NCBI GenBank assembly: GCA_903953565.1 | Contig: CAJBKE010000061.1 | Location: 7,604 to 71,603 of the forward strand | Reading direction: 5' to 3' | Length of the DNA: 64,000 nt | DNA from: an uncultured Verrucomicrobiota bacterium | GTDB taxonomy: Bacteria > Verrucomicrobiota > Verrucomicrobiia > Chthoniobacterales > JACTMZ01 | Part shown: positions 1 through 64,000 of the stretch, in pieces | Position numbering within the stretch: position 1 is the first letter of the stretch | How the letters are laid out: every line of letters begins with the position of its first letter | The notes under the pieces: generated by a model | The model's input: the letters and a program-made list of their open reading frames with translations, nothing else | Database searches by the model: none | Told to the model about the DNA's origin: nothing | Translations under genes and position numbers: made by a program

Positions 1-420
1 GCCAGCGCATCCCGCACAGTGATCGTGCGCTCGGGCGCGGCCCACATTCTCGCAACGCAATACGGGCTGGTTGGTGCGCTGGCGACGCTGTCTGCAGATG
101 CCGATGGCGACGGCGTATCCAACCTTGCGGAGTATGCGTTCGGCAAGGATCCGATGTCGGCAAACGAAACACCGGCCGCGAACGAAATCCTCTTCACTCC
201 GGATGGCATCCGCTTCAACTTCATCGTGCGCGACGGGGACGTGGCGCTTGCCATCACTCCGACAATCAGCACCGATCTGCAGAACTGGAGCAATGCAGGA
301 CTCACGGAGATGGGGAATGTGGATCAAGCAAACGTGCCATCCGGTTTCCGCCGCCGCGCGTGGTCGTCGAGCGGCGGCAAAGCCTCATTGTTCATGCGCT
401 TGGAGATCGGTTACCAGTAA
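1..420 (+). CDS. C-terminal end of a larger secreted/surface protein (5' end cut by the window edge)
   Basis: Frame 1 is open from nt 1. It contains the Asp-rich Ca-binding-like motif DADGDGVSNLAEYAFGKDP, then a ~85 aa beta-rich tail ending FMRLEIGYQ. The C-terminus of the giant protein at 59672-60043 has the same module layout. Confidence 0.6.
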   Translation, partial: ASASRTVIVRSGAAHILATQYGLVGALATLSADADGDGVSNLAEYAFGKDPMSANETPAANEILFTPDGIRFNFIVRDGDVALAITPTISTDLQNWSNAGLTEMGNVDQANVPSGFRRRAWSSSGGKASLFMRLEIGYQ

Positions 421-456
421 GACCAGACCCCAAAAGGTTTCGGACTTTGATCGCAG

Positions 457-562
457 GGTGGATCGCGATGTCCACATCGCGATCTCCAGACTGATTGTCG
501 CGCCGAACCGGAGTCCGCCGCGGCAGACGGAGATGGCCCATAGGCAAACGGCGCGATCCACC
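457..562. repeat. REP/BIME-like palindromic element, copy a (forward hairpin 457-484, inverted copy with enlarged loop 497-562)
   Basis: GGTGGATCGCGATGTCCACATCGCGATC is an 11-bp perfect inverted repeat. Downstream lies GTCGCGCCG-[43 nt]-CGGCGCGATCCACC. The termini GGTGGATCGCG...CGCGATCCACC are shared with the copies at 12025, 32789 and 40778. It sits between convergent gene ends (420 / 671). Confidence 0.6.
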
Positions 563-670
563 TTGCCAGACGTCCGGAACCTTTCGTGATTGGTATAAGA
601 CCGAAGTCCCCTCGCTCTTAAACTTTTCAGATCGCCTAGTAGGGGCGCCTGACCCAGCCGCGCGAACCGG

Positions 671-3061
671 TCAGCTGCCGGGCTCTCCTTGCAACATGGA
701 GGCCAAGCGTTTGTCGGGACTCGATCCTAGTTCGAGGGCTTTCTCGTAGTGGCGCTTGGCCAGCGCGATGGACGGCGGTTTGGCCGTGGCATAAATCACG
801 GCGAGATTGAAGTGCGCTTCGGCGTATTCCGGATTCACCGTGATGGCGCGACGCAAAGATTGCTCGGCTTTGCCGAACTGTCCGAGCTGGCTCGAAGCCA
901 CCCCGAGGTAATTGAGGGTGATGGCATCGTCGGCTTGCGAGCCGTTGGCGCGCTCGAGGTAGCCGATGGCGTCCTCGATGCGGTTTTGCTCGATCATCAC
1001 CGCGCCGAGCGTGGTCAGGGTGAAAGCATCCTTCGGATCGACGGCCAACGCTTTTTCGAGCGCGAGTTGGGCCGCCGTCAATTTGCCTTGGCGGAATTGC
1101 GAAACCCCGAGGTTTGCCAGGGCCACGACATTGTTGGGCTGCAACTCGACGAACTTCTGGTAGAGCTCTTCGGCGCCGGCAAAATTTCCACGGACAAACT
1201 GATCCCGCGCCTCGGTGATGAGCGCAGTGACCTCGGGAGTCATCGGTGCGGCGAGCGAATCGGCGGCGGCGGTTTCGGGCGTGGCAGCCGTCGCGGGAGA
1301 TTCCGATGAAGCGGCGGCATCTGTCGGCTGCGCGGAGGATGCATCTGCGGCAGCCGTCGGCTCAGTTTGCTCCGGTGCGGCAGTTGCGCCGTCTCCCGAT
1401 ACGACCGCAGTTTGCGGTGCGGCATTGTCTGCGGACGGCTTGAGCATTTCGATTTGGGCGGAAAATTCGTCGGTGCTCTCGTGCAGGACGGTGACCACCG
1501 GACGCTTGAGCATTTCCTGCTCGGCGGAGGACAGTTCGAGGGTCGGCTTGGCCAGTTGGTTGATTTTGTCGTTGAGCGTGTCGGAGCGGATTTCCAAACG
1601 CTCCATTTCCTCCTGCGCCAAACGGTAGGCCTGCTCGCGACGCGCCTGTTCCTTGATCTGGCGCATGATGATGCCGCGGAGGACTTCGTTCTCTTGCTGG
1701 ATAAGTTTGGCCTCGGCGGCGGTGACATCGCCGAGCTTCACCGCGGCCAATGCGCCGGTCACTTCGTCGTACTCCTTGAGAAGCTGGTCGTTCGCCAGCT
1801 GCAATTGATCGAAACGCTCGCGGTCATCTTTGAGTTTGGTCTGCGCCAAGGTCAGCTCGGCGCGGACTTTGTCGAGGTCGGCGTTGAGGCCGGCAATGAC
1901 CTCCTGTTTCGCCGCGGCATCGCTTTCCATTCCCTCGATCTGCGTGGCCGCGGCGGAGAGCTTCTCCTCCAGTTGCTTGTTGGCCTCGATGAGGTCGGCC
2001 GATTTTTCGAGTGCCGACTTGGCCTCCGCCGCCTCCTGCTGCGCGGTATCCCGGGCGGCGATGAGTTGGGTCCGCTCCTCCTCCAACTCAGTGACTCGAG
2101 TGGCAAGCGTCTGAACCTCCGCCTTGGATGTCTCGGCGTCCTTGACCGCTTGATCGCGTGCCGCGGCCAGAGTCTCGCGCTCGGCCTCGAGTTCCGCAGC
2201 GCGGGCCTCGGCTTTTTCCGTCCGTGCGGTCATTTCCTCAACCTGCTTGGCACTTTCGGCGATCTTGCCGGTCAGCTCTTCCTTCTCCGTGTTGGCTGCT
2301 GCCAGGGCTCCCTCCAGTTCCTTTGCGGCCGCGCTTAACTTTTCGAGTTCCTCCTTGGCCGCGGCCGAAGAGTCGGAAGAAACACCACCGGACTCCTCGA
2401 GTTGGCGCAGCCTGGTCGTGAGGTCGACAGCCATCACTTTGGTCTTTTCCAATTCCATGCTTGCGGCAGACAGTTCCGCTTCGCCCTGTTGCATCTGCGA
2501 CTGAAGCTTGGCGTTCAGGTTTTGTTCGGCCGTGAGTTGATCACGCAGTTTTTGCGCATCGTCACCGGGAGCCACGACATCGCTTGGCGAGCTCACCGAA
2601 CTCGGTTCGGCCGGCTCTACGGCGGGAGGCGCGTCGTCTTGAACCGGAGAGATGGAGATCGAGGGACCGGCGAGTCCGGCATCGCGCCCGATGGGACGAA
2701 CCGGAGGAAGCGCATCTTCGGATTCCCCGGCCATGGCCAAATCCGGCGGCGGCCCGAGGGTCGGATCGTCCAATGATCCCTCGAGGCGGACGATGGCTTC
2801 TTTTGTTTTGGTCAGACGAAAGTCGATGACGAGCGGTTGCCAATCGGGCGCTTGCGTTTTGATTTGGCTGAGCTGCGTGGCGACGTAGCGGAATTTTGCA
2901 ATGGCATCAGCATTGCGACCTTCGCGCTCGAGACGCTCCGCGCGTTGGAATTCTTGGTACGCTGAAAAATACTCGCGCGCGGGATCGTCCTGCGCGGCGG
3001 CGCGGAAAGTCCCGGAGGCGGCCAAAAGCACACCCAAAGCGATAGCGCGGACGATTCTCAT
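671..3061 (-). CDS. secreted coiled-coil / TPR-repeat protein
   Basis: 796 aa. N-terminal signal-like MRIVRAIALGVLLAASGTFRAAAQ, a ~350 aa A/E/K/L/Q-rich heptad-like region, and C-terminal TPR-like repeats (AEELYQKFVELQPNNVVALANLG..., AEAHFNLAVIY...). Confidence 0.7.
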   Translation of the reverse strand: MRIVRAIALGVLLAASGTFRAAAQDDPAREYFSAYQEFQRAERLEREGRNADAIAKFRYVATQLSQIKTQAPDWQPLVIDFRLTKTKEAIVRLEGSLDDPTLGPPPDLAMAGESEDALPPVRPIGRDAGLAGPSISISPVQDDAPPAVEPAEPSSVSSPSDVVAPGDDAQKLRDQLTAEQNLNAKLQSQMQQGEAELSAASMELEKTKVMAVDLTTRLRQLEESGGVSSDSSAAAKEELEKLSAAAKELEGALAAANTEKEELTGKIAESAKQVEEMTARTEKAEARAAELEAERETLAAARDQAVKDAETSKAEVQTLATRVTELEEERTQLIAARDTAQQEAAEAKSALEKSADLIEANKQLEEKLSAAATQIEGMESDAAAKQEVIAGLNADLDKVRAELTLAQTKLKDDRERFDQLQLANDQLLKEYDEVTGALAAVKLGDVTAAEAKLIQQENEVLRGIIMRQIKEQARREQAYRLAQEEMERLEIRSDTLNDKINQLAKPTLELSSAEQEMLKRPVVTVLHESTDEFSAQIEMLKPSADNAAPQTAVVSGDGATAAPEQTEPTAAADASSAQPTDAAASSESPATAATPETAAADSLAAPMTPEVTALITEARDQFVRGNFAGAEELYQKFVELQPNNVVALANLGVSQFRQGKLTAAQLALEKALAVDPKDAFTLTTLGAVMIEQNRIEDAIGYLERANGSQADDAITLNYLGVASSQLGQFGKAEQSLRRAITVNPEYAEAHFNLAVIYATAKPPSIALAKRHYEKALELGSSPDKRLASMLQGEPGS

Positions 3062-3130
3062 CGAACTTTAGAGTCTACCGGGGCTCCTCTGAAAAAGCAA
3101 CGCCACCCGCGCCCCCGCAGCCCCGGCTGT

Positions 3131-3159
3131 TTGACACTGAAAAGGCGCTCGGGTATTTT
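3131..3159 (+). promoter_or_regulatory. sigma70-like promoter candidate for the HNH gene
   Basis: TTGACA (3131-3136), a 17-nt spacer, then TATTTT (3154-3159), 46 nt upstream of the ATG at 3205. Confidence 0.4.
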
Positions 3160-3204
3160 CCGCGTTATCGCGCTGAACGTCCCCCAATAGCCCGTTTTTC
3201 TTCC

Positions 3205-3816
3205 ATGGAGTCGCTGCTCGACAGGCATGTGCTGGTGCTGAACCGGCTGTGGCAGGCGGTCAACGTCTGCAGTGCCCGCCGCGCCTTCACCCTCCTTTAT
3301 CAGGGCCAAGCCAATGTCGTGTGGCGCGACGAGGAGAACAACTACCTCACCCACGACTTTCAAAGCTGGCATGACTTCTCGCAGGCCGAGCCGGGGGCGG
3401 ACATGGTCCACGCCGTCCGCTTCAACATCCGCGTGCCCACCGTGGTGGTTTTGCTCTACTTCGACCGTCTGCCCAGCAAGGAAGTGAAATTCACGCGGCA
3501 AAACATCTACGAGCGAGACAACCACACCTGCCAATACTGCGCCAGTCGTCTCGACCGGAACGAACTCAACCTCGACCATGTCTTGCCTCGGCAACGTGGC
3601 GGCCAGACCACATGGGAAAACGTTGTCTGTTCTTGTATCCCGTGCAACACCCGAAAGGGCAACCGTCTGCCCCACGAGGCCAACATGGTTCTCTTGAAGG
3701 AGCCGAAGCGTCCGCGCTGGCGCCCCTTCATCCATCTGACCTACAGCTCTCCCGTGCATGATAGCTGGCGGCATTTTGTCGATGTCGGCTGTTGGAGCGT
3801 GGAATTGGGCGATTGA
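3205..3816 (+). CDS. HNH endonuclease domain protein
   Basis: HTCQYCASRLDRNELNLDHVLPRQRGGQTTWENVVCSCIPCNTRKGN matches the C-x2-C...H...N...C-x2-C HNH/zinc-finger signature. Confidence 0.8.
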   Translation: MESLLDRHVLVLNRLWQAVNVCSARRAFTLLYQGQANVVWRDEENNYLTHDFQSWHDFSQAEPGADMVHAVRFNIRVPTVVVLLYFDRLPSKEVKFTRQNIYERDNHTCQYCASRLDRNELNLDHVLPRQRGGQTTWENVVCSCIPCNTRKGNRLPHEANMVLLKEPKRPRWRPFIHLTYSSPVHDSWRHFVDVGCWSVELGD

Positions 3817-3863
3817 CGCCCCGCGCTTGCCATGGGCGCAGGGCCAATGATAAGCAAACAGTC

Positions 3864-4280
3864 ATGAAAGTTCTCCTCCCGGCCCTCGGTCTGATTCTGG
3901 TCGCCTCCTTGGTCCACGCCGACATCCAGCAGCCGCCCGCCTCCGAGTGGGGTCCGACGCGCAAGCTGGGCCGCGGGCTCGGCAATATCGCCTACGGAAT
4001 CACCGAACTGCCCGATTCCATGATGTCGGTGAACTACTTCGAAGGGAACAACGCCGCTTTCAGCTACGGCATCGTGCGCGGGCTCGGCCGCATGTTCGCG
4101 CGCCTCGGCTACGGTCTCTATGACACCCTGCTCTTTCCGGTTTCGAGCTTCAAAGGCACCTATGCTCCCCCCTACAAAAGCAATGTGCAATGGATCTGGA
4201 GCGGCTACTCCGAATTCCCGCCCGAACTGCTCTTCGAAACGCGCTACCCCTACGTGCGGGAGGACCAGCAGGATCCCTGA
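3864..4280 (+). CDS. exosortase system-associated protein, TIGR04073-like (putative), secreted
   Basis: Start moved to the ATG at 3864, giving signal peptide MKVLLPALGLILVASLVHA. RKLGRGLGNIAYGITELP ... RLGYGLYDTLLFP resembles the family pattern KLGRGxxNxxxGxxExP...GxxExxTFP, recalled from memory. Confidence 0.55.
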   Translation: MKVLLPALGLILVASLVHADIQQPPASEWGPTRKLGRGLGNIAYGITELPDSMMSVNYFEGNNAAFSYGIVRGLGRMFARLGYGLYDTLLFPVSSFKGTYAPPYKSNVQWIWSGYSEFPPELLFETRYPYVREDQQDP

Positions 4281-4288
4281 GTCTTGGC

Positions 4289-5707
<1,419 letters not shown>

Positions 5708-5776
5708 GGCGGTCAACGCGGTCAAGTGTGGGTGGGAAAAGCGAAATAACAAAAACTGCAGGAAATTTTGGTATAA

Positions 5777-6841
5777 CTACGTCGCACTTCGCTCCGCGGA
5801 TACCCCATCCAACTCCGAGCGCAAAGCCCCAGCGATTTTCATGAATTCCTGGCCGACGGCGCTCTCCTGCGCACGTGCCACTAACGGCATGCCGGTATCA
5901 CCCGCTTCGCGCGTCGCCATGTCGATCGGGATTTCGCCTAGCAAAGGCACACCCAAGCGGTCTGCTTCGCGTTGTCCGCCACCGCGTCCGAAAATATCAT
6001 AGCGCACCCCGTCGCCCGGGCAGAGGAAATAGCTCATGTTCTCCACGATGCCGAGCACGCGCACATTGGTCTTGTGGAACATAGCCACCGCTTTGCGTGC
6101 GTCGATGAGCGCGACTTCCTGCGGCGTCGTCACCACCACAGCGCCGGCCAGAGCCACGGTCTGCACCACGGTGAGCTGGATATCCCCTGTTCCCGGCGGC
6201 AGATCGAGAATCAGGTAGTCGAGCTCACCCCATTCCACCTGCCGCAGGAACTGCTGCGTATAGCGGGTCACCATGGGTCCGCGAAGGACCGCCGGTGTAT
6301 CCGCATCGGTGAGAAATCCCATCGACATCAGCTTCAACCCGTAGCGCTCGATTGGCACAATGCGGTTGTCTTCGGTCGCGCAAGGTTGCTCGGTGGTTCC
6401 GAACATGAGCGCGATACTCGGGCCGTAAAAATCACAGTCGCAAAGCCCCGTGCGCGCGCCACCCAAGCTCAGGGCCTGGGCGAGATTCGAGGCCACCGTG
6501 CTCTTGCCCACCCCGCCTTTGCCGCTGGCCACCGCGATCACGTGCTTGACCCCCTCGATCTTGGTCGCGCCCGGCGAGGCGGCGGCGGGCGGCTTCTTCA
6601 AATCGATCAGCACATGGGGCGTGCGCAAGCCGGGCACGGAAGCCAGCGCCGTCATGCATTCACGGTGGATTTGCTGGGAAACCTTGGGATCCGCCACGGC
6701 CAGCGAAAGTTTGACGAAAACCTCGTCGCCTCGCACTTCCGCCGATTCGACCAAACCGAACGACACGATATCGCGGCTAAAGCCCGGATACTTCACGGAC
6801 CTCAGCGCTTCGCGCACCATCTCCGAATTCAATTGCGACAT
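5777..6841 (-). CDS. mrp: Mrp/NBP35-family Fe-S cluster carrier ATPase (ApbC)
   Basis: N-terminal MIP18-like domain (VREALRSVKYPGFSRDIVSFGLV), deviant Walker A VASGKGGVGKSTVASNLA, and a CPGDG motif. The ATG at 6841 is preferred over the TTG at 6877. Confidence 0.9.
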   Translation of the reverse strand: MSQLNSEMVREALRSVKYPGFSRDIVSFGLVESAEVRGDEVFVKLSLAVADPKVSQQIHRECMTALASVPGLRTPHVLIDLKKPPAAASPGATKIEGVKHVIAVASGKGGVGKSTVASNLAQALSLGGARTGLCDCDFYGPSIALMFGTTEQPCATEDNRIVPIERYGLKLMSMGFLTDADTPAVLRGPMVTRYTQQFLRQVEWGELDYLILDLPPGTGDIQLTVVQTVALAGAVVVTTPQEVALIDARKAVAMFHKTNVRVLGIVENMSYFLCPGDGVRYDIFGRGGGQREADRLGVPLLGEIPIDMATREAGDTGMPLVARAQESAVGQEFMKIAGALRSELDGVSAERSAT

Positions 6842-6873
6842 AGTCAGGTGATACTCGTTGCGCGCGGCGCGCC

Positions 6874-8262
6874 TCAAAAGGATTTTCGCAAATGGCTCGG
6901 CAGGAATCCGAGCGCCTCGCGGTATTTCGCCACGGTGCGGCGCGCCACGGGCAAACCGGAGGCCTTGAGTTTATCCATGATCTGCTGGTCGCTGAGCGGC
7001 TTGCGCGGGTCCTCGGCACGGATGAGCACAGCGATGGCATCCTTCACGCTGGTGTTGCTCACCTCGGCGCCGCCCGCCGTGACGTAACCGGTGGTGAAAA
7101 AGAATTTCATTTCGAAAACTCCCTGCGGCGTGGCCACCGTCTTCCCGGCAATGGCGCGGCTGACCGTGGTCTCGTGCACGCCCACGGCCTCGGCGACTTG
7201 CGCCATGGTCATGGGCACGAGCGCCGCCACGCCTTCCTCAAGGAACGGCCGTTGCCGCGCAGCTATCTCCCGCGCAATGGCCATGATGGTCTGCTGGCGT
7301 TGCTGGATGCTTTTGATCAGAAATTTGCCGCCGCGAATTTTGTCACGCAAGTAGCCGCGGACCTCGGGCGCGCCGCCCGATTCGCCGAGGAGATCGCGGT
7401 AGGTGCGGCTGATGCGGAGATGCGGCACATTGTCGCGCACGAGGGAGACCACGTATTCGTCGCCGACTTTCTCGATGATGACATCCGGGGCAAGAGCCTG
7501 GGCCGCTTCGCCGGCGAAGACCCGGCCCGGCTTCGGGTTGAGCCTGGCGATGAGCGCCCCCGCTTCGCGAACTTGGTCCTGGGTGACACCGAGCGCGGAG
7601 GCAATTTCGGCGAACTTTTTGCGTCCGAGCAAGTCGAGGTGGTTCCGCACAATGTCTTTCGCCGCAGCATTCCCCGGACCGAGCCGCTGCAACTGCAACA
7701 CGAGACATTCCGGCAGGTCTCGCGCCCCGACTCCGGGCGGATCCATCGTTTGCAGAACGTGCAGCATTTCGATCGCCTCGGCTGTCTCCGCACCGGCCTC
7801 GTCGGCTACTTCCTCGGGCGATGCGGCAAGGTAGCCGTTCTCGTCGAGGTTTCCGATGAGCAGCGAAACGATGCGACGCTGCACGGAATCGAGGGCAAGC
7901 CGACCAAACTGGTTCTCCAGATGCGCCGCCAGCGTCTCATCCCGCGCGATACCCTCGAGGAAGCGCATCCGTCTTGTCTCGGCCTCCGGATCGACTGCTC
8001 CTGGCGCGGAGAAATCACTCCAATCATCTTGCAACCGCGCGAACTCGTCCTCCTCCTCGGACTCGCCGTCTTCGGAATCGTCTTTTTCCAACGCCTCCTC
8101 CGGGGGACGCTCTTCCTCCAACACGGGGTTGGTCTCGAGTTCCTGCCGCACCATTTGTTGCAGCTCCAAAGCCGTGGCCTGCAAAATCTCCAAGCTTTGA
8201 CGCATCTGTGGGGACAGAACCTGCGTCTGCGCCAGTTGGGCGCTTTGCTGAAAGCCGGGCAT
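6874..8262 (-). CDS. rpoN: RNA polymerase sigma-54 factor
   Basis: 462 aa. N-terminal Q/L-rich region I (LSPQMRQSLEILQ), an acidic region, a HTH, and the RpoN box ARRTVAKYREALG. Confidence 0.95.
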   Translation of the reverse strand: MPGFQQSAQLAQTQVLSPQMRQSLEILQATALELQQMVRQELETNPVLEEERPPEEALEKDDSEDGESEEEDEFARLQDDWSDFSAPGAVDPEAETRRMRFLEGIARDETLAAHLENQFGRLALDSVQRRIVSLLIGNLDENGYLAASPEEVADEAGAETAEAIEMLHVLQTMDPPGVGARDLPECLVLQLQRLGPGNAAAKDIVRNHLDLLGRKKFAEIASALGVTQDQVREAGALIARLNPKPGRVFAGEAAQALAPDVIIEKVGDEYVVSLVRDNVPHLRISRTYRDLLGESGGAPEVRGYLRDKIRGGKFLIKSIQQRQQTIMAIAREIAARQRPFLEEGVAALVPMTMAQVAEAVGVHETTVSRAIAGKTVATPQGVFEMKFFFTTGYVTAGGAEVSNTSVKDAIAVLIRAEDPRKPLSDQQIMDKLKASGLPVARRTVAKYREALGFLPSHLRKSF

Positions 8263-8316
8263 CTCTGTAGAACGCCTCGCCCGAGCCTACACTGCAAGCA
8301 ATTTTCGAGCCAACTT

Positions 8317-9330
8317 TCAGGAAACCTCGAAAAGAGTGTCGCCCAGCGAGGGGAAAATATCCGTCTCCACCGACGAGAACTCGCCGCGCTTCGCGCGCCA
8401 AGCGGCCGCGTAGGCAATCATCGCGGCATTATCGGTGCAAAGGGACGGCCCGGCGAACAGCACCTCCAGCCCTGCGTCCTCGGCTCCACGGACCAAGCAC
8501 TCGCGCAGGCGTTGGTTCAATCCCACCCCGCCGCTTACCGCTATGAGATTGCGTCTGCACCGCTTTGCGGCCCCCACCGCTTTGTGCACCAGAACGTCGA
8601 CAACCGCCTCCTGGAAACTGGCACACAAATCAGCGCGGTCGGACTCGGATGTCTTGGGCAGCAGGTAACGCACGGATGTTTTCAATCCGCTGAAGCTGAA
8701 TTGAAAATCGCCCGAACACTTCATGCTTCGCGGGAATTCGAACCGCGTGCAATCGCCCTGCCGCGCGGCCGCCTCGATGAGCGGGCCACCCGGGTAACCC
8801 AAACCGAGCAACTTCGCCACTTTGTCGAAGGCCTCCCCCGCCGCGTCGTCCAGCGTGCGCCCGAGCAACCGGTAACGGCCCGCACCTTCGATGTCCACGA
8901 GCAGCGTGTGGCCGCCGCTGACCACAAGACCGATCGACGGCGGGATTTCCGCGCGTCCGAAAAACGGCGAGAGTAAATGCCCCTCGATATGGTTCGCTGC
9001 GACGAACGGTTTGCCCAGAGCCAGCGCGAGACCTTTTGCCGCCGACGCCCCGACGAGCAGCGCGCTGGCCAGACCAGGTCCGCTTGTTGCTGCACACACG
9101 TCGACATCGGACAAACCCACACCCGCCTGCTGCAAAGCGGATTCGGTCACTTCGCGCACGTGGACCAAATGGTTGCGCGAAGCCACCTCCGGCACCACAC
9201 CGCCATAGGCTGCATGCACGTCGGCTTGCGAGGCGACGACGTGACCGAGCAGCTCGCCCGGAAAACGGAGAACAGCAGCCGCTGTCTCGTCACACGAGGT
9301 CTCCAAAGCAAGAACAAGCGGATGGATCAA
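8317..9330 (-). CDS. tsaD: tRNA N6-adenosine threonylcarbamoyltransferase
   Basis: LALETSCDETAAAV, the H..GH metal site (ANHIEGHLLS) and VSGGVGLN are Kae1/TsaD hallmarks. Confidence 0.95.
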   Translation of the reverse strand: MIHPLVLALETSCDETAAAVLRFPGELLGHVVASQADVHAAYGGVVPEVASRNHLVHVREVTESALQQAGVGLSDVDVCAATSGPGLASALLVGASAAKGLALALGKPFVAANHIEGHLLSPFFGRAEIPPSIGLVVSGGHTLLVDIEGAGRYRLLGRTLDDAAGEAFDKVAKLLGLGYPGGPLIEAAARQGDCTRFEFPRSMKCSGDFQFSFSGLKTSVRYLLPKTSESDRADLCASFQEAVVDVLVHKAVGAAKRCRRNLIAVSGGVGLNQRLRECLVRGAEDAGLEVLFAGPSLCTDNAAMIAYAAAWRAKRGEFSSVETDIFPSLGDTLFEVS

Positions 9331-10604
9331 CCCTCTTTGGACGGCGTTGGGTCCGTCCCCTCCTTCGCATGGAGCAGGACACCACGCAGCGCGTCCACGG
9401 CACGCTGCAAGGGAACATCATCGACCGGCCGGAGCTCCTCTCGCTTGGTTCCCGCCGGCAAATCTTCCTGCCTGCGCAGCGCCAGCAACCGCGCCTCGTC
9501 CTCCGCCGACATGGTGGCCACTACGTGGGGCATGACCCCTTTCTCGTGGATCGGCTGCTGGCCTGGAGTGAAATACTTTGCCGTGGTCAATCGCACCGCG
9601 GAACCATCGGGCAAAGAGACCACGCTCTGCACCGAGCCTTTGCCGAAAGTTGTTTCGCCAACGAGTAAAGCTCTCCCCGAGTCCTTGAGCGCACCGGCCA
9701 CAATCTCGGCCCCGCTCGCGCTCGAGCCGTTGACCAGCACCGCCACGGGATACCCACGCGGCTTTCGTCCTTTGCCCGGCGCGAGGTAGCGGCGTTCCGC
9801 GGAAGCCGACCGGCCCTCGGTATAGGCCACAAGTGCGCCGCCCGGGAGAAACTCGCCAGCCACTTCGACGGCGCTGCCGAGCAGACCTCCGGGGTTGAAG
9901 CGCAAATCGACGACCAGGCCGTCGATCTCCTGCTTCTCAAGTTCGTTGAGCGCGCGGGCAAATTCTTTGCCCGTGGGCTCGCTGAATTGGGTCACGCGGA
10001 CATATCCGACCCGCGGGCCTTCCCCCTCGAGCACCTTGGCGCCGCGGACACTCGGCACCTTGATGACCTCCCGCTCGATGTCGAATGGCAAAGACTTCGG
10101 CTCGCCCTCGCGCCCCACCACCAATTTGACCGAGGTGCCCGCCTCACCGCGCAATTTTTCCACCGCATCGCGCAGTGACATTTTTTCCGCCGACTGCCCG
10201 TCGATTTCGAGCAACACGTCGCCGGGAAGCAGTCCGGCACGGAACCCTGGCGTGCCTTCCATCGGAGCGACGATGGTCAGCCGATCGTTCTTCATACCGA
10301 CGACCACACCGAGCCCTCCAAACTCGCTCCGCGTATCCTCTTGCATACCCTTGAAATCCTTCGGGTCCATGAAATCACTGTGCGGATCCAATTCCTCGAG
10401 CATGCCGCGCAGCGCATTGTAAATGAGCTCCTCGTAGCCGGTCTTGTCCTCGTCCACGTAGTCCTGACGGATAAGCTCCACCGCGCGAGCCAACGTCTTC
10501 ATCTCCCGGTAGGGCGAAACATCGTCACCATCTTCTTCCTGAGCCCAGAGCGGCCCAAGGCAAAGCATAGGGACGAGCAAAAACCAGACGTGACGCATGG
10601 ACAT
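9327..10604 (-). CDS. carboxy-terminal processing protease (S41 family)
   Basis: Signal peptide MSMRHVWFLLVPMLCLGPLWAQ, a PDZ segment (GLLPGDVLLEIDG), and S41 catalytic-region motifs VLVNGSSASGAEIVAGAL and TFGKGSVQ. There is a 4-bp overlap with tsaD. Confidence 0.9.
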   Translation of the reverse strand: MSMRHVWFLLVPMLCLGPLWAQEEDGDDVSPYREMKTLARAVELIRQDYVDEDKTGYEELIYNALRGMLEELDPHSDFMDPKDFKGMQEDTRSEFGGLGVVVGMKNDRLTIVAPMEGTPGFRAGLLPGDVLLEIDGQSAEKMSLRDAVEKLRGEAGTSVKLVVGREGEPKSLPFDIEREVIKVPSVRGAKVLEGEGPRVGYVRVTQFSEPTGKEFARALNELEKQEIDGLVVDLRFNPGGLLGSAVEVAGEFLPGGALVAYTEGRSASAERRYLAPGKGRKPRGYPVAVLVNGSSASGAEIVAGALKDSGRALLVGETTFGKGSVQSVVSLPDGSAVRLTTAKYFTPGQQPIHEKGVMPHVVATMSAEDEARLLALRRQEDLPAGTKREELRPVDDVPLQRAVDALRGVLLHAKEGTDPTPSKEG

Positions 10605-10671
10605 CTCCTAACACGCTGCACCCCCGCCCGCAAACGCCGGAAGCCGCTTGGCGAAAGACGGATCGGCTGGA

Positions 10672-11187
10672 ATGATGATAACCCCCTTGAAAACCGGAAT
10701 CGCCCTCGGATCCAACCTTGGCGACCGCTTGGCGCAAATGACCGCCGCGCGGGACTTTGTTCTGTCGATGCACGAAGGCAGGCAAGCCCCACTCTGCTCC
10801 GGACTTTACGAAACCGATCCCGTGGACTGCGCACCGGGCGCGGACCCCTTTCTCAACGCCGTCATGGAAATCGAAACCTCACTGGCTCCGCACGCCTGTC
10901 TGGCCAGCCTGCAAAAATTCGAGCAGAACGCCGGCCGCGCCGAAGTTCGCGAGAGCAACAGCCCGCGCAAAATCGACTTGGATCTGCTCTACATGGGAGA
11001 CCTCTGCTCGGACACGCCGGCTTTGCAACTGCCCCACCCGCGCATGATCCAGAGACGCTTCGTTTTGCAGCCGCTGGCCGACATTCGCCCCGATCTTGTT
11101 TTGCCCGAGGTCGGAGACAGCACCGCATCCCTGCTGGCCAGACTGCCGGCCGCACCTGCCGTGCGCTTGGTCGCGAGCCATTGGTGA
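10672..11187 (+). CDS. folK: 2-amino-4-hydroxy-6-hydroxymethyldihydropteridine diphosphokinase
   Basis: IALGSNLGDR ... LDLDLL ... LQLPHPRMIQRRFVLQPLADI are HPPK motifs. The ATG at 10672 is preferred over the TTG at 10648. Confidence 0.9.
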   Translation: MMITPLKTGIALGSNLGDRLAQMTAARDFVLSMHEGRQAPLCSGLYETDPVDCAPGADPFLNAVMEIETSLAPHACLASLQKFEQNAGRAEVRESNSPRKIDLDLLYMGDLCSDTPALQLPHPRMIQRRFVLQPLADIRPDLVLPEVGDSTASLLARLPAAPAVRLVASHW

Positions 11188-11231
11188 AGCAAGCTTGCTG
11201 CGGGATGGCTTCGGCGCGAGATTGATCGCTC

Positions 11232-12011
11232 ATGAAGGACCTCGCCGGCGAATTCCGATCGCGCAAAGCTGCGGGCCGCAAGATCGCCGCGCTCACCGCT
11301 TACGACTATCCGACCGCCCGACTCGTCGATGAATCGGGCATCGACCTAATCCTCGTCGGCGACTCGCTCGGCATGGTCGTGCTGGGCTACCCGGACACCA
11401 CATCGGTAACCCTCGACGACATGATCCGACACACCGCGGCGGTGGCGCGTGGCACAAAGCACGCGGTTGTTGTCTCCGATCTTCCGATCGATACCTACCG
11501 CTCGGCCGAGGAGGCCGTGGCCAGCGCACGGCGACTGATTGAAGCCGGCGCGCAGGCCGTGAAGCTCGAAGGCGGCGCGATCGTCGCCCCGCAAATCGAG
11601 GCACTCGTTTCCGCAGGCATTCCGGTCCTCGCCCACATCGGCATGCTCCCGCAGCACATCCGCGAGGAAGGCGGATACAAAGTAAAAGGGCGCACGCCGG
11701 AGGAAGCCGAGGCCATCCGCCGCGATGCCAGCGCTGTGCAGGGGGCCGGCGCCTTTGCCGTAGTTATGGAAATTATCATTCCCGGACTCGCCGCGGAAAT
11801 CGCTCCCGCCCTGCAGATCCCGACCATCGGCATCGGCAGCGGTGAAGGATGCGACGGACAAATTCTGGTCCTGCACGACCTCATCGGGCTCTACCCGTGG
11901 TTCAAACCGAAGTTTGCCAAACAGCGCGCCGACACCGCATCGGCCATCAACGGAGCAGTGCGCGACTACGTCGCCGCGGTGCACGGCGATACGGGAATGA
12001 CCCCGCCGTAA
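11232..12011 (+). CDS. panB: 3-methyl-2-oxobutanoate hydroxymethyltransferase
   Basis: 259 aa. IAALTAYDYPTARL, LVGDSLGMVVLGY, AVKLEGG and IGIGSGEGCDGQILV are typical PanB motifs. Confidence 0.95.
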   Translation: MKDLAGEFRSRKAAGRKIAALTAYDYPTARLVDESGIDLILVGDSLGMVVLGYPDTTSVTLDDMIRHTAAVARGTKHAVVVSDLPIDTYRSAEEAVASARRLIEAGAQAVKLEGGAIVAPQIEALVSAGIPVLAHIGMLPQHIREEGGYKVKGRTPEEAEAIRRDASAVQGAGAFAVVMEIIIPGLAAEIAPALQIPTIGIGSGEGCDGQILVLHDLIGLYPWFKPKFAKQRADTASAINGAVRDYVAAVHGDTGMTPP

Positions 12012-12024
12012 GGTGGATGTGTAA

Positions 12025-12089
12025 GGTGGATCGTGCCGTCCCGGCACGATTTTTATTATGAGATCGCGCCGGGGACGGCGCGATCCACC
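12025..12089. repeat. REP/BIME-like palindromic element, copy b; the forward half doubles as the panB intrinsic terminator
   Basis: GGTGGATCGTGCCGTCCCGGCACGAT (9-bp stem, 3-nt loop) followed by TTTTATT, a 12-nt spacer, then the inverted copy ATCGCGCCGGGGACGGCGCGATCCACC. It lies between convergent panB (stop 12011) and the ACT gene (stop 12092). Confidence 0.7.
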
Positions 12090-12091
12090 AA

Positions 12092-12496
12092 TCAAATCTT
12101 CAGCGCCTTGAGCGCGCTCAGCGCGGACTTCGGATTGCTCACGCGAAGGATGAGCAATCCACGCACGTCGCCCGGATGGCTCGCCAGATAGGCATACTCG
12201 ATGTTGAGTTTTTTCTTGGACAACACTTTGGCGATTTTGGAGAGCGCGCCCGGCTGGTTGCGGTTCTCTACCATGAGAACTTCGCTTTCCACCACGAGCG
12301 TCCCACGCTCCTCGAAAACCTCCAGCGCCCGGTCCGGATCATCCAAAACGAGCCGCACTACGTTGTGGTCTGTCGTATCGGAAGTGGCCAAACCCCAGAT
12401 GTTGATCCCCTCCTTGGCCAGCACATCGCAGACGGCAGCCAAGGTTCCGGGTTTGTTTTCGATGAAGACGGCAAGTTGGGTGACGATTTTTACCAT
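12092..12496 (-). CDS. ACT-domain protein (tandem ACT)
   Basis: Two beta-alpha-beta-beta-alpha-beta-like units: LAVFIENKPGTLAAVCDVLAKEGINI and LMVENRNQPGALSKIAKVLSKKKLNI. The ATG at 12496 was chosen. Confidence 0.7.
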   Translation of the reverse strand: MVKIVTQLAVFIENKPGTLAAVCDVLAKEGINIWGLATSDTTDHNVVRLVLDDPDRALEVFEERGTLVVESEVLMVENRNQPGALSKIAKVLSKKKLNIEYAYLASHPGDVRGLLILRVSNPKSALSALKALKI

Positions 12497-12626
12497 AAAA
12501 TTTTGCGGATCTTGATCTGCGCCATGAGGACGCTGATCTGGACCCAAAGTAGAACTGTTCCCGTTTTTTCTCAACCACGTTCGTCCCGCTGGCGCGCGGC
12601 CCGCAGCGCGCTTATGTTGGAAGGTT

Positions 12627-14780
<2,154 letters not shown>

Positions 14781-14801
14781 GCTGATTCTCCTTCGCGGAT
14801 C

Positions 14802-15155
14802 TCAGCTGGCTTCACTCGGACTGAAAACGGTCAGCAGCACGATACCGGCCACGGCCAGAGCCATGCCTGCCACTTCCACGGCCGAAAGCTGACGAAGCTC
14901 CCCGCGGAAGAAGATGCCGACGAGTATCGGTCCGATGACCACCAGCGTGTTGGTCAGGCTCGAGGCCTTGGCGAGGCCGAAATGGGAACCGACATAACCG
15001 AAGGACAGAAATACGAGCGGGGAGAGACCGAGGATGGCCAGGAGCATCCACAACTTTTTCTGCTCCCACCAAGTCGTGCCGAGCGTGTCGGTGACGGTGC
15101 TGAGTGCGGCGCAGGCGAGAACGGCGGACCAAGGGGATAGGAGAAGACTTTTCAT
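14802..15155 (-). CDS. small DMT/EamA-like membrane protein
   Basis: 117 aa with about 4 hydrophobic helices, organised like a half-size EamA/SMR transporter. Confidence 0.5.
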   Translation of the reverse strand: MKSLLLSPWSAVLACAALSTVTDTLGTTWWEQKKLWMLLAILGLSPLVFLSFGYVGSHFGLAKASSLTNTLVVIGPILVGIFFRGELRQLSAVEVAGMALAVAGIVLLTVFSPSEAS

Positions 15156-15271
15156 GGACCGACACCATAAGCCCCGACGGCAAAGACTGCGACACCGAGC
15201 TTTTCGGAAAAATCTCCCCCATCCGGTGCCCGGTGACCTACGGTTGGAGGTCGCGCCTCATTCCTAATACC

Positions 15272-16405
15272 ATGCCAGTAGCTAAGACCAAAAAAGCCGC
15301 CAAGGACACCGCGATCCATTTCGTCGCGGGCAATGATGAAATGGCAGTCAAAGCGCGCGCCAAGGAACTCGCGGCCGAGTTGGCGCCGGCCGAGGGCGGC
15401 GATTTCGCCGTCGAGACGATCGACGCGCATGCCGACAACGCCGAGCACGCGGCAAACATCATCCGCGAAGCCATCCTTTCGCTCAGTATGGCGGGCTTTC
15501 TCGCCTCGGAAAAACTCGTCTGGCTGAAGAGCGCGAATTTTCTGTCCGACACCCAACTCGGCGGGAGCAAGTCGGTGCTCGAGGCGCTCGAGGAATTGCA
15601 GAAGATGCTCGAAGGCGGACTCCCCGACGGCACGCGCTTCCTCTTCAGTGCGATCAGCCCGGACAAACGCCGCACCTTTTACAAATCGCTGAGCAAAGTC
15701 GCCGCGACCGACGTGATCGACAAGCCGTCCGGCGGTCCGCGCTTCGACGAAGACGAGGCCGCGCGCCAAGCCGCGACGTCCGCCGCTCGAGAGCGGAAGC
15801 TGAAATTCCATCCCGACGCCCTCGAGCGTTTCGCCGCCTACGTCGGCTCGGACACCCGCCAAGTCCTCAACGAACTCGACAAAATCGACACGTACCTCGG
15901 CGACGAGCGTCGGGAGATCCTCGAGGACGACATCCGCCTTCTCGTCCCGGAAACCCGTCGCGGCATCATCTTCGAACTCGGCAACTGCCTTGCCCGCCGC
16001 AATCTCCGCGAGGCCAGCAACTGCCTGCAAAGACTCCTCGCGCAAGGCGAAGATTCTGTCGGCCTTCTTTACGCCGCCATCATGCCGACCATCCAGCGCA
16101 TGACTGCCGCCGCCGTCCTCATCGAGGAATACGGACTCCGCGTGCCTCCCAGCTACCCGGCCTTCCAGTCGGCTCTCGAGCAACTTCCCGAGGGGGCCAA
16201 GGAAATTCTCCCGCGCAAAAAAGACGGCACCCTCAACGCCTACGGCTTCTACATGTCCGCGCAGGAAGCCAAACGTTTCAAAGCCCGCGAGCTGGCCGAA
16301 GCCACCATCGCCTGCGCCGAAGCCACCACCTCCATCATGTCTACCGGCTCCGACCCCGCGCTCATTCTGCAGCAACTGCTTGTGCGTATCCTCACTCCGC
16401 GATGA
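15272..16405 (+). CDS. holA: DNA polymerase III subunit delta
   Basis: 377 aa from the ATG at 15272. The length, the IHFVAGNDE start and the helical C-terminal domain fit HolA. Sequence conservation in this family is weak. Confidence 0.6.
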   Translation: MPVAKTKKAAKDTAIHFVAGNDEMAVKARAKELAAELAPAEGGDFAVETIDAHADNAEHAANIIREAILSLSMAGFLASEKLVWLKSANFLSDTQLGGSKSVLEALEELQKMLEGGLPDGTRFLFSAISPDKRRTFYKSLSKVAATDVIDKPSGGPRFDEDEAARQAATSAARERKLKFHPDALERFAAYVGSDTRQVLNELDKIDTYLGDERREILEDDIRLLVPETRRGIIFELGNCLARRNLREASNCLQRLLAQGEDSVGLLYAAIMPTIQRMTAAAVLIEEYGLRVPPSYPAFQSALEQLPEGAKEILPRKKDGTLNAYGFYMSAQEAKRFKARELAEATIACAEATTSIMSTGSDPALILQQLLVRILTPR

Positions 16406-16434
16406 CAATGAGACTGGAGTAGAGAACAACCCGA

Positions 16435-16974
16435 ATGGAAACCGTTACCAATCACCATCTCATCGAACAGATTCTCTCCAGCTGGAAAGAACAGATCGGC
16501 GATACCTACGAAGGTTACCGCGGACACGTCTACCGCATGTTCAACTTTTGCTTGGCGCTCAAGCCGTGCTCGGACGAGGAAAGAGACAAACTGGCGATCG
16601 CTGCCGCGTTCCACGACATCGGTCTCTGGTCCGACCACACCGTGGCTTATCTCTCACCCTCGGTGGCACAGGCGCGGAAATGGCTGTCGGCAAACAACCT
16701 TTCCCATTGGGCTGACGAAATCGCCCTGATGATCGAGATGCATCACAAGGTCCGGCCCTACCGCGACCCCGCTTATCCGCTCGTGGAGATTTTCAGAAAA
16801 GGCGACCTCGTGGACTTCTCCCTCGGGTTTTTCAAGTTCGGACTTCCCTCCACTCTCATCGCCCGGCTGAAATCGGAATTTCCCAACGCTGGGTTCCACA
16901 AATTTCTGCTCAGCGGTGCAAAGGATTGGTTCTCCAAACATCCTCTCAGCCCGCCTCCTTTCATGCGTTGGTGA
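16435..16974 (+). CDS. HD-domain phosphohydrolase family protein
   Basis: H...HD signature (GHVYRM ... AAAFHDIGLW ... IEMHH). Confidence 0.7.
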   Translation: METVTNHHLIEQILSSWKEQIGDTYEGYRGHVYRMFNFCLALKPCSDEERDKLAIAAAFHDIGLWSDHTVAYLSPSVAQARKWLSANNLSHWADEIALMIEMHHKVRPYRDPAYPLVEIFRKGDLVDFSLGFFKFGLPSTLIARLKSEFPNAGFHKFLLSGAKDWFSKHPLSPPPFMRW

Positions 16975-17078
16975 AAGCGATGTCCGATCCGCCCAGAACT
17001 TCGCAACCATAGACAGGTAGATGTTCTGGCTGGTTTGGTCGAAGTTGGCCCTTGAACGGGGCCCATGGCAATCTTGCC

Positions 17079-17462
17079 TCAGACCGGATTGAAGTCGGCG
17101 TAGGCGACGCATTGCCAGTCCGGCCCGACCCGTTGCCAGACGCTCAAACGCGGAGAGAATCCGGTCGAGAGCACCTTGCCTCCGATCATCTCGGACGCAC
17201 TCAGCCAGAAGCTGACGACGAGATTGTCCCCCGCTTGGGCGACCTTGAAATCCTTGAACCGGACTTCGCCGAGGTTCATCTCTTTCATCAACTTGATCGC
17301 TTCGGCGCGATCGCAAGAACCATGACCGGTGACGAACTGGCAAGCGGGTGAAAGCAGTTGCTCGAGAGCTTGCCAGTTTTTCTCCCGGATGAGCGCCACG
17401 GACAACTCCTCGAGACGTTTTGCTTCCTCTTCAACCGCGGGCCTACGGGTCGTTTTGCTCAT
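17079..17462 (-). CDS. NTF2-like (SnoaL/DUF4440-like) protein
   Basis: 127 aa from the ATG at 17462. The size and the alpha+beta cone pattern (W..L..LL...F......G......A) fit the fold. Confidence 0.5.
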   Translation of the reverse strand: MSKTTRRPAVEEEAKRLEELSVALIREKNWQALEQLLSPACQFVTGHGSCDRAEAIKLMKEMNLGEVRFKDFKVAQAGDNLVVSFWLSASEMIGGKVLSTGFSPRLSVWQRVGPDWQCVAYADFNPV

Positions 17463-17568
17463 GCGGCCTTGTCTAACGCCGGGAAGCAGTCGCCACAACG
17501 CCCATCTTGCCCGGATTGGAACGTAAGGTTTGCCTTTTTCCCCGATTCACCGGATCCCTTGGCTCTCT

Positions 17569-18252
17569 ATGAGCGAAATCAAAGCATGGTTGGGTATCGA
17601 ACGCGACGAGACCGGATGGAAAGAAAAGACCGTCGCGTGCGCGGGGGCTTTTTTGGCCATCGCCGGCTTGGTCGGATTCGGCCGCTATTTTTTCGGCCCG
17701 GCCCACGAAGCTTTTCTCGTACTCTCCATGGGAGCCACGACGTTTTTGCTCTTCGTCGTCCCTCTCGGCAAACTCTCTCAACCTTGGCCTGTCGTAGGGG
17801 GACACGTGCTCTCCGCGTTTGTCGGCGTCGCCTGTCACAAACTAATACCCGACACCACGTTGGCGGCGGGATGCGCGGTGGGGTTTGCCGTCCTTGGCAT
17901 GCAACTGCTGGGTTGCCTTCATCCGCCGGGAGGATCGACCGCCCTCATTGCCGTGCTGGCAGGATCGAAGGCGAGCGACTTGGGCTATTCTTTCGCCATC
18001 TGGCCGGTCGGCCTGAACGCGCTCGCCCTCGTGCTTTTTGCCGTGGCCTTCAACTTCTGGTTCCCCTGGCGGAGATACCCGGCCCGCTTCCATCATACGA
18101 AGTCACCCGCCGCCGGATCCGGCGTGACCCACGAGGCGGTGGTTGCGGCGGTGCGCAGCATCGACTCGTTCATCGATGTGAGCGAAGACGACATCGTGCG
18201 ACTCTACGAGAGTTTGTCGGCCAGCGATCGGCGAAAAACAAAATCCGCGTGA
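17569..18252 (+). CDS. HPP-family membrane protein
   Basis: 4-5 TM helices and the eponymous motif CLHPPGGSTALIAV. The ATG at 17569 is preferred over the TTG at 17530. Confidence 0.75.
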   Translation: MSEIKAWLGIERDETGWKEKTVACAGAFLAIAGLVGFGRYFFGPAHEAFLVLSMGATTFLLFVVPLGKLSQPWPVVGGHVLSAFVGVACHKLIPDTTLAAGCAVGFAVLGMQLLGCLHPPGGSTALIAVLAGSKASDLGYSFAIWPVGLNALALVLFAVAFNFWFPWRRYPARFHHTKSPAAGSGVTHEAVVAAVRSIDSFIDVSEDDIVRLYESLSASDRRKTKSA

Positions 18253-18401
18253 GCAATCTCCGGAATGAAATTTTCTGCCGTTCTTGAAACTAGATCGCAT
18301 CCTGTTGGTTGCCCAGGCGCAGCACGTGGCAAGAGGGTTCCAGTCCACTGACAAGATTACATGATTCCAGATTGCGCCGTTCGTTGGGAACAGCGTGCGT
18401 A

Positions 18402-18995
18402 TCAGCCCAGCGGCTTCAGCCAGAACTGCATCGGGTGCTCGGTGGTGTCGGGCTGATCGATGTCTTTCCAAGCGTAGCTGGTCTGGAGTTTTGGCTGCGG
18501 TGCGAATCCAAAGCGCCGCCACACCGCGTCGAGCGGCTCCCAATGCGCGGGGCGCAGCGGATGGTTCTCCGGCCTAACCACGCCGCAAAAACTCATCCAC
18601 GCCATGCCACCCAACCCTCTGGCATAGGCCTCGCGCGCCTCGAAGAAGGCGCGATAAATTCCGCGTCCGCGCCATGGCGGCAGCAACACCGATTCACCGC
18701 AGTAGAAGACCGTGGTGGGGTCCAGACCCAGCGCCTCGAACGGGCGCACAAAGGCTTCGGTCTCGGCGGCAAGCGGAATCCCCGTCGAGGCCCCCACGAT
18801 GGCATCCCCGTCCCGCGCGAGCACAGCGATGGCCTCACCCGAAGCGGTGTAAGTGCGCAGATACTCGGCCTCGTAGGCCTCGCTGCCGTCATAAAGATAC
18901 GGATACTCCCGGAAAACAGTCATCCGGAGCCGCGCGAGATCCGGAATATATTTGGCGAGAGCGTCTCCGACTACCGTTTCCAGTTGCATGCTCAT
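18402..18995 (-). CDS. GNAT-family N-acetyltransferase
   Basis: 197 aa. The acetyl-CoA pocket-like motif LLPPWRGRGIYRAFF (Q/R-x-x-G-x-G/A) is present. Confidence 0.7.
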   Translation of the reverse strand: MSMQLETVVGDALAKYIPDLARLRMTVFREYPYLYDGSEAYEAEYLRTYTASGEAIAVLARDGDAIVGASTGIPLAAETEAFVRPFEALGLDPTTVFYCGESVLLPPWRGRGIYRAFFEAREAYARGLGGMAWMSFCGVVRPENHPLRPAHWEPLDAVWRRFGFAPQPKLQTSYAWKDIDQPDTTEHPMQFWLKPLG

Positions 18996-19151
18996 TTCGG
19001 ATCCCTGAAGTCAGCTGCGCAACGTAAGCCAACTTCCCCCAGATCCAAGCCAAGAAGAAACCAAAGCGCGCGCCTTTTAGGGATCACGTTGACCGGATCC
19101 GGCCCTTCGCTTGATTTGCCGAATTTTCTGGTGAGAATCCTGCCTGCACCA

Positions 19152-19565
19152 ATGACAAGAAAACCCAAACTGCTCTCCGGCGGCAATCCACAGATCCCGA
19201 AGGGCGACGGCGATGCGCCCGTGCAGGCCTACATCGCGGCTATGCCCGGTTGGAAGCAGGACATCGGGCGAAAACTCGACGCGCTCATCACCAAATCGGT
19301 GCCGGGGGTGCAGAAGGGAGTGCGCTGGAACTCGCCTTTTTACGGCGTGGAAGGAAGCGGATGGTTCCTCGGCGCGCATTGCCTGACCAAATACGTGAAG
19401 GTCACCTTCTTCCGCGGACTGTCGTTGAAACCGATCCCGCCCGGCGGCACGCCGAAAAGCGGCGATGCACGCTGGCTCGATATCTACGAGGACGACGGCT
19501 TCGACGAAAAGCAGATGACCGCGTGGATCAAGCAGGCCGCGGCTTTACCCGGCTGGATTCCCTGA
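19152..19565 (+). CDS. DUF1801 (YdhG-like) domain protein
   Basis: 137 aa from the internal ATG of the 418-aa ORF. The upstream part of that ORF is antisense to the GNAT gene. The pattern PVQAYIAAMPGWKQDIGRKLDALI...VRWNSPFYG...KYVKVTFF is typical of the family. Confidence 0.7.
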   Translation: MTRKPKLLSGGNPQIPKGDGDAPVQAYIAAMPGWKQDIGRKLDALITKSVPGVQKGVRWNSPFYGVEGSGWFLGAHCLTKYVKVTFFRGLSLKPIPPGGTPKSGDARWLDIYEDDGFDEKQMTAWIKQAAALPGWIP

Positions 19566-19573
19566 AACGAGGA

Positions 19574-20884
19574 TCAGTGGCCGGCCACCATTACCGGCGC
19601 CAGAATCGCATCGCGCATGCCGTGCAGCAGTTTCTTGTCCGAGGGACAAATCGTGGCCAGCACGCCGCCCAGTTTCGTCTCGCGTGCGCCACAAAAGTAA
19701 TAAGGACACAGCCGCACGCGGCCCTTCATCGTTTGTAGCGGTGGTCTATGACCGTCGTTGCCTGCATAATCCATCTCCACGACGCGCGACTGATGGAACT
19801 TCTGCAAAATCCACGGACACCGCTCCCAATCGGCCAACGCATCGTCGATCGCCCGCGCCCAGTCCTCGTGCGACAAATCCTGTCCGACCCTCACGCTGCG
19901 CGATCCCCAGGCCAGCTCGGAGAACCCGCTGACCTTCAGCACCAGTTCGCGCTCGCGCTGACTGAACTTTTTCATCTCTTCCCAACTCTGGACTTCCAGC
20001 CCCGGATACACCGCGGTCGGCGGCAGGGGCTGCGGGTCCATCAGCCACGTGCGCGGGATCACCTTTTGCAGCGTGGAAAAATGCTTGTCGCCCAACTCGC
20101 GCCGCCAGAATTCCGCGAGCGGACGCAGCCAGAACAAAGCAAACCAGAGCTTTTCCTCGATCCACGGCTTGGGCGGCGGAGACATTGCGAGTTTCCCTCC
20201 GGCCGCTGCTTGCAGCAGCTCCATCGACCCCGCGATGTTCGGCAGATCGAACAGCTCAAAAAACCGGTAAACCGTGGATCGCAAATCGCCCGGAGGATTT
20301 TCCGCATCGATCACCCGCGCACCAATCCTCGCCGCCATCCATTCCATTTCCGGACGATAATCAGCAGCTTCTTGCGAAATGGCGATGTCTCCACCGTCAA
20401 CCAGCGCACGAAATCCGTCATCCATGCCGCGACCACCGAGCACATCGAAGCCCTCGGCCAGATAGACCTCGTTGAGCCAAGCCGTCAGTCCAATCCCTCC
20501 GGGAACATTGTCCAACTCGGCAATGGTGAAACCGTCCTCGGTCAAAATCACATCCGGTCGCAGCACGCGCGGGATGTCCTCGGCCAGCGCCTTGGACCGC
20601 GCCAACTCGACCAATTCGCGCGGCTTGCTCCGATCAAGCAACTCCGCGATCCACGCCGGACGTTTACCCGAGACGCTCAGGCGGTAGAGCAGATTGCACG
20701 CCTCGATGAACTTGCGCAGACGGAATCCGAGCTTCTCCAATTCCTCGTCCATCCCCGCAGGCAGGACGAATGGCTCGGGTGAAACCCGCCATTCCTTGCC
20801 GGCGAAAAGTCCGGCCGGCGGAAGGGCCGCGCGGATGCGTTCCGCGCGGGCGAGGCGTTCGGACTCCGGGATCGCTGTGCTCAC
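19574..20884 (-). CDS. uncharacterised protein, possible ATP-grasp / eukaryotic-type glutathione-synthetase-like fold
   Basis: 436 aa. Its GTG start overlaps the ruvA stop (GTGA). The segment VLRPDVILTEDGFTIAELDNVPGGIGL resembles the eu-GS/GspS-type ATP-grasp core. The assignment is from memory only. Confidence 0.35.
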   Translation of the reverse strand: MSTAIPESERLARAERIRAALPPAGLFAGKEWRVSPEPFVLPAGMDEELEKLGFRLRKFIEACNLLYRLSVSGKRPAWIAELLDRSKPRELVELARSKALAEDIPRVLRPDVILTEDGFTIAELDNVPGGIGLTAWLNEVYLAEGFDVLGGRGMDDGFRALVDGGDIAISQEAADYRPEMEWMAARIGARVIDAENPPGDLRSTVYRFFELFDLPNIAGSMELLQAAAGGKLAMSPPPKPWIEEKLWFALFWLRPLAEFWRRELGDKHFSTLQKVIPRTWLMDPQPLPPTAVYPGLEVQSWEEMKKFSQRERELVLKVSGFSELAWGSRSVRVGQDLSHEDWARAIDDALADWERCPWILQKFHQSRVVEMDYAGNDGHRPPLQTMKGRVRLCPYYFCGARETKLGGVLATICPSDKKLLHGMRDAILAPVMVAGH

Positions 20885-21483
20885 ACCAAGCCCTTCAGCG
20901 CCAACCGCACCAACTCCTCGGTCCCCGCTTCTTTGTTTTTCAGCGCCACCTCACGCACCGACTTGGCTGCGTCGACCTGCTTGTATCCGAGCGCGATGAG
21001 AGCCAGCACCGCATCGTTGGCGGCGCGGGCTTCGGGCGAAGGTGCTTTGTCCGCACTGGCCGCTTCCCACGCCGCGGCCACCCCGAGCTTGTCTTTCAAC
21101 TCGAGAACGATCCGCTCGGCCGTTTTTTTTCCAAGTCCGCTGATCTTGGCAATCGAGGCGATGTCCGAATCGACCACCGCGGCCTTGAAGCGCATCACGT
21201 CCATGCCGCTCAAAACCGCAAGGGCCAACTTCGGCCCAACCCCGCTGACCCGTGTGACGAGCAACCGGAAAAGATCCCTTTCCTCCGCCGAGGCGAAGCC
21301 GAAAAGGATATGGGCATCCTCGCGAACCTGAAGGTGGGTAAGCAACCGCACTGGCTGTCCCGGCTGCGGTAGCCGATCGTAGCTGGAGAGCGGGATGAAA
21401 ACCTCGTAGCCTACTCCATGCACCTCGACCACCACCTGAGTGGGCAGGACTTCGCGCAGCACACCATCCAAATACGTAATCAT
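20881..21483 (-). CDS. ruvA: Holliday junction DNA helicase subunit RuvA
   Basis: MITYLDGVL...VVVEVHGVGYEVFIP, HhH motifs (ISGLGKKTAERIVLELK), and C-terminal domain III. Confidence 0.95.
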   Translation of the reverse strand: MITYLDGVLREVLPTQVVVEVHGVGYEVFIPLSSYDRLPQPGQPVRLLTHLQVREDAHILFGFASAEERDLFRLLVTRVSGVGPKLALAVLSGMDVMRFKAAVVDSDIASIAKISGLGKKTAERIVLELKDKLGVAAAWEAASADKAPSPEARAANDAVLALIALGYKQVDAAKSVREVALKNKEAGTEELVRLALKGLV

Positions 21484-21488
21484 CGACG

Positions 21489-22094
21489 ATGACCGCTACC
21501 AGACCCCGCCGCTACGGCAAGCGCGCTTTTCTTGCCCTGATGCTCGGAATGCACGCGGCCGCCGGGTCTGTGCCAGATCCCGGGTGGCGGTTGGTCGTGA
21601 TCCCTGCTTTCGAGCGTCCTCGGCTGCACGAAAAAATCCCGGGTTCGCAGACCGCCATCATCGCGGCAGCGCGACCCGCACCGCTCGGACTTTTCGAATA
21701 CGCGACGACGCGTGGAGCCATGCGGTGGGCGGGCGACCTCGGGGCAAAAGATGGCACGAAGTGGCTGGCCGATGCCAAAATCCAAATCCGCCGCGGCAAA
21801 GGTCGGGTCATCGACCGCGTGCTCATCACCGGACCCGACCCTATGCTGTCCTCGCTGGCCCTCACGCCCGCGTTCTACGGCCGCTTCGAGCCACTCCTTG
21901 GCGACGGTTTTCATGTCATCATTCCGGATCGCAATACGATCGCCCTTTACCCCCGCCTGGCCGGACGCATCCCGCCCTCCGAGGCGGCCGCCCTGCTTGA
22001 GATATTCCTGGTGGCCGGTCATCCCGTCAGTCGGGAGGTTTTTCGGGCCACCCATGACGGTCTGGTCGCCGACGGCATCCTCTCAGAAGAGTAG
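21489..22094 (+). CDS. hypothetical secreted protein
   Basis: 201 aa. The N-terminus RRYGKRAFLALMLGMHAAAG is signal-peptide-like. I recognise no family. Its start is only 5 bp from the divergent ruvA start. Confidence 0.5.
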   Translation: MTATRPRRYGKRAFLALMLGMHAAAGSVPDPGWRLVVIPAFERPRLHEKIPGSQTAIIAAARPAPLGLFEYATTRGAMRWAGDLGAKDGTKWLADAKIQIRRGKGRVIDRVLITGPDPMLSSLALTPAFYGRFEPLLGDGFHVIIPDRNTIALYPRLAGRIPPSEAAALLEIFLVAGHPVSREVFRATHDGLVADGILSEE

Positions 22095-22238
22095 ATTTTT
22101 CTTGTTCCCGAAGACTCCATCGCTAGTGTTGCGGATTCGCGCGTAACCAATCGCGCCGTAGGTCCTTGGGCTCCGCAGCCTCGTCTCCGGAGTCAAACGC
22201 GCCAAGGGTAACCCGGCGAAAATCAGAAAACACACATT

Positions 22239-23279
22239 ATGCCCGTTCGTCTTGGTCGTTTCGAAATGCCCAAGTCTCTCGTCAAAGACGAGAAGACTGC
22301 CACCGATACTTACGCGAAGTTCATCGCGGAACCCTTCGAGGCCGGATACGGCCACACCGTGGGCAACTCGCTCCGCCGCGTGCTCCTCTCCTCCTTGGAA
22401 GGCGCTGCCATCACCTCGATCCAGATCGAAGGCGTGAACCATGAGTTCCAGACCATCCCCGGCGTTGTCGAGGACGTGGTTGAAATCATCCTCAACCTGA
22501 AGATGGTTAAATTCAACACGCATGACCATGACACGCACCGCGTCGTGCTCAACGTGAACAAAGAAGGCGAAGTCACCGCCAAGGACATCGAGTCGACCAA
22601 CAAATGCGAAGTGCTCAATCCCAAGCAGCACATCGCCACGCTCGACAAGAAGATGAAATTCTCCATCGAGATGAACGTGCGCAAGGGCCGCGGCTTCTCC
22701 ACCGGGGACGAGAACAAGACGACCGATCAAGCCATCGGCGTCATCGCCATCGACTCCATCTTCTCGCCTGTCACCCGCGTGAAATATGCGGTTGAGGCCA
22801 CCCGCGTCGGACAACGCACCGATTACGACAAGCTCGTGCTCGAGGTTTGGACCGACGGACGCATCACGCCGGACGAATCCCTGCTCCAGTCCGCATCCAT
22901 CCTGCGTCATCACCTCGACGTGTTCGTCGGCAACGACGACACGCAGGTCGAGTTCGACCAGACACCGGAAGCGGTCAGCCAGGAAAACGCCAAGCTCAAG
23001 AAGTTGCTCAACATGTCGGTCAACGAGATCGAACTGAGCGTCCGCGCGGCCAACTGCCTGAACAACGCGAACATCACGACCGTCGGCCAATTGGGCATGA
23101 AATCGGAAGCCGAGATGCTCAAATACCGCAACTTCGGCAAGAAATCGCTCAACGAGATCAAAGACAAACTTGAGGAACTCGGCCTCGGTCTCGGCATGAA
23201 ATTCGATGCCGGCCTCATCGAGCCCGCCGCAGAGGCGGAGCCCGAAGAGGACGAAGAGAAAACATCCAAGAAGAAGTAA
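22239..23279 (+). CDS. rpoA: DNA-directed RNA polymerase subunit alpha
   Basis: 346 aa. GYGHTVGNSLRRVLLSSLEGAAITS, and the C-terminal domain ELSVRAANCLNNANITTVGQL. Confidence 0.97.
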   Translation: MPVRLGRFEMPKSLVKDEKTATDTYAKFIAEPFEAGYGHTVGNSLRRVLLSSLEGAAITSIQIEGVNHEFQTIPGVVEDVVEIILNLKMVKFNTHDHDTHRVVLNVNKEGEVTAKDIESTNKCEVLNPKQHIATLDKKMKFSIEMNVRKGRGFSTGDENKTTDQAIGVIAIDSIFSPVTRVKYAVEATRVGQRTDYDKLVLEVWTDGRITPDESLLQSASILRHHLDVFVGNDDTQVEFDQTPEAVSQENAKLKKLLNMSVNEIELSVRAANCLNNANITTVGQLGMKSEAEMLKYRNFGKKSLNEIKDKLEELGLGLGMKFDAGLIEPAAEAEPEEDEEKTSKKK

Positions 23280-23282
23280 GCC

Positions 23283-23741
23283 ATGAGGCACCAGAAAAAG
23301 ACCGTCAAACTCGGCCGTTCGCAGGCCCATCGCGACGCACTGCTGTCCAATCAGGTTTGCAGCCTGATCATCCACCAGCGCATCCGCACAACTCTGGCCA
23401 AGGCCAAAGCCGCGCGCCCGCTCGCGGAGAAAATGGTGACCCTCGGCAAAAAAGGCACCCTGCATGCGCGCCGCACCGCCGCCGCGTATCTGCACCAGCC
23501 CGCCGCCGTGAAGAAATTGTTCGATGAAATCGTGCCCCGCTCGGCCACCCGCGCCGGCGGCTACACGCGGATCATCAAACTCGGACCCCGCAAGAGCGAC
23601 AGTGCTCCCATGGCCGTCCTCGAATGGGTCGACAGCGCCCCGGTCGAGGTTGCCGTGGAACCGGTCGCTGAGGCAAAAGCCAAGCCGGCCAAAAAATCGG
23701 CCGCGAAAAAAGCTGAGCCGAAAAAGAAGGACGCCGAGTAA
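23283..23741 (+). CDS. rplQ: 50S ribosomal protein L17
   Basis: MRHQKKTVKLGRSQAHRDALLSN...TTLAKAKAARPLAEKMVTLGK, with a Lys/Ala-rich C-terminal tail. Confidence 0.95.
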   Translation: MRHQKKTVKLGRSQAHRDALLSNQVCSLIIHQRIRTTLAKAKAARPLAEKMVTLGKKGTLHARRTAAAYLHQPAAVKKLFDEIVPRSATRAGGYTRIIKLGPRKSDSAPMAVLEWVDSAPVEVAVEPVAEAKAKPAKKSAAKKAEPKKKDAE

Positions 23742-23762
23742 ATCTCCCGACCTCTCACCACA

Positions 23763-23799
23763 CGCCGCCGCGGCCCCATGCCCGGCGGCGTTTTTTTTT
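23763..23799 (+). terminator. rho-independent terminator of rpoA-rplQ
   Basis: CGCCGCCG-[12 nt]-CGGCGGCG stem followed by a run of 9 T (23791-23799), 22 nt after the rplQ stop. Confidence 0.85.
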
Positions 23800-23806
23800 G
23801 CGCCGC

Positions 23807-24025
23807 CTACCTGTCCAGCACCGTAACCGGCAACGAGGCCTCGAAACGGCTGTTGCTTGGGGCGGTGACCGCGGACCCGGCAATCTGGACTATATTCACA
23901 TCAGTCACCGTCTGAGCCTCCTGCGCATGGGCAGACGGCACGACAGTCAGATCGCGGGCGACCATGTAAGCGAGGCACCCGGCAATCACGGTGAGAACGA
24001 TTTTGGTGTAGGCGTCGATATTCAT
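23807..24025 (-). CDS. small membrane protein (hypothetical)
   Basis: 72 aa with one clear TM helix (KIVLTVIAGCLAYMVA). It fits the gap between the terminator and the next gene. Confidence 0.4.
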   Translation of the reverse strand: MNIDAYTKIVLTVIAGCLAYMVARDLTVVPSAHAQEAQTVTDVNIVQIAGSAVTAPSNSRFEASLPVTVLDR

Positions 24026-24058
24026 AAGCGGCCAGCCTCCGCCGCGCGCATGAAGGCG

Positions 24059-24646
24059 TCAAGACGCGGAAAACTCCGCCGCCAGCCACGCACCCAACTG
24101 CTCGGCGCAGTGATCCACATTTTCCGACCACGACCGCCCGGCCGACTCACAGGCCGAGTCGCTGATCTGTTTCACCAATGTGACATCCAGCCCGAAATCC
24201 TGCGCCACCCGCGCCACCGCATATCCCTCCATGTCAACGAGGTCGATGCCCTTGACCATCAGCGCCTCCCTGGCAGGTCCGCCGTCGATGAACACGTCAC
24301 CCGACCCGAGCACCGGCCCGGCCCTGTGCAGTTTGATGGGCGCGCCAAAATGCTCGCCGGTGAGACCGAAAATCCCCGCATCATCAAAATCGTGCTGTAT
24401 GACGCACCCGACCACCTGCGTCCCGCTCAAGCCCTCGCGCAGCGCTCCCGCTGTTCCCATGTTGATGATGCGCGAAGGGCGTTGCCGCGCCAGCACCGCA
24501 GCCAGTGCCGAAGCGGCGCAAACCTTGCCCACACCCGTGACCAAGACGGGCAGGTCCGATGCGTGGAGGTGTTGGGCCTCGCGTTCCAGGGCGACGACAA
24601 TCAGGGGACGGTCCAAGGAAATGGAGCGGTGGAGTTTCATCGGCAC
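24059..24646 (-). CDS. nucleoside phosphorylase-family protein (MTA/SAH nucleosidase or futalosine hydrolase-like)
   Basis: 195 aa. PNP_UDP_1-like motifs VTGVGKVCAA, INMGTAGAL and VDMEGYAVA. Confidence 0.7.
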   Translation of the reverse strand: MPMKLHRSISLDRPLIVVALEREAQHLHASDLPVLVTGVGKVCAASALAAVLARQRPSRIINMGTAGALREGLSGTQVVGCVIQHDFDDAGIFGLTGEHFGAPIKLHRAGPVLGSGDVFIDGGPAREALMVKGIDLVDMEGYAVARVAQDFGLDVTLVKQISDSACESAGRSWSENVDHCAEQLGAWLAAEFSAS

Positions 24647-24655
24647 ATTGAAGCC

Positions 24656-25486
24656 TTACCCGGCCACAGCATCAACCCCGTGGAAAATCCGCGCCAAGAT
24701 TTCCACGCCGCGGGCCAACGAGGGTGCCGGACGGACAAAATAACGGTCTGCATCCACCGCGATGACCGGACAACCGATGCCGATCGAGGCAGCTTCACGG
24801 GCCGAGCGTTCCTCGTTGAACCCGCAGGGCGCGGCAATGATGAGCTGCGGTTCCGCCGCGCGGACCGCATCCCAGGTCGTGAGGACCGAACGCTCTCCGG
24901 CCCGGCCCAGAACCTCATATCCTCCGGCTGCCTCGACCATTTCCGGAATCCAATGGCCGCAAGCGAAGGGAGGATCGATCCATTCGGCGACAAAGACACG
25001 CGGTCGCTCCTTACCAGCCACCGCCTGACGAATCCTTGCAATACGTTGGAGCACTTCTGCGGCAAGCACGTCACCACGGTCCGGTTCCCCGAGTTCCTTT
25101 CCAAGATACCTCACCGACTCGGCGACCTCGGCCAGCGTGCGAGGCCCGAGCGAAATCACTCGCGCGCCAACATTCGAGAGATCCGACCCCGACACCGCGC
25201 AGACCCGGCAAAGATCCTGCGTGAGAATGACATCGGGCCGCAAAGCCGCCAGCAGTGCGCCATCAACTGCATAAAGCGCCTCCCCCTTCGCCAGCGCATC
25301 GCGCACGGCCTGGTCGATTTGCCGGCCATCGAGTGCTGCCGAATCGATCCGGCTGGCCGAGACCACCGGAACACCCCGCACCTCCTCCGGCCATTCGCAC
25401 TCATGGGAGCGCCCGACGAGCGAGCCGAGCAACCCGAGATCCGCCACGATTTCCGTGGCACTTGGCAGCAAGGAGACAATCCGCAT
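24656..25486 (-). CDS. BtuF-like (type 8 periplasmic-binding-protein fold) cobalamin/siderophore-binding family protein, no signal peptide
   Basis: MRIVSLLPSATEIVADLGL...VGRSHECEWPEE...PDVILTQDLC is typical of the cytoplasmic cobalamin-binding-protein subfamily. Confidence 0.65.
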   Translation of the reverse strand: MRIVSLLPSATEIVADLGLLGSLVGRSHECEWPEEVRGVPVVSASRIDSAALDGRQIDQAVRDALAKGEALYAVDGALLAALRPDVILTQDLCRVCAVSGSDLSNVGARVISLGPRTLAEVAESVRYLGKELGEPDRGDVLAAEVLQRIARIRQAVAGKERPRVFVAEWIDPPFACGHWIPEMVEAAGGYEVLGRAGERSVLTTWDAVRAAEPQLIIAAPCGFNEERSAREAASIGIGCPVIAVDADRYFVRPAPSLARGVEILARIFHGVDAVAG

Positions 25487-25555
25487 AGGCGAGAATATAC
25501 CGCCACCTCACCAATTGGGCCCTTTCAAAAAGGCCCGGGAACACCTTGCTTTTCC

Positions 25556-25572
25556 AACTAGTCAGACTAGTT
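25556..25572 (+). promoter_or_regulatory. palindromic operator candidate of the Phd/VapC operon
   Basis: AACTAGT-CAG-ACTAGTT is a perfect 7-bp inverted repeat ending 8 nt before the antitoxin ATG. It is embedded in a possible TTGCTT-16nt-TAGTTT promoter (25546-25573). Confidence 0.45.
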
Positions 25573-25579
25573 TGACTTT

Positions 25580-25813
25580 ATGACCAAAGAAATCGGCGCC
25601 TTCGAGGCCAAAACGCACCTTTCCCGGTTGCTCGACGAGGTGGCCGGCGGCGAGACCATCTACATCACCAAGCACGGCAAACGGGTTGCCGAGTTGCGGC
25701 CGCCTGCTCCGAAAAAGCACACCAAAGCCAAACGCGGGTGCGCCAAAGGGCCGGGCTTTTACATGGCACCTGACTTCGACGAACCGCTCGAAGAGTTCAA
25801 GGAATACATGTGA
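25580..25813 (+). CDS. type II antitoxin, Phd/YefM family
   Basis: 77 aa. MTKEIGAFEAKTHLSRLLDEVAGGETIYITKHGKRVAELRP is the canonical Phd/YefM N-terminus. There is a 4-bp overlap with the toxin gene. Confidence 0.85.
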   Translation: MTKEIGAFEAKTHLSRLLDEVAGGETIYITKHGKRVAELRPPAPKKHTKAKRGCAKGPGFYMAPDFDEPLEEFKEYM

Positions 25814-26196
25814 GATATCTTGTCGATACCAACGCATGGATCGCCCTGCTGGAGGATTCGCCGAATCTTTCCGATCGGGCTGCCGATCTCATGGAATGCG
25901 GGCGGCACGATTGTTTCGTCAGCCTCGCCTCCGTGTGGGAGGCCTCGATCAAAGTGGGCTTGGGCAAACTCAAACTACCCTATTCCTTGGACACCGATCT
26001 CCCCCGTCTCTTCGAGGAAAACGGTTTCGAGGTGCTGACGCCCGATTGGCGCGCGGTCACCGCGGTGCAACTCTTGGAACCAATCCACGGTGATCCCTTC
26101 GACCGCATCCAGGTCATCCAAGCCCGCCACCGCGGACTCGACCTGATCAGTCGCGATCCGGTGTTCGATCGCTACGGTCTGCGCCGCGTGTGGTGA
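25810..26196 (+). CDS. vapC: type II toxin, PIN-domain VapC
   Basis: 128 aa. MRYLVDTNAWIALL (first acidic residue), then SLASVWEASIK and the distal D..DPFDRIQV acidic residues of a PIN fold. Confidence 0.85.
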   Translation: MRYLVDTNAWIALLEDSPNLSDRAADLMECGRHDCFVSLASVWEASIKVGLGKLKLPYSLDTDLPRLFEENGFEVLTPDWRAVTAVQLLEPIHGDPFDRIQVIQARHRGLDLISRDPVFDRYGLRRVW

Positions 26197-26965
26197 GCGC
26201 CTCGCGTTTCTCCATCCATCGCGCGATCCAGATGCACGCCTCGTAGAGCAACACCATCGGGGCACCCATCAAAACGAGCGTGAAAACATCCGGCGTCGGA
26301 GTGATCACCGCGGCCAGCAGGAAGATCACCACGATGGCATAAGGACGGGTCGTCTTCATCTGCACGTGCTCGAGCAAACCCACCTTGACCAAGGCCAGCA
26401 CCACCACCGGCAATTCGAAGGCCAGGCCGAAGGCTAGGACGAACTGCGTGGTGAAACTGTAATACTCGCCCACCGTCCAAGTCGGACGCCATTGCATCAT
26501 CTGCGCATCCTGGAAAAAGAATTCCAGCGCCGCCGGCAACACGCTGTAGAAAGCGAAGGCCGCCCCGGCGAGAAAAAGCCCGAAGCCGACGATGGACGCA
26601 AGCAGCACTGTCTTCCGCTCGCGCGCGCTCAGAGCAGGCAAGACGAACTCCGCGAGAAAATATAGCAAGACGGGAAAGGAGACGATCAGACCCCCGTAGA
26701 AGGCCAACCGCAACGAGATGGTCATCGAGTCGGCCACACCGAGCGATTGCAAGTTGTCGATCCTCGAGGGATCCACCGCCAACAAGGGTGCCTGCATGAA
26801 CGATGCCAGCTGGCCGCGAAAAACGAAGGCGAAGACCATGCACACGCCGAGCGCAATGGCCATGCGTACGACCATGCGACGAAGGTCCTCGACATGATCG
26901 AGGAAGGGTTTGGGCATGTCCCGCCCGTCGCGGAATTTGATGAACTTTTCCAGACTCACAGCCAT
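26147..26965 (-). CDS. tatC: twin-arginine translocase subunit TatC
   Basis: 6 TM helices. PFLDHVEDLRRMVV is the typical TatC N-terminus. An alternative start exists at 26917 (MPKPFLDH). The 3' end overlaps the convergent vapC by 50 bp. Confidence 0.9.
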   Translation of the reverse strand: MAVSLEKFIKFRDGRDMPKPFLDHVEDLRRMVVRMAIALGVCMVFAFVFRGQLASFMQAPLLAVDPSRIDNLQSLGVADSMTISLRLAFYGGLIVSFPVLLYFLAEFVLPALSARERKTVLLASIVGFGLFLAGAAFAFYSVLPAALEFFFQDAQMMQWRPTWTVGEYYSFTTQFVLAFGLAFELPVVVLALVKVGLLEHVQMKTTRPYAIVVIFLLAAVITPTPDVFTLVLMGAPMVLLYEACIWIARWMEKREALTTRGADRSDRTPDRD

Positions 26966-27516
26966 TCCCCCGCGGCCAAGCGCGCATAAAGCCCCAGCGT
27001 GTTGGCATCCTCGATCACCCCTCGCGCGATCAGCTCGCGCAATTCTTCCGGTTGGAAAGGCCTTATCTCGAGAATCTGCTCTTCTCCGTCGTGGTTCACG
27101 GCTTCACGGTCCCAACGCACTTCGGTGGCGAAAAACTGATGCGTGTGCTCGTCGGTGAAACCGGGTGACGTGAAAAATTTGCCGAGGTATTCCAGCGTCC
27201 CAGTCACCGTGCAGCCGGCTTCTTCGGACAGTTCCCGCCGCGCAGCTTGTTCGATTGCCCGGTCGTCCGAGCCCCCCTCCACCTGACCCGCGGGAAATTG
27301 CCAAAAATCCCGTCGGGCCGGCACACGTTCTTCGCGAATGAGGATGAACGAACCGTCGGCAAGGCGCGGAGCAACGGTCACACCCACCTTGCGCGTCACC
27401 TTGGTCCACTCGCGACCAGCCGGACACGATGGCGTGCGCACGTTTTCGCGCGTCACGCGCAGATGCGGGGTTTCGAGAAGGACATCTTCCCGCAGAACCT
27501 CCCAAGTTCCGCTCAT
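26956..27516 (-). CDS. NUDIX hydrolase
   Basis: 186 aa from the ATG at 27516 (ATGA overlap with the argH stop). Nudix box GQVEGGSDDRAIEQAARRELSEEAG (GX5EX7REUXEEXGU). Confidence 0.85.
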   Translation of the reverse strand: MSGTWEVLREDVLLETPHLRVTRENVRTPSCPAGREWTKVTRKVGVTVAPRLADGSFILIREERVPARRDFWQFPAGQVEGGSDDRAIEQAARRELSEEAGCTVTGTLEYLGKFFTSPGFTDEHTHQFFATEVRWDREAVNHDGEEQILEIRPFQPEELRELIARGVIEDANTLGLYARLAAGEWL

Positions 27517-28889
27517 GATTTGGCCGCGGCCAACCGCTTGCGCCACAAAGCGAGACGGTCCGCCACGCGCCGCGGCGATGGCGCACCTTCGGCCGTGCGT
27601 GCCTGCAGAGAACGGCGTGCATCGAGACACTTCATCGCGTCAGCCTTGAAAAGGCCGCACGCCGCCTGAAGGTCCTTCAACGTCAACTCGCGCAGGCTCA
27701 CTCCGCGCTTCACGCTTTGGCCCACAAGTTTTCCCACCACTTTGTGCGCTTCGCGGAAAGGAAGACCTTTGCGCACGAGGTAGTCCGCCCAATCCGTGGC
27801 GACCAACAAAGCGTCATCCGCCGCGACCGCCATGCGTTTCGTTTCCCACCGGGCCGCGCCGAACATCTCGGCGAGAATCTCGAGCGAAGAGCCGAGAGTA
27901 TCCGCCGAGTCGAAGACCGGCTCCTTGTCCTCCTGCAAGTCGCGGTTGTAGGAAAGAGGAAGACCTTTGAGCGTGGTGAGGAGCGAAACAAGGTTGCCGT
28001 AAAGTCGGCCGGACTTTCCGCGCGCCAACTCTGCGATGTCCGGGTTCTTCTTCTGCGGCATAAGACTCGAACCCGTGGTGTGCTCGTCGCTCAGACGCAG
28101 GAAGCCGAATTCGGTCGAAGCCCAGAGGATCGTGTCCTCGCACAGCCGCGAAAGATGCATGCCGGCGATGGCGCAGGCGGAAAGGAATTCGCAGGCGAAG
28201 TCGCGGTCGGACACGGCATCCATACTGTTCTGCGAGACCGAGTCGAAACCGAGTTGCCGGGCAACGAGGGCGCGATCCAAGACAATGGTCGACCCTGCCA
28301 GCGCCCCGGATCCGAGCGGAAGCACATTGGCCCGACGCGCCGCATCGGCCAGGCGTCCCGCATCGCGATCGAGCATTTCGACATAGGCCAGCAAATGGTG
28401 CGCGGCGGGCACCGGTTGGGCGCGCTGCAAATGAGTGTAACCCGGCATGATCGCGTCGCCAGCCCGCGTGGCCAGCCCGACCAGCGATTTCTGGAGGCGC
28501 CGCACCGAGGCAATGAGCGCCGCCGTCTCGTCACGCATCCACAGGCGCAGATCGGTCGCCACTTGGTCGTTGCGCGAACGCGCCGTGTGCAACTTCGCCC
28601 CGGCCGCCCCGATTTTTTTGGTCAGAGCCGCCTCGATGTTCATGTGCACATCCTCGAGCTCTTCGCGCCAGACGAACCGGCCGGCGCGGATTTCCTTGGC
28701 GATGGCATCAAGACCCCGCTTGATGGCCGACACCTCCCTCAGGCTGAGCAAGCCGGCTTTACGCAATGCTGCGGCATGCGCTTTTGAACCCTCGATGTCG
28801 TGCAAAGCAAGCCGACGGTCGAAGGAAACCGACTCCCCGTAGGCGCGCAACCGCGCCGAAGGATCCTTGGTGAATCTTCCGTGCCACAT
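27513..28889 (-). CDS. argH: argininosuccinate lyase
   Basis: MWHGRFTKDP start, and the fumarate-lyase signature GSSLMPQKKNPD. Confidence 0.95.
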   Translation of the reverse strand: MWHGRFTKDPSARLRAYGESVSFDRRLALHDIEGSKAHAAALRKAGLLSLREVSAIKRGLDAIAKEIRAGRFVWREELEDVHMNIEAALTKKIGAAGAKLHTARSRNDQVATDLRLWMRDETAALIASVRRLQKSLVGLATRAGDAIMPGYTHLQRAQPVPAAHHLLAYVEMLDRDAGRLADAARRANVLPLGSGALAGSTIVLDRALVARQLGFDSVSQNSMDAVSDRDFACEFLSACAIAGMHLSRLCEDTILWASTEFGFLRLSDEHTTGSSLMPQKKNPDIAELARGKSGRLYGNLVSLLTTLKGLPLSYNRDLQEDKEPVFDSADTLGSSLEILAEMFGAARWETKRMAVAADDALLVATDWADYLVRKGLPFREAHKVVGKLVGQSVKRGVSLRELTLKDLQAACGLFKADAMKCLDARRSLQARTAEGAPSPRRVADRLALWRKRLAAAKS

Positions 28890-28890
28890 A

Positions 28891-29373
28891 TCAAACCGCC
28901 GCGGCAAAAATTTCCCGCCCGCTCTTGCGGCAGACGCCCTTGAGCTTCAATTCGTCGCAACGCGCCTCGATGCGCACCTGTTTGATGGCCGGGGTGAAAC
29001 CCATCCGCTTGGCCATGCAGTTCTCGAGCAATTCCATGTTGAGATCTTCGAATTCCAGGATCGTCTGGCAGTCCAGACAGATGAGGTGATTGTGGTGCGG
29101 ATGATCGACGAAATTCGGATCGTAAACTTTACGCCCCTGCCCCAAGTCGAGTTCGCGGAGCAGTCCGCTCTCCACCAAAATCGGCAGCGTCCGGTAAACC
29201 GTGGCCCGACTCACCGTCCGGTCGATCCCCCGCGCCATGTCGAGCAACTCGTCGGCCGTGTAATGCCGATCCGTGCTGAAGGCCGCCTCGATGATGGCGT
29301 CACGTTGCGTGGTTTTGCGCAGCCCCTTGCTGGCAAGGAACTCGCGGATCTGGTTGCGCACGACCTCTTCCAT
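28891..29373 (-). CDS. fur: Fur-family transcriptional regulator
   Basis: Winged helix (TQRDAIIEAAF...ATVYRTLPILVESGLL) and the metal site HHNHLICLDC. The stop is 1 nt from the argH ATG. Confidence 0.85.
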   Translation of the reverse strand: MEEVVRNQIREFLASKGLRKTTQRDAIIEAAFSTDRHYTADELLDMARGIDRTVSRATVYRTLPILVESGLLRELDLGQGRKVYDPNFVDHPHHNHLICLDCQTILEFEDLNMELLENCMAKRMGFTPAIKQVRIEARCDELKLKGVCRKSGREIFAAAV

Positions 29374-29497
29374 TGGTGGGAGCGCGTCCCGCGCGCCATC
29401 CGCGAATACTCCGCCCCTCCCTCCGGCAGGTCAAGGCCCGCGCATCCCACAGCGAAAAATCCTCCCGCGCCGCGCTCCCCTCGGGCATAGTCCCGCC

Positions 29498-30238
29498 ATG
29501 CCTGCTGCCGCTGCCGACCGAGACTCGCTCAAAAAAGAAGCCGCCGTTTACGCCGCCCGTTACGTCGAACCGGGCACGACCGTTGGACTCGGCACCGGTT
29601 CCACCGCCATTCATGCCGTGAGGGAAATCGCCCGCCGCCATGCCGCCGGCGAGTTGCCTGGCCTCACAGCGTTCGCCACTTCCTCGGATATCGCCCGTGT
29701 GGCCCGCGAAGCCGGGCTTCCTTTGCTCGACAATACCGGACCGGAAGCCATCGATCTCACCATCGACGGCGCCGACGAGGTGGATCCGCAACTCAATCTC
29801 ATCAAGGGGGGAGGCGGCGCGCTCTTTCACGAGAAAATCGTGGCCCAAGCCACCAGGCGTCAGATCATTGTGGTCGACGAGGCCAAAATGTCCCCGCAGC
29901 TCGGCACTTTGCACGATCTGCCGATCGAGGTCGTTCCCTTTGGCAGCGAGTCACAGCGGCTTTTCCTCGAACAACTCGGCGGCCACCCGGTCCTGCGCAA
30001 GAAGTCCGACGGAACACCTTTCATCACCGATGAGGGCAACATGATCTACGACTGCGCGTTCGGACCTATCGCAGATCCCGAGGAACTCGCGGCCGAACTG
30101 CGCGCCCGCACCGGAATCGTCGAGCACGGACTTTTCCTCGGCATGGCAGACGACATCATCGTCGCCGGCCCCGCAGGCCTCCGCCACCTGCAGCGCGACC
30201 CGCTCACCGGCCAAGTCCGCGAAGCGGAAACCCTGTAG
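29498..30238 (+). CDS. rpiA: ribose-5-phosphate isomerase A
   Basis: 246 aa from the ATG at 29498. VGLGTGSTA, DGADEVD and LIKGGGGALFHEKIV are RpiA motifs. Confidence 0.92.
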   Translation: MPAAAADRDSLKKEAAVYAARYVEPGTTVGLGTGSTAIHAVREIARRHAAGELPGLTAFATSSDIARVAREAGLPLLDNTGPEAIDLTIDGADEVDPQLNLIKGGGGALFHEKIVAQATRRQIIVVDEAKMSPQLGTLHDLPIEVVPFGSESQRLFLEQLGGHPVLRKKSDGTPFITDEGNMIYDCAFGPIADPEELAAELRARTGIVEHGLFLGMADDIIVAGPAGLRHLQRDPLTGQVREAETL

Positions 30239-30258
30239 CGTCGCCGTCCGCGGCGACG
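30239..30258. terminator. GC hairpin between convergent rpiA and the phosphatase gene (TGTAGCG-CGCCGTCC motif family)
   Basis: CGTCGCCG-TCCG-CGGCGACG, an 8-bp stem starting 1 nt after the rpiA stop. The 17-mer CTGTAGCGTCGCCGTCC (30233-30249) is identical to 4288-4304. Confidence 0.5.
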
Positions 30259-30267
30259 GCCGTTCCG

Positions 30268-30951
30268 TTACTTTTTCCCGTCGCCCCACACCTTCGACAA
30301 CCGACCGCCCGGCATCGGCGGAATAGCCAGTCCATCCGGCGCGTAATGCGCTACGTCGTTGAAGAGTGTGAGCCTCGCCTCCATCGCATCGCGAAAATCC
30401 AAAATGGTCAGGGAAGCAGGATTCAGATCGAGATGATCGCGATAGCGCCGCGGGTCGAAACCGAGGATCGCGCCGAGCAGCAGACGGATCGTCGCCTTGT
30501 GCGAAACCACGCAAATCATTTCGCCAAGATGCGCCGCCACGGTCCGCAGGAGAGACGGCATGGCGCGGGCCGCCACCGCCAAACCGCTTTCGCCGCCCTG
30601 CGGGGCGAAGTTGTAGGGGTCCTTCTCCCAATTGGCATACATGTCGCCGAAGTTTGTCTCCGCCTCGCACCGCGTCAGCCCCTCCCATACGCCGTGGTTG
30701 ATTTCAAGAAAACCGGCATCCGGTTCAATGCTTTCTTTATGCGGTGCCGCCAAAATACGCGCAGTCTCCATCGTACGATCCAAGGGAGAAGCGTAGAACG
30801 CGCTGATGGGCTGCGCGGCCAGACGCTTCGATAATGCTTCCACTTGCCGACGCCCAACGTCGCTCAATTCCACATTGGTCGCTCCGGCAAATCGATCTTC
30901 AGCCGAAAGCACCGTGGCACCGTGACGAACGAGAAAGACGCGTGTTTTCAT
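30268..30951 (-). CDS. histidine phosphatase family protein (phosphoglycerate-mutase-like)
   Basis: 227 aa from the ATG at 30951. Catalytic motif FLVRHGAT (RHG) and a downstream H in VVSHKATIR. Confidence 0.85.
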   Translation of the reverse strand: MKTRVFLVRHGATVLSAEDRFAGATNVELSDVGRRQVEALSKRLAAQPISAFYASPLDRTMETARILAAPHKESIEPDAGFLEINHGVWEGLTRCEAETNFGDMYANWEKDPYNFAPQGGESGLAVAARAMPSLLRTVAAHLGEMICVVSHKATIRLLLGAILGFDPRRYRDHLDLNPASLTILDFRDAMEARLTLFNDVAHYAPDGLAIPPMPGGRLSKVWGDGKK

Positions 30952-31304
30952 GCTGCTCTTGTAGGCGTGGCCGAGCGCGGACGCCAGCCCGTGACGTGAT
31001 CGAGACATTCGGCAATGACGGGGCAATCAAAGCCAGACACTCACCGATGACCGCCGGACGATCCGGTTCGACCGGCATGCCACCCCAGCAACGGCGCGCC
31101 ATAAAATCGCGGCGGGAGTTTTCTCGAACAACCTCACCCGCATGATCTCGCCGAATCCGGGCAAGACGAGAGCGAGTTCGGGGGACGCCCAAAACCTCAG
31201 AGAGGCCGGCCGCCGCGCGATCGCTCAGGGTGATACATCCAACGGGAAAAGATTGTCCGCTCATTGCGTCGAGTTAACCGAGAACAAATAGTCGAGCAAT
31301 GGTA

Positions 31305-31327
31305 TTGACACCACAACCTGTTGTGGT
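31305..31327 (+). promoter_or_regulatory. nrdR promoter -35 (TTGACA) overlapping an NrdR-box-like palindrome
   Basis: TTGACA at 31305-31310. ACCACAAC-CT-GTTGTGGT (31310-31327) has 8-bp perfect arms. Its core cACAAC....GTTGTg resembles the NrdR-box consensus acaCwAtATaTwGtgt at the outer positions. It ends 31 nt upstream of the nrdR ATG. Confidence 0.4.
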
Positions 31328-31357
31328 AACAACGCCTTGGAGTTAGGCTAAAACACT

Positions 31358-31873
31358 ATGCGTTGCCCCCGATGCGGAGACATGAGCGACCGTGTGATCG
31401 ACTCGCGCACCATCCAGGAAGGCGAGCGCATTCGACGACGCCGCCAATGCGTGGCATGCGGCACGCGCTACACGACCTACGAAGCCATCGAACAGGTCGA
31501 ACTTCGCGTGCTCAAACGGAACGGCCGCGCCGAGCCGTTCCACCGCTACAAGCTCCTCAGCAGTCTTTCCAAGGCTTGCGAGAAACGTCCGATCAAACTC
31601 GAAACTCTCGAGCGGCTTGCGGACGAAATCGTGATCGAGCTAAGCGCCGAGAGCGGGCGCGAAGTGGCCAGCCGGCTCATCGGGCTCCGCGCCATGGAGA
31701 AACTCCAAGCCATCGATCCCGTCGCCTACGTTCGCTACGCCTCCATTTATCGCCAATTCCAGGAAGCCGGTGAGTTCGTCGACGAGGTGGAACAAATGAA
31801 GAAACGTAGCCCGCGCCGCGCCGACCAACCCGAGCTCTTCACCGCGGCAAGCAAGCCCACCGCCCCCGCCTGA
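31358..31873 (+). CDS. nrdR: transcriptional repressor NrdR
   Basis: MRCPRCG...RRRQCVACGTRYTTYE zinc ribbon followed by an ATP-cone. Confidence 0.95.
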   Translation: MRCPRCGDMSDRVIDSRTIQEGERIRRRRQCVACGTRYTTYEAIEQVELRVLKRNGRAEPFHRYKLLSSLSKACEKRPIKLETLERLADEIVIELSAESGREVASRLIGLRAMEKLQAIDPVAYVRYASIYRQFQEAGEFVDEVEQMKKRSPRRADQPELFTAASKPTAPA

Positions 31874-31889
31874 TCATCCCTCAACTCCC

Positions 31890-32450
31890 TTGATCGCCTT
31901 CGCCGACAACCTCCCGCTCGTCCGCCTCGCTGACAAGCGCGCCGTCAAATACGAGCGCGCCTGGCTCGAGCGCGCTGTGGCCGAGGCCGCCGAGGAAGCG
32001 GGCTACGAGCGGTGGTGGCTCGCCCCTCATGTTGCCGAGAGCGTGACCAGCTACCTCGAACGCGAGTTTGAGGAAAACATCATTGCCAGTCAGTGCCTGC
32101 GCACCCTCGTCTCCAGCGTCCTGCAAGTGATCGGTTATCCGGAAGTGGCCCGCGGCTTCAAACTCCCCGAACCGCCCGTGCGCATATCGCTCGCCGCCCT
32201 AGCAGAATCCGCCGGCGCCGGCTATGAATTGGCTTTCTTTCACGAACTCGACCGCACGCTGCGCCGCGTTCTCTCTTCGCGCAGTTCACGCGTCGAACTC
32301 TGCGATCTGGCCGACTGCGTCAAACGCCTGCGCCGCGCCCGCGCCTGGCGCAAAGATTGCGCCGCCCTGCGCAATGAAATTGTCGCACACGTCCGCGGAC
32401 AAGCCGCGCGCCTCCGCCGCAAACGCGGACTCGAACTCGAGCTGACATGA
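31890..32450 (+). CDS. hypothetical protein (co-oriented between nrdR and the HIT gene)
   Basis: 186 aa with a TTG start. I recognise no family. It starts 16 nt after nrdR and overlaps the HIT gene by 4 bp. Confidence 0.5.
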   Translation: MIAFADNLPLVRLADKRAVKYERAWLERAVAEAAEEAGYERWWLAPHVAESVTSYLEREFEENIIASQCLRTLVSSVLQVIGYPEVARGFKLPEPPVRISLAALAESAGAGYELAFFHELDRTLRRVLSSRSSRVELCDLADCVKRLRRARAWRKDCAALRNEIVAHVRGQAARLRRKRGLELELT

Positions 32451-32785
32451 CCCTCTTCGAGCGTATTGCCGCCGGCGAAATCCCCGCAGACATCGTCCGC
32501 AATGACGACGACGTTCTTGCCATCCGCGACATCAATCCCCAGGCGCCGGTCCACATTCTCGTGATTCCCCAGCACGTCATTCCCCGCATCGGGGAGGCTC
32601 GCGACAACGATGCCGCCATTCTCGGCAAGCTCCTCCTCGCCGCGCGCGACATCGCCAAGCAAGAAGGCCTCGATGAGACCGGCTACCGTCTGGTCATCAA
32701 CCACGGTCCCAATGCGGGTGAGAGTGTTCCGCATTTGCATATCCATCTCCTCGGCGGACGACCGATGGACTGGCCGCCGGGTTAG
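32447..32785 (+). CDS. HIT-family (histidine triad) nucleotide-binding protein
   Basis: FERIAAGEIPADIV... and the histidine triad HLHIHLLGG. Confidence 0.92.
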   Translation: MTLFERIAAGEIPADIVRNDDDVLAIRDINPQAPVHILVIPQHVIPRIGEARDNDAAILGKLLLAARDIAKQEGLDETGYRLVINHGPNAGESVPHLHIHLLGGRPMDWPPG

Positions 32786-32788
32786 GGC

Positions 32789-32851
32789 GGTGGATCGCGG
32801 TGTCCCTATCGCGATTTTCTGAACTATCGCGCCGGGACGGCGCGATCCACC
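32789..32851. repeat. REP/BIME-like palindromic element, copy c
   Basis: GGTGGATCGCGGTGTCCCTATCGCGAT followed by TTTTCT, a 10-nt spacer, then the inverted copy ATCGCGCCGGGACGGCGCGATCCACC. It lies between the convergent HIT stop (32785) and hemB stop (32896). Confidence 0.7.
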
Positions 32852-32895
32852 CGTCCCTACGACGAGAACCCTCTCGGGTTCGGCAGTAACTTTTT

Positions 32896-33879
32896 CTAGC
32901 TCTTGCTTGCCTCAGCCATTTCCCGCGCAAAATAGGTGATGACGAGATCCGCCCCCGCCCGCTTGATCGCGAGCAAAGCCTCGTCCCGGCATTTCTCGTA
33001 ATCCAACCACCCTGCCCTCGCTGCTGCGTGGATCTGCGCGTATTCGCCGGACACTTGGTAAGCGACCAGCGGCAGCTTCGTCTGCTCCCGCACCGCGCGA
33101 ATCACATCGAGATAAGGCCCCGCCGGTTTGACCATGACCATGTCCGCGCCTTCCCGCTCGTCCAATTCCACCTCCCGCAGCGCTTCGCGGACATTAGCCG
33201 GATCGAGCTGGTAGGTTGCCTTGGAAATGGGCTTGCTCTGCGCGCTGCCCACCGCGTCACGGAACGGACCGTAATACGCCGAGGCGAACTTAGCCGCGTA
33301 GGCGAGAATGCACGTATCCGTGCGCCCTGCCGCATCGAGCGCCGCACGGATTGCCCCAACGCGTCCATCCATCATGTCGGAGGGAGCCACAATATCGGCG
33401 CCCGCCTCGGCTTCCTTGACCGCCAACCGGCCAAGCATTTCCACCGTCGGATCGTTGTCCACATCACGCCCATCCTTCGTAAGCATGCCGTCGTGACCGT
33501 GATCGGTGTAAGGATCAAGCGCGACGTCGGCGATGAGCACCAATTCGGGCACCGCCGACTTCACCTCGCTTAGGGCGCGGAAAAGCAGATTGTCCGGCGA
33601 CAGTGCATGGGAACCTTTTTCGTCCTTGTGTGCGGGATCGATGACCGGGAAAACGGCCACGGCAGGAATCCCGAGATCGAAAGCCTCGCGGCATTCGCGG
33701 ACCAGATCTTTCACGTTGCGCCGTTCCACGCCGGGCATCGAGGCAACGGGCTCGTTGTGATCTCCACCATGCACAAAAAGCGGATAAACGAGATCCGCCA
33801 CATCGAGCCGCGTTTCACGGGTCATCCGCCGCAGGCCTTCACTGGCCCGGTTACGGCGCAGGCGGGTGGTCAGTTGCAC
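32896..33879 (-). CDS. hemB: porphobilinogen synthase (delta-aminolevulinate dehydratase)
   Basis: The GTG start at 33879 is preceded by GAGGA 7 nt upstream. RLRRNR...RETRL...DLVYPLFV, active-site Lys regions (MVKPA, YQVSGEY). Confidence 0.92.
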   Translation of the reverse strand: MQLTTRLRRNRASEGLRRMTRETRLDVADLVYPLFVHGGDHNEPVASMPGVERRNVKDLVRECREAFDLGIPAVAVFPVIDPAHKDEKGSHALSPDNLLFRALSEVKSAVPELVLIADVALDPYTDHGHDGMLTKDGRDVDNDPTVEMLGRLAVKEAEAGADIVAPSDMMDGRVGAIRAALDAAGRTDTCILAYAAKFASAYYGPFRDAVGSAQSKPISKATYQLDPANVREALREVELDEREGADMVMVKPAGPYLDVIRAVREQTKLPLVAYQVSGEYAQIHAAARAGWLDYEKCRDEALLAIKRAGADLVITYFAREMAEASKS

Positions 33880-33889
33880 GATTCGATCC

Positions 33890-36523
33890 TCAAAGGGAAT
33901 GGAGCACGGACTCGAGCTTGGCCCGTTTGGCCTGCCAGTCCGCGCCGCGCTGTTTGAAAGTCTCGAGCACCTGCGCAGGCGCGCCGCCGACAAACGACTC
34001 GTCGGAAAGCTTGGCCTTCACCTTGGCAATCTCGGCATCGACCTTGACGATCTCCGACTCGAGACGCTTGCGCTCGGCAGCCACGTCGATTTCCAAATCC
34101 AAATAGACCTCGCCGAGCGGCGTCGGCGTGTGCGGCATTTTCTTGGGCGGTCCACCCGCACCAAGTTCTTCAAGCCGCGAGGCCTTGGCCAACAAGCGGA
34201 AGACTGACAGATCGAGACCCGCAAAGGCCGGATCGCGGGCCAGATATGCGGCGCATTCCTGATTGGCGGCTACTTTGAATTCCGCACGGAGCACACGGAC
34301 ATTGCGCACTGCATCGTAGACACCATGCACGGCGTTGGACGCGCGCGCCTTGTCTTCCGCGGAAACATGCGGCAACGAATCCTCCGGCGGCGGCGCGGCA
34401 AAAAGAATCATCCCGGCTTTCCCCTCGCCCTGCGCGAAGCCGAGACGCGACCACAACTCCTCCGTGATGTGCGGCATGAACGGATGCAGCAAACGCAGGT
34501 AACCGCTCAACACGTGATCCATCACGGCACGGACACCATCGGCCGCTTCGCCGCCCGCGGCCAACCCGGCCTTGCTCGCCTCGACATACCAGTCGCAATA
34601 CGAGTTCCAGAAAAAGTCATACAACACGGCCGCCGCCTCATGGAAATGGAAGTCATCCAAAGCCCGACGGTATCCCGCATGCATCGCATCAAAAGCGACC
34701 AGCACGGCGATCGAGTAAGGCGAAAGCTTCTGCTCGGAAAGCGGCTTGGTCACCGCGGAGCTTCCCTGCATTTCGCGGAAACGGGCTGCGTTCCACAGCT
34801 TGTTGGCAAAGTTACGCCCCTCTTTGATCTGGTTCTCGTCGAAACGCACGTCCTGCCCGTGGGGCGCAATGCGCATGAGACCGAACCGCAGCCCGTCGGC
34901 CCCGTATTTCGCCATCAGATCCAGCGGATCCGGCGAGTTGCCCAGACTCTTGGACATCTTCCGGCCCTTCAGGTCGCGAATGATGCTGGTGAAAAACACA
35001 TTGCGGAACGGCACCTCGCCGGTGAATTCGAGTCCGGCCATGATCATGCGCGCGACCCAGAAGAAAATGATGTCCGGGCCGGTCACGAGGTCGTTCGTCG
35101 GATAGAACTTCTTCCGCGTGGCGTCGTCCATCGTGGCGAATGGCCAGAGCCAGGAACTGAACCACGTATCGAGCACGTCGTCGTCCTGACGCCACTTCTC
35201 CGGACCGGGCGGAGCTTCGAGGCCGACGTGCACGACCGATGGGTCGTCCTGAAGATACCAGACCGGAACGCGATGCCCCCACCAGAGCTGACGGCTGATG
35301 CACCAGTCTTGGATGTTCGTCATCCAGTGCTCGTAAATTTTTGCCCAGCGCTCCGGCACAAAGCGGATCTTTCCGGAGGTCACCGCCTCCAACGCCGCCG
35401 GGACCTGCGGATACCGCAAAAACCACTGTTCGCTCAACCGCGGCTCGATCGGCACATCGGCCCGCTCGCTGTAGCCGACGTTGTTCGCGTAATCCTCGAC
35501 CCGCACGAGCAGGCCCAGTTCCTCCAGCCTCTGCACCGCCGCCTCGCGCGCGGCGAAGCGCTCCATCCCGGCAAACTCCGGTCCGGCCAAATCGTTGAGC
35601 GTGCCATCCGGATTCATCACGTCGACCACGGCCAAACCATGACGCTGACCGATCTCAAAGTCCGCCTTGTCATGCGCCGGCGTCACCTTGAGCACGCCCG
35701 TGCCGAAGGTCATGTCGATATGCGTGTCGCCGATGATCGGGATTTCCGCCCGCGGAAACGGACGCACCGCATGCTTCCCGATAAAGCGCGCGTAACGCGG
35801 GTCGTCCGGGTGGACGGCCACCGCGGTGTCGCCCATCAGCGTCTCGGGTCGCGTCGTGGCAATTTCCAAATACGTCCCCGGCTCTTCCGCCACCTCGTAG
35901 CGCATTACGTAGAGCTTGCCCTTGGCGGGCTTCATGATGACTTCCTCGTCGCTCAACGCCGTTTGCGACACCGGACACCAATTGACCATGCGCTTGCCGC
36001 GGTAAATCAGCCCTTGCGCGTGCAGTTTGACGAATACCTCCTGCACCTGCCGCGAGTAATCCTCATCCATGGTAAACCGCTCGCGGTCCCAATCGCAGGA
36101 GCAGCCGAGGCGTTTGAGCTGCTTGATAATGATGCCGCCGTGTTTTTCCTTCCACGTCCACACGCGCTTCAAAAATTCCTCCCGTCCCAAATCGCGGCGC
36201 GTTTTACCCTCTTCCTTGCGCAATTGCCGCTCGACCACAGTTTGCGTGGCGATGCCGGCATGGTCCGTGCCTGGCAACCACAGCACCTCGTGGCCCGTCT
36301 GCCGCGCACGGCGCGCCAGGATGTCCTGCAGCGTGTTGTTCAGCACATGGCCGAGCGTGAGCACACCGGTGACGTTCGGAGGTGGAATGACAATGGAAAA
36401 CCCGGGCTTGGTGGAGGCGGGGTCAGCCGCAAAGCAACCTTCCTTGATCCACTCCCCATACCACCGCTCTTCCACGGCACCGGGTTCATAAGCTTTGGAA
36501 ATCTCGGACATCGAACCGGCCAT
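33890..36523 (-). CDS. valS: valine--tRNA ligase
   Basis: PPPNVTGVLTLGHV (HIGH), KMSKSLGN (KMSKS), and a C-terminal coiled coil. The start is at ATG 36523 or 36511. Confidence 0.96.
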   Translation of the reverse strand: MAGSMSEISKAYEPGAVEERWYGEWIKEGCFAADPASTKPGFSIVIPPPNVTGVLTLGHVLNNTLQDILARRARQTGHEVLWLPGTDHAGIATQTVVERQLRKEEGKTRRDLGREEFLKRVWTWKEKHGGIIIKQLKRLGCSCDWDRERFTMDEDYSRQVQEVFVKLHAQGLIYRGKRMVNWCPVSQTALSDEEVIMKPAKGKLYVMRYEVAEEPGTYLEIATTRPETLMGDTAVAVHPDDPRYARFIGKHAVRPFPRAEIPIIGDTHIDMTFGTGVLKVTPAHDKADFEIGQRHGLAVVDVMNPDGTLNDLAGPEFAGMERFAAREAAVQRLEELGLLVRVEDYANNVGYSERADVPIEPRLSEQWFLRYPQVPAALEAVTSGKIRFVPERWAKIYEHWMTNIQDWCISRQLWWGHRVPVWYLQDDPSVVHVGLEAPPGPEKWRQDDDVLDTWFSSWLWPFATMDDATRKKFYPTNDLVTGPDIIFFWVARMIMAGLEFTGEVPFRNVFFTSIIRDLKGRKMSKSLGNSPDPLDLMAKYGADGLRFGLMRIAPHGQDVRFDENQIKEGRNFANKLWNAARFREMQGSSAVTKPLSEQKLSPYSIAVLVAFDAMHAGYRRALDDFHFHEAAAVLYDFFWNSYCDWYVEASKAGLAAGGEAADGVRAVMDHVLSGYLRLLHPFMPHITEELWSRLGFAQGEGKAGMILFAAPPPEDSLPHVSAEDKARASNAVHGVYDAVRNVRVLRAEFKVAANQECAAYLARDPAFAGLDLSVFRLLAKASRLEELGAGGPPKKMPHTPTPLGEVYLDLEIDVAAERKRLESEIVKVDAEIAKVKAKLSDESFVGGAPAQVLETFKQRGADWQAKRAKLESVLHSL

Positions 36524-36563
36524 GATTCCGAAGCCGACGGCTCCTGTAAATCGCTTTCCGGCT

Positions 36564-37949
36564 TCACGGACCCCGGCCAGCGAGGTCCTCGGGACCGGAA
36601 CGGAGGAAATTTTGCGCCAGAGCCTCGTAAAGGGCCACCGGACAGACCCGCCGCGAGACTTCATAAGCCACGATGGACGCTACACCGAGGGGCAGCGTGA
36701 AGGCGATCGCTCCGGTCATTTCGATCACGATAATGAATGACGTCATGGGGCTCTGCACCACGCCGGAAAAATAGGCCACGATCCAGAGCAGGATGAGTCC
36801 CTGCAGGCTGGCCCCGCTCCAGGCAAACCAACCCGCCGTGGCCTGCCCCAATCCCGCGCCAACCGAAAAAGAAGGGTCGAACAATCCGCCGGGAATTCCG
36901 GTGAGCAGGACGAGCATGCTCGCTGCCGCGCGCTGCAGCGCATACCAAGGCCCGAGGCTGTCCCTCGTTGCTTCCAAAGCGGCAACCTCTTCGGCCGGCA
37001 AGGTCGAGAGATAAGCCGGGCTGCCCTGCAGGACCAGCGCCCTCGCCGCATCGTGTCCGGTGCCAAGCGTGGCACCGTTGGAAAACCAGGCCAGCGCGGC
37101 ACAGGCCAGACCGATGACCACCGCCACCGGCGCGAAATGCGAGCGCATCAGTCGGGTGACCTTCGGCACGAGAAGGAGCAACACTTTGGCGAACAATCCC
37201 CCGAGCAAACCGCCGATTGCCCCGACGATGAGCACCGCCACCCACGGCCCCGGCGAAAGGAACTCGAGCGGTAGGGTGCGCCCGAAGTCGACTTGTCCGA
37301 AGGAATAATAGTTTCCGAGAAAAACGAGACAGACGAGGCACGCGACCATCACCGTGCGGATGATGATGCCGAGGTTTCGTTTGTCGAAGCACCGCCCGAT
37401 TTCCTCGAAGGCAAAAACCAAACCGGCAACCGGCGCATTGAAAGCTGCGGCAATTCCCGCCGCGCCCCCGGCCATGATCAGTCCGCGCTCGGCGAGCTGA
37501 ACCGGAAAACGCACCCAGCGTCCGGCCCAATGCATGAAACAAGCGCCGAGTTGGACCGAAGGCCCCTCGCGACCGATGGAAAAAAGCGAAAACAGGCCCA
37601 ACGCGGTGAGAACCGCCTTACCAGTGGCAACACGCGGGGAAAACATGCGGTCGCGCAATTCACCCGGACCTTTCTCCAGAGCCGCGATTGTCTGCGGAAT
37701 CCCCGTGCCGTCAGTCCAAGGAAAGACATGATCTCGCAGCCACAGAATGAGGAGCAGTCCGAGCGGCATGAGGAGAAACACCGCCCACGGAGCGGACGAC
37801 CACAACCATGCGGAGAAACTCGTGGCTCCGCGGTCGGCAAAGATGAAAAAGAGCGCGCCTGCGCCGGCCATTACCGCGCCCACCAAGGACGCTAAAATCG
37901 CGCGCCAACTGCTGTGCCCGTCACTCTCTTTCATGCCGCGCTTTTGCAC
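36564..37949 (-). CDS. ClC-family chloride channel / H+-Cl- antiporter
   Basis: 461 aa, polytopic. Selectivity motifs GREGPSVQ and GIPGGLFDPS. Confidence 0.9.
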   Translation of the reverse strand: MQKRGMKESDGHSSWRAILASLVGAVMAGAGALFFIFADRGATSFSAWLWSSAPWAVFLLMPLGLLLILWLRDHVFPWTDGTGIPQTIAALEKGPGELRDRMFSPRVATGKAVLTALGLFSLFSIGREGPSVQLGACFMHWAGRWVRFPVQLAERGLIMAGGAAGIAAAFNAPVAGLVFAFEEIGRCFDKRNLGIIIRTVMVACLVCLVFLGNYYSFGQVDFGRTLPLEFLSPGPWVAVLIVGAIGGLLGGLFAKVLLLLVPKVTRLMRSHFAPVAVVIGLACAALAWFSNGATLGTGHDAARALVLQGSPAYLSTLPAEEVAALEATRDSLGPWYALQRAAASMLVLLTGIPGGLFDPSFSVGAGLGQATAGWFAWSGASLQGLILLWIVAYFSGVVQSPMTSFIIVIEMTGAIAFTLPLGVASIVAYEVSRRVCPVALYEALAQNFLRSGPEDLAGRGP

Positions 37950-37974
37950 ATAAGCAACTTCTCCAGCAACCCGT

Positions 37975-38256
37975 TCACATCGTGCCGCGCAGCATCATCG
38001 CGATGAACGCAAGCAGCGCGGCGACAGCTGCCGCCCACCATGCCCAGCCGATCCCCTCCGGTTTCACACCATCACCGCCGAATTCCCGGCGCTTGAAATC
38101 CTCGTAATCGAATTCCTCGTCCGGCAGATCGAGTCCGCCCGTGGTGTCAGCATCCTCGCGCCATCCAGAGCGCTCATCGGCCCCGCAATCGGGGCAGGCC
38201 AAGGCGCCACGCGGCACATCCTCGCCACAGGCCGGACAAACTTCGGGCGCCTTCAT
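37975..38256 (-). CDS. zinc-ribbon protein with C-terminal TM anchor
   Basis: CPACG...CPDCG, an acidic linker, and the TM helix WAWWAAAVAALLAFIAMML. Confidence 0.55.
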   Translation of the reverse strand: MKAPEVCPACGEDVPRGALACPDCGADERSGWREDADTTGGLDLPDEEFDYEDFKRREFGGDGVKPEGIGWAWWAAAVAALLAFIAMMLRGTM

Positions 38257-38296
38257 CTCTTCCCCCTCGGTGCCCTCTCTTTTATCTGCAGTCTCA

Positions 38297-38992
38297 TTAT
38301 TCCTCGAACAACGCGGTCAACACCGCCCGCGTGTCCGACAAATCCTCGAACAGAAAATCCGGTTTGTGCGACGCCAATTCATCTTTGCCGTAGCTCCCCG
38401 TGGCAATTGCTACCGCGACAAATCCCGCGGCCCGCGCACAATCGATGTCCCGCGGCGTGTCGCCTATAACATAGACATCCTCCGCTTCGAAGCTGCTTCC
38501 GTGTTTCTCCACCGCCCTCGAGTGAGCCACCGGCCCCAGCTTGTTGCGGTCGAAGTGGTCATCGGCAAACGCCCCGAATTCGAAAAAGTCCCATACCCCA
38601 TAGTGCGACAGCTTCAACTCCGCCCCCTTCTCGATATTCCCCGTGAGCAGCCCGAGAACGCAGTCCTCGCGTCCGTGCAAAGCCTCGAGCAACTCGACAA
38701 TCCCCGGTAAAACACACCCCTCGCGCCGCGGCAACTCCAAGGCCAGATGATGAACATAACCATCGAGCAGATCGGCCACATTCTCCGGCGTGTGCGGAAT
38801 GGCGTTGGCCTCGAACATTTGCCGGACAATGGCCCCGTCGGTCGAACCGGCGAACGAAATCCCCGACAAATCATCCTCCACCCCGAATCGCTCCTGCAAG
38901 GCGACGCGCAAAGCATGCTCCCCCGCTCGCCCGGTCAGCAGCAGCGTCCCATCGATATCGAAAAGCAGAAGTTTTTTGCGCGCCATGGCCAA
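38297..38992 (-). CDS. HAD-superfamily hydrolase (phosphoglycolate-phosphatase-like)
   Basis: Motif I LLFDIDGTLL, motif II LLTGN, motif IV VIGDTPRDI. Confidence 0.85.
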   Translation of the reverse strand: MAMARKKLLLFDIDGTLLLTGRAGEHALRVALQERFGVEDDLSGISFAGSTDGAIVRQMFEANAIPHTPENVADLLDGYVHHLALELPRREGCVLPGIVELLEALHGREDCVLGLLTGNIEKGAELKLSHYGVWDFFEFGAFADDHFDRNKLGPVAHSRAVEKHGSSFEAEDVYVIGDTPRDIDCARAAGFVAVAIATGSYGKDELASHKPDFLFEDLSDTRAVLTALFEE

Positions 38993-39125
38993 ACCCTAAC
39001 CTCCTCGACTCTTGAGAGCGAGCGTCCGTCCGAGGCATAGCGCTCTACGAGCCGGAGGCCCCGCGCCATTGCCTCCCCCAAAGCCTTCTTGCCCCGATCC
39101 ACCCGCCCAACCGAATCTATCCCTC

Positions 39126-39614
39126 ATGTCCGCCGAACGCGTCCTCGCCGTCGATCCCTCCCTCCGCGGGACCGGCTACGCCGTGCTGGAGTCTTCGCAG
39201 GGAAAAATGCGCGCCCTCGCCTACGGCGTGGTGACCAACCCTCCCAAACTCTCCGCCCACCACTGCCTGCGCGAGATTCACGAAACTCTCGGCCGCATCG
39301 CCGACGCCCATCAACCCACCGCCTTCGCCATCGAGGGAGTCATCTATGTGCAGAACGTCCGCACCGCCATCATCATGGGATCGGCCCGTGGCGCCGCACT
39401 CATCATCGCCGCGACACACGGACTCGAAGTGCACGAATACGCCCCGCGCCTCATCAAGCAAGCCGTAGTCGGACGCGGGGCCGCGCAAAAAGACCAGGTC
39501 GCCTTCATGATCCGCGCCCTGCTCGGACTCAAGGAAACCCCACCGCCAGATGCGGCCGACGCCTTGGCCATCGGCGTGACTCATTTCAACCGCCGCGCCA
39601 CCGCCATCCGATGA
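39126..39614 (+). CDS. ruvC: crossover junction endodeoxyribonuclease RuvC
   Basis: 162 aa from the ATG at 39126. VLAVDPSLRGTGYAVLE, FAIEGVIY and DAADALAIGVTH are catalytic acidic motifs. Confidence 0.92.
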   Translation: MSAERVLAVDPSLRGTGYAVLESSQGKMRALAYGVVTNPPKLSAHHCLREIHETLGRIADAHQPTAFAIEGVIYVQNVRTAIIMGSARGAALIIAATHGLEVHEYAPRLIKQAVVGRGAAQKDQVAFMIRALLGLKETPPPDAADALAIGVTHFNRRATAIR

Positions 39615-40270
39615 CCGTTCCCCAATCACGCTGGCTCGGACGCCTCGCCTACCAACCCGCGCTCGACCTGCAGGAAAAAACCGTCGCTGCCCGCGGGGCC
39701 GGCGAGACCTCCGATCAATTGTTTCTCCTCGAGCATGACCCCGTTTACACCATCGGCCGCCGGCGCGACCGCTCCAGTCTCGGCCCCGCCGCGCTACCGC
39801 ACCCGGTCGTCGAGATCGGCCGCGGCGGACAAGCCACCTTCCACGGACCCGGCCAACTCGTGGGCTATTTCATCTTCGACCTGCAAAAACTCACTCCCGA
39901 CCTCCATTTCTTCCTCCGCTGGATCGAAGAAGGCCTCATCGCGCTTCTCGCCGAATACGGGCTGGCCGCGCAGCGCCGCGAGGGCCTCACCGGCGTTTGG
40001 CTCGAGGACCGCAAGATCGCCAGCATCGGCGTCGGCGTGCGCAAATGGATCACCATGCACGGCTTTGGGCTCAACGTCGGCTCCGACCTTTCCGGCTTCG
40101 CCGCGATCACCCCCTGCGGCATCCAAGGCGTCACGATGACATCCCTCTCCAAGGAAATCGGCCGCGAAATCCCGCTTGAAGAAGTCGCCGACCAAGCCGC
40201 CAAAGTTTTCGGCGCACACTACTGCGCTCTCTCAGCCCTCAACCCTCAACCCTCAACTCAGCAGCCATGA
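39611..40270 (+). CDS. lipB: lipoyl(octanoyl) transferase
   Basis: ATGA overlap with ruvC. LLEHDPVYTIG, RGGQATFHGPGQLVGY, KIASIGV and the catalytic PCG. Confidence 0.92.
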   Translation: MTVPQSRWLGRLAYQPALDLQEKTVAARGAGETSDQLFLLEHDPVYTIGRRRDRSSLGPAALPHPVVEIGRGGQATFHGPGQLVGYFIFDLQKLTPDLHFFLRWIEEGLIALLAEYGLAAQRREGLTGVWLEDRKIASIGVGVRKWITMHGFGLNVGSDLSGFAAITPCGIQGVTMTSLSKEIGREIPLEEVADQAAKVFGAHYCALSALNPQPSTQQP

Positions 40271-40704
40271 AATGGCTGCTGCTCACCGTCGGCAAACCCG
40301 CCCTCGCCTACGCCAAAGCCGGACGCGACGAATACCTTGCCCGCCTCGCTAAATTCACGCCGCTCGAACAAATCACAATCAAAGCCACCGATCGCACCCG
40401 CGAAAGCACGGATCTCCTAGCCCGCAGCGAGGGCTGCTTCCGCGTGGTGCTCCACGAACGCGGCAAGGCGCTGACCAGCCGCGAACTCGCGGCCAAGGTC
40501 GATGAATGGAGGCTGTCCGCACGGCGGGTCGCCTTAATCATCGGCGGCGCCGACGGACACAACCAAACCCTGCTCGACGCCGCCGATTTCCTCTGGTCCC
40601 TCGGCCCCCTTACCCTCCAGCACGAACTCGCCCTCGTCGTTGCCCTCGAGCAAATCTACCGTGCCAACACCATCCTGACCGGACATCCCTACCACCGCGA
40701 TTAG
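40267..40704 (+). CDS. rlmH: 23S rRNA (pseudouridine1915-N3)-methyltransferase
   Basis: 145 aa. SPOUT fold, LIIGGADGH...LSLGPLTLQHELALVVALEQIYRA. There is a 4-bp overlap with lipB. Confidence 0.9.
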   Translation: MKWLLLTVGKPALAYAKAGRDEYLARLAKFTPLEQITIKATDRTRESTDLLARSEGCFRVVLHERGKALTSRELAAKVDEWRLSARRVALIIGGADGHNQTLLDAADFLWSLGPLTLQHELALVVALEQIYRANTILTGHPYHRD

Positions 40705-40777
40705 TCGGACTATGAGGCGCGTCGGGCCGTTCGCCTCCCGACCAACTCGAAGTGTTATAGCCAAGAGCAAAAGCAAA

Positions 40778-40844
40778 GGTGGATCGCGCCGTCCCGGCGC
40801 GGTTCTCCGTCGGGGAAGTCGCGATGGGGACATCGCGATCCGCC
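40778..40844. repeat. REP/BIME-like palindromic element, copy d
   Basis: GGTGGATCGCGCCGTCCCGGCGCG, a 16-nt spacer, then GTCGCGATGGGGACATCGCGATCCGCC, which is the inverted form of the variant seen at 457-484. It is followed by TTGTAGCGGCGCCGTC, a variant of the second motif family. It lies downstream of rlmH and upstream of gnd. Confidence 0.65.
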
Positions 40845-40922
40845 CTTGTAGCGGCGCCGTCACATTCAATCCGCTTGGCGCAACCACCTTCCCCTCGCTA
40901 AGCTTCGCGTCCTTTTCGTCAC

Positions 40923-42422
<1,500 letters not shown>

Positions 42423-42423
42423 C

Positions 42424-43212
42424 ATGCGCGACGCATCGCCGGTTCCCATCGATCCGCGCCGGTGCGTTGTTATCCCGAGCTACAACAACGGTCCGCAACT
42501 CGAGCGGACCGTGCGCGGGGTGATGGACGTGTGGCAACCCGTTATTGTCGTCATTGACGGTTCTACCGACGGAAGCGGCGTGCCAGTGGTGCAACTGGCA
42601 GCGCAAGAACCCGGACTCCACGCGCTGGCCCAACCGGGCAACACCGGCAAAGGGGCGGCCGTCTTCGCGGCCCTCAACTACGCCGTCGACCGCGGCTTCA
42701 CCCACGCGGCGGTGTTCGATGCCGACGGACAACACGATCCCGCCGACCTTCCGCGCTTCATGGAGGTGGCAAAGGAGAAGCCGCTCGCTTTGGTCATGGG
42801 CATGCCGGAATTCGGCGATGATGCACCCGCCGCGCACGTCATCGGCCACAGTATCGCCGACTTTTTCGCCCGCGTGGAGACCCTGCATCCCGACCTCGGC
42901 GACTCGCTTTTCGGTCTGCGCGTTTACCCGGTCCTCGCCACGATCAAAGCCATGCGGCGAATCCGGGGCGGACGACGTTTCGACTTCGACACCCAGATGG
43001 CCGTGCGCCTGCCTTGGCTCGGTGTGCCCACCGCCAGAGTCCCGGCCAAAGTGCGTTATCCGGCCGACCGCGCCCGCCATTTTCGCTACCTGCGCGACAA
43101 CCTCCTCCTCATCCGAGTCCACTGCTGGCTCCTGCTGCGCGCAATCTCCGTCTGGCCCGGGCTACTGCTTCGCAGGCTGACCGGCACGCGGCCCGACACC
43201 GCCAAGCTTTAG
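42424..43212 (+). CDS. family 2 glycosyltransferase
   Basis: CVVIPSYNN, DGSTDGS and the DAD motif (VFDADGQH). Its start is 1 nt after the gnd stop. Confidence 0.8.
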   Translation: MRDASPVPIDPRRCVVIPSYNNGPQLERTVRGVMDVWQPVIVVIDGSTDGSGVPVVQLAAQEPGLHALAQPGNTGKGAAVFAALNYAVDRGFTHAAVFDADGQHDPADLPRFMEVAKEKPLALVMGMPEFGDDAPAAHVIGHSIADFFARVETLHPDLGDSLFGLRVYPVLATIKAMRRIRGGRRFDFDTQMAVRLPWLGVPTARVPAKVRYPADRARHFRYLRDNLLLIRVHCWLLLRAISVWPGLLLRRLTGTRPDTAKL

Positions 43213-43230
43213 CGGCTGAGGCTGGCCAAC

Positions 43231-44001
43231 TCAGACCGGAACATCCGGCGCCTCCGCATCGGCACTGCGTGGGCCGGTCACCTTGCGGCGGTTCGCGTCG
43301 TGACGCATCTGCAAAAGCTCGACGGCCAGCGCGAAGCCCATTGGCAGGTAAATGTAAGCCTTGGCCACGTGCTGGTGCATGCCCTCGAGAAAGATGGTCA
43401 CGCCGATGGTAACAAGAAACGCGAGGGCCAGAATCTTCAAGGCCGGTCGGTGGTGGATGAAGTCTCCGATCTTTTTGGCGTAGGCCAGGATAACCATAAA
43501 CGAGGCAATCACGGCAAAGGCAATGATGAGCAGGTTATGGGTCAGGCCGATCGCCGTGATGACGGAGTCGAGGGAGAAAACCATGTCGAGTAGCACGATC
43601 TGAACAATCGCCGCCGCGAAACTTGTCGCGATCCGTCCGCCGACGCCTTCGTCGTGCAACTCGACCACGTGATGGATTTCTTTGACCGCTTTCCAAAGGA
43701 GGAACAAACCGCCCGAGATGAGCACGACATCGCGCCAGGATAGCGGCAGCCCTTCGAGGATCGGCTTGGTCAGTTGGACCAACCAGAAGGCCCCGGCCAC
43801 AAACATCAGCCGCGCCACCAACGCAATCACCAGTCCCACCACCCGCGCGCGGTCGCGCTCATGTTCAGGCAGACGCGAGACAACGATGGAAATGACCAAC
43901 ACGTTGTCGATCCCCAGGACGAGTTCGAGACCGATGAGCAGCGCCAGCGTGGCCAGCGAATGGAGGGTCAGAGCATCGGAAAGAAGGGCAGCAAAATCCA
44001 T
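43231..44001 (-). CDS. TerC-family integral membrane protein
   Basis: LELVLGIDNVLVISI and VLLDMVFSLDSVITAIG are the duplicated TerC motifs. The ATG at 44001 is preferred over 44034. Confidence 0.88.
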   Translation of the reverse strand: MDFAALLSDALTLHSLATLALLIGLELVLGIDNVLVISIVVSRLPEHERDRARVVGLVIALVARLMFVAGAFWLVQLTKPILEGLPLSWRDVVLISGGLFLLWKAVKEIHHVVELHDEGVGGRIATSFAAAIVQIVLLDMVFSLDSVITAIGLTHNLLIIAFAVIASFMVILAYAKKIGDFIHHRPALKILALAFLVTIGVTIFLEGMHQHVAKAYIYLPMGFALAVELLQMRHDANRRKVTGPRSADAEAPDVPV

Positions 44002-44108
44002 GGAACCGGATCCTAAACGCCTTCCGCTGTCCATGCCAAGCGGACTACCACCTGCCGCTTTTGCCCTGTGCTCGGGGCGAAGCCGATGCTATCGAGAAAC
44101 TTGCTTTG

Positions 44109-44178
44109 GCGCGGTTAGCTCAGCGGCAGAGCGGCTCGTTTACACGGCTATCGGGGAAATCTCTCCCACGCGCACCCA
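44109..44178 (+). pseudogene. decayed tRNA-Val(UAC)-like sequence
   Basis: The D-arm TAGCTCAGCGGCAGAGC and the anticodon loop TTTACAC are intact. The 3' strand of the anticodon stem does not pair, the T-loop reads AAATCTC, and only 5 of 7 acceptor pairs form. The sequence ends ...CACGCGCACCCA. Confidence 0.35.
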
Positions 44179-44531
44179 TTTGCTCGCTAACTATCCGACT
44201 TCTGTTAGCAGCTGTGACGATTGATTTTCATCCTCCCCCAAACCGTGCCGGAAAAGGCCCACATTACAGGCAGGTGGGCTAATATCGGCCACGCTCATAC
44301 CACAGGCTAAGCACCTAGATTAATGGGCGACATTTTCACGAGGCAGAAATGGCAACGAAAATGAAGCGCGGCTCATCCCATCTGGAATGAGCGCAACCTT
44401 CCAAATATAACGACGTGCAGCGTGAGGGCGCCGACTAAGCCCACCCGACGGACAGTTTTCTGACATAGATTGGCACCCCTAAGCACAAGGAGGCACGCAT
44501 GATTACGGCCGGGTTCAGCCATGACGAAGCT

Positions 44532-45704
44532 TCATCCTTTGACAACCGTTGCTCCGGCCGCGGGGCGCGAGGCGAAGATCGTGGCGGCGATGCCGGTTCT
44601 GGCTTTGTAATCAGCGGCGATTTTTTTTGAAATATCCTCCACGGCACTGGCTTTGACCAAAGCAACGCAGCAACCACCGAAACCTCCGCCGGTCATGCGG
44701 CAGCCATAGACGCCGCCCCGCTCACCGATGGCCTCGGCGATCTCCACAACCACATCGAGTTCCTCGCAGCTCACTTCGTAATCATCCCGCAAAGCCGCAT
44801 GGCTGGCATACATCAGCTGACCGACTGCGGGCCAATCGGATTGGCGCACACTTCCGACTGCGTCCACCGTGCGCCCGATTTCGCCGATGACGTGGCGGGC
44901 ACGGCGGTAAACAGTCTCGCTTATTTTGCTTTTTCCAGCTTCGAGCTGCACGGCGGTCACATCACGGAGCGACTCCACACCGAGGTTCCTTGCGGCTTCC
45001 TCGCATTGTGCCCGGCGCTCGGCGTATTCGCCGCCGCTCAGCTCGTGCTTCACGTTGGTGTTGATAATGAGCAGCGCGACGGACGGGTCACTCATCGGCA
45101 CGAGCTCGGTCGTCCGCGGGCGGCAGTCGAGCAGGAGCAGATGGCCTTCGCGTCCGAGGGCCGAAATGAACTGGTCCATGATGCCGCAGGGCACCCCCGC
45201 GAAATCGTGCTCGGCCTTCTGGCAGAGCAACGCTTTTTCGACGGGATCAAGAGTCGTGCCCGTGACTGCTTCGAGCAGCGTCGCGGTGCAAACCTCGAGC
45301 GCGGCACTGCTGCTCAAGCCACTGCCCAGCGGCACGGTGGAATGCAGGAGCACGTCGAGACCTCCAGGCTGGATGCCTCGCTCCTGAAAGCCGGCAACAA
45401 CCCCGCGCGGGTAATTCCCCCATTTCGGCGCAGCCGGCCTGACGGGCCGGGTAAGATCAATCGTAGCCACCTCGGCCTCCAGAGTGCTGCGCAGCGTGAT
45501 GACCTCCCGGCCATCGACCGGCCGGTCTGCCGCCATCACGCTGTAATACTCGATGGCCATCGGCAGGACAAAGCCGTCGTTGTAATCGGTGTGCTCGCCG
45601 ATGATGTTGACACGGCCTGGGGCGGCGGCGATCCAGCGCGGCGGACGACCGTAGAGCTTTTCAAATTCGGAGGAGACATGGGAGGCGAGGTCTTGGAGTT
45701 TCAT
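44532..45704 (-). CDS. galK: galactokinase
   Basis: 390 aa from the ATG at 45704. GRVNIIGEHTDYNDGFVLP (galactokinase signature), PLGSGLSSSAALEV (GHMP motif), GCRMTGGGFGG. Confidence 0.95.
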   Translation of the reverse strand: MKLQDLASHVSSEFEKLYGRPPRWIAAAPGRVNIIGEHTDYNDGFVLPMAIEYYSVMAADRPVDGREVITLRSTLEAEVATIDLTRPVRPAAPKWGNYPRGVVAGFQERGIQPGGLDVLLHSTVPLGSGLSSSAALEVCTATLLEAVTGTTLDPVEKALLCQKAEHDFAGVPCGIMDQFISALGREGHLLLLDCRPRTTELVPMSDPSVALLIINTNVKHELSGGEYAERRAQCEEAARNLGVESLRDVTAVQLEAGKSKISETVYRRARHVIGEIGRTVDAVGSVRQSDWPAVGQLMYASHAALRDDYEVSCEELDVVVEIAEAIGERGGVYGCRMTGGGFGGCCVALVKASAVEDISKKIAADYKARTGIAATIFASRPAAGATVVKG

Positions 45705-45712
45705 GAGGTGTT

Positions 45713-46762
45713 TTAGCGGGTGGAGAATTTGTGGATCGTGGTCTGCAGGTAGGTTTGTCCGGGGCGCAGAATGACGGAAGGAAACTTCGGGTGGTTGAGC
45801 GAGTCGGGAAAGTGCTGAGTTTCCAGACAAAGACCGCTGTGCTGGGTGTAGTAGATTCCGCCAGGGCCGCACTGCGTGCCGTCCAGCCAATTGCCGGTGT
45901 AAAACTGCACGCCCGGCTCGGTGGTCAACACCTCCATGACGCGCCCGGTGGTCGGCTCGTAGACGGTGGCGCAAGGCGAGAGTCGTTGGCCTCCGCCGTT
46001 GAGGACGAAGTTGTGGTCGTAGCCAATGGGCCTTTCGGTCAGCCGGGCGAAGTCCCGGCCGATGGGTTTCGTCCTGGTGAAATCGAACGCCGTGCCGGCC
46101 ACCGGCGCCAGCTTGCCGGCGGGAATCGAGGTGGCATCCACCGGGGTGTAAGCTTTCGCGGCGAGCTTCAGCTCGTGGCCGAGAACGTTGCCGCCGCCGG
46201 CGAGGTTGAAATAGCTGTGGTTGGTGAGGTTGACCGGCGTGGCGCGGTCGGTCGTGGCGGTATAATCGATCCGCAGCTCGTCGCGGTTCGTGAGCGTCAT
46301 CACCACGGCGACGGCAAGATTCCCGGGATAACCTTCCTCGCCATCCGGACTAAGGTAGCTGAAGGCCACAGCGGCTTCCTTGCCGGGCACAATCTCGGCC
46401 GCCCACACGACCTTGTCGAAACCCGTGACGCCGCCGTGGAGATGGTGCGGGCCGTTGTTGACGGCCAATTGGTGCTTCTTCCCGTCGAGCCGGAAACGGC
46501 CTTTGGCCGTGCGGTTGGCCACCCGTCCGGCCGTGCAGCCCAGATAGCTGGGATTGCCGCCGAGGTATTGCCGCAGATTATCGAACCCCAGCACGACGTT
46601 GCCAAGTTGGCCCCGGCGGTCAGGCACGTGCAACTCGGTGATGATGGTGCCGTAGTTGGTGATCTTGGCGACGAGGCCATGCGTGTTGGTCAGCGTAAAC
46701 AGATCAATGCGATTGCCGACGGGGTCTCTGCCGAACAGCTTCTTGGTGACGGAGGCATCCAT
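45713..46762 (-). CDS. galM: aldose 1-epimerase (galactose mutarotase)
   Basis: 349 aa. GRVANR, GPHHLHGG, NLTNHSYFNL and CLETQHFPDS are mutarotase motifs. It ends 8 nt before galK. Confidence 0.93.
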   Translation of the reverse strand: MDASVTKKLFGRDPVGNRIDLFTLTNTHGLVAKITNYGTIITELHVPDRRGQLGNVVLGFDNLRQYLGGNPSYLGCTAGRVANRTAKGRFRLDGKKHQLAVNNGPHHLHGGVTGFDKVVWAAEIVPGKEAAVAFSYLSPDGEEGYPGNLAVAVVMTLTNRDELRIDYTATTDRATPVNLTNHSYFNLAGGGNVLGHELKLAAKAYTPVDATSIPAGKLAPVAGTAFDFTRTKPIGRDFARLTERPIGYDHNFVLNGGGQRLSPCATVYEPTTGRVMEVLTTEPGVQFYTGNWLDGTQCGPGGIYYTQHSGLCLETQHFPDSLNHPKFPSVILRPGQTYLQTTIHKFSTR

Positions 46763-46934
46763 GAATTAAACACTAAAAGACCACACCGGCATGTTCGGAA
46801 CCACCTAGGGCTGGCAATCCGAACACGGGTGCTAATGCGTCGCTCTGCATGCCAGACGCAGCACGAGGATTGACCTCCGTCTCCCTTGAACCGTCCTTTG
46901 ATGACAGAGTTGTGCCTTCATGCTAGCCGGAGCG

Positions 46935-48956
46935 TTAGTAGAAGAAAATATAGAGTGCGATGGTGGCAACCACGACTCCGACAGCCCATATCTTTGCGAT
47001 CTTCGACGATTCGAGTGCAATGAGGTCCGTCGTCGGCATCACGACCGGTTTGGCCATTGGCTTGACCAGAGTGATGATCATCATCACGGCAAAAACCACC
47101 CCGAAGCAAATTGCCATGCGGTTGAGGAATGGGATGCTGCTCTGGAACATGTAAAGATAGCCGTAGAGCACGACATTGACGAGAATTCCAAGCCAGCCGA
47201 GGAAGCGGGGCGCGCGCGGCACCAGGAAACCAAACAGGAATACCATGAGCACGCCCGGACTGATGAAGCCCTGGAATTCCTGAATAAACGTGAAAATGCC
47301 GCCAAAGGCCGGATTCCCGAGGTTCGGAGCAATCAGGCAGGCGATCAAAACGAACAGGACCGTGAAGAACTTTCCAGCACCCACTAGGGTATCCTGACTA
47401 CTGCGCGGTTTGAGTTTCTGGAAAATATCGATCGTGGCAATCGTCGACGCGGAGTTGAGCATGGAGGCCAGTGATGACACCACCGCGCCGAAGATCGCGG
47501 CCAAGACGAACCACGTGATCCCGGGCTTCATCAAATTACGCAACAGCACCGGAAATGCGGCGTCATAGTCGTAATCAATCAACTTCGTGCCGACAGGGAC
47601 ATTTTTCGAAACCGCCATCGCCACGAGATCATTGTTGACTTGAGTGAGCGTTTCATCAGTTGCGCTGGCAAGGCCTTCCACTTTCTCGCCAAGGACACGT
47701 GCATTGTGTTCGATCACCCTGATCGCACTCTCAGGATCCACTTTGGCAAAGCTTCCTGAAAGAGGATGAACACTCAGCTGGCCGGAGACATCCACCGTTT
47801 CAATGGCGGAGAGAATCCGTTCGTTCTTCTTCGTAGCCTCCGCACGCAGATCATGGCTGTAGAGGTTAAAACACAGAATCCCGGGAATCACGATGACGAA
47901 GGGAATGACAAGCTTCAGGGCGGCTGCGAAAATAATTCCCTTCTGTCCCTCCGCAAGGGATTTGGATCCGAGGGTTCGCTGCACGATGTATTGGTTGAGG
48001 CCCCAGTAAAAGAAATTCGGGATCCATAGCCCGATGAGCAGGGCCGTCCAGGGAATCGCCGGATCGGACTTGGGACGAATCATGTGCAGCTTGCCACCGG
48101 AAAGGTTCTCGCCCGCGACAGCGACGGCCTCAGAATTTTTGCCGTCATTCAAAAGCATGAACCGCTCCCAGCCGCCGGCGTTTTCAAGATCCTCGACCGT
48201 GGCGCTCGAATTGGCGACCTTGGTTGCGATCAAATCCTGAGGGTTTGCGTCTCTCATGGCTCCTAACGCCAAAGTCAGGACAATCAAGCCGCCCAGAATG
48301 AGGGCAGCACCCCAGATCAGATCCGTCCACGCGCAGGCTTTTAGCCCACCGACGAACACATAAGCGGCAGCCGAGAGTCCGATGATCCAACAACCGACCG
48401 TGATGGAGCCCAGATCGAGTCCCAACACTTGGTGCCCAGCGAAAAACACAGAAACGACCTTGGCTCCGGAGTAAATCACCGAAGCGGTTGGCACGCCGAC
48501 CAGGATAACGAGCGTGGAAATTGCCATCACCGTTCGTGCGACCACCCCGTAGCGATACTCAAGGAATTCCGGGATCGTGTAGATGCCGCACCTCAGCAGT
48601 TTCGGCAGAAAAACAAAGGCGACCACCACGAGGGTAACGGCTGCCATCCACTCATACGAGGCAATGGCCATCCCAAGCCAGTCGGCGGCCTGACCCGACA
48701 TGCCGACAAACTGCTCCGTGGAAATGTTGGCAGCAATCAACGAGAAGCCGACCAGCCACCACGTCAGCCCGCGTCCAGCCAGGAAGTATCCGGCGGCACC
48801 TCCGGCCTCAGCGGCACCCTTTGTTTCTTTGTTGCCCTGCCAGATGCCGAAGGCGATGACGCCGACGACAGCCACGAAAAAGAGAACCATGTCGAGAGTG
48901 CTCATGGTGCTGGTTTCGACGGGCGCTTGAGCTAGAATGAAGGTGGAGAATGTCAT
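46935..48956 (-). CDS. sodium:solute symporter (SSS/SGLT family) sugar transporter
   Basis: 673 aa, about 14 TM helices. GYFLAGRGLTWW and FGAVVSSLASMLNSAS are typical SGLT motifs. A ~100 aa hydrophilic insert spans aa 367-466. An alternative start exists at 48905. Confidence 0.88.
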   Translation of the reverse strand: MTFSTFILAQAPVETSTMSTLDMVLFFVAVVGVIAFGIWQGNKETKGAAEAGGAAGYFLAGRGLTWWLVGFSLIAANISTEQFVGMSGQAADWLGMAIASYEWMAAVTLVVVAFVFLPKLLRCGIYTIPEFLEYRYGVVARTVMAISTLVILVGVPTASVIYSGAKVVSVFFAGHQVLGLDLGSITVGCWIIGLSAAAYVFVGGLKACAWTDLIWGAALILGGLIVLTLALGAMRDANPQDLIATKVANSSATVEDLENAGGWERFMLLNDGKNSEAVAVAGENLSGGKLHMIRPKSDPAIPWTALLIGLWIPNFFYWGLNQYIVQRTLGSKSLAEGQKGIIFAAALKLVIPFVIVIPGILCFNLYSHDLRAEATKKNERILSAIETVDVSGQLSVHPLSGSFAKVDPESAIRVIEHNARVLGEKVEGLASATDETLTQVNNDLVAMAVSKNVPVGTKLIDYDYDAAFPVLLRNLMKPGITWFVLAAIFGAVVSSLASMLNSASTIATIDIFQKLKPRSSQDTLVGAGKFFTVLFVLIACLIAPNLGNPAFGGIFTFIQEFQGFISPGVLMVFLFGFLVPRAPRFLGWLGILVNVVLYGYLYMFQSSIPFLNRMAICFGVVFAVMMIITLVKPMAKPVVMPTTDLIALESSKIAKIWAVGVVVATIALYIFFY

Positions 48957-49009
48957 ATAAGTGGGGTTGTGTATTGGCAGTTGAATTAAAAGGGTGGGGT
49001 TGATTGGAC

Positions 49010-50605
49010 TTATGGCTTCGATGAGGCCGGTTTCGGCGTTGCACCGTTGGAAACGATGCTGGCGAGTTCTGCCGCCAACTCTTTGGCTTTCTCTGGATGC
49101 TGCGCGATGACGTTGGACTTCTCGCCCGGATCGGTGGCTAAGTCGAAGAGCATGGGCTCAGGGATGAAGGCCGCGGCGAAGCGTTCATCGGAAGCGTTCG
49201 CTCCGGTCCCCATTCCGCCGCCTGCGTCCTTTGCGGTGGCAGGCAGGTATTTCCAGTTCCCCTTTCGGAGCGCCATGGTGCCAGCGACACCATGCTGGAC
49301 AGTGTGATCACGCACATTGTCCAAAGTTTTACCAAGCAATACAGCCGACAGATCGATGCTGTCCGGGGAGGTTCCCGTCGGGATTTCCTGATCGGTGATA
49401 GCAGCCACTGTGGCGATCACATCCACCAAGCTGATTAATTGGTTGGACACTCGTGGTTTGATTTCCGAAGGCCAACGCACGATAAACGGAACGCGGCATC
49501 CTCCTTCAAAGGTCTGATACTTCCACCCGCGCAATCCGCCGGTGGGGTTATGTCCATTCAGATCCTCAACGGAGCGATCGTAGTAGCCGTCGAAGAGAAT
49601 CGGTCCATTGTCGCTGGAGAAGATGACAATCGTATTCTCCGCCAGGCCGAGGCGGTCGAGCGTCCCAAGGATTTCGCCAACCTGCCAGTCAACTTGCGCG
49701 ATGACATCGCCACGCACCCCGGTGCCGCTCTTTCCGACAAACGGTGGCTCTGCCACGCGGGGAACATGCGGCTCAAAAAGCCCGACACTGAGAAAGAAGG
49801 GCTTGCCCGCGTTTCGCTCAATAAAATCCACCGATTCTCTCACAACGGTCGTGGCCAACTCCTCATCCTTGAAACGCGCCGCCTTCCCGCCCTTCATATA
49901 GCCAATGCGGCTAATGCCATTGATGATTGTGCAGGAATGCTGTTCGTCCGCGCCATAGTGGGTGAGAAGATCGGGGTGATCAATGCCGGTCGGCTCGTCG
50001 CTGATATTTTTGAGATAGCTGACCTCAATCGGATCAGCTGGATCGAGACCCACCACTTTGTGATTCTTAACCCAGACGCTCGGCACGCGATCCACGGTGG
50101 CAGGGATGATGTAAGAATCATCGAAACCGACTTCCAGTGGGCCAGGTTTGACTTCCTTGTTGAAATCCACCTTCGTTTCACCATCCCCAAGGCCGAGGTG
50201 CCACTTCCCTACCACGCCGGTCCGGTAGCCCGCCCTGCGCAACATCTCCGGCAGGGTGAACCGCCCCGGCTCAATGCAGAGCGGCGCGTCGCCATCGAGG
50301 ATGCTGTTACTTTTGGCCTTTTGACGCCAGGCGTATTCACCGGTCAACAACGAGTAGCGCGACGGCGTGCAAGTCGCTGATGGCGCGTAGCCCTGGGTGA
50401 AGCGCACACCATCCGCCGCGAGTCGGTCGATGTTCGGCGTCCGGACCTTTGTCGCGCCAGCACAGCTCATGTCGCCGGAACCAAGGTCATCTGCCATAAT
50501 GACGATAATGTTGGGTCTGGCGTGGTCGTTCGAAGCCGCGGCGGCGGAAAGAACAGGCAGCGGCGCGAGTAGCAGCGCGGTGAGGAGTTTATGGAGGTGT
50601 TTCAT
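49010..50605 (-). CDS. S1 sulfatase (Cys-type), secreted
   Basis: Start at ATG 50605 gives signal MKHLHKLLTALLLAPLPVLSAAAA. NIIVIMADDLG and the formylglycine motif CTPSRYSLLTG. Confidence 0.9.
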   Translation of the reverse strand: MKHLHKLLTALLLAPLPVLSAAAASNDHARPNIIVIMADDLGSGDMSCAGATKVRTPNIDRLAADGVRFTQGYAPSATCTPSRYSLLTGEYAWRQKAKSNSILDGDAPLCIEPGRFTLPEMLRRAGYRTGVVGKWHLGLGDGETKVDFNKEVKPGPLEVGFDDSYIIPATVDRVPSVWVKNHKVVGLDPADPIEVSYLKNISDEPTGIDHPDLLTHYGADEQHSCTIINGISRIGYMKGGKAARFKDEELATTVVRESVDFIERNAGKPFFLSVGLFEPHVPRVAEPPFVGKSGTGVRGDVIAQVDWQVGEILGTLDRLGLAENTIVIFSSDNGPILFDGYYDRSVEDLNGHNPTGGLRGWKYQTFEGGCRVPFIVRWPSEIKPRVSNQLISLVDVIATVAAITDQEIPTGTSPDSIDLSAVLLGKTLDNVRDHTVQHGVAGTMALRKGNWKYLPATAKDAGGGMGTGANASDERFAAAFIPEPMLFDLATDPGEKSNVIAQHPEKAKELAAELASIVSNGATPKPASSKP

Positions 50606-50645
50606 TTTGCTGAGTAGTTCTGTTGATAAAGCGCAGCCTTCCAAC

Positions 50646-52073
50646 TTACGGCGTATCGGGCCGAGGACGCCAGTCGCGCGAGACGACGAATTTCGGATCG
50701 GCGGCTTGGAGTTCGGCAAGAGTTTCAAAGCGACGTCCGTGGTCGTCGGTGTCCACGATCCATTTCTCAAGGACACCGCGGAGCCGCGCGAGCGCCTCCT
50801 TCACCTCGGGCTGGTCGGACTTGGCAAGGTTGTGCAACGCCCATGGATCGCTTTCCATGTCGTAGAGTTCCTCCTCAGGCATCGAGGGTTGAACGGCGAA
50901 TTCCTGCCCGGGAGTGAGTTTGCCCTCAGCGGCGAGCTTGGGCCAGAGCGTCCAAAGCGGATACTTTTGCGTCCTGTAGTTGTTGAACGCGAGGAACGGC
51001 ACCCAAGGAGTGAAGTTGCGGATGTAGCGCCAGCGCTGGTCGCGCACGCTGCGAATCCGCATCACAGTCATGTCGCAGCGGTCGCGATAGCCGAAGATGT
51101 AGTCGGGCTCCGGCTCGCAACGGTCGCCGAGGAAAATGCGGCCCTGCATCTCGGGCGGCTTGGCTCCCCCGGCGATGTCAATCATGGTCGGGGCGAGATC
51201 AATGCCGGCGATCAGGCGTGCGTCGCGCGTGCCGGGCTTGAAGTTGGCTGGCGCGGGAAAATTCTTCGGCCAGTAAATGATCAGCGGCACAAGAAAGCCC
51301 TCCTCGTAACAGAACTGCTTCCCGCGCGCATGCGCCTGGCCGTTGTCCCCGAAGAAAACGATGATGGTGTCATCGGCAAGACCGTCGGCCTTCAGCGCCT
51401 CAAGAATCGCGCCGACTTTCCGATCCAGTTCGGTCGCTGAATCCAGATAGTCGGCCCAATCCTTCCGCACGTCGGGGTGATCCGGATAGTAAGGCGGGAC
51501 TTCCACTTTGGCCGGGTCGGCTTTCTTTGGCCCGTGAAAAGGCCGGTGAGTCTCGCTGAAATTCACCTGCGCGTAAAACGGCTGATGGGATTTCAAATCC
51601 TCCCACTTGGAGGAGTCGAAGGGCTTGTCCGCTGAGAGAAAGTTCCAGTCCGTCTTGCCAGAGCCCTCGAAGCCGCACGAGGGCGGCATCTCGACCAGAT
51701 TCGCCGTGTAATAGCCCGCGTCACGCAACCATTCGGTGAGCGGACGCACGCCGTCCGGCAGCATCTTCTTGTCCTTGGTCCGATGGTTCTGCGCACCAAT
51801 GCTCGTGGCATGCATACCGGTCATGAACGACGAGCGGCTCACCGAGCACACCATGCCGTTGTAGAACCGCGTGTAGAGCACCCCCTCGCCCGCGAGGCGG
51901 TCGAGATTCGGCGTCCACACCTCCTTGGTGCCGAAGCAGCCCAAGTGCTGCCCGAAATCCTCGGCGATGAGCCAGAGGATGTTGGGACGCGACGGCTTTG
52001 TCCCGGCAGCGAGAAGATCAGACCCGCACATCGCGAGTAGCGACAAGGAGATGAGCGTGAAAATGCGTTTCAT
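50646..52073 (-). CDS. S1 sulfatase family protein with non-canonical active-site motif, secreted
   Basis: Signal MKRIFTLISLSLLAMCGS. NILWLIAEDFG. The motif reads CSVSRSSFMTG, with Val where Pro/Ala is expected. Confidence 0.8.
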   Translation of the reverse strand: MKRIFTLISLSLLAMCGSDLLAAGTKPSRPNILWLIAEDFGQHLGCFGTKEVWTPNLDRLAGEGVLYTRFYNGMVCSVSRSSFMTGMHATSIGAQNHRTKDKKMLPDGVRPLTEWLRDAGYYTANLVEMPPSCGFEGSGKTDWNFLSADKPFDSSKWEDLKSHQPFYAQVNFSETHRPFHGPKKADPAKVEVPPYYPDHPDVRKDWADYLDSATELDRKVGAILEALKADGLADDTIIVFFGDNGQAHARGKQFCYEEGFLVPLIIYWPKNFPAPANFKPGTRDARLIAGIDLAPTMIDIAGGAKPPEMQGRIFLGDRCEPEPDYIFGYRDRCDMTVMRIRSVRDQRWRYIRNFTPWVPFLAFNNYRTQKYPLWTLWPKLAAEGKLTPGQEFAVQPSMPEEELYDMESDPWALHNLAKSDQPEVKEALARLRGVLEKWIVDTDDHGRRFETLAELQAADPKFVVSRDWRPRPDTP

Positions 52074-52131
52074 TCCTGCTTCAGGTCATTGAAAGCTTCG
52101 GGTGGCTGCGGTTCGCCATGCAACCGGATCG

Positions 52132-53118
52132 TCAGTGTTTCGCATCGCCGTAGCCGTGGGGATGGGCCTGGTGCCATTGCCAAGCGCTGAGAATGATGTC
52201 TTTGAGATTGGGGAATTCGGGTTTCCAGCCGAGTTCGGCGCGGATCTTCTCGCTTGCCCCCACCAACACGGCGGGATCACCGGCGCGGCGCGGGGTGATC
52301 TTCACGGGAATCGGATGGCCGGTGATTTCACGGGCGGTCTCGATGACCTGCTTCACCGAGAACCCTTGGCCATTTCCAAGATTGTACGTGCGGCTGCCTT
52401 GCTCCAGCGCAGCGAGGGCAAGGATGTGGGCCTGTGCCAGGTCGCAGACATGGATATAATCCCGCACGCAGGTCCCATCGGGCGTGGGGTAGTCGTCGCC
52501 GAAGATGCTGATGTGCTCGCGCTGGCCGAGGGCAACCTGGAGCACCAGCGGAATGAGATGCAACTCGGGATTATGATCCTCTCCCCGTTCCTCGCTGGCG
52601 CCGGCGGCATTGAAATAACGCAGGCAGGCGGATTTCATCCCGTGCGTCTTCTCCAGCCAGTGCAGGGCGCGTTCCATGATGAACTTGCTCTCGCCATACG
52701 GACTGCCCGGGACGATGCGCTCGTCCTCCGCTATGGGCATGCGCTCGGGCTGGTCAAAGAGGTTGGCGGTGGAGGACAGGATGAATTTCTTCACCCCGTG
52801 GTCGCTCATGGCCTCCATGAGATTGAGACCATTGTTCGTGTTTTCCTGGAGATACTTGAAGGGTTTCTGCATGGACTCGCCCACGAGCGAGTAGGCGGCA
52901 AAGTGCATCACGGCCTCCGGCTTGTGTTCGGCGATGGCGGCGCTGATTTCCACTTTGACCGCCAAATCCCCCCGCACGAATACAGCCTTGGGATGCACGG
53001 CGGCGCGATGCCCCTGATAGAGATTGTCAAACACCACGACTTCATGTCCCTGCGCGATGAGGTTTTCCGTGGTGATGCTGCCGATGTATCCGGCTCCACC
53101 TGTAACGAGTACTTTCAT
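52132..53118 (-). CDS. galE: UDP-glucose 4-epimerase
   Basis: [14 protein letters not shown] and the YGESK catalytic motif. 328 aa. Confidence 0.95.
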
Positions 53119-53239
53119 GAGAATTCTGATCGCAGGACTGGTTTCTTGGTTTTTTGGTGGAACGCGCGGTGAACCGGACTCCGGTGGTTTATGGAGAGGC
53201 AGTCACCCCCGGTGCGCGTCCATGCATCGCATCTGGCGA

Positions 53240-54676
53240 TTATTCTTTGCCGGGTTCGGGTTTCGCATTTTCCTCGTTCAACATTTCAGGAACGGATTTC
53301 ACCTTCTTTTTCTGGCCGGGCTTTTTGGTGCCCTTCTCGGATTGTTCCGGCGCGTCGTAATGCGGTGAAGGCGTGTGTTGAGCCACCATGATGTCCTCGA
53401 TTTTCTTGACGATGTCAGCGTGGGCAGCGGCAAGGTCGTGCTTTTCCGCGGGATCCGATTTGAGGTCGTAGAGTTCGAGCGGCGCTTTCGTGCCCAGACG
53501 GTATCCTTTCCAGTCACCCAGGCGCACCGATTGTTGGAAGTAAGGCTCGTAGATCTCGAAATAGAGCGAGTCGTGCAGCTTTGTTTGTTGCTCACCGAGC
53601 AACGTCGGCAGAATGGAGATGCCGTCCGTGCCGGAAGGCGCAGGTGCACCGATCGCATCGGCTGCCGTCGGCAGAAAATCCGCGAAAGTAGTCAGCAATT
53701 CGCTGGTCGTGCCCGGCTCAATCTTGCCCGGCCACCGGGCGATGAAGGGAGCGCGGATGCCGCCTTCGTAAAGCATCCGCTTGTGACCACGCAACCCGCC
53801 GGTGCTGCCGAGCGGTTCGATGCATTCATCGTTGGCGCCGTTATCCGAACTGAAGATGACAAGTGTGTTGTCATCGATGCCGAGGTCTTTCAATTTTTCC
53901 ATCAGCCGGCCGACGTCCTTGTCAATCAGGCTGACCATCGCGGCGTAATTCTTGATCTCGACCGGCCAGGGCTGGTTTGAGAACGGGGTGTTGTCCGGGA
54001 TGACCCATTCATCGTGCGGAGGTGTCCACGCGGCATAGCAGAAGAACGGGCGGTCCTTGTTGTCCTCGATGAACTTGAGCGTCTCGTCGGCAATGCGGGT
54101 GTGGGAATAGTCTTCCCAAGTGTGCTTGCCAGACTGCTGATAGGGCACGTCCACGCTGTTGCGAACCAAGTAGTCGGTGTAATAGTCGTGCGCGTGCTTC
54201 TGGTCGTAGTAACCGAAGAACACATCAAAGCCTTGCTTCTCCGCCACACCGGTTGTGCCGGGATTTCCCAGCCCCCATTTGCCGAAACCACCGGTCGCGT
54301 AGCCGGCATCGTGCAGCAAGCGGGCCACGGTCGGTTGATCAGCCGGAAGGGAGAGCAGGCCGACCTTACTTTGGTTTGAGCGGCGCAAAACGTGCCCCGT
54401 ATGCTGGCCGGTCATCAGGACGCAGCGCGACGGCGCACAGACGGCACTGCCGCTGTAGGCTTGGGAAAATTTCATTCCTTCTGCGGCCAGACGATCAATG
54501 TTGGGCGTGAGACCATACTTGCAACCATAGGTCGAGAAATCGCCGATCCCCGCGTCATCGACGAGGATAAACACAATGTTGGGTTTCTTGTCCGGCTGCG
54601 GCGACGATTCAGCCGCCGGGGATGCGACAGGAAGCAATCCGAGTATCGCCGCGAAAATGGATGCGTATTTTTTCAT
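53240..54676 (-). CDS. S1 sulfatase (Cys-type), secreted
   Basis: Signal MKKYASIFAAILGLLPVASPAAE. NIVFILVDDAG, CAPSRCVLMTG, and a Lys-rich C-terminal tail. Confidence 0.9.
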   Translation of the reverse strand: MKKYASIFAAILGLLPVASPAAESSPQPDKKPNIVFILVDDAGIGDFSTYGCKYGLTPNIDRLAAEGMKFSQAYSGSAVCAPSRCVLMTGQHTGHVLRRSNQSKVGLLSLPADQPTVARLLHDAGYATGGFGKWGLGNPGTTGVAEKQGFDVFFGYYDQKHAHDYYTDYLVRNSVDVPYQQSGKHTWEDYSHTRIADETLKFIEDNKDRPFFCYAAWTPPHDEWVIPDNTPFSNQPWPVEIKNYAAMVSLIDKDVGRLMEKLKDLGIDDNTLVIFSSDNGANDECIEPLGSTGGLRGHKRMLYEGGIRAPFIARWPGKIEPGTTSELLTTFADFLPTAADAIGAPAPSGTDGISILPTLLGEQQTKLHDSLYFEIYEPYFQQSVRLGDWKGYRLGTKAPLELYDLKSDPAEKHDLAAAHADIVKKIEDIMVAQHTPSPHYDAPEQSEKGTKKPGQKKKVKSVPEMLNEENAKPEPGKE

Positions 54677-54708
54677 GAGGAGAATTCCGTGTTCGTGCGC
54701 GATGACTC

Positions 54709-56271
54709 CTAGTCCTCTTGGTTCTTCTTGGTGCCGTCCATTGTCTCACCCCGCATGACCCGATCGTAAAAATTCCGCTTCTCGGCGAAGCCGTAAGGAT
54801 ACTCGTCGTACACGTGTCCGTTGCCCAGCATCCGGGGATCTTCCTGTTGCTTGAGTTCAGCAAAGAGCTGCTCCTGCAATGCGGAAAACGACACCGTTGC
54901 GGCCAGATTTGTCATGCAATCAGGATCCTTGCTCAGATCAAACAACTGGTCGGCTGGAAGCTTCCCGAACGACGCATCGAAGAAATGCTTGAGAGCGGGA
55001 TTCTTCTCGGTTTCGAGCACCACGGCCTTCGTCGGACTGTCATCCGTATCCTTGTAGCCTGTCTCCACCACTCCTCCGGGCCCGCGATCGGTTTCGAAGT
55101 TGTGCAGATAAAGCATCCCGTCCTTGACGATGCCGCGGACCGGGTAGCCCTCGTCATTGGGCCGTCCGACATCGTTGCGCTCCTTGGCGAGAAGGACGTG
55201 ATCGCGCTCCGGAATGATGCGCCCGGCCTTTTCCGATTGGAAGATTTCCGCAAGACTCCGCCCCGACATCGGAGCCATGCCGCTCTTGCCCTCCGCCACG
55301 CCGGCGACCTCGAGGAACGTGGGGGCAAAATCGATAAAGCTCACATAATCATCGACCACCCGGCCCGGCTTGGCGATGCCCTCCGGCCACATGATGGCCA
55401 ACGGCAGGTGGTTGGAGTTGTTGTAAGCGTAGCCCTTGCAGTGCGGAAAAGGCATGCCGTTGTCGGAGGTTACGACCACGATCGTGTTCCGGAGTTCGCC
55501 CCGCTTCTCCAACTCGGCCAGCATCCGCCCCAAGTGGAGATCGAAATTTTCCACCTCGAACGCGTAATCAAGCATGTCGTTTCGCACCTCCTCGGTGTCC
55601 GGCCAGCAAGCCGGCACGCGATCAATGTCGGAGGTCTTTCTCCCCCCTTTGGCCACACCCGAGCCATACTCATAGCCGCGATGCGGTTCACGGCCGCCAT
55701 ACCAGAAGGACCACGGCTGGTCTTTGGGGGCGGCGTCCAAAAAGTCGTTGAAATTCCCGGCGTAATCGAGCGGCGAAATGCCTTTGGTAATCTTGGAGGC
55801 GAATTTCTTGGCCTGGAACGGTGTTCCGGCCATTTCGCGGTCCTGTCCGGCAGCATTCTTGGCGATGCCAGGCCCCCAACCCTTGCCGGTCATTCCGACA
55901 AAGTAGCCCTGCTCGGCCAGTGCTTCCTGGTAGGACTTGAACTCCGGTGGAAAGATCGACCAATGGTTTCCGGCGGCCTTGAGTTGCCATGGGTTGCGCC
56001 CCGTGACGATGGACGCCCTGGAGGGTGAGCATTTCGCGTTAGGCGTGTAAGCCTGATTGAAGAGGAGGCCGTCGCGGGCCACGCGATCCATCGCAGGGGT
56101 CGCGATCCATTTGCAGCCATAGGCCCCGGCGTGCCCGAACGACCAATCGTCCGCCACGGCGAAAAGGATGTTTGGCTTGTTTGGCAGCTTGGTGGACTCG
56201 GCGCCGCAGAGCACGGGGCGGGAAGCCAGAAGCAGCGCGGCTGAAAACAGGATCGTAGGAATGCCCCTCAT
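54709..56271 (-). CDS. S1 sulfatase (Cys-type), secreted
   Basis: Signal [35 protein letters not shown] and [11 protein letters not shown]. Confidence 0.9.
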
Positions 56272-56339
56272 GCAGGTTAGTTCTTCAGGTGGCGGCGGTC
56301 TTGGACAGCGTCAAGTGGAGGCCAAGTTTTGGACAAAAC

Positions 56340-56372
56340 GGGGGAATTCACAGTTCGTAGGGGGCAATTCAC
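56340..56372 (-). promoter_or_regulatory. direct-repeat candidate regulator site upstream of the sulfatase gene at 54709-56271
   Basis: GGGGGAATTCAC (56340-56351) and GGGGGCAATTCAC (56360-56372) start 20 bp apart, 69-101 nt upstream of the sulfatase ATG. Confidence 0.3.
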
Positions 56373-56545
56373 CGCTGGGCCGCGGCTGGGAAGAGTTTCC
56401 GGGCGCTTACTATGTAAACGCCACAGGCAGAAACACCCCGTTAAAGATCAGCCAAAAGAGCAAAATGTGATGTTTTTTCCTACGGTTTCAGCGCCCCGGG
56501 TGCGGCGGAAGCAGCAGCCGGCCGGAGGTGCTTTTGACGACAAAT

Positions 56546-57739
56546 TCAAAATTCACCGCGGCGGAAGGCTTCCATTGTCTCCCACGCGGTGCGCTGCAGG
56601 AGCTGACGCTCGGATTCGGTGAATGTCTGCTTGAGCGGATTGCCATCCGGATCGCAGCCAGGTTTGTCGGGATCGGCAACCTTGGTCTCGACAACCTCGG
56701 TCAGCGCCAGTCCCTCCGGGCTCTTGTTGAGGACCGCCGCATAGAAGAGGCATGCGGTCAGGTATGCGCAATACTGGTTCGGATGACCGTCGTTCTTGTA
56801 GCGAAGCGCGAGCGAAGTGCCGGCCTTTTGCAGACGGTAGATCGCGAGCGGCACGGGAACAACGAGGGCGCCCGTCTTCTTCGCGAGATCCGCGGCAAGC
56901 CGCACCTCCATAAGGGCGCGGCCTTTCTCGATCGGCCCGGTCACCGGCGCCATGTTCTGCGAATAGGGCGCGGTGATGTAGAGTATTGGCCGCGTGTTCT
57001 GCTGCTTGGCGATTTCGATGAATTTCGACGCGTATTTCAAATAGCCGCTCTCCGGATCGGGATTCATATCCTGCCAGCTTTGCAGCACGACGTAATCCCA
57101 CGACGGCGGAAAGTCGTTCCGCTGGGCCAACCACGCACGATGATTCCTCAGCGCACTTTTCAGGACCACACTCCGGTCGCCTTTCCATTGTGACGAACCG
57201 CGCTTGGCGATGTTCGCACGGGCTCGTTTCGGCGCGACATCGGCGGCTTCGTACTCTTCCCACGGCTGGAGTGCGGAGAAATCGATCTTCCTCCAATACT
57301 CGGTGTAAAACGGCGGTTCGTCGGCTTTGGCCAGCGCCTCCATTTCGCTCATCGAAGTTTTCATGTCCGCATCGGAAAGGGTCTGCAGACGGAGCAAGTC
57401 CTGACTGCGGAACAATTCGAAATGCCGGAACAGATCGCGCCCGCCGTAGGTGATGCGCTCGGTGATGAAGTTCGTTTCCGGATTGCCCTCGGTGGCGAGC
57501 GTTTTGAAGATGTCTTTCAGTTCATGCCGGGCGGTAAAGCTGTTCCCGATAAACAAGAAGCTTTGCGACTCGGAGGCTGGCGCCCGCGTCTCCGCCTTCG
57601 CACCGAATGCGCACAGGATAGCGGCCAATCCGAGAATGACCGGAGGGCAACTGTTCGATTTCCTGATCGGTAAGGCACTTTTTCGACCGCCCACCAGCAC
57701 CGGCAACGGCGCAACCAGAACCGCAGATGTTACCGGCAT
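56546..57739 (-). CDS. SGNH/GDSL-type hydrolase (carbohydrate esterase-like), secreted
   Basis: The ATG at 57739 lies 1 nt after the upstream stop (TGA-a-ATG). Block I FLFIGNSFT and block V NDGHPN. Hydrophobic signal region VILGLAAILCAFGAKA. Confidence 0.65.
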   Translation of the reverse strand: MPVTSAVLVAPLPVLVGGRKSALPIRKSNSCPPVILGLAAILCAFGAKAETRAPASESQSFLFIGNSFTARHELKDIFKTLATEGNPETNFITERITYGGRDLFRHFELFRSQDLLRLQTLSDADMKTSMSEMEALAKADEPPFYTEYWRKIDFSALQPWEEYEAADVAPKRARANIAKRGSSQWKGDRSVVLKSALRNHRAWLAQRNDFPPSWDYVVLQSWQDMNPDPESGYLKYASKFIEIAKQQNTRPILYITAPYSQNMAPVTGPIEKGRALMEVRLAADLAKKTGALVVPVPLAIYRLQKAGTSLALRYKNDGHPNQYCAYLTACLFYAAVLNKSPEGLALTEVVETKVADPDKPGCDPDGNPLKQTFTESERQLLQRTAWETMEAFRRGEF

Positions 57740-57740
57740 T

Positions 57741-59534
57741 TCATTTGGTGACTTCGATGAGGTGGAAGACGTCTTCTTCATCGTCCTCATTGACCAAGGA
57801 GAAATCGCTGTTCCGGGGGCCTTTATTGGCAAACGCCGCATCTGCGATGGTGATGCTCCTTTCGACCCATCTTCCGCTGTTGGTCTTGGTAATGTTTATC
57901 GCGGTTTTGTCCGGATCGTCCGAGGCATCATAACGAACGGAAAAATTTCCGCTTCCTTGATCCAAGTAAATGAGTTTTAGAGTGATTGGATCTTTGGCTC
58001 CTGCAGGAAGAAATTCATCATCGAGATCAAAATACATCCTGTTTCGCCCGCTTGAATTTTCAAAGGCCCGCGCATAACGGCCGTAAGGCTGATCTGCGGG
58101 TCCGACCCGCCACAATCCGACACTGGTTTGATTCGCATCAATCTGGGTAATGAACCGGCTGAAGTTTCTGGCGATCAGCCCGAAGCCGACATCGTTCATC
58201 GCCTTCGCCTCTAAGAGATAGCTGGCTCCCGTAAGGGAAGTGGCTGCATCCAGATCACCGACTTTCGCTCCGTATTTGCTGAATTCTGACTCGATTTTTT
58301 TCATCCGGTCCGCGTTGCTCTGCACGGCCTTCCCATATTGCTCCTCGGGGAAACGGAGGGTATCCGCGCTGTCGAGAACATCGCGCAGGGCGATGAAAGC
58401 CTGCGGGCTGGTCTGGGGCTGCTTGTAATAGGAATAGCGATTGGCGAAGGCGAAGCCCTCATCGTATTTGCCCGTTTGGACAGTGCGGTAATCCACTTCC
58501 CAGAGATCAAGCCCCCGATCCACCGTGGAAATAGCCGTCCAATAATAGTTCCAGATCGGATTTTCCCTGAAGCTTCCTCCCTCCCCGAATTTGGAAAACT
58601 CGCCGCGCACAAATTCCGGCTGCTTGCCGTTCAGTCCGTAAAAAGTGGGGCGCAGTTCGTTGTCCTGCTCGATCTCACCATTGGCCTGATAACCGACTGC
58701 GATCGTAAATTGCTGCTTGCGGAGTTCGATCGGGTAATTCTGGCGAAGCCAGTTGGCGAATAGTTGTTCGCCCGCTCTTGCTCCCCTGCCCTTCACCTCT
58801 CCCCGCTCGCTCTGATCGGCGACGTTGAAAAGGAATTTGATGTGCTCGAGTTCCGGCTTATCGAAGGCATCGTAGAACCGTTTCGTCGCTCCGCGGCAGA
58901 ACTCGAGATACTCCTCCGCGCTGATGTTGTATCTCGGGTCTTTCGGCGAGCCCTTGTAGAGCTGGCGGTCGCCTGTCGAGCCGAAGGCCGGCTGAATGAA
59001 AGCAAAAGCTTTCCGATCCGCTTCGGGAAGCGAGGCAATGTGATCCGCCAGTTTGCCGATAAAACGATGGAAGTATTTGATGTAGTTGGGATCGAGGTAA
59101 TAGGGAAAATAATCTTTGCCCTTGCCTCCACTCACCGCCACTTTCGGCACTCCTTGCTCATAAATCCATTCCGGCGCGTGCGGGCCGGTCCATAGGACGA
59201 AATAGTAGTAATAGTTCCCCTCGACCGCATTACGGATGTGCGAATCGAGCGACGACCAGTCATAGACACCTGGCTTGGGCTCAAGATCCGCCCACTTGAT
59301 TCGATCGGCCTGTCCTTTGACGAAAGGAAACCTCGCGGTATCGATCATTTCATCTTTGGAATTGGCGAAGAACCCCGCCCACGGCGGGCGTGCAGAAAGG
59401 GTTTTTTCAGTAGGAGCGTTGTCTGACCCTGGGGGATTTGATTTTTCCACCTCGATCTGAGCTTCTGCACGGAGCGCAGCTGGCGATGCCAGCAACAGCG
59501 CGACGAGGGCGATCAATTTTTGCGGCGTTTTCAT
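57741..59534 (-). CDS. putative glycoside hydrolase (clan GH-A TIM-barrel, GH42-like N-terminus), secreted
   Basis: Signal MKTPQKLIALVALLLASPAALRA. IKWADLEPKPGVYDWSSLD is the motif typical of GH42/GH35-type beta-galactosidase-like barrels. There is a C-terminal beta-sandwich-like region. The family was not verified. Confidence 0.45.
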   Translation of the reverse strand: MKTPQKLIALVALLLASPAALRAEAQIEVEKSNPPGSDNAPTEKTLSARPPWAGFFANSKDEMIDTARFPFVKGQADRIKWADLEPKPGVYDWSSLDSHIRNAVEGNYYYYFVLWTGPHAPEWIYEQGVPKVAVSGGKGKDYFPYYLDPNYIKYFHRFIGKLADHIASLPEADRKAFAFIQPAFGSTGDRQLYKGSPKDPRYNISAEEYLEFCRGATKRFYDAFDKPELEHIKFLFNVADQSERGEVKGRGARAGEQLFANWLRQNYPIELRKQQFTIAVGYQANGEIEQDNELRPTFYGLNGKQPEFVRGEFSKFGEGGSFRENPIWNYYWTAISTVDRGLDLWEVDYRTVQTGKYDEGFAFANRYSYYKQPQTSPQAFIALRDVLDSADTLRFPEEQYGKAVQSNADRMKKIESEFSKYGAKVGDLDAATSLTGASYLLEAKAMNDVGFGLIARNFSRFITQIDANQTSVGLWRVGPADQPYGRYARAFENSSGRNRMYFDLDDEFLPAGAKDPITLKLIYLDQGSGNFSVRYDASDDPDKTAINITKTNSGRWVERSITIADAAFANKGPRNSDFSLVNEDDEEDVFHLIEVTK

Positions 59535-59668
59535 TTCCTAGTTAATTTTCATGACGCGGCTCATGCTTTTTTTCATCGGCACCGTGAGCATCCATCCTCT
59601 GGGCTTTTGGCGACCTTCATCGTGGTGCTGGCAACAATCTCGGATATTGACGATGCATCTTTATCGAC

Positions 59669-62600
59669 TCACGGAATGCTGATCTCAATTTTGTAGAATT
59701 TGTTCGTCCCGAAATCTCCGTTATCAATGACAGTGCGAATGATGTTGGGCTCGGTGCCAGCATCACTTGACGCGCCTCCGCTCAGGGGGATCCATGCTCC
59801 AGAGGTGAGGAAATCAGCAGTTTTCAATGTGTAGGTGCGGCCACTGAAGATAGGGCTGAAGCTAATGGCAAATTGGTTCGGTTGGCCCGGCGTGGCAGAC
59901 ACCGTGGTTTTAAACACGGAAGCGGCATTCGTAGGCACCAAACCGGCAACGAATTCGAAAGTGTTCACGTTGCCGTCGCCATCGTCGTCTCCGTTCGGCC
60001 CTTGCAAGAGGTTGTGTTGGGCGGACCATGCGGTGTAAGGCGTGACGACTGTGATGCCCAATAAGACGGTAGTCGATCCGCCGGTGTTCGTCGCCGTAAT
60101 GGTGTAGCAGGCGGGCGCAGTCTCCGCCGTTGGCGTCCCGCTGATGATGCCCGAGGATGTGTCGAGCGTCAGGCCGGCCGGCAACGCAGGCGATACCGCA
60201 TACGAAACCACCCCTCCCCCGCTGCTGTTCGGCGTGTTGTTCGTGATCACCGCGCCCTTGGTGTAAGTGGCCGGGTTGCTGGAGTAACTAAGAGACGAGG
60301 GCGCAGCGTCATTGACCGTGATGCTCAACGAGGCGGTGGTCGACCCGCCGCTGTTCGTCGCTGTCACGGTGTAATCGGCTGTGGAGGTCACCGCCGAGGG
60401 AGTTCCGCTAATAACACCCGTCGCAGTGTCCAGCGTCAGCCCGGCCGGCAACGCGGGCGAAACCGCATATGAAACCACCGGTCCACCGCTGCTCGTCGGC
60501 GTGTTGCTCGTGATCTCCGTGCCCTTCGTGTAAGTAGCCGAGGTGCTGGCGTAGCCCAGCGAAGACGGCGCGGCATCGTTCACCGTGATACTCACCGACG
60601 CGGTGGTCGATCCGCCGCTGTTCATCGCCGTAACGGTGTAGGCAGTGGTCGAGGTTACGGTGGCAGGCGATCCGCTGATGACGCCGGTGGAGGTGTCGAG
60701 CGTCAGCCCCGCTGGTAGCGTGGGTGAAACCGCATACGAGACCACCGCGCCGCCGCTGCTCGTCGGGGTGTTGGCGGTGATCGCCGTGCCCTTGGTGTAG
60801 GTAGCCGGGTTGCTGGAGTAACTGAGAGAGGAGGGCGCAGCGTCATTGACCGTGATGCTCACCGAGGCGGTGGTCGACCCGCCGCTGTTCGTCGCTGTCA
60901 CGGTGTAATCGGCTGTGGAGGTCACCGCCGAGGGAGTTCCGCTAATGACACCCGTCGCAGTGTCCAGCGCCAGCCCGGCCGGCAACGCGGGCGATACCGC
61001 ATAAGAAACCACCACGCCACCACTGCTGTTCGGCGTGTTGTTCGTGATCACCGCGCCTTTGATGTAGGTGGCCGGGTTGCTGGAGTAACTGAGAGAGGAG
61101 GGCTCAGCATCATTGACCGTGATGCTCACCGAGGCGGTGGTCGAGCCGCCGCTATTACTCGCCGTGACGGTGCAATCGGCGGGCGCGGTCACTGCCGTCG
61201 GCGTGCCGCTGATGATGCCCGTCGAGGTATTAAGCGTCAGCCCGGCCGGCAACGCGGGCGAAACCGCATACGAAACCACCACGCCACCAATGCTCGTCGG
61301 CGTGCTGTTAGTGATCGCCTCACCCTTGGTGTAAGTCGCGGGATTGTTGGCGTAGCTCAGCGAAGAGGGTGCGGCATCGTTCACCGTGATGCTCAGAGGG
61401 AAGCTCGTTGATCCGCCGGAGTTCGTTGCCGTTACGGTGTAACTGGCTGTGGCAGTCACTGCCGTCGGTGTGCCGCTGATGACGCCCGTCGAAGTGTTAA
61501 GCGTGAGCCCGGCCGGAAGGGCAGGCAAAACCGCATACGAAACCACCCCGCCCCCACTGCTCGTCGGCGTGTTGTTCGTGATCGCCGCGCCCTTGGTGTA
61601 TGTGGCCGGGCTGCTCGCATAGGACAACGAGGAAGGGGCGACGACGGCTGGCGGACTGACCTCAAAGGAGATACTCCATCCACCGCTAATCGTTCCGGCG
61701 TCCTGCTGGTCATCATCTCGCACATAAAGGCTCCAGACTCCAGTGGGATTGGTGCCAATGAAGGTGGATAAGGTCGTAGCATACGGCGAAGCGGGAGCAG
61801 GCGAAGGAAAGGTGTCGGAGTTGGTGTCGTTGTTTGTGGGCTTGTAGGTGCCGCTGATGATCGAGTTGTTTGGAAGTGAAGCCGAGGCCGTGTCGTTGAA
61901 TGAAATACTCGCATTCACAACATCAGCTGTTCCCCCAGCGTCAGACATCAGGAGCAACTTCTGCCCGGAAGGCCCGACCAGCAGAATATCCACATCCGAT
62001 GGGTAGGTGTGATTAAAGCCATTGAGTGAGACCGTTGCCTTGATGACCGTTCCGCTTGTTGACGGAACCGTGATCGTGGAGGGATAAGGCGTAGCAGCTG
62101 CCCGGTCATTGATCGTGATCGCCGAGGAGTTGCTATAGGTCAGGAAATCATTGACCGTGATCGCCAGCAAAGCAGTCGCAGATCCGCCACTGTTCGATGC
62201 CGTGACAGTGCAACTGGTAGTCGGAGTCGCCGCCGTGGGCGTGCCGCTGATGACACCGTTGGTAGTGTTCAGAGTTAACCCGGCGGGCAGGGCCGGCGAA
62301 ACTCCATAGGAGACCACCGCTCCACCGCTGTTGGTCGGCGTGTTATTGGTGATCGCGGCGCCTTTCCTGTAAGTGGCCGGGTTGCTGGAATAGGTCAGCA
62401 CCGAGGGCGCGACATCTTTGACCGTGATGTTCAACGAAGCAGTCGTGGACCCCGCACTGTTGGTTGCGGTAACGATGTAGTTGGAGGCAGAAGTCACCGC
62501 TGTGGGCGTCCCGCTGATGATCCCTGAGCTCGTGCTTAGCGCGAGGCCCGCTGGCAGTGCGGGCGATACAGAATAAGAAGCCACGGCTCCGCCAGTGCTG

Positions 62601-64000
62601 CTCGGGCTGTTGTTCGTGATTGCCGTTCCCTTCGTGTAGATGACCGGATTGGTTGCATAGGTCAGATTTGCGGGCGGTGAGGTCGCGCTAGCATTATTAA
62701 CCGTGATCGTTAGCAGGGCTGTCGTAGATCCGCCGCTGTTCGTCGCCGTGACGGTGTAAACCGTTGTCGGGCTGGCCGCGGTGGGAGTGCCCCGGGTTTC
62801 GCCCTGTGCGTTTAGGGTTAGGCCGGCGGGTAGCGCGGGCGTGATGGAATACAAAACCACGGCACCACCACTGCTGGTGGGCGAGTTTCTCGTGGCGTTC
62901 ACGAGCGCCGTGCCCACAGTAAAAACGGCGGGGTTGTTGGAGTATCCCAGCGATGAGGGCGGTATATCGTTGACCGTGATACTCACGGAGGCGGTCGTGG
63001 AGCCATTGGTGTTCGCGGCCGTGATCGTGTAAGTGGCGGTCGCAGTCACCGCCGTGGGCGTCCCGCCGATCACACCCGTGGCAGGATCCAGCGTCAGGCC
63101 CGCGGGGAGCGCGGGTGTGACTGAATAGGATGCCACGGCTCCCCCGCCGCTGGTCGGCGCATTATTGGTGATCGCCGTGCCCTTCGTGTAGGTAGCCGGG
63201 TTGCTGGAGTAGGATAGCAACGTGGGCGCAAGACCGGTAACGGTGATGCTGACCTGAGCCGTAGTGGATCCGCCGGAATTCGTCGCTGTCACGGTGTGAA
63301 AAGTCGTCGCACTGGCAGCCAAGGGCGTGCCGCTGATCACACCCGTGGAGGTGTTGAGCGTGAGACCGACTGGCAGTGCGGGCGATACCGCGTAGGAAAC
63401 CACGATTCCTCCAGTATTCGCCGGCGTATTAAAGGGGATCACCACGCCTGCGGTGTAAGCGGCGGGGTTGCTGGAATAAGTCAGCGCCGAAGGCGCGATA
63501 TCATTCACCGTGATAGTTAGATTAGCAGTCGTAGAGCCATCGGCATTCGTTGCCGTGATGGTGTAGGTCGCGGTCGCGGTCACTTCCGTCGGCGTGCCGC
63601 TGATGACTCCCGTGGTGCTGTTCAGGTAAAGACCTTTGGGCAGCCGCGGCGAAGCCACATACCTGATCGCGCTGCCTCCAATACTGGCAGGTAAGAGATT
63701 TGCGATTGCCGTGCCCTTCGTGTAGGCGGAAGGGATGGAGTAAGTCAGCGCCGTAGGCGGATTCGGGCCAGGCGAGCTGACGTCAATCAAGAGGGTCGCC
63801 GTGTCGGAACCACCGGTGCTGCTGACCTGCACGGTCCAACGGTTCAGACCGGCGTCGGCGGACGTCGGTGTTCCCGAGAGGGCTCCGCTGGAGGAAACTG
63901 TGAGCCAGTCAGTTCCTCCGGAAATCTTGGAAAGCTTGGTAAACGTCAGCGGCTGGCTGTTCGGATCGGTGGCGTCACCCGCCATTGTCTGGCCTGTGTA
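59669..64000 (-). CDS. giant surface protein: at least 13 He_PIG/cadherin-like Ig repeats, an internal proprotein-convertase P-domain and a DxDGDG C-terminal module (5' end outside the window)
   Basis: The frame stays open past the listed M at 63985 to the window edge. 88-93 aa repeats follow the pattern YSSNPATYTKG.AITNNTPTSSGGAVVSYAVSPALPAGLTL.T.TGVISGTPTAVT....YTVTATNSGGSTTASVSITVND. The P-domain occupies aa 614-782 (DVDILLVGPSG...GVWSLYVRDDDQQDAGTISGGWSISFEV). Confidence 0.85.
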   Translation of the reverse strand, partial: YTGQTMAGDATDPNSQPLTFTKLSKISGGTDWLTVSSSGALSGTPTSADAGLNRWTVQVSSTGGSDTATLLIDVSSPGPNPPTALTYSIPSAYTKGTAIANLLPASIGGSAIRYVASPRLPKGLYLNSTTGVISGTPTEVTATATYTITATNADGSTTANLTITVNDIAPSALTYSSNPAAYTAGVVIPFNTPANTGGIVVSYAVSPALPVGLTLNTSTGVISGTPLAASATTFHTVTATNSGGSTTAQVSITVTGLAPTLLSYSSNPATYTKGTAITNNAPTSGGGAVASYSVTPALPAGLTLDPATGVIGGTPTAVTATATYTITAANTNGSTTASVSITVNDIPPSSLGYSNNPAVFTVGTALVNATRNSPTSSGGAVVLYSITPALPAGLTLNAQGETRGTPTAASPTTVYTVTATNSGGSTTALLTITVNNASATSPPANLTYATNPVIYTKGTAITNNSPSSTGGAVASYSVSPALPAGLALSTSSGIISGTPTAVTSASNYIVTATNSAGSTTASLNITVKDVAPSVLTYSSNPATYRKGAAITNNTPTNSGGAVVSYGVSPALPAGLTLNTTNGVISGTPTAATPTTSCTVTASNSGGSATALLAITVNDFLTYSNSSAITINDRAAATPYPSTITVPSTSGTVIKATVSLNGFNHTYPSDVDILLVGPSGQKLLLMSDAGGTADVVNASISFNDTASASLPNNSIISGTYKPTNNDTNSDTFPSPAPASPYATTLSTFIGTNPTGVWSLYVRDDDQQDAGTISGGWSISFEVSPPAVVAPSSLSYASSPATYTKGAAITNNTPTSSGGGVVSYAVLPALPAGLTLNTSTGVISGTPTAVTATASYTVTATNSGGSTSFPLSITVNDAAPSSLSYANNPATYTKGEAITNSTPTSIGGVVVSYAVSPALPAGLTLNTSTGIISGTPTAVTAPADCTVTASNSGGSTTASVSITVNDAEPSSLSYSSNPATYIKGAVITNNTPNSSGGVVVSYAVSPALPAGLALDTATGVISGTPSAVTSTADYTVTATNSGGSTTASVSITVNDAAPSSLSYSSNPATYTKGTAITANTPTSSGGAVVSYAVSPTLPAGLTLDTSTGVISGSPATVTSTTAYTVTAMNSGGSTTASVSITVNDAAPSSLGYASTSATYTKGTEITSNTPTSSGGPVVSYAVSPALPAGLTLDTATGVISGTPSAVTSTADYTVTATNSGGSTTASLSITVNDAAPSSLSYSSNPATYTKGAVITNNTPNSSGGGVVSYAVSPALPAGLTLDTSSGIISGTPTAETAPACYTITATNTGGSTTVLLGITVVTPYTAWSAQHNLLQGPNGDDDGDGNVNTFEFVAGLVPTNAASVFKTTVSATPGQPNQFAISFSPIFSGRTYTLKTADFLTSGAWIPLSGGASSDAGTEPNIIRTVIDNGDFGTNKFYKIEISIP
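60044..61639 (-). repeat. in-frame tandem coding repeats R7-R12 (264-267 bp units), partly near-identical at the DNA level
   Basis: Six consecutive 88-89 aa units downstream of the P-domain. 60301-60460 and 60835-60994 (offset 534 bp, or 2 units) differ at only a handful of positions. Confidence 0.85.
62147..63772 (-). repeat. in-frame tandem coding repeats R1-R6 (267-279 bp units)
   Basis: Six consecutive 89-93 aa He_PIG-like units upstream of the P-domain, with moderate divergence between units. Confidence 0.8.

Follow-up and report, generated by a model that had tools for sequence, protein, structure and literature searches.

Proprotein-convertase P-domains normally come after a subtilisin or kexin catalytic domain, and in the convertases they act via a protein–protein interface. 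Glycosidases of clan GH-A use two catalytic glutamates, an acid/base located after strand 4 in an N-E motif and a nucleophile located after strand 7. A protease-less planctomycete protein of 2,210 aa with multiple P-domains has been described (bioRxiv 10.1101/388082), and the concept of 'fibrillar enzymes' is presented in Monzon et al. 2022 (PMC9210967).

The window, a stretch of DNA of 64,000 nucleotides, covers the last two thirds of a secreted protein of 2,255 residues from a freshwater Verrucomicrobium. Like the fibrillar enzymes and adhesins (PMC9210967), this giant protein has a signal peptide, a terminal functional head, a long stalk of tandem Ig-like repeats that vary in number, and a separate terminal region as a possible anchor. 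It differs from them in that LPXTG, PEP-CTERM and T9SS CTD signals were not detected and its surface location is a predicted one; the stalk of the example in PMC9210967 is built of Flg_new domains. With the kexin and furin convertases and Aeromonas sobria ASP (PDB 3HJR), a 169-aa segment of the protein shares the P-domain fold (Foldseek E approximately 1e-4, prob 1.0) and the motifs H..D.D-LLV-P-G and G-W-L-V-D. Unlike the convertases, both the protein and its locus are devoid of S8, the P-domain lies between Ig-like repeats on both sides, it carries an insertion of about 40 aa relative to the Pfam model, and it resembles the solved P-domains only marginally in sequence (E 0.22).

The gene and its full-length product

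The features of the locus are reported in table 1. The gene, for which the sequence-only reading gave no strand, lies on the minus strand and runs right to left in window coordinates, with its stop codon at 59669–59671. Counted from the first ATG, the open reading frame extends over 59669..63985, and translation remains open up to base 64000, as the sequence-only reading had stated; the remaining 5′ 2,436 nt lie past the window edge. The upstream extension proposed in that reading was obtained from a 199.7-kb metagenome contig (L001), which encodes a 100% identical full-length protein of 2,255 aa (P0001, used below for residue numbering).

The 812 residues absent from the window comprise a Sec signal peptide (MKRILLIITSLPLATFSSLHA/ELG, read by inspection), a 545-aa TIM-barrel/β-sandwich domain (the head), an InlB B-repeat and a domain of about 140 aa. 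They are followed by seven He_PIG domains, the P-domain, six He_PIG domains and a C-terminal domain, so that stalk, terminal head and export signal, the hallmarks of fibrillar adhesins and enzymes, are all present. The only Pfam matches in residues 1–890 (E ≤ 1) are to GH42 (weak), Flg_new_2, He_PIG and Big_9. The domain of about 140 aa is optional.

The order head, stalk, P-domain, stalk and C-terminus is kept in 16 metagenomic proteins, and also in freshwater Verrucomicrobiota MAGs (L002–L005, L008 and L033) and in the isolate IMCC26134 (L029). Three more members of 2,255 aa come from other assemblies, and variants of 1,825 and 1,899 aa exist.

Table 1. Features of the giant-protein gene and of the neighbouring cluster in the window.
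Feature	Position	Strand	Evidence
3′ part (4,332 nt; aa 813–2255 + stop) of the 6,768-nt gene for P0001	59669..64000	minus	ORF list, translation, mapping onto P0001/L001
First He_PIG Ig-like domain, divergent, cut by window edge (P0001 aa ~800–886)	63779..64000	minus	Pfam He_PIG/Big_9
He_PIG R1–R6, 89–93 aa each	62147..63769	minus	Pfam, anchor spacing, identity matrices
P-domain, proprotein-convertase-type, 169 aa (P0001 aa 1431–1599)	61640..62146	minus	PF01483, AF2, Foldseek
He_PIG R7–R12, 89 aa each	60044..61645	minus	Pfam, anchor spacing, identity matrices
Conserved 126-aa C-terminal domain ending ...KFYKIEISIP; putative anchoring/sorting module	59672..60049	minus	HMM from orthologues
Stand-alone 597-aa paralogue of head domain, downstream of giant gene	57741..59534	minus	hmmsearch with head profile, E 1.4e-99; weak GH35 NCBIfam match
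DUF4886-like gene	56546–57841	minus	Pfam scan
Sulfatase	54709–56271	minus	Pfam scan
Sulfatase	53240–54676	minus	Pfam scan
NAD-dependent sugar epimerase/dehydratase-family gene	52132–53118	minus	Pfam scan
Sulfatase	50646–52073	minus	Pfam scan
Sulfatase	49010–50776	minus	Pfam scan
Na+/solute symporter	46935–48956	minus	Pfam scan
Aldose 1-epimerase	45713–46762	minus	Pfam scan
Galactokinase	44532–45974	minus	Pfam scan

Glycosidase-like head, gene cluster and probable surface display

The AF2 model of the head (aa 22–567; pLDDT 95.2) shows alternating strands and helices, then an all-β part from residue ~400, as expected of the (β/α)8 barrel and C-terminal β-sandwich of clan GH-A. Foldseek ranks GH35 β-galactosidases first (CjBgl35A, Xanthomonas, Caulobacter), then GH42 and GH30 (E ~1e-9, TM ~0.4). 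The head profile matches GH42 structures (5xb7, E 2.3e-6; 3tts, E 7.6e-4) and GH42 sequences over strands 2–3, and remote homologues carry Pfam GH42 and the name β-galactosidase. As in the GH42 and GH35 enzymes, a conserved Glu is found where a late barrel strand ends: Glu275, conserved in 51 of 52 sequences, is a plausible candidate nucleophile. The head differs from these enzymes in its identity to the structures (approximately 10%) and in its GH42 score (PF02449, 16.4 bits over aa 55–102 only, below the cut-off of 21); NCBIfam gave no match to it. The alignment of 52 sequences shows no evident canonical N-E motif following strand 4; past the strand at residues 151–155 (130–134 of the query), D163 (52/52) and E164 (38/52) are conserved instead, within TGATGDEEPY, and catalysis by the head is for this reason a prediction.

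The giant gene is surrounded by three head-domain paralogues, four sulfatases and galactose-utilisation genes, and all the glycan-utilisation genes from 44532 to 57841 are co-oriented with it. The proposal that an adhesin-like protein is attached to a glycan-degradation locus thus holds for the locus; the protein, with its GH-like head, is probably not a plain adhesin.

The C-terminal domain contains a DDDGDGNxN acidic TSP3-like motif (59939–59992). Its HMM detects it in all orthologues and at the C-terminus of relatives that have no P-domain; a relative (L014) has a Pfam TSP3_bac match at aa 1140–1160 of 1282, in its C-terminal part. No Pfam or NCBIfam family matches the domain, including sorting domains such as T9SS CTD and PEP-CTERM, and retention of the giant protein at the surface is consequently a guess.

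On balance we favour, with moderate confidence, a Sec-exported and probably surface-displayed fibrillar enzyme with a non-catalytic accessory P-domain. The C-terminal domain would anchor the protein at the cell envelope, and the stalk, changing in length by gain and loss of repeats, would hold the head out from the cell. The head would attack a galactose-rich, sulfated polysaccharide, the products of which would be handled by the neighbouring sulfatases, stand-alone paralogues, symporter, galactokinase, aldose 1-epimerase and NAD-dependent sugar epimerase-family gene. The P-domain, without a protease to serve, is a member of a very large bacterial subfamily of free-standing P-domains and would act as an accessory.

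The non-canonical acid/base region and the sub-threshold GH42 score would also fit a pure fibrillar adhesin with a lectin-like, non-catalytic TIM-barrel head, the P-domain serving as a second binding site and the cells attaching to polysaccharide particles or algae. In its combination of stalk and head the protein is built like the fibrillar adhesins (PMC9210967), and the P-domain subfamily co-occurs with the adhesin-type domains HYR, Calx-beta, FG-GAP and DUF11. However, the acidic residues E275, D277 and D163 are near-invariant at the barrel-strand ends throughout the head family. The family consists mostly of secreted stand-alone proteins of ~580 aa, and its four paralogues here lie in tandem among genes for sulfatases and galactose catabolism, a pattern typical of enzymes. 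We regard a purely adhesive function as rather unlikely.

The findings do not overturn current understanding. They flag a GH42/GH35-like family, tandem-expanded beside sulfatases in abundant freshwater Verrucomicrobiota, and the cultured strain IMCC26134 opens an experimental route to the degradation of sulfated polysaccharides by these bacteria.

A P-domain subfamily of bacterial surface proteins

The assignment of 61640–62146 to the P-domains, made initially from motifs, is borne out by profile and structure. PF01483 matches residues 662–778 of the window translation with 33.0 bits, and the 169-aa segment scanned alone with 39.6 bits (E 5.5e-10; Pfam cut-off 21 in both cases). The segment is predicted by AF2 to form an all-β jelly-roll β-sandwich (pLDDT 96.6), and Foldseek ranks 1–27 in the PDB are P-domains of furin, Kex2 and Aeromonas ASP (E 1.4e-4 to 3e-3, prob 1.0, TMq 0.42–0.53).

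The sequence-only reading had treated a P-domain without a protease as unusual, a premise that the wider subfamily does not support. The subfamily profile retrieves 23,619 cluster representatives (E ≤ 1e-3), and the best matches are giant proteins with 3–8 P-domain copies each. Peptidase_S8 is missing in 12 of 13 sampled members, which have instead Calx-beta, HYR, FG-GAP, DUF11, Big_9 or Por_Secre_tail. The 110 nearest word-index matches, small proteins of 37–61% identity, are all without S8, and some have PEP-CTERM. Judged from their sequences, the P-domains of this subfamily occur in abundance in bacterial surface proteins as stand-alone or multi-copy modules, in most cases with no accompanying protease, and the combination of a protease-free P-domain with an Ig-like stalk is common rather than exceptional. 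The giant protein shares with these free-standing modules the subfamily profile, the lack of a protease seen in most sampled members and the Ig-like or adhesin-type repeats alongside; it differs in having a single copy between He_PIG arrays together with a GH-like head, an arrangement encountered only in one verrucomicrobial lineage. The P-domain is documented as a widely reused, protease-independent module of bacterial surface proteins. Free-standing modules are named 'proprotein convertase P-domain-containing protein' or 'P/Homo B domain-containing' in the sources.

Many relatives of the head–stalk protein work without any P-domain, so the core function does not require it. It is most likely a non-catalytic accessory, acting as a ligand-binding jelly roll or as a rigid joint in the stalk. 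No evidence singles out glycan binding, since the partner domains of the subfamily are generic surface-protein modules and not CAZyme modules. A bolder possibility, to which we give little weight, is that the head and its three tandem paralogues found an undescribed clan GH-A family that acts on the sulfated galactans found in freshwater algae or cyanobacteria and that, in addition, the free-standing P-domain subfamily, which exceeds 23,000 clusters and lacks a solved structure, represents a new family of carbohydrate-binding modules, carried here in mid-stalk.

Alternatively, the P-domain might be a docking platform that recruits partners, such as the stand-alone paralogues or the sulfatases, to the stalk and so builds an assembly resembling a cellulosome. 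This would be in keeping with the protein–protein interface function of the convertase P-domain and with the existence of small proteins that combine a stand-alone P-domain with a PEP-CTERM anchor, and the 'planctosome' model gives such a role to the multiple P-domains of the planctomycete protein (bioRxiv 10.1101/388082). That model is itself hypothetical, however, each member of the giant-protein family has only one P-domain, and the neighbouring genes encode no dockerin/cohesin-like or other partner module, so we consider docking improbable.

Stalk repeats and the protease question

The count of one partial and 12 complete Ig-like repeats, split 6+6 around 61640–62146, agrees with Pfam, which finds 13 tandem stretches of He_PIG (PF05345) above threshold in the window translation (394 bits). 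The G-x-I-S-G-T-P anchors of the 12 complete repeats are spaced by 89, 89, 91, 93 and 89 aa, then by 257 aa, then five times by 89 aa, placing an insertion of ~168–169 aa exactly at the P-domain; the 'partial' edge repeat corresponds to the first He_PIG domain of the full-length protein, which diverges more than the others. R1–R6 are mutually ~51% identical in aa and 59% in nt, and R7–R12 79% at both levels (R9 and R11, 91% nt); orthologues have just 1–3 repeats in place of R7–R12. From these identities, R1–R6 appear as the older, more divergent array and R7–R12 as the younger one.

Near-identical repeats (73–91% nt identity in R7–R12) in a k141 metagenome assembly could in principle be mis-assembled, giving a false repeat count or mid-array insertion; this is very improbable, since exact repeats within the gene reach at most 84 nt, less than the 141-nt k-mer, the identical length of 2,255 aa recurs in three other assemblies, and every orthologue, that of a complete isolate genome among them, has its P-domain between He_PIG arrays.

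As had been noted for the part encoded in the window, Pfam detects no peptidase family there, and Peptidase_S8 (PF00082) is absent from the full-length protein even at E ≤ 1 in our scan, and also from its precomputed Pfam annotation. The suggestion that the missing N-terminus could hold a catalytic domain was right as to a catalytic-type domain, but this is the GH35/GH42-like TIM barrel and not a peptidase. An ordinary subtilase/kexin architecture, with an S8 domain in the N-terminus stabilised by the P-domain in its classical role, is refuted by the full-length sequence and deserves almost no credence: the first P-domains to be defined lay downstream of S8 catalytic domains, and one sampled relative of the subfamily (P0370) does have Peptidase_S8, but the N-terminal domain is modelled as a glycosidase-like barrel, it is seven Ig domains away from the P-domain, and no S8 gene occurs in 26.8 kb of L001 or at 44–64 kb of the window. 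Several members of the family are labelled 'subtilisin-like proprotein convertase family protein' by JGI; on members without a protease domain, this label is likely a mis-annotation, corrected here.

Full-length protein and repeat arrays

The giant He_PIG-repeat protein with a P-domain in mid-array is real and belongs to an already known kind of protein; the interpretation first given to it is borne out in part. The minus strand of 59669–64000 carries a single long ORF (59669..63985 from the first ATG), and the plus strand opposite has short ORFs only, as expected for DNA of 61% G+C. As described in the sequence-only reading, translation is open through base 64000 (ORF list and translation), so that the 3' part of the gene is inside the window and the 5' end lies past its edge. 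A search with the window translation retrieved a 100% identical protein of 2,255 aa, P0001, encoded on a 199,691-bp ENA metagenome contig (L001), in which residue 813 corresponds to window residue 1. The extension of the contig advised earlier for recovery of the 5' end was achieved via L001 and adds 812 residues.

Table. Coordinates of the features of P0001, its gene and its neighbourhood (window positions unless stated).
Feature	Location	Strand	Remarks
Sec-type signal peptide	P0001 N-terminus		MKRILLIITSLPLATFSSLHA/ELG; by inspection
Head domain, ~545 aa	P0001 aa 22–567		GH42 16.4 bits vs 21, sub-threshold
Flg_new_2 / InlB B-repeat domain	within P0001 first 812 residues
~140-aa domain	P0001 aa 649–790; L001 about 11945–12370		outside window; between InlB B-repeat and first He_PIG
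Repeat array 5' of P-domain	62147–63769	-	~51% aa, ~59% nt mutual identity
P-domain, 169 aa	61640–62146; P0001 aa 1431–1599	-	between repeats 6 and 7
Repeat array 3' of P-domain	60044–61645	-	79% mutual identity, aa and nt; R9 vs R11 (ninth and eleventh repeats) 91% nt
C-terminal domain, conserved, 126 aa	59672–60049	-	acidic DDDGDGNxN motif, then segment ending KFYKIEISIP
Head paralogue	57741–59534	-	directly downstream of giant gene; profile E 1.4e-99
DUF4886-like ORF, 431 aa	56546–57841	-	between sulfatases and head paralogue; 21.3 bits vs 26.7, sub-threshold
Two head paralogues	L001 5838–7862, 7802–9850	+ on L001	directly upstream of giant gene, past window edge

The first 812 residues have no Pfam match to Peptidase_S8 (the subtilase catalytic domain), even at E<=1, and the full-length sequence rules out an S8 peptidase upstream of the He_PIG arrays, or stalk. 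The proposal that the unseen N-terminus might hold a catalytic domain thus fails as regards S8 and stands as regards a domain of catalytic type, the N-terminal head having a glycoside hydrolase (GH)-like fold. The ~140-aa domain has no match in Pfam, NCBIfam or the PDB sequences apart from a single, meaningless one to a Fab chain (E 0.014). It is present in some orthologues (P0023–P0059, P0075) and cleanly missing from others (P0066, P0104, P0107, P0116 and P0119).

In the window translation, Pfam places He_PIG (PF05345) on 13 stretches (394 bits). With the conserved G-x-I-S-G-T-P motif as anchor, 12 complete repeats are counted, at spacings of 89, 89, 91, 93, 89 / 257 / 89, 89, 89, 89, 89 residues; an insertion of ~168–169 aa, which maps to the P-domain segment, splits them 6+6, and the arrangement originally read from the sequence is confirmed in all its elements. 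The array after the P-domain is young in P0001 and the one before it older. The post-P-domain repeats, much more homogeneous than the pre-P-domain array, are read as a recent, polymorphic expansion because of this homogeneity and of the 1,825- and 1,899-aa variants in the 90% cluster of P0001; copy number accordingly appears polymorphic. The same cluster has three more members of 2,255 aa, from other assemblies. A repeat count produced by misassembly is unlikely, since the longest exact repeat within the gene (84 nt) is shorter than the 141-nt assembly k-mer and the 2,255-aa form recurs in these other assemblies. No tRNA genes were found in the window; promoter and terminator scans of both gene ends returned nothing, which is uninformative for a verrucomicrobium.

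Every head-stalk orthologue finishes with the C-terminal domain, whether it has a P-domain or not, and so do proteins at the related loci L007, L016 and L026 (with weaker matches at L017 and L011). At L023 the domain ends an ORF (2–535) cut by the contig start. With no Pfam or NCBIfam match, it was rejected as a T9SS CTD, a PEP-CTERM or another known sorting signal, and a tblastn search of the window and L001 gave no second copy of it.

The P-domain and its subfamily

The P_proprotein family (PF01483) matches residues 662–778 of the window translation with 33.0 bits (gathering score 21), and the 169-aa segment scanned alone with 39.6 bits (E 5.5e-10). The structure prediction that had been recommended for this segment, an AlphaFold2 model from an alignment of 56 homologues, is all-beta (mean pLDDT 96.6 across all 169 residues) and has the P-domain fold: in a Foldseek search of the PDB, ranks 1–27 are furin, Aeromonas sobria serine protease (ASP) and Kex2 (E 1.4e-4 to 3e-3, probability 1.0, query-normalised TM 0.42–0.53). 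The moderate TM-score fits an insertion of ~40 residues relative to the Pfam model, of which 76 positions are spread over 117 residues. A profile search of the PDB sequences returned the ASP P-domain alone, at a marginal E of 0.22; just the two hallmark motifs, common to P0001 and this kexin-type protease, are aligned. Because the sequence match is marginal, it is the Pfam HMM and the fold that carry the assignment, and on this basis the segment is a genuine P-domain, as first proposed. A likeness in fold to the accessory domain of GH50 exo-agarases (E 0.04–0.1) was too weak to serve as a hint of glycan binding.

The 110 proteins nearest to the P-domain in a word-indexed search are small, 37–61% identical, and carry PF01483 alone or with PEP-CTERM, CarboxypepD_reg, HemolysinCabind or FG-GAP; none of the 110 has S8. 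An exhaustive profile search over 1.84 billion cluster representatives yielded a subfamily of 23,619 proteins at E<=1e-3 (6,537 at E<=1e-30), and the best 150 of the 23,619 matches are large proteins with 3–8 P-domain copies. Peptidase_S8 is missing in 12 of the 13 subfamily proteins scanned with Pfam, the exception being P0370; partner domains in this set are Calx-beta, HYR, FG-GAP, DUF11, Big_9, CarboxypepD_reg and Por_Secre_tail. A planctomycete protein of 2,210 aa with multiple P-domains and no peptidase has been described (bioRxiv 10.1101/388082), and predicted fibrillar adhesins include a P_proprotein-like N-terminal cluster (PMC9210967). A P-domain without a protease is therefore not unusual in bacteria; the premise that P-domains normally follow a subtilisin/kexin domain is true of eukaryotic convertases and does not extend to bacteria at large. 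By its behaviour, the subfamily is a generic surface-protein module.

As a by-product of modest interest, this very large subfamily is apparently without a solved structure, the best PDB sequence match having an E of only 0.22; the profile search of PDB sequences found none among close relatives.

The head domain and the gene neighbourhood

Head homologues are mostly stand-alone secreted proteins of ~580 aa; the others are fusions to Flg_new_2, Ig-like stalks or T9SS tails. Those most remote (32–34% identity) pass the Pfam GH42 model and are called beta-galactosidase by some sources. The AlphaFold2 model of the head (pLDDT 95.2) has the strand/helix alternation of a barrel, followed by a beta-sandwich, and its best PDB fold matches (E ~1e-9, TM ~0.4) are beta-galactosidases of family GH35 (Cellvibrio Bgl35A, Xanthomonas, Caulobacter), with GH42 and GH30 next. 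The head profile also reaches GH42 structures (5xb7, E 2.3e-6; 3tts, E 7.6e-4). Glu275, at a strand end in the motif NEMDQTW, is kept in 51/52 sequences, and its position suits a candidate nucleophile. After the strand at 130–134 of the query (P0001 151–155), the conserved acids are D163 (52/52) and E164 (38/52), where canonical GH-A enzymes have Asn-Glu instead. By modelled fold and remote homology, the head is GH-A-like, with putative activity.

With its three paralogues, the head forms a tandem group of four (profile E 1e-99 to 1e-160), in which the two upstream members are 36–38% identical to it across ~570 aa. The loci L003, L004, L006 and L007 of metagenome-assembled genomes (MAGs) have an equivalent layout. 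This uncharacterised, tandemly arrayed GH42/GH35-like family is a second by-product of modest interest.

Farther downstream, on the same strand, lie the DUF4886-like gene, four sulfatases and genes for an NAD-dependent sugar epimerase/dehydratase-family protein, a Na+/solute symporter, aldose 1-epimerase and galactokinase. Farther upstream are an (alpha/alpha)6 GH-like gene, a Melibiase-like gene, a sigma/HTH-type regulator and a PATR protein. These neighbours on both sides, from which we infer the substrate, support a cluster devoted to a sulfated polysaccharide that contains galactose, and bear out the earlier placement of the giant gene within a glycan-degradation locus. Ahead of the cluster in window coordinates, the examined stretch 27513–44034 carries housekeeping genes (valyl-tRNA synthetase, ALAD, 6-phosphogluconate dehydrogenase, argininosuccinate lyase, ribose-5-P isomerase, CLC channel, lipoate ligase and TerC), and the cluster is therefore chromosomal, beginning near 44.5 kb.

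Relatives, proposed role and module exchange

Sixteen metagenomic proteins of 999–1,963 aa have a common domain order: head, Flg_new_2, the optional ~140-aa domain, He_PIG x n, P-domain, He_PIG x m and C-terminal domain; the 999-aa one is an N-terminally truncated fragment without the head. Both n and m vary; P0119, for example, has 3+1 and P0001 has 7+6. The architecture, conserved domain order, variable stalk length and glycan-utilisation neighbourhood are shown. P0001 is probably a 'fibrillar enzyme' as Monzon et al. use the term, which would be retained at the envelope via its C-terminal domain, the stalk projecting the head towards a polymeric substrate. The P-domain cannot have its classical role in P0001, because the protein has no protease and the head is separated from the P-domain by seven Ig domains; a putative role in ligand binding or as a rigid joint is most likely, and partner docking is possible.

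A scan of GTDB species representatives with a 15-sequence alignment found 33 loci. The closest (85–94% head identity) are in MAGs of freshwater Verrucomicrobiota under the labels Akkermansiaceae, Luteolibacter, 'Ca. Methylacidiphilales' and subdivision 6; freshwater Verrucomicrobia are documented to degrade polysaccharides and to be rich in genes for GHs and sulfatases (PMC5615132). Orthologues with a P-domain are found at L002–L005, L008, L033 and L029, the last from the cultured Verrucomicrobia bacterium IMCC26134, whose complete genome (CP011265.1) has a 1,967-aa ORF with He_PIG x8, Flg_new_2 and P_proprotein at about 1,388,956–1,394,856. Remoter head-stalk relatives, from Pontiella, Kiritimatiellales, Planctomycetota and myxococcal MAGs, have stalks of He_PIG, Big_9, cadherin-like or PKD domains, none with a P-domain, so the P-domain is a lineage-specific accessory outside the core design.

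Head and stalk/P-domain identities to P0001 are uncoupled: P0023 has 59% in the head and 88–97% in the stalk and P-domain (P-domain 88%, sixth repeat 97%), and P0066 has 93% in the head and 53% in the P-domain. This suggests module exchange between genes, in which recombination may swap stalk cassettes between different heads.
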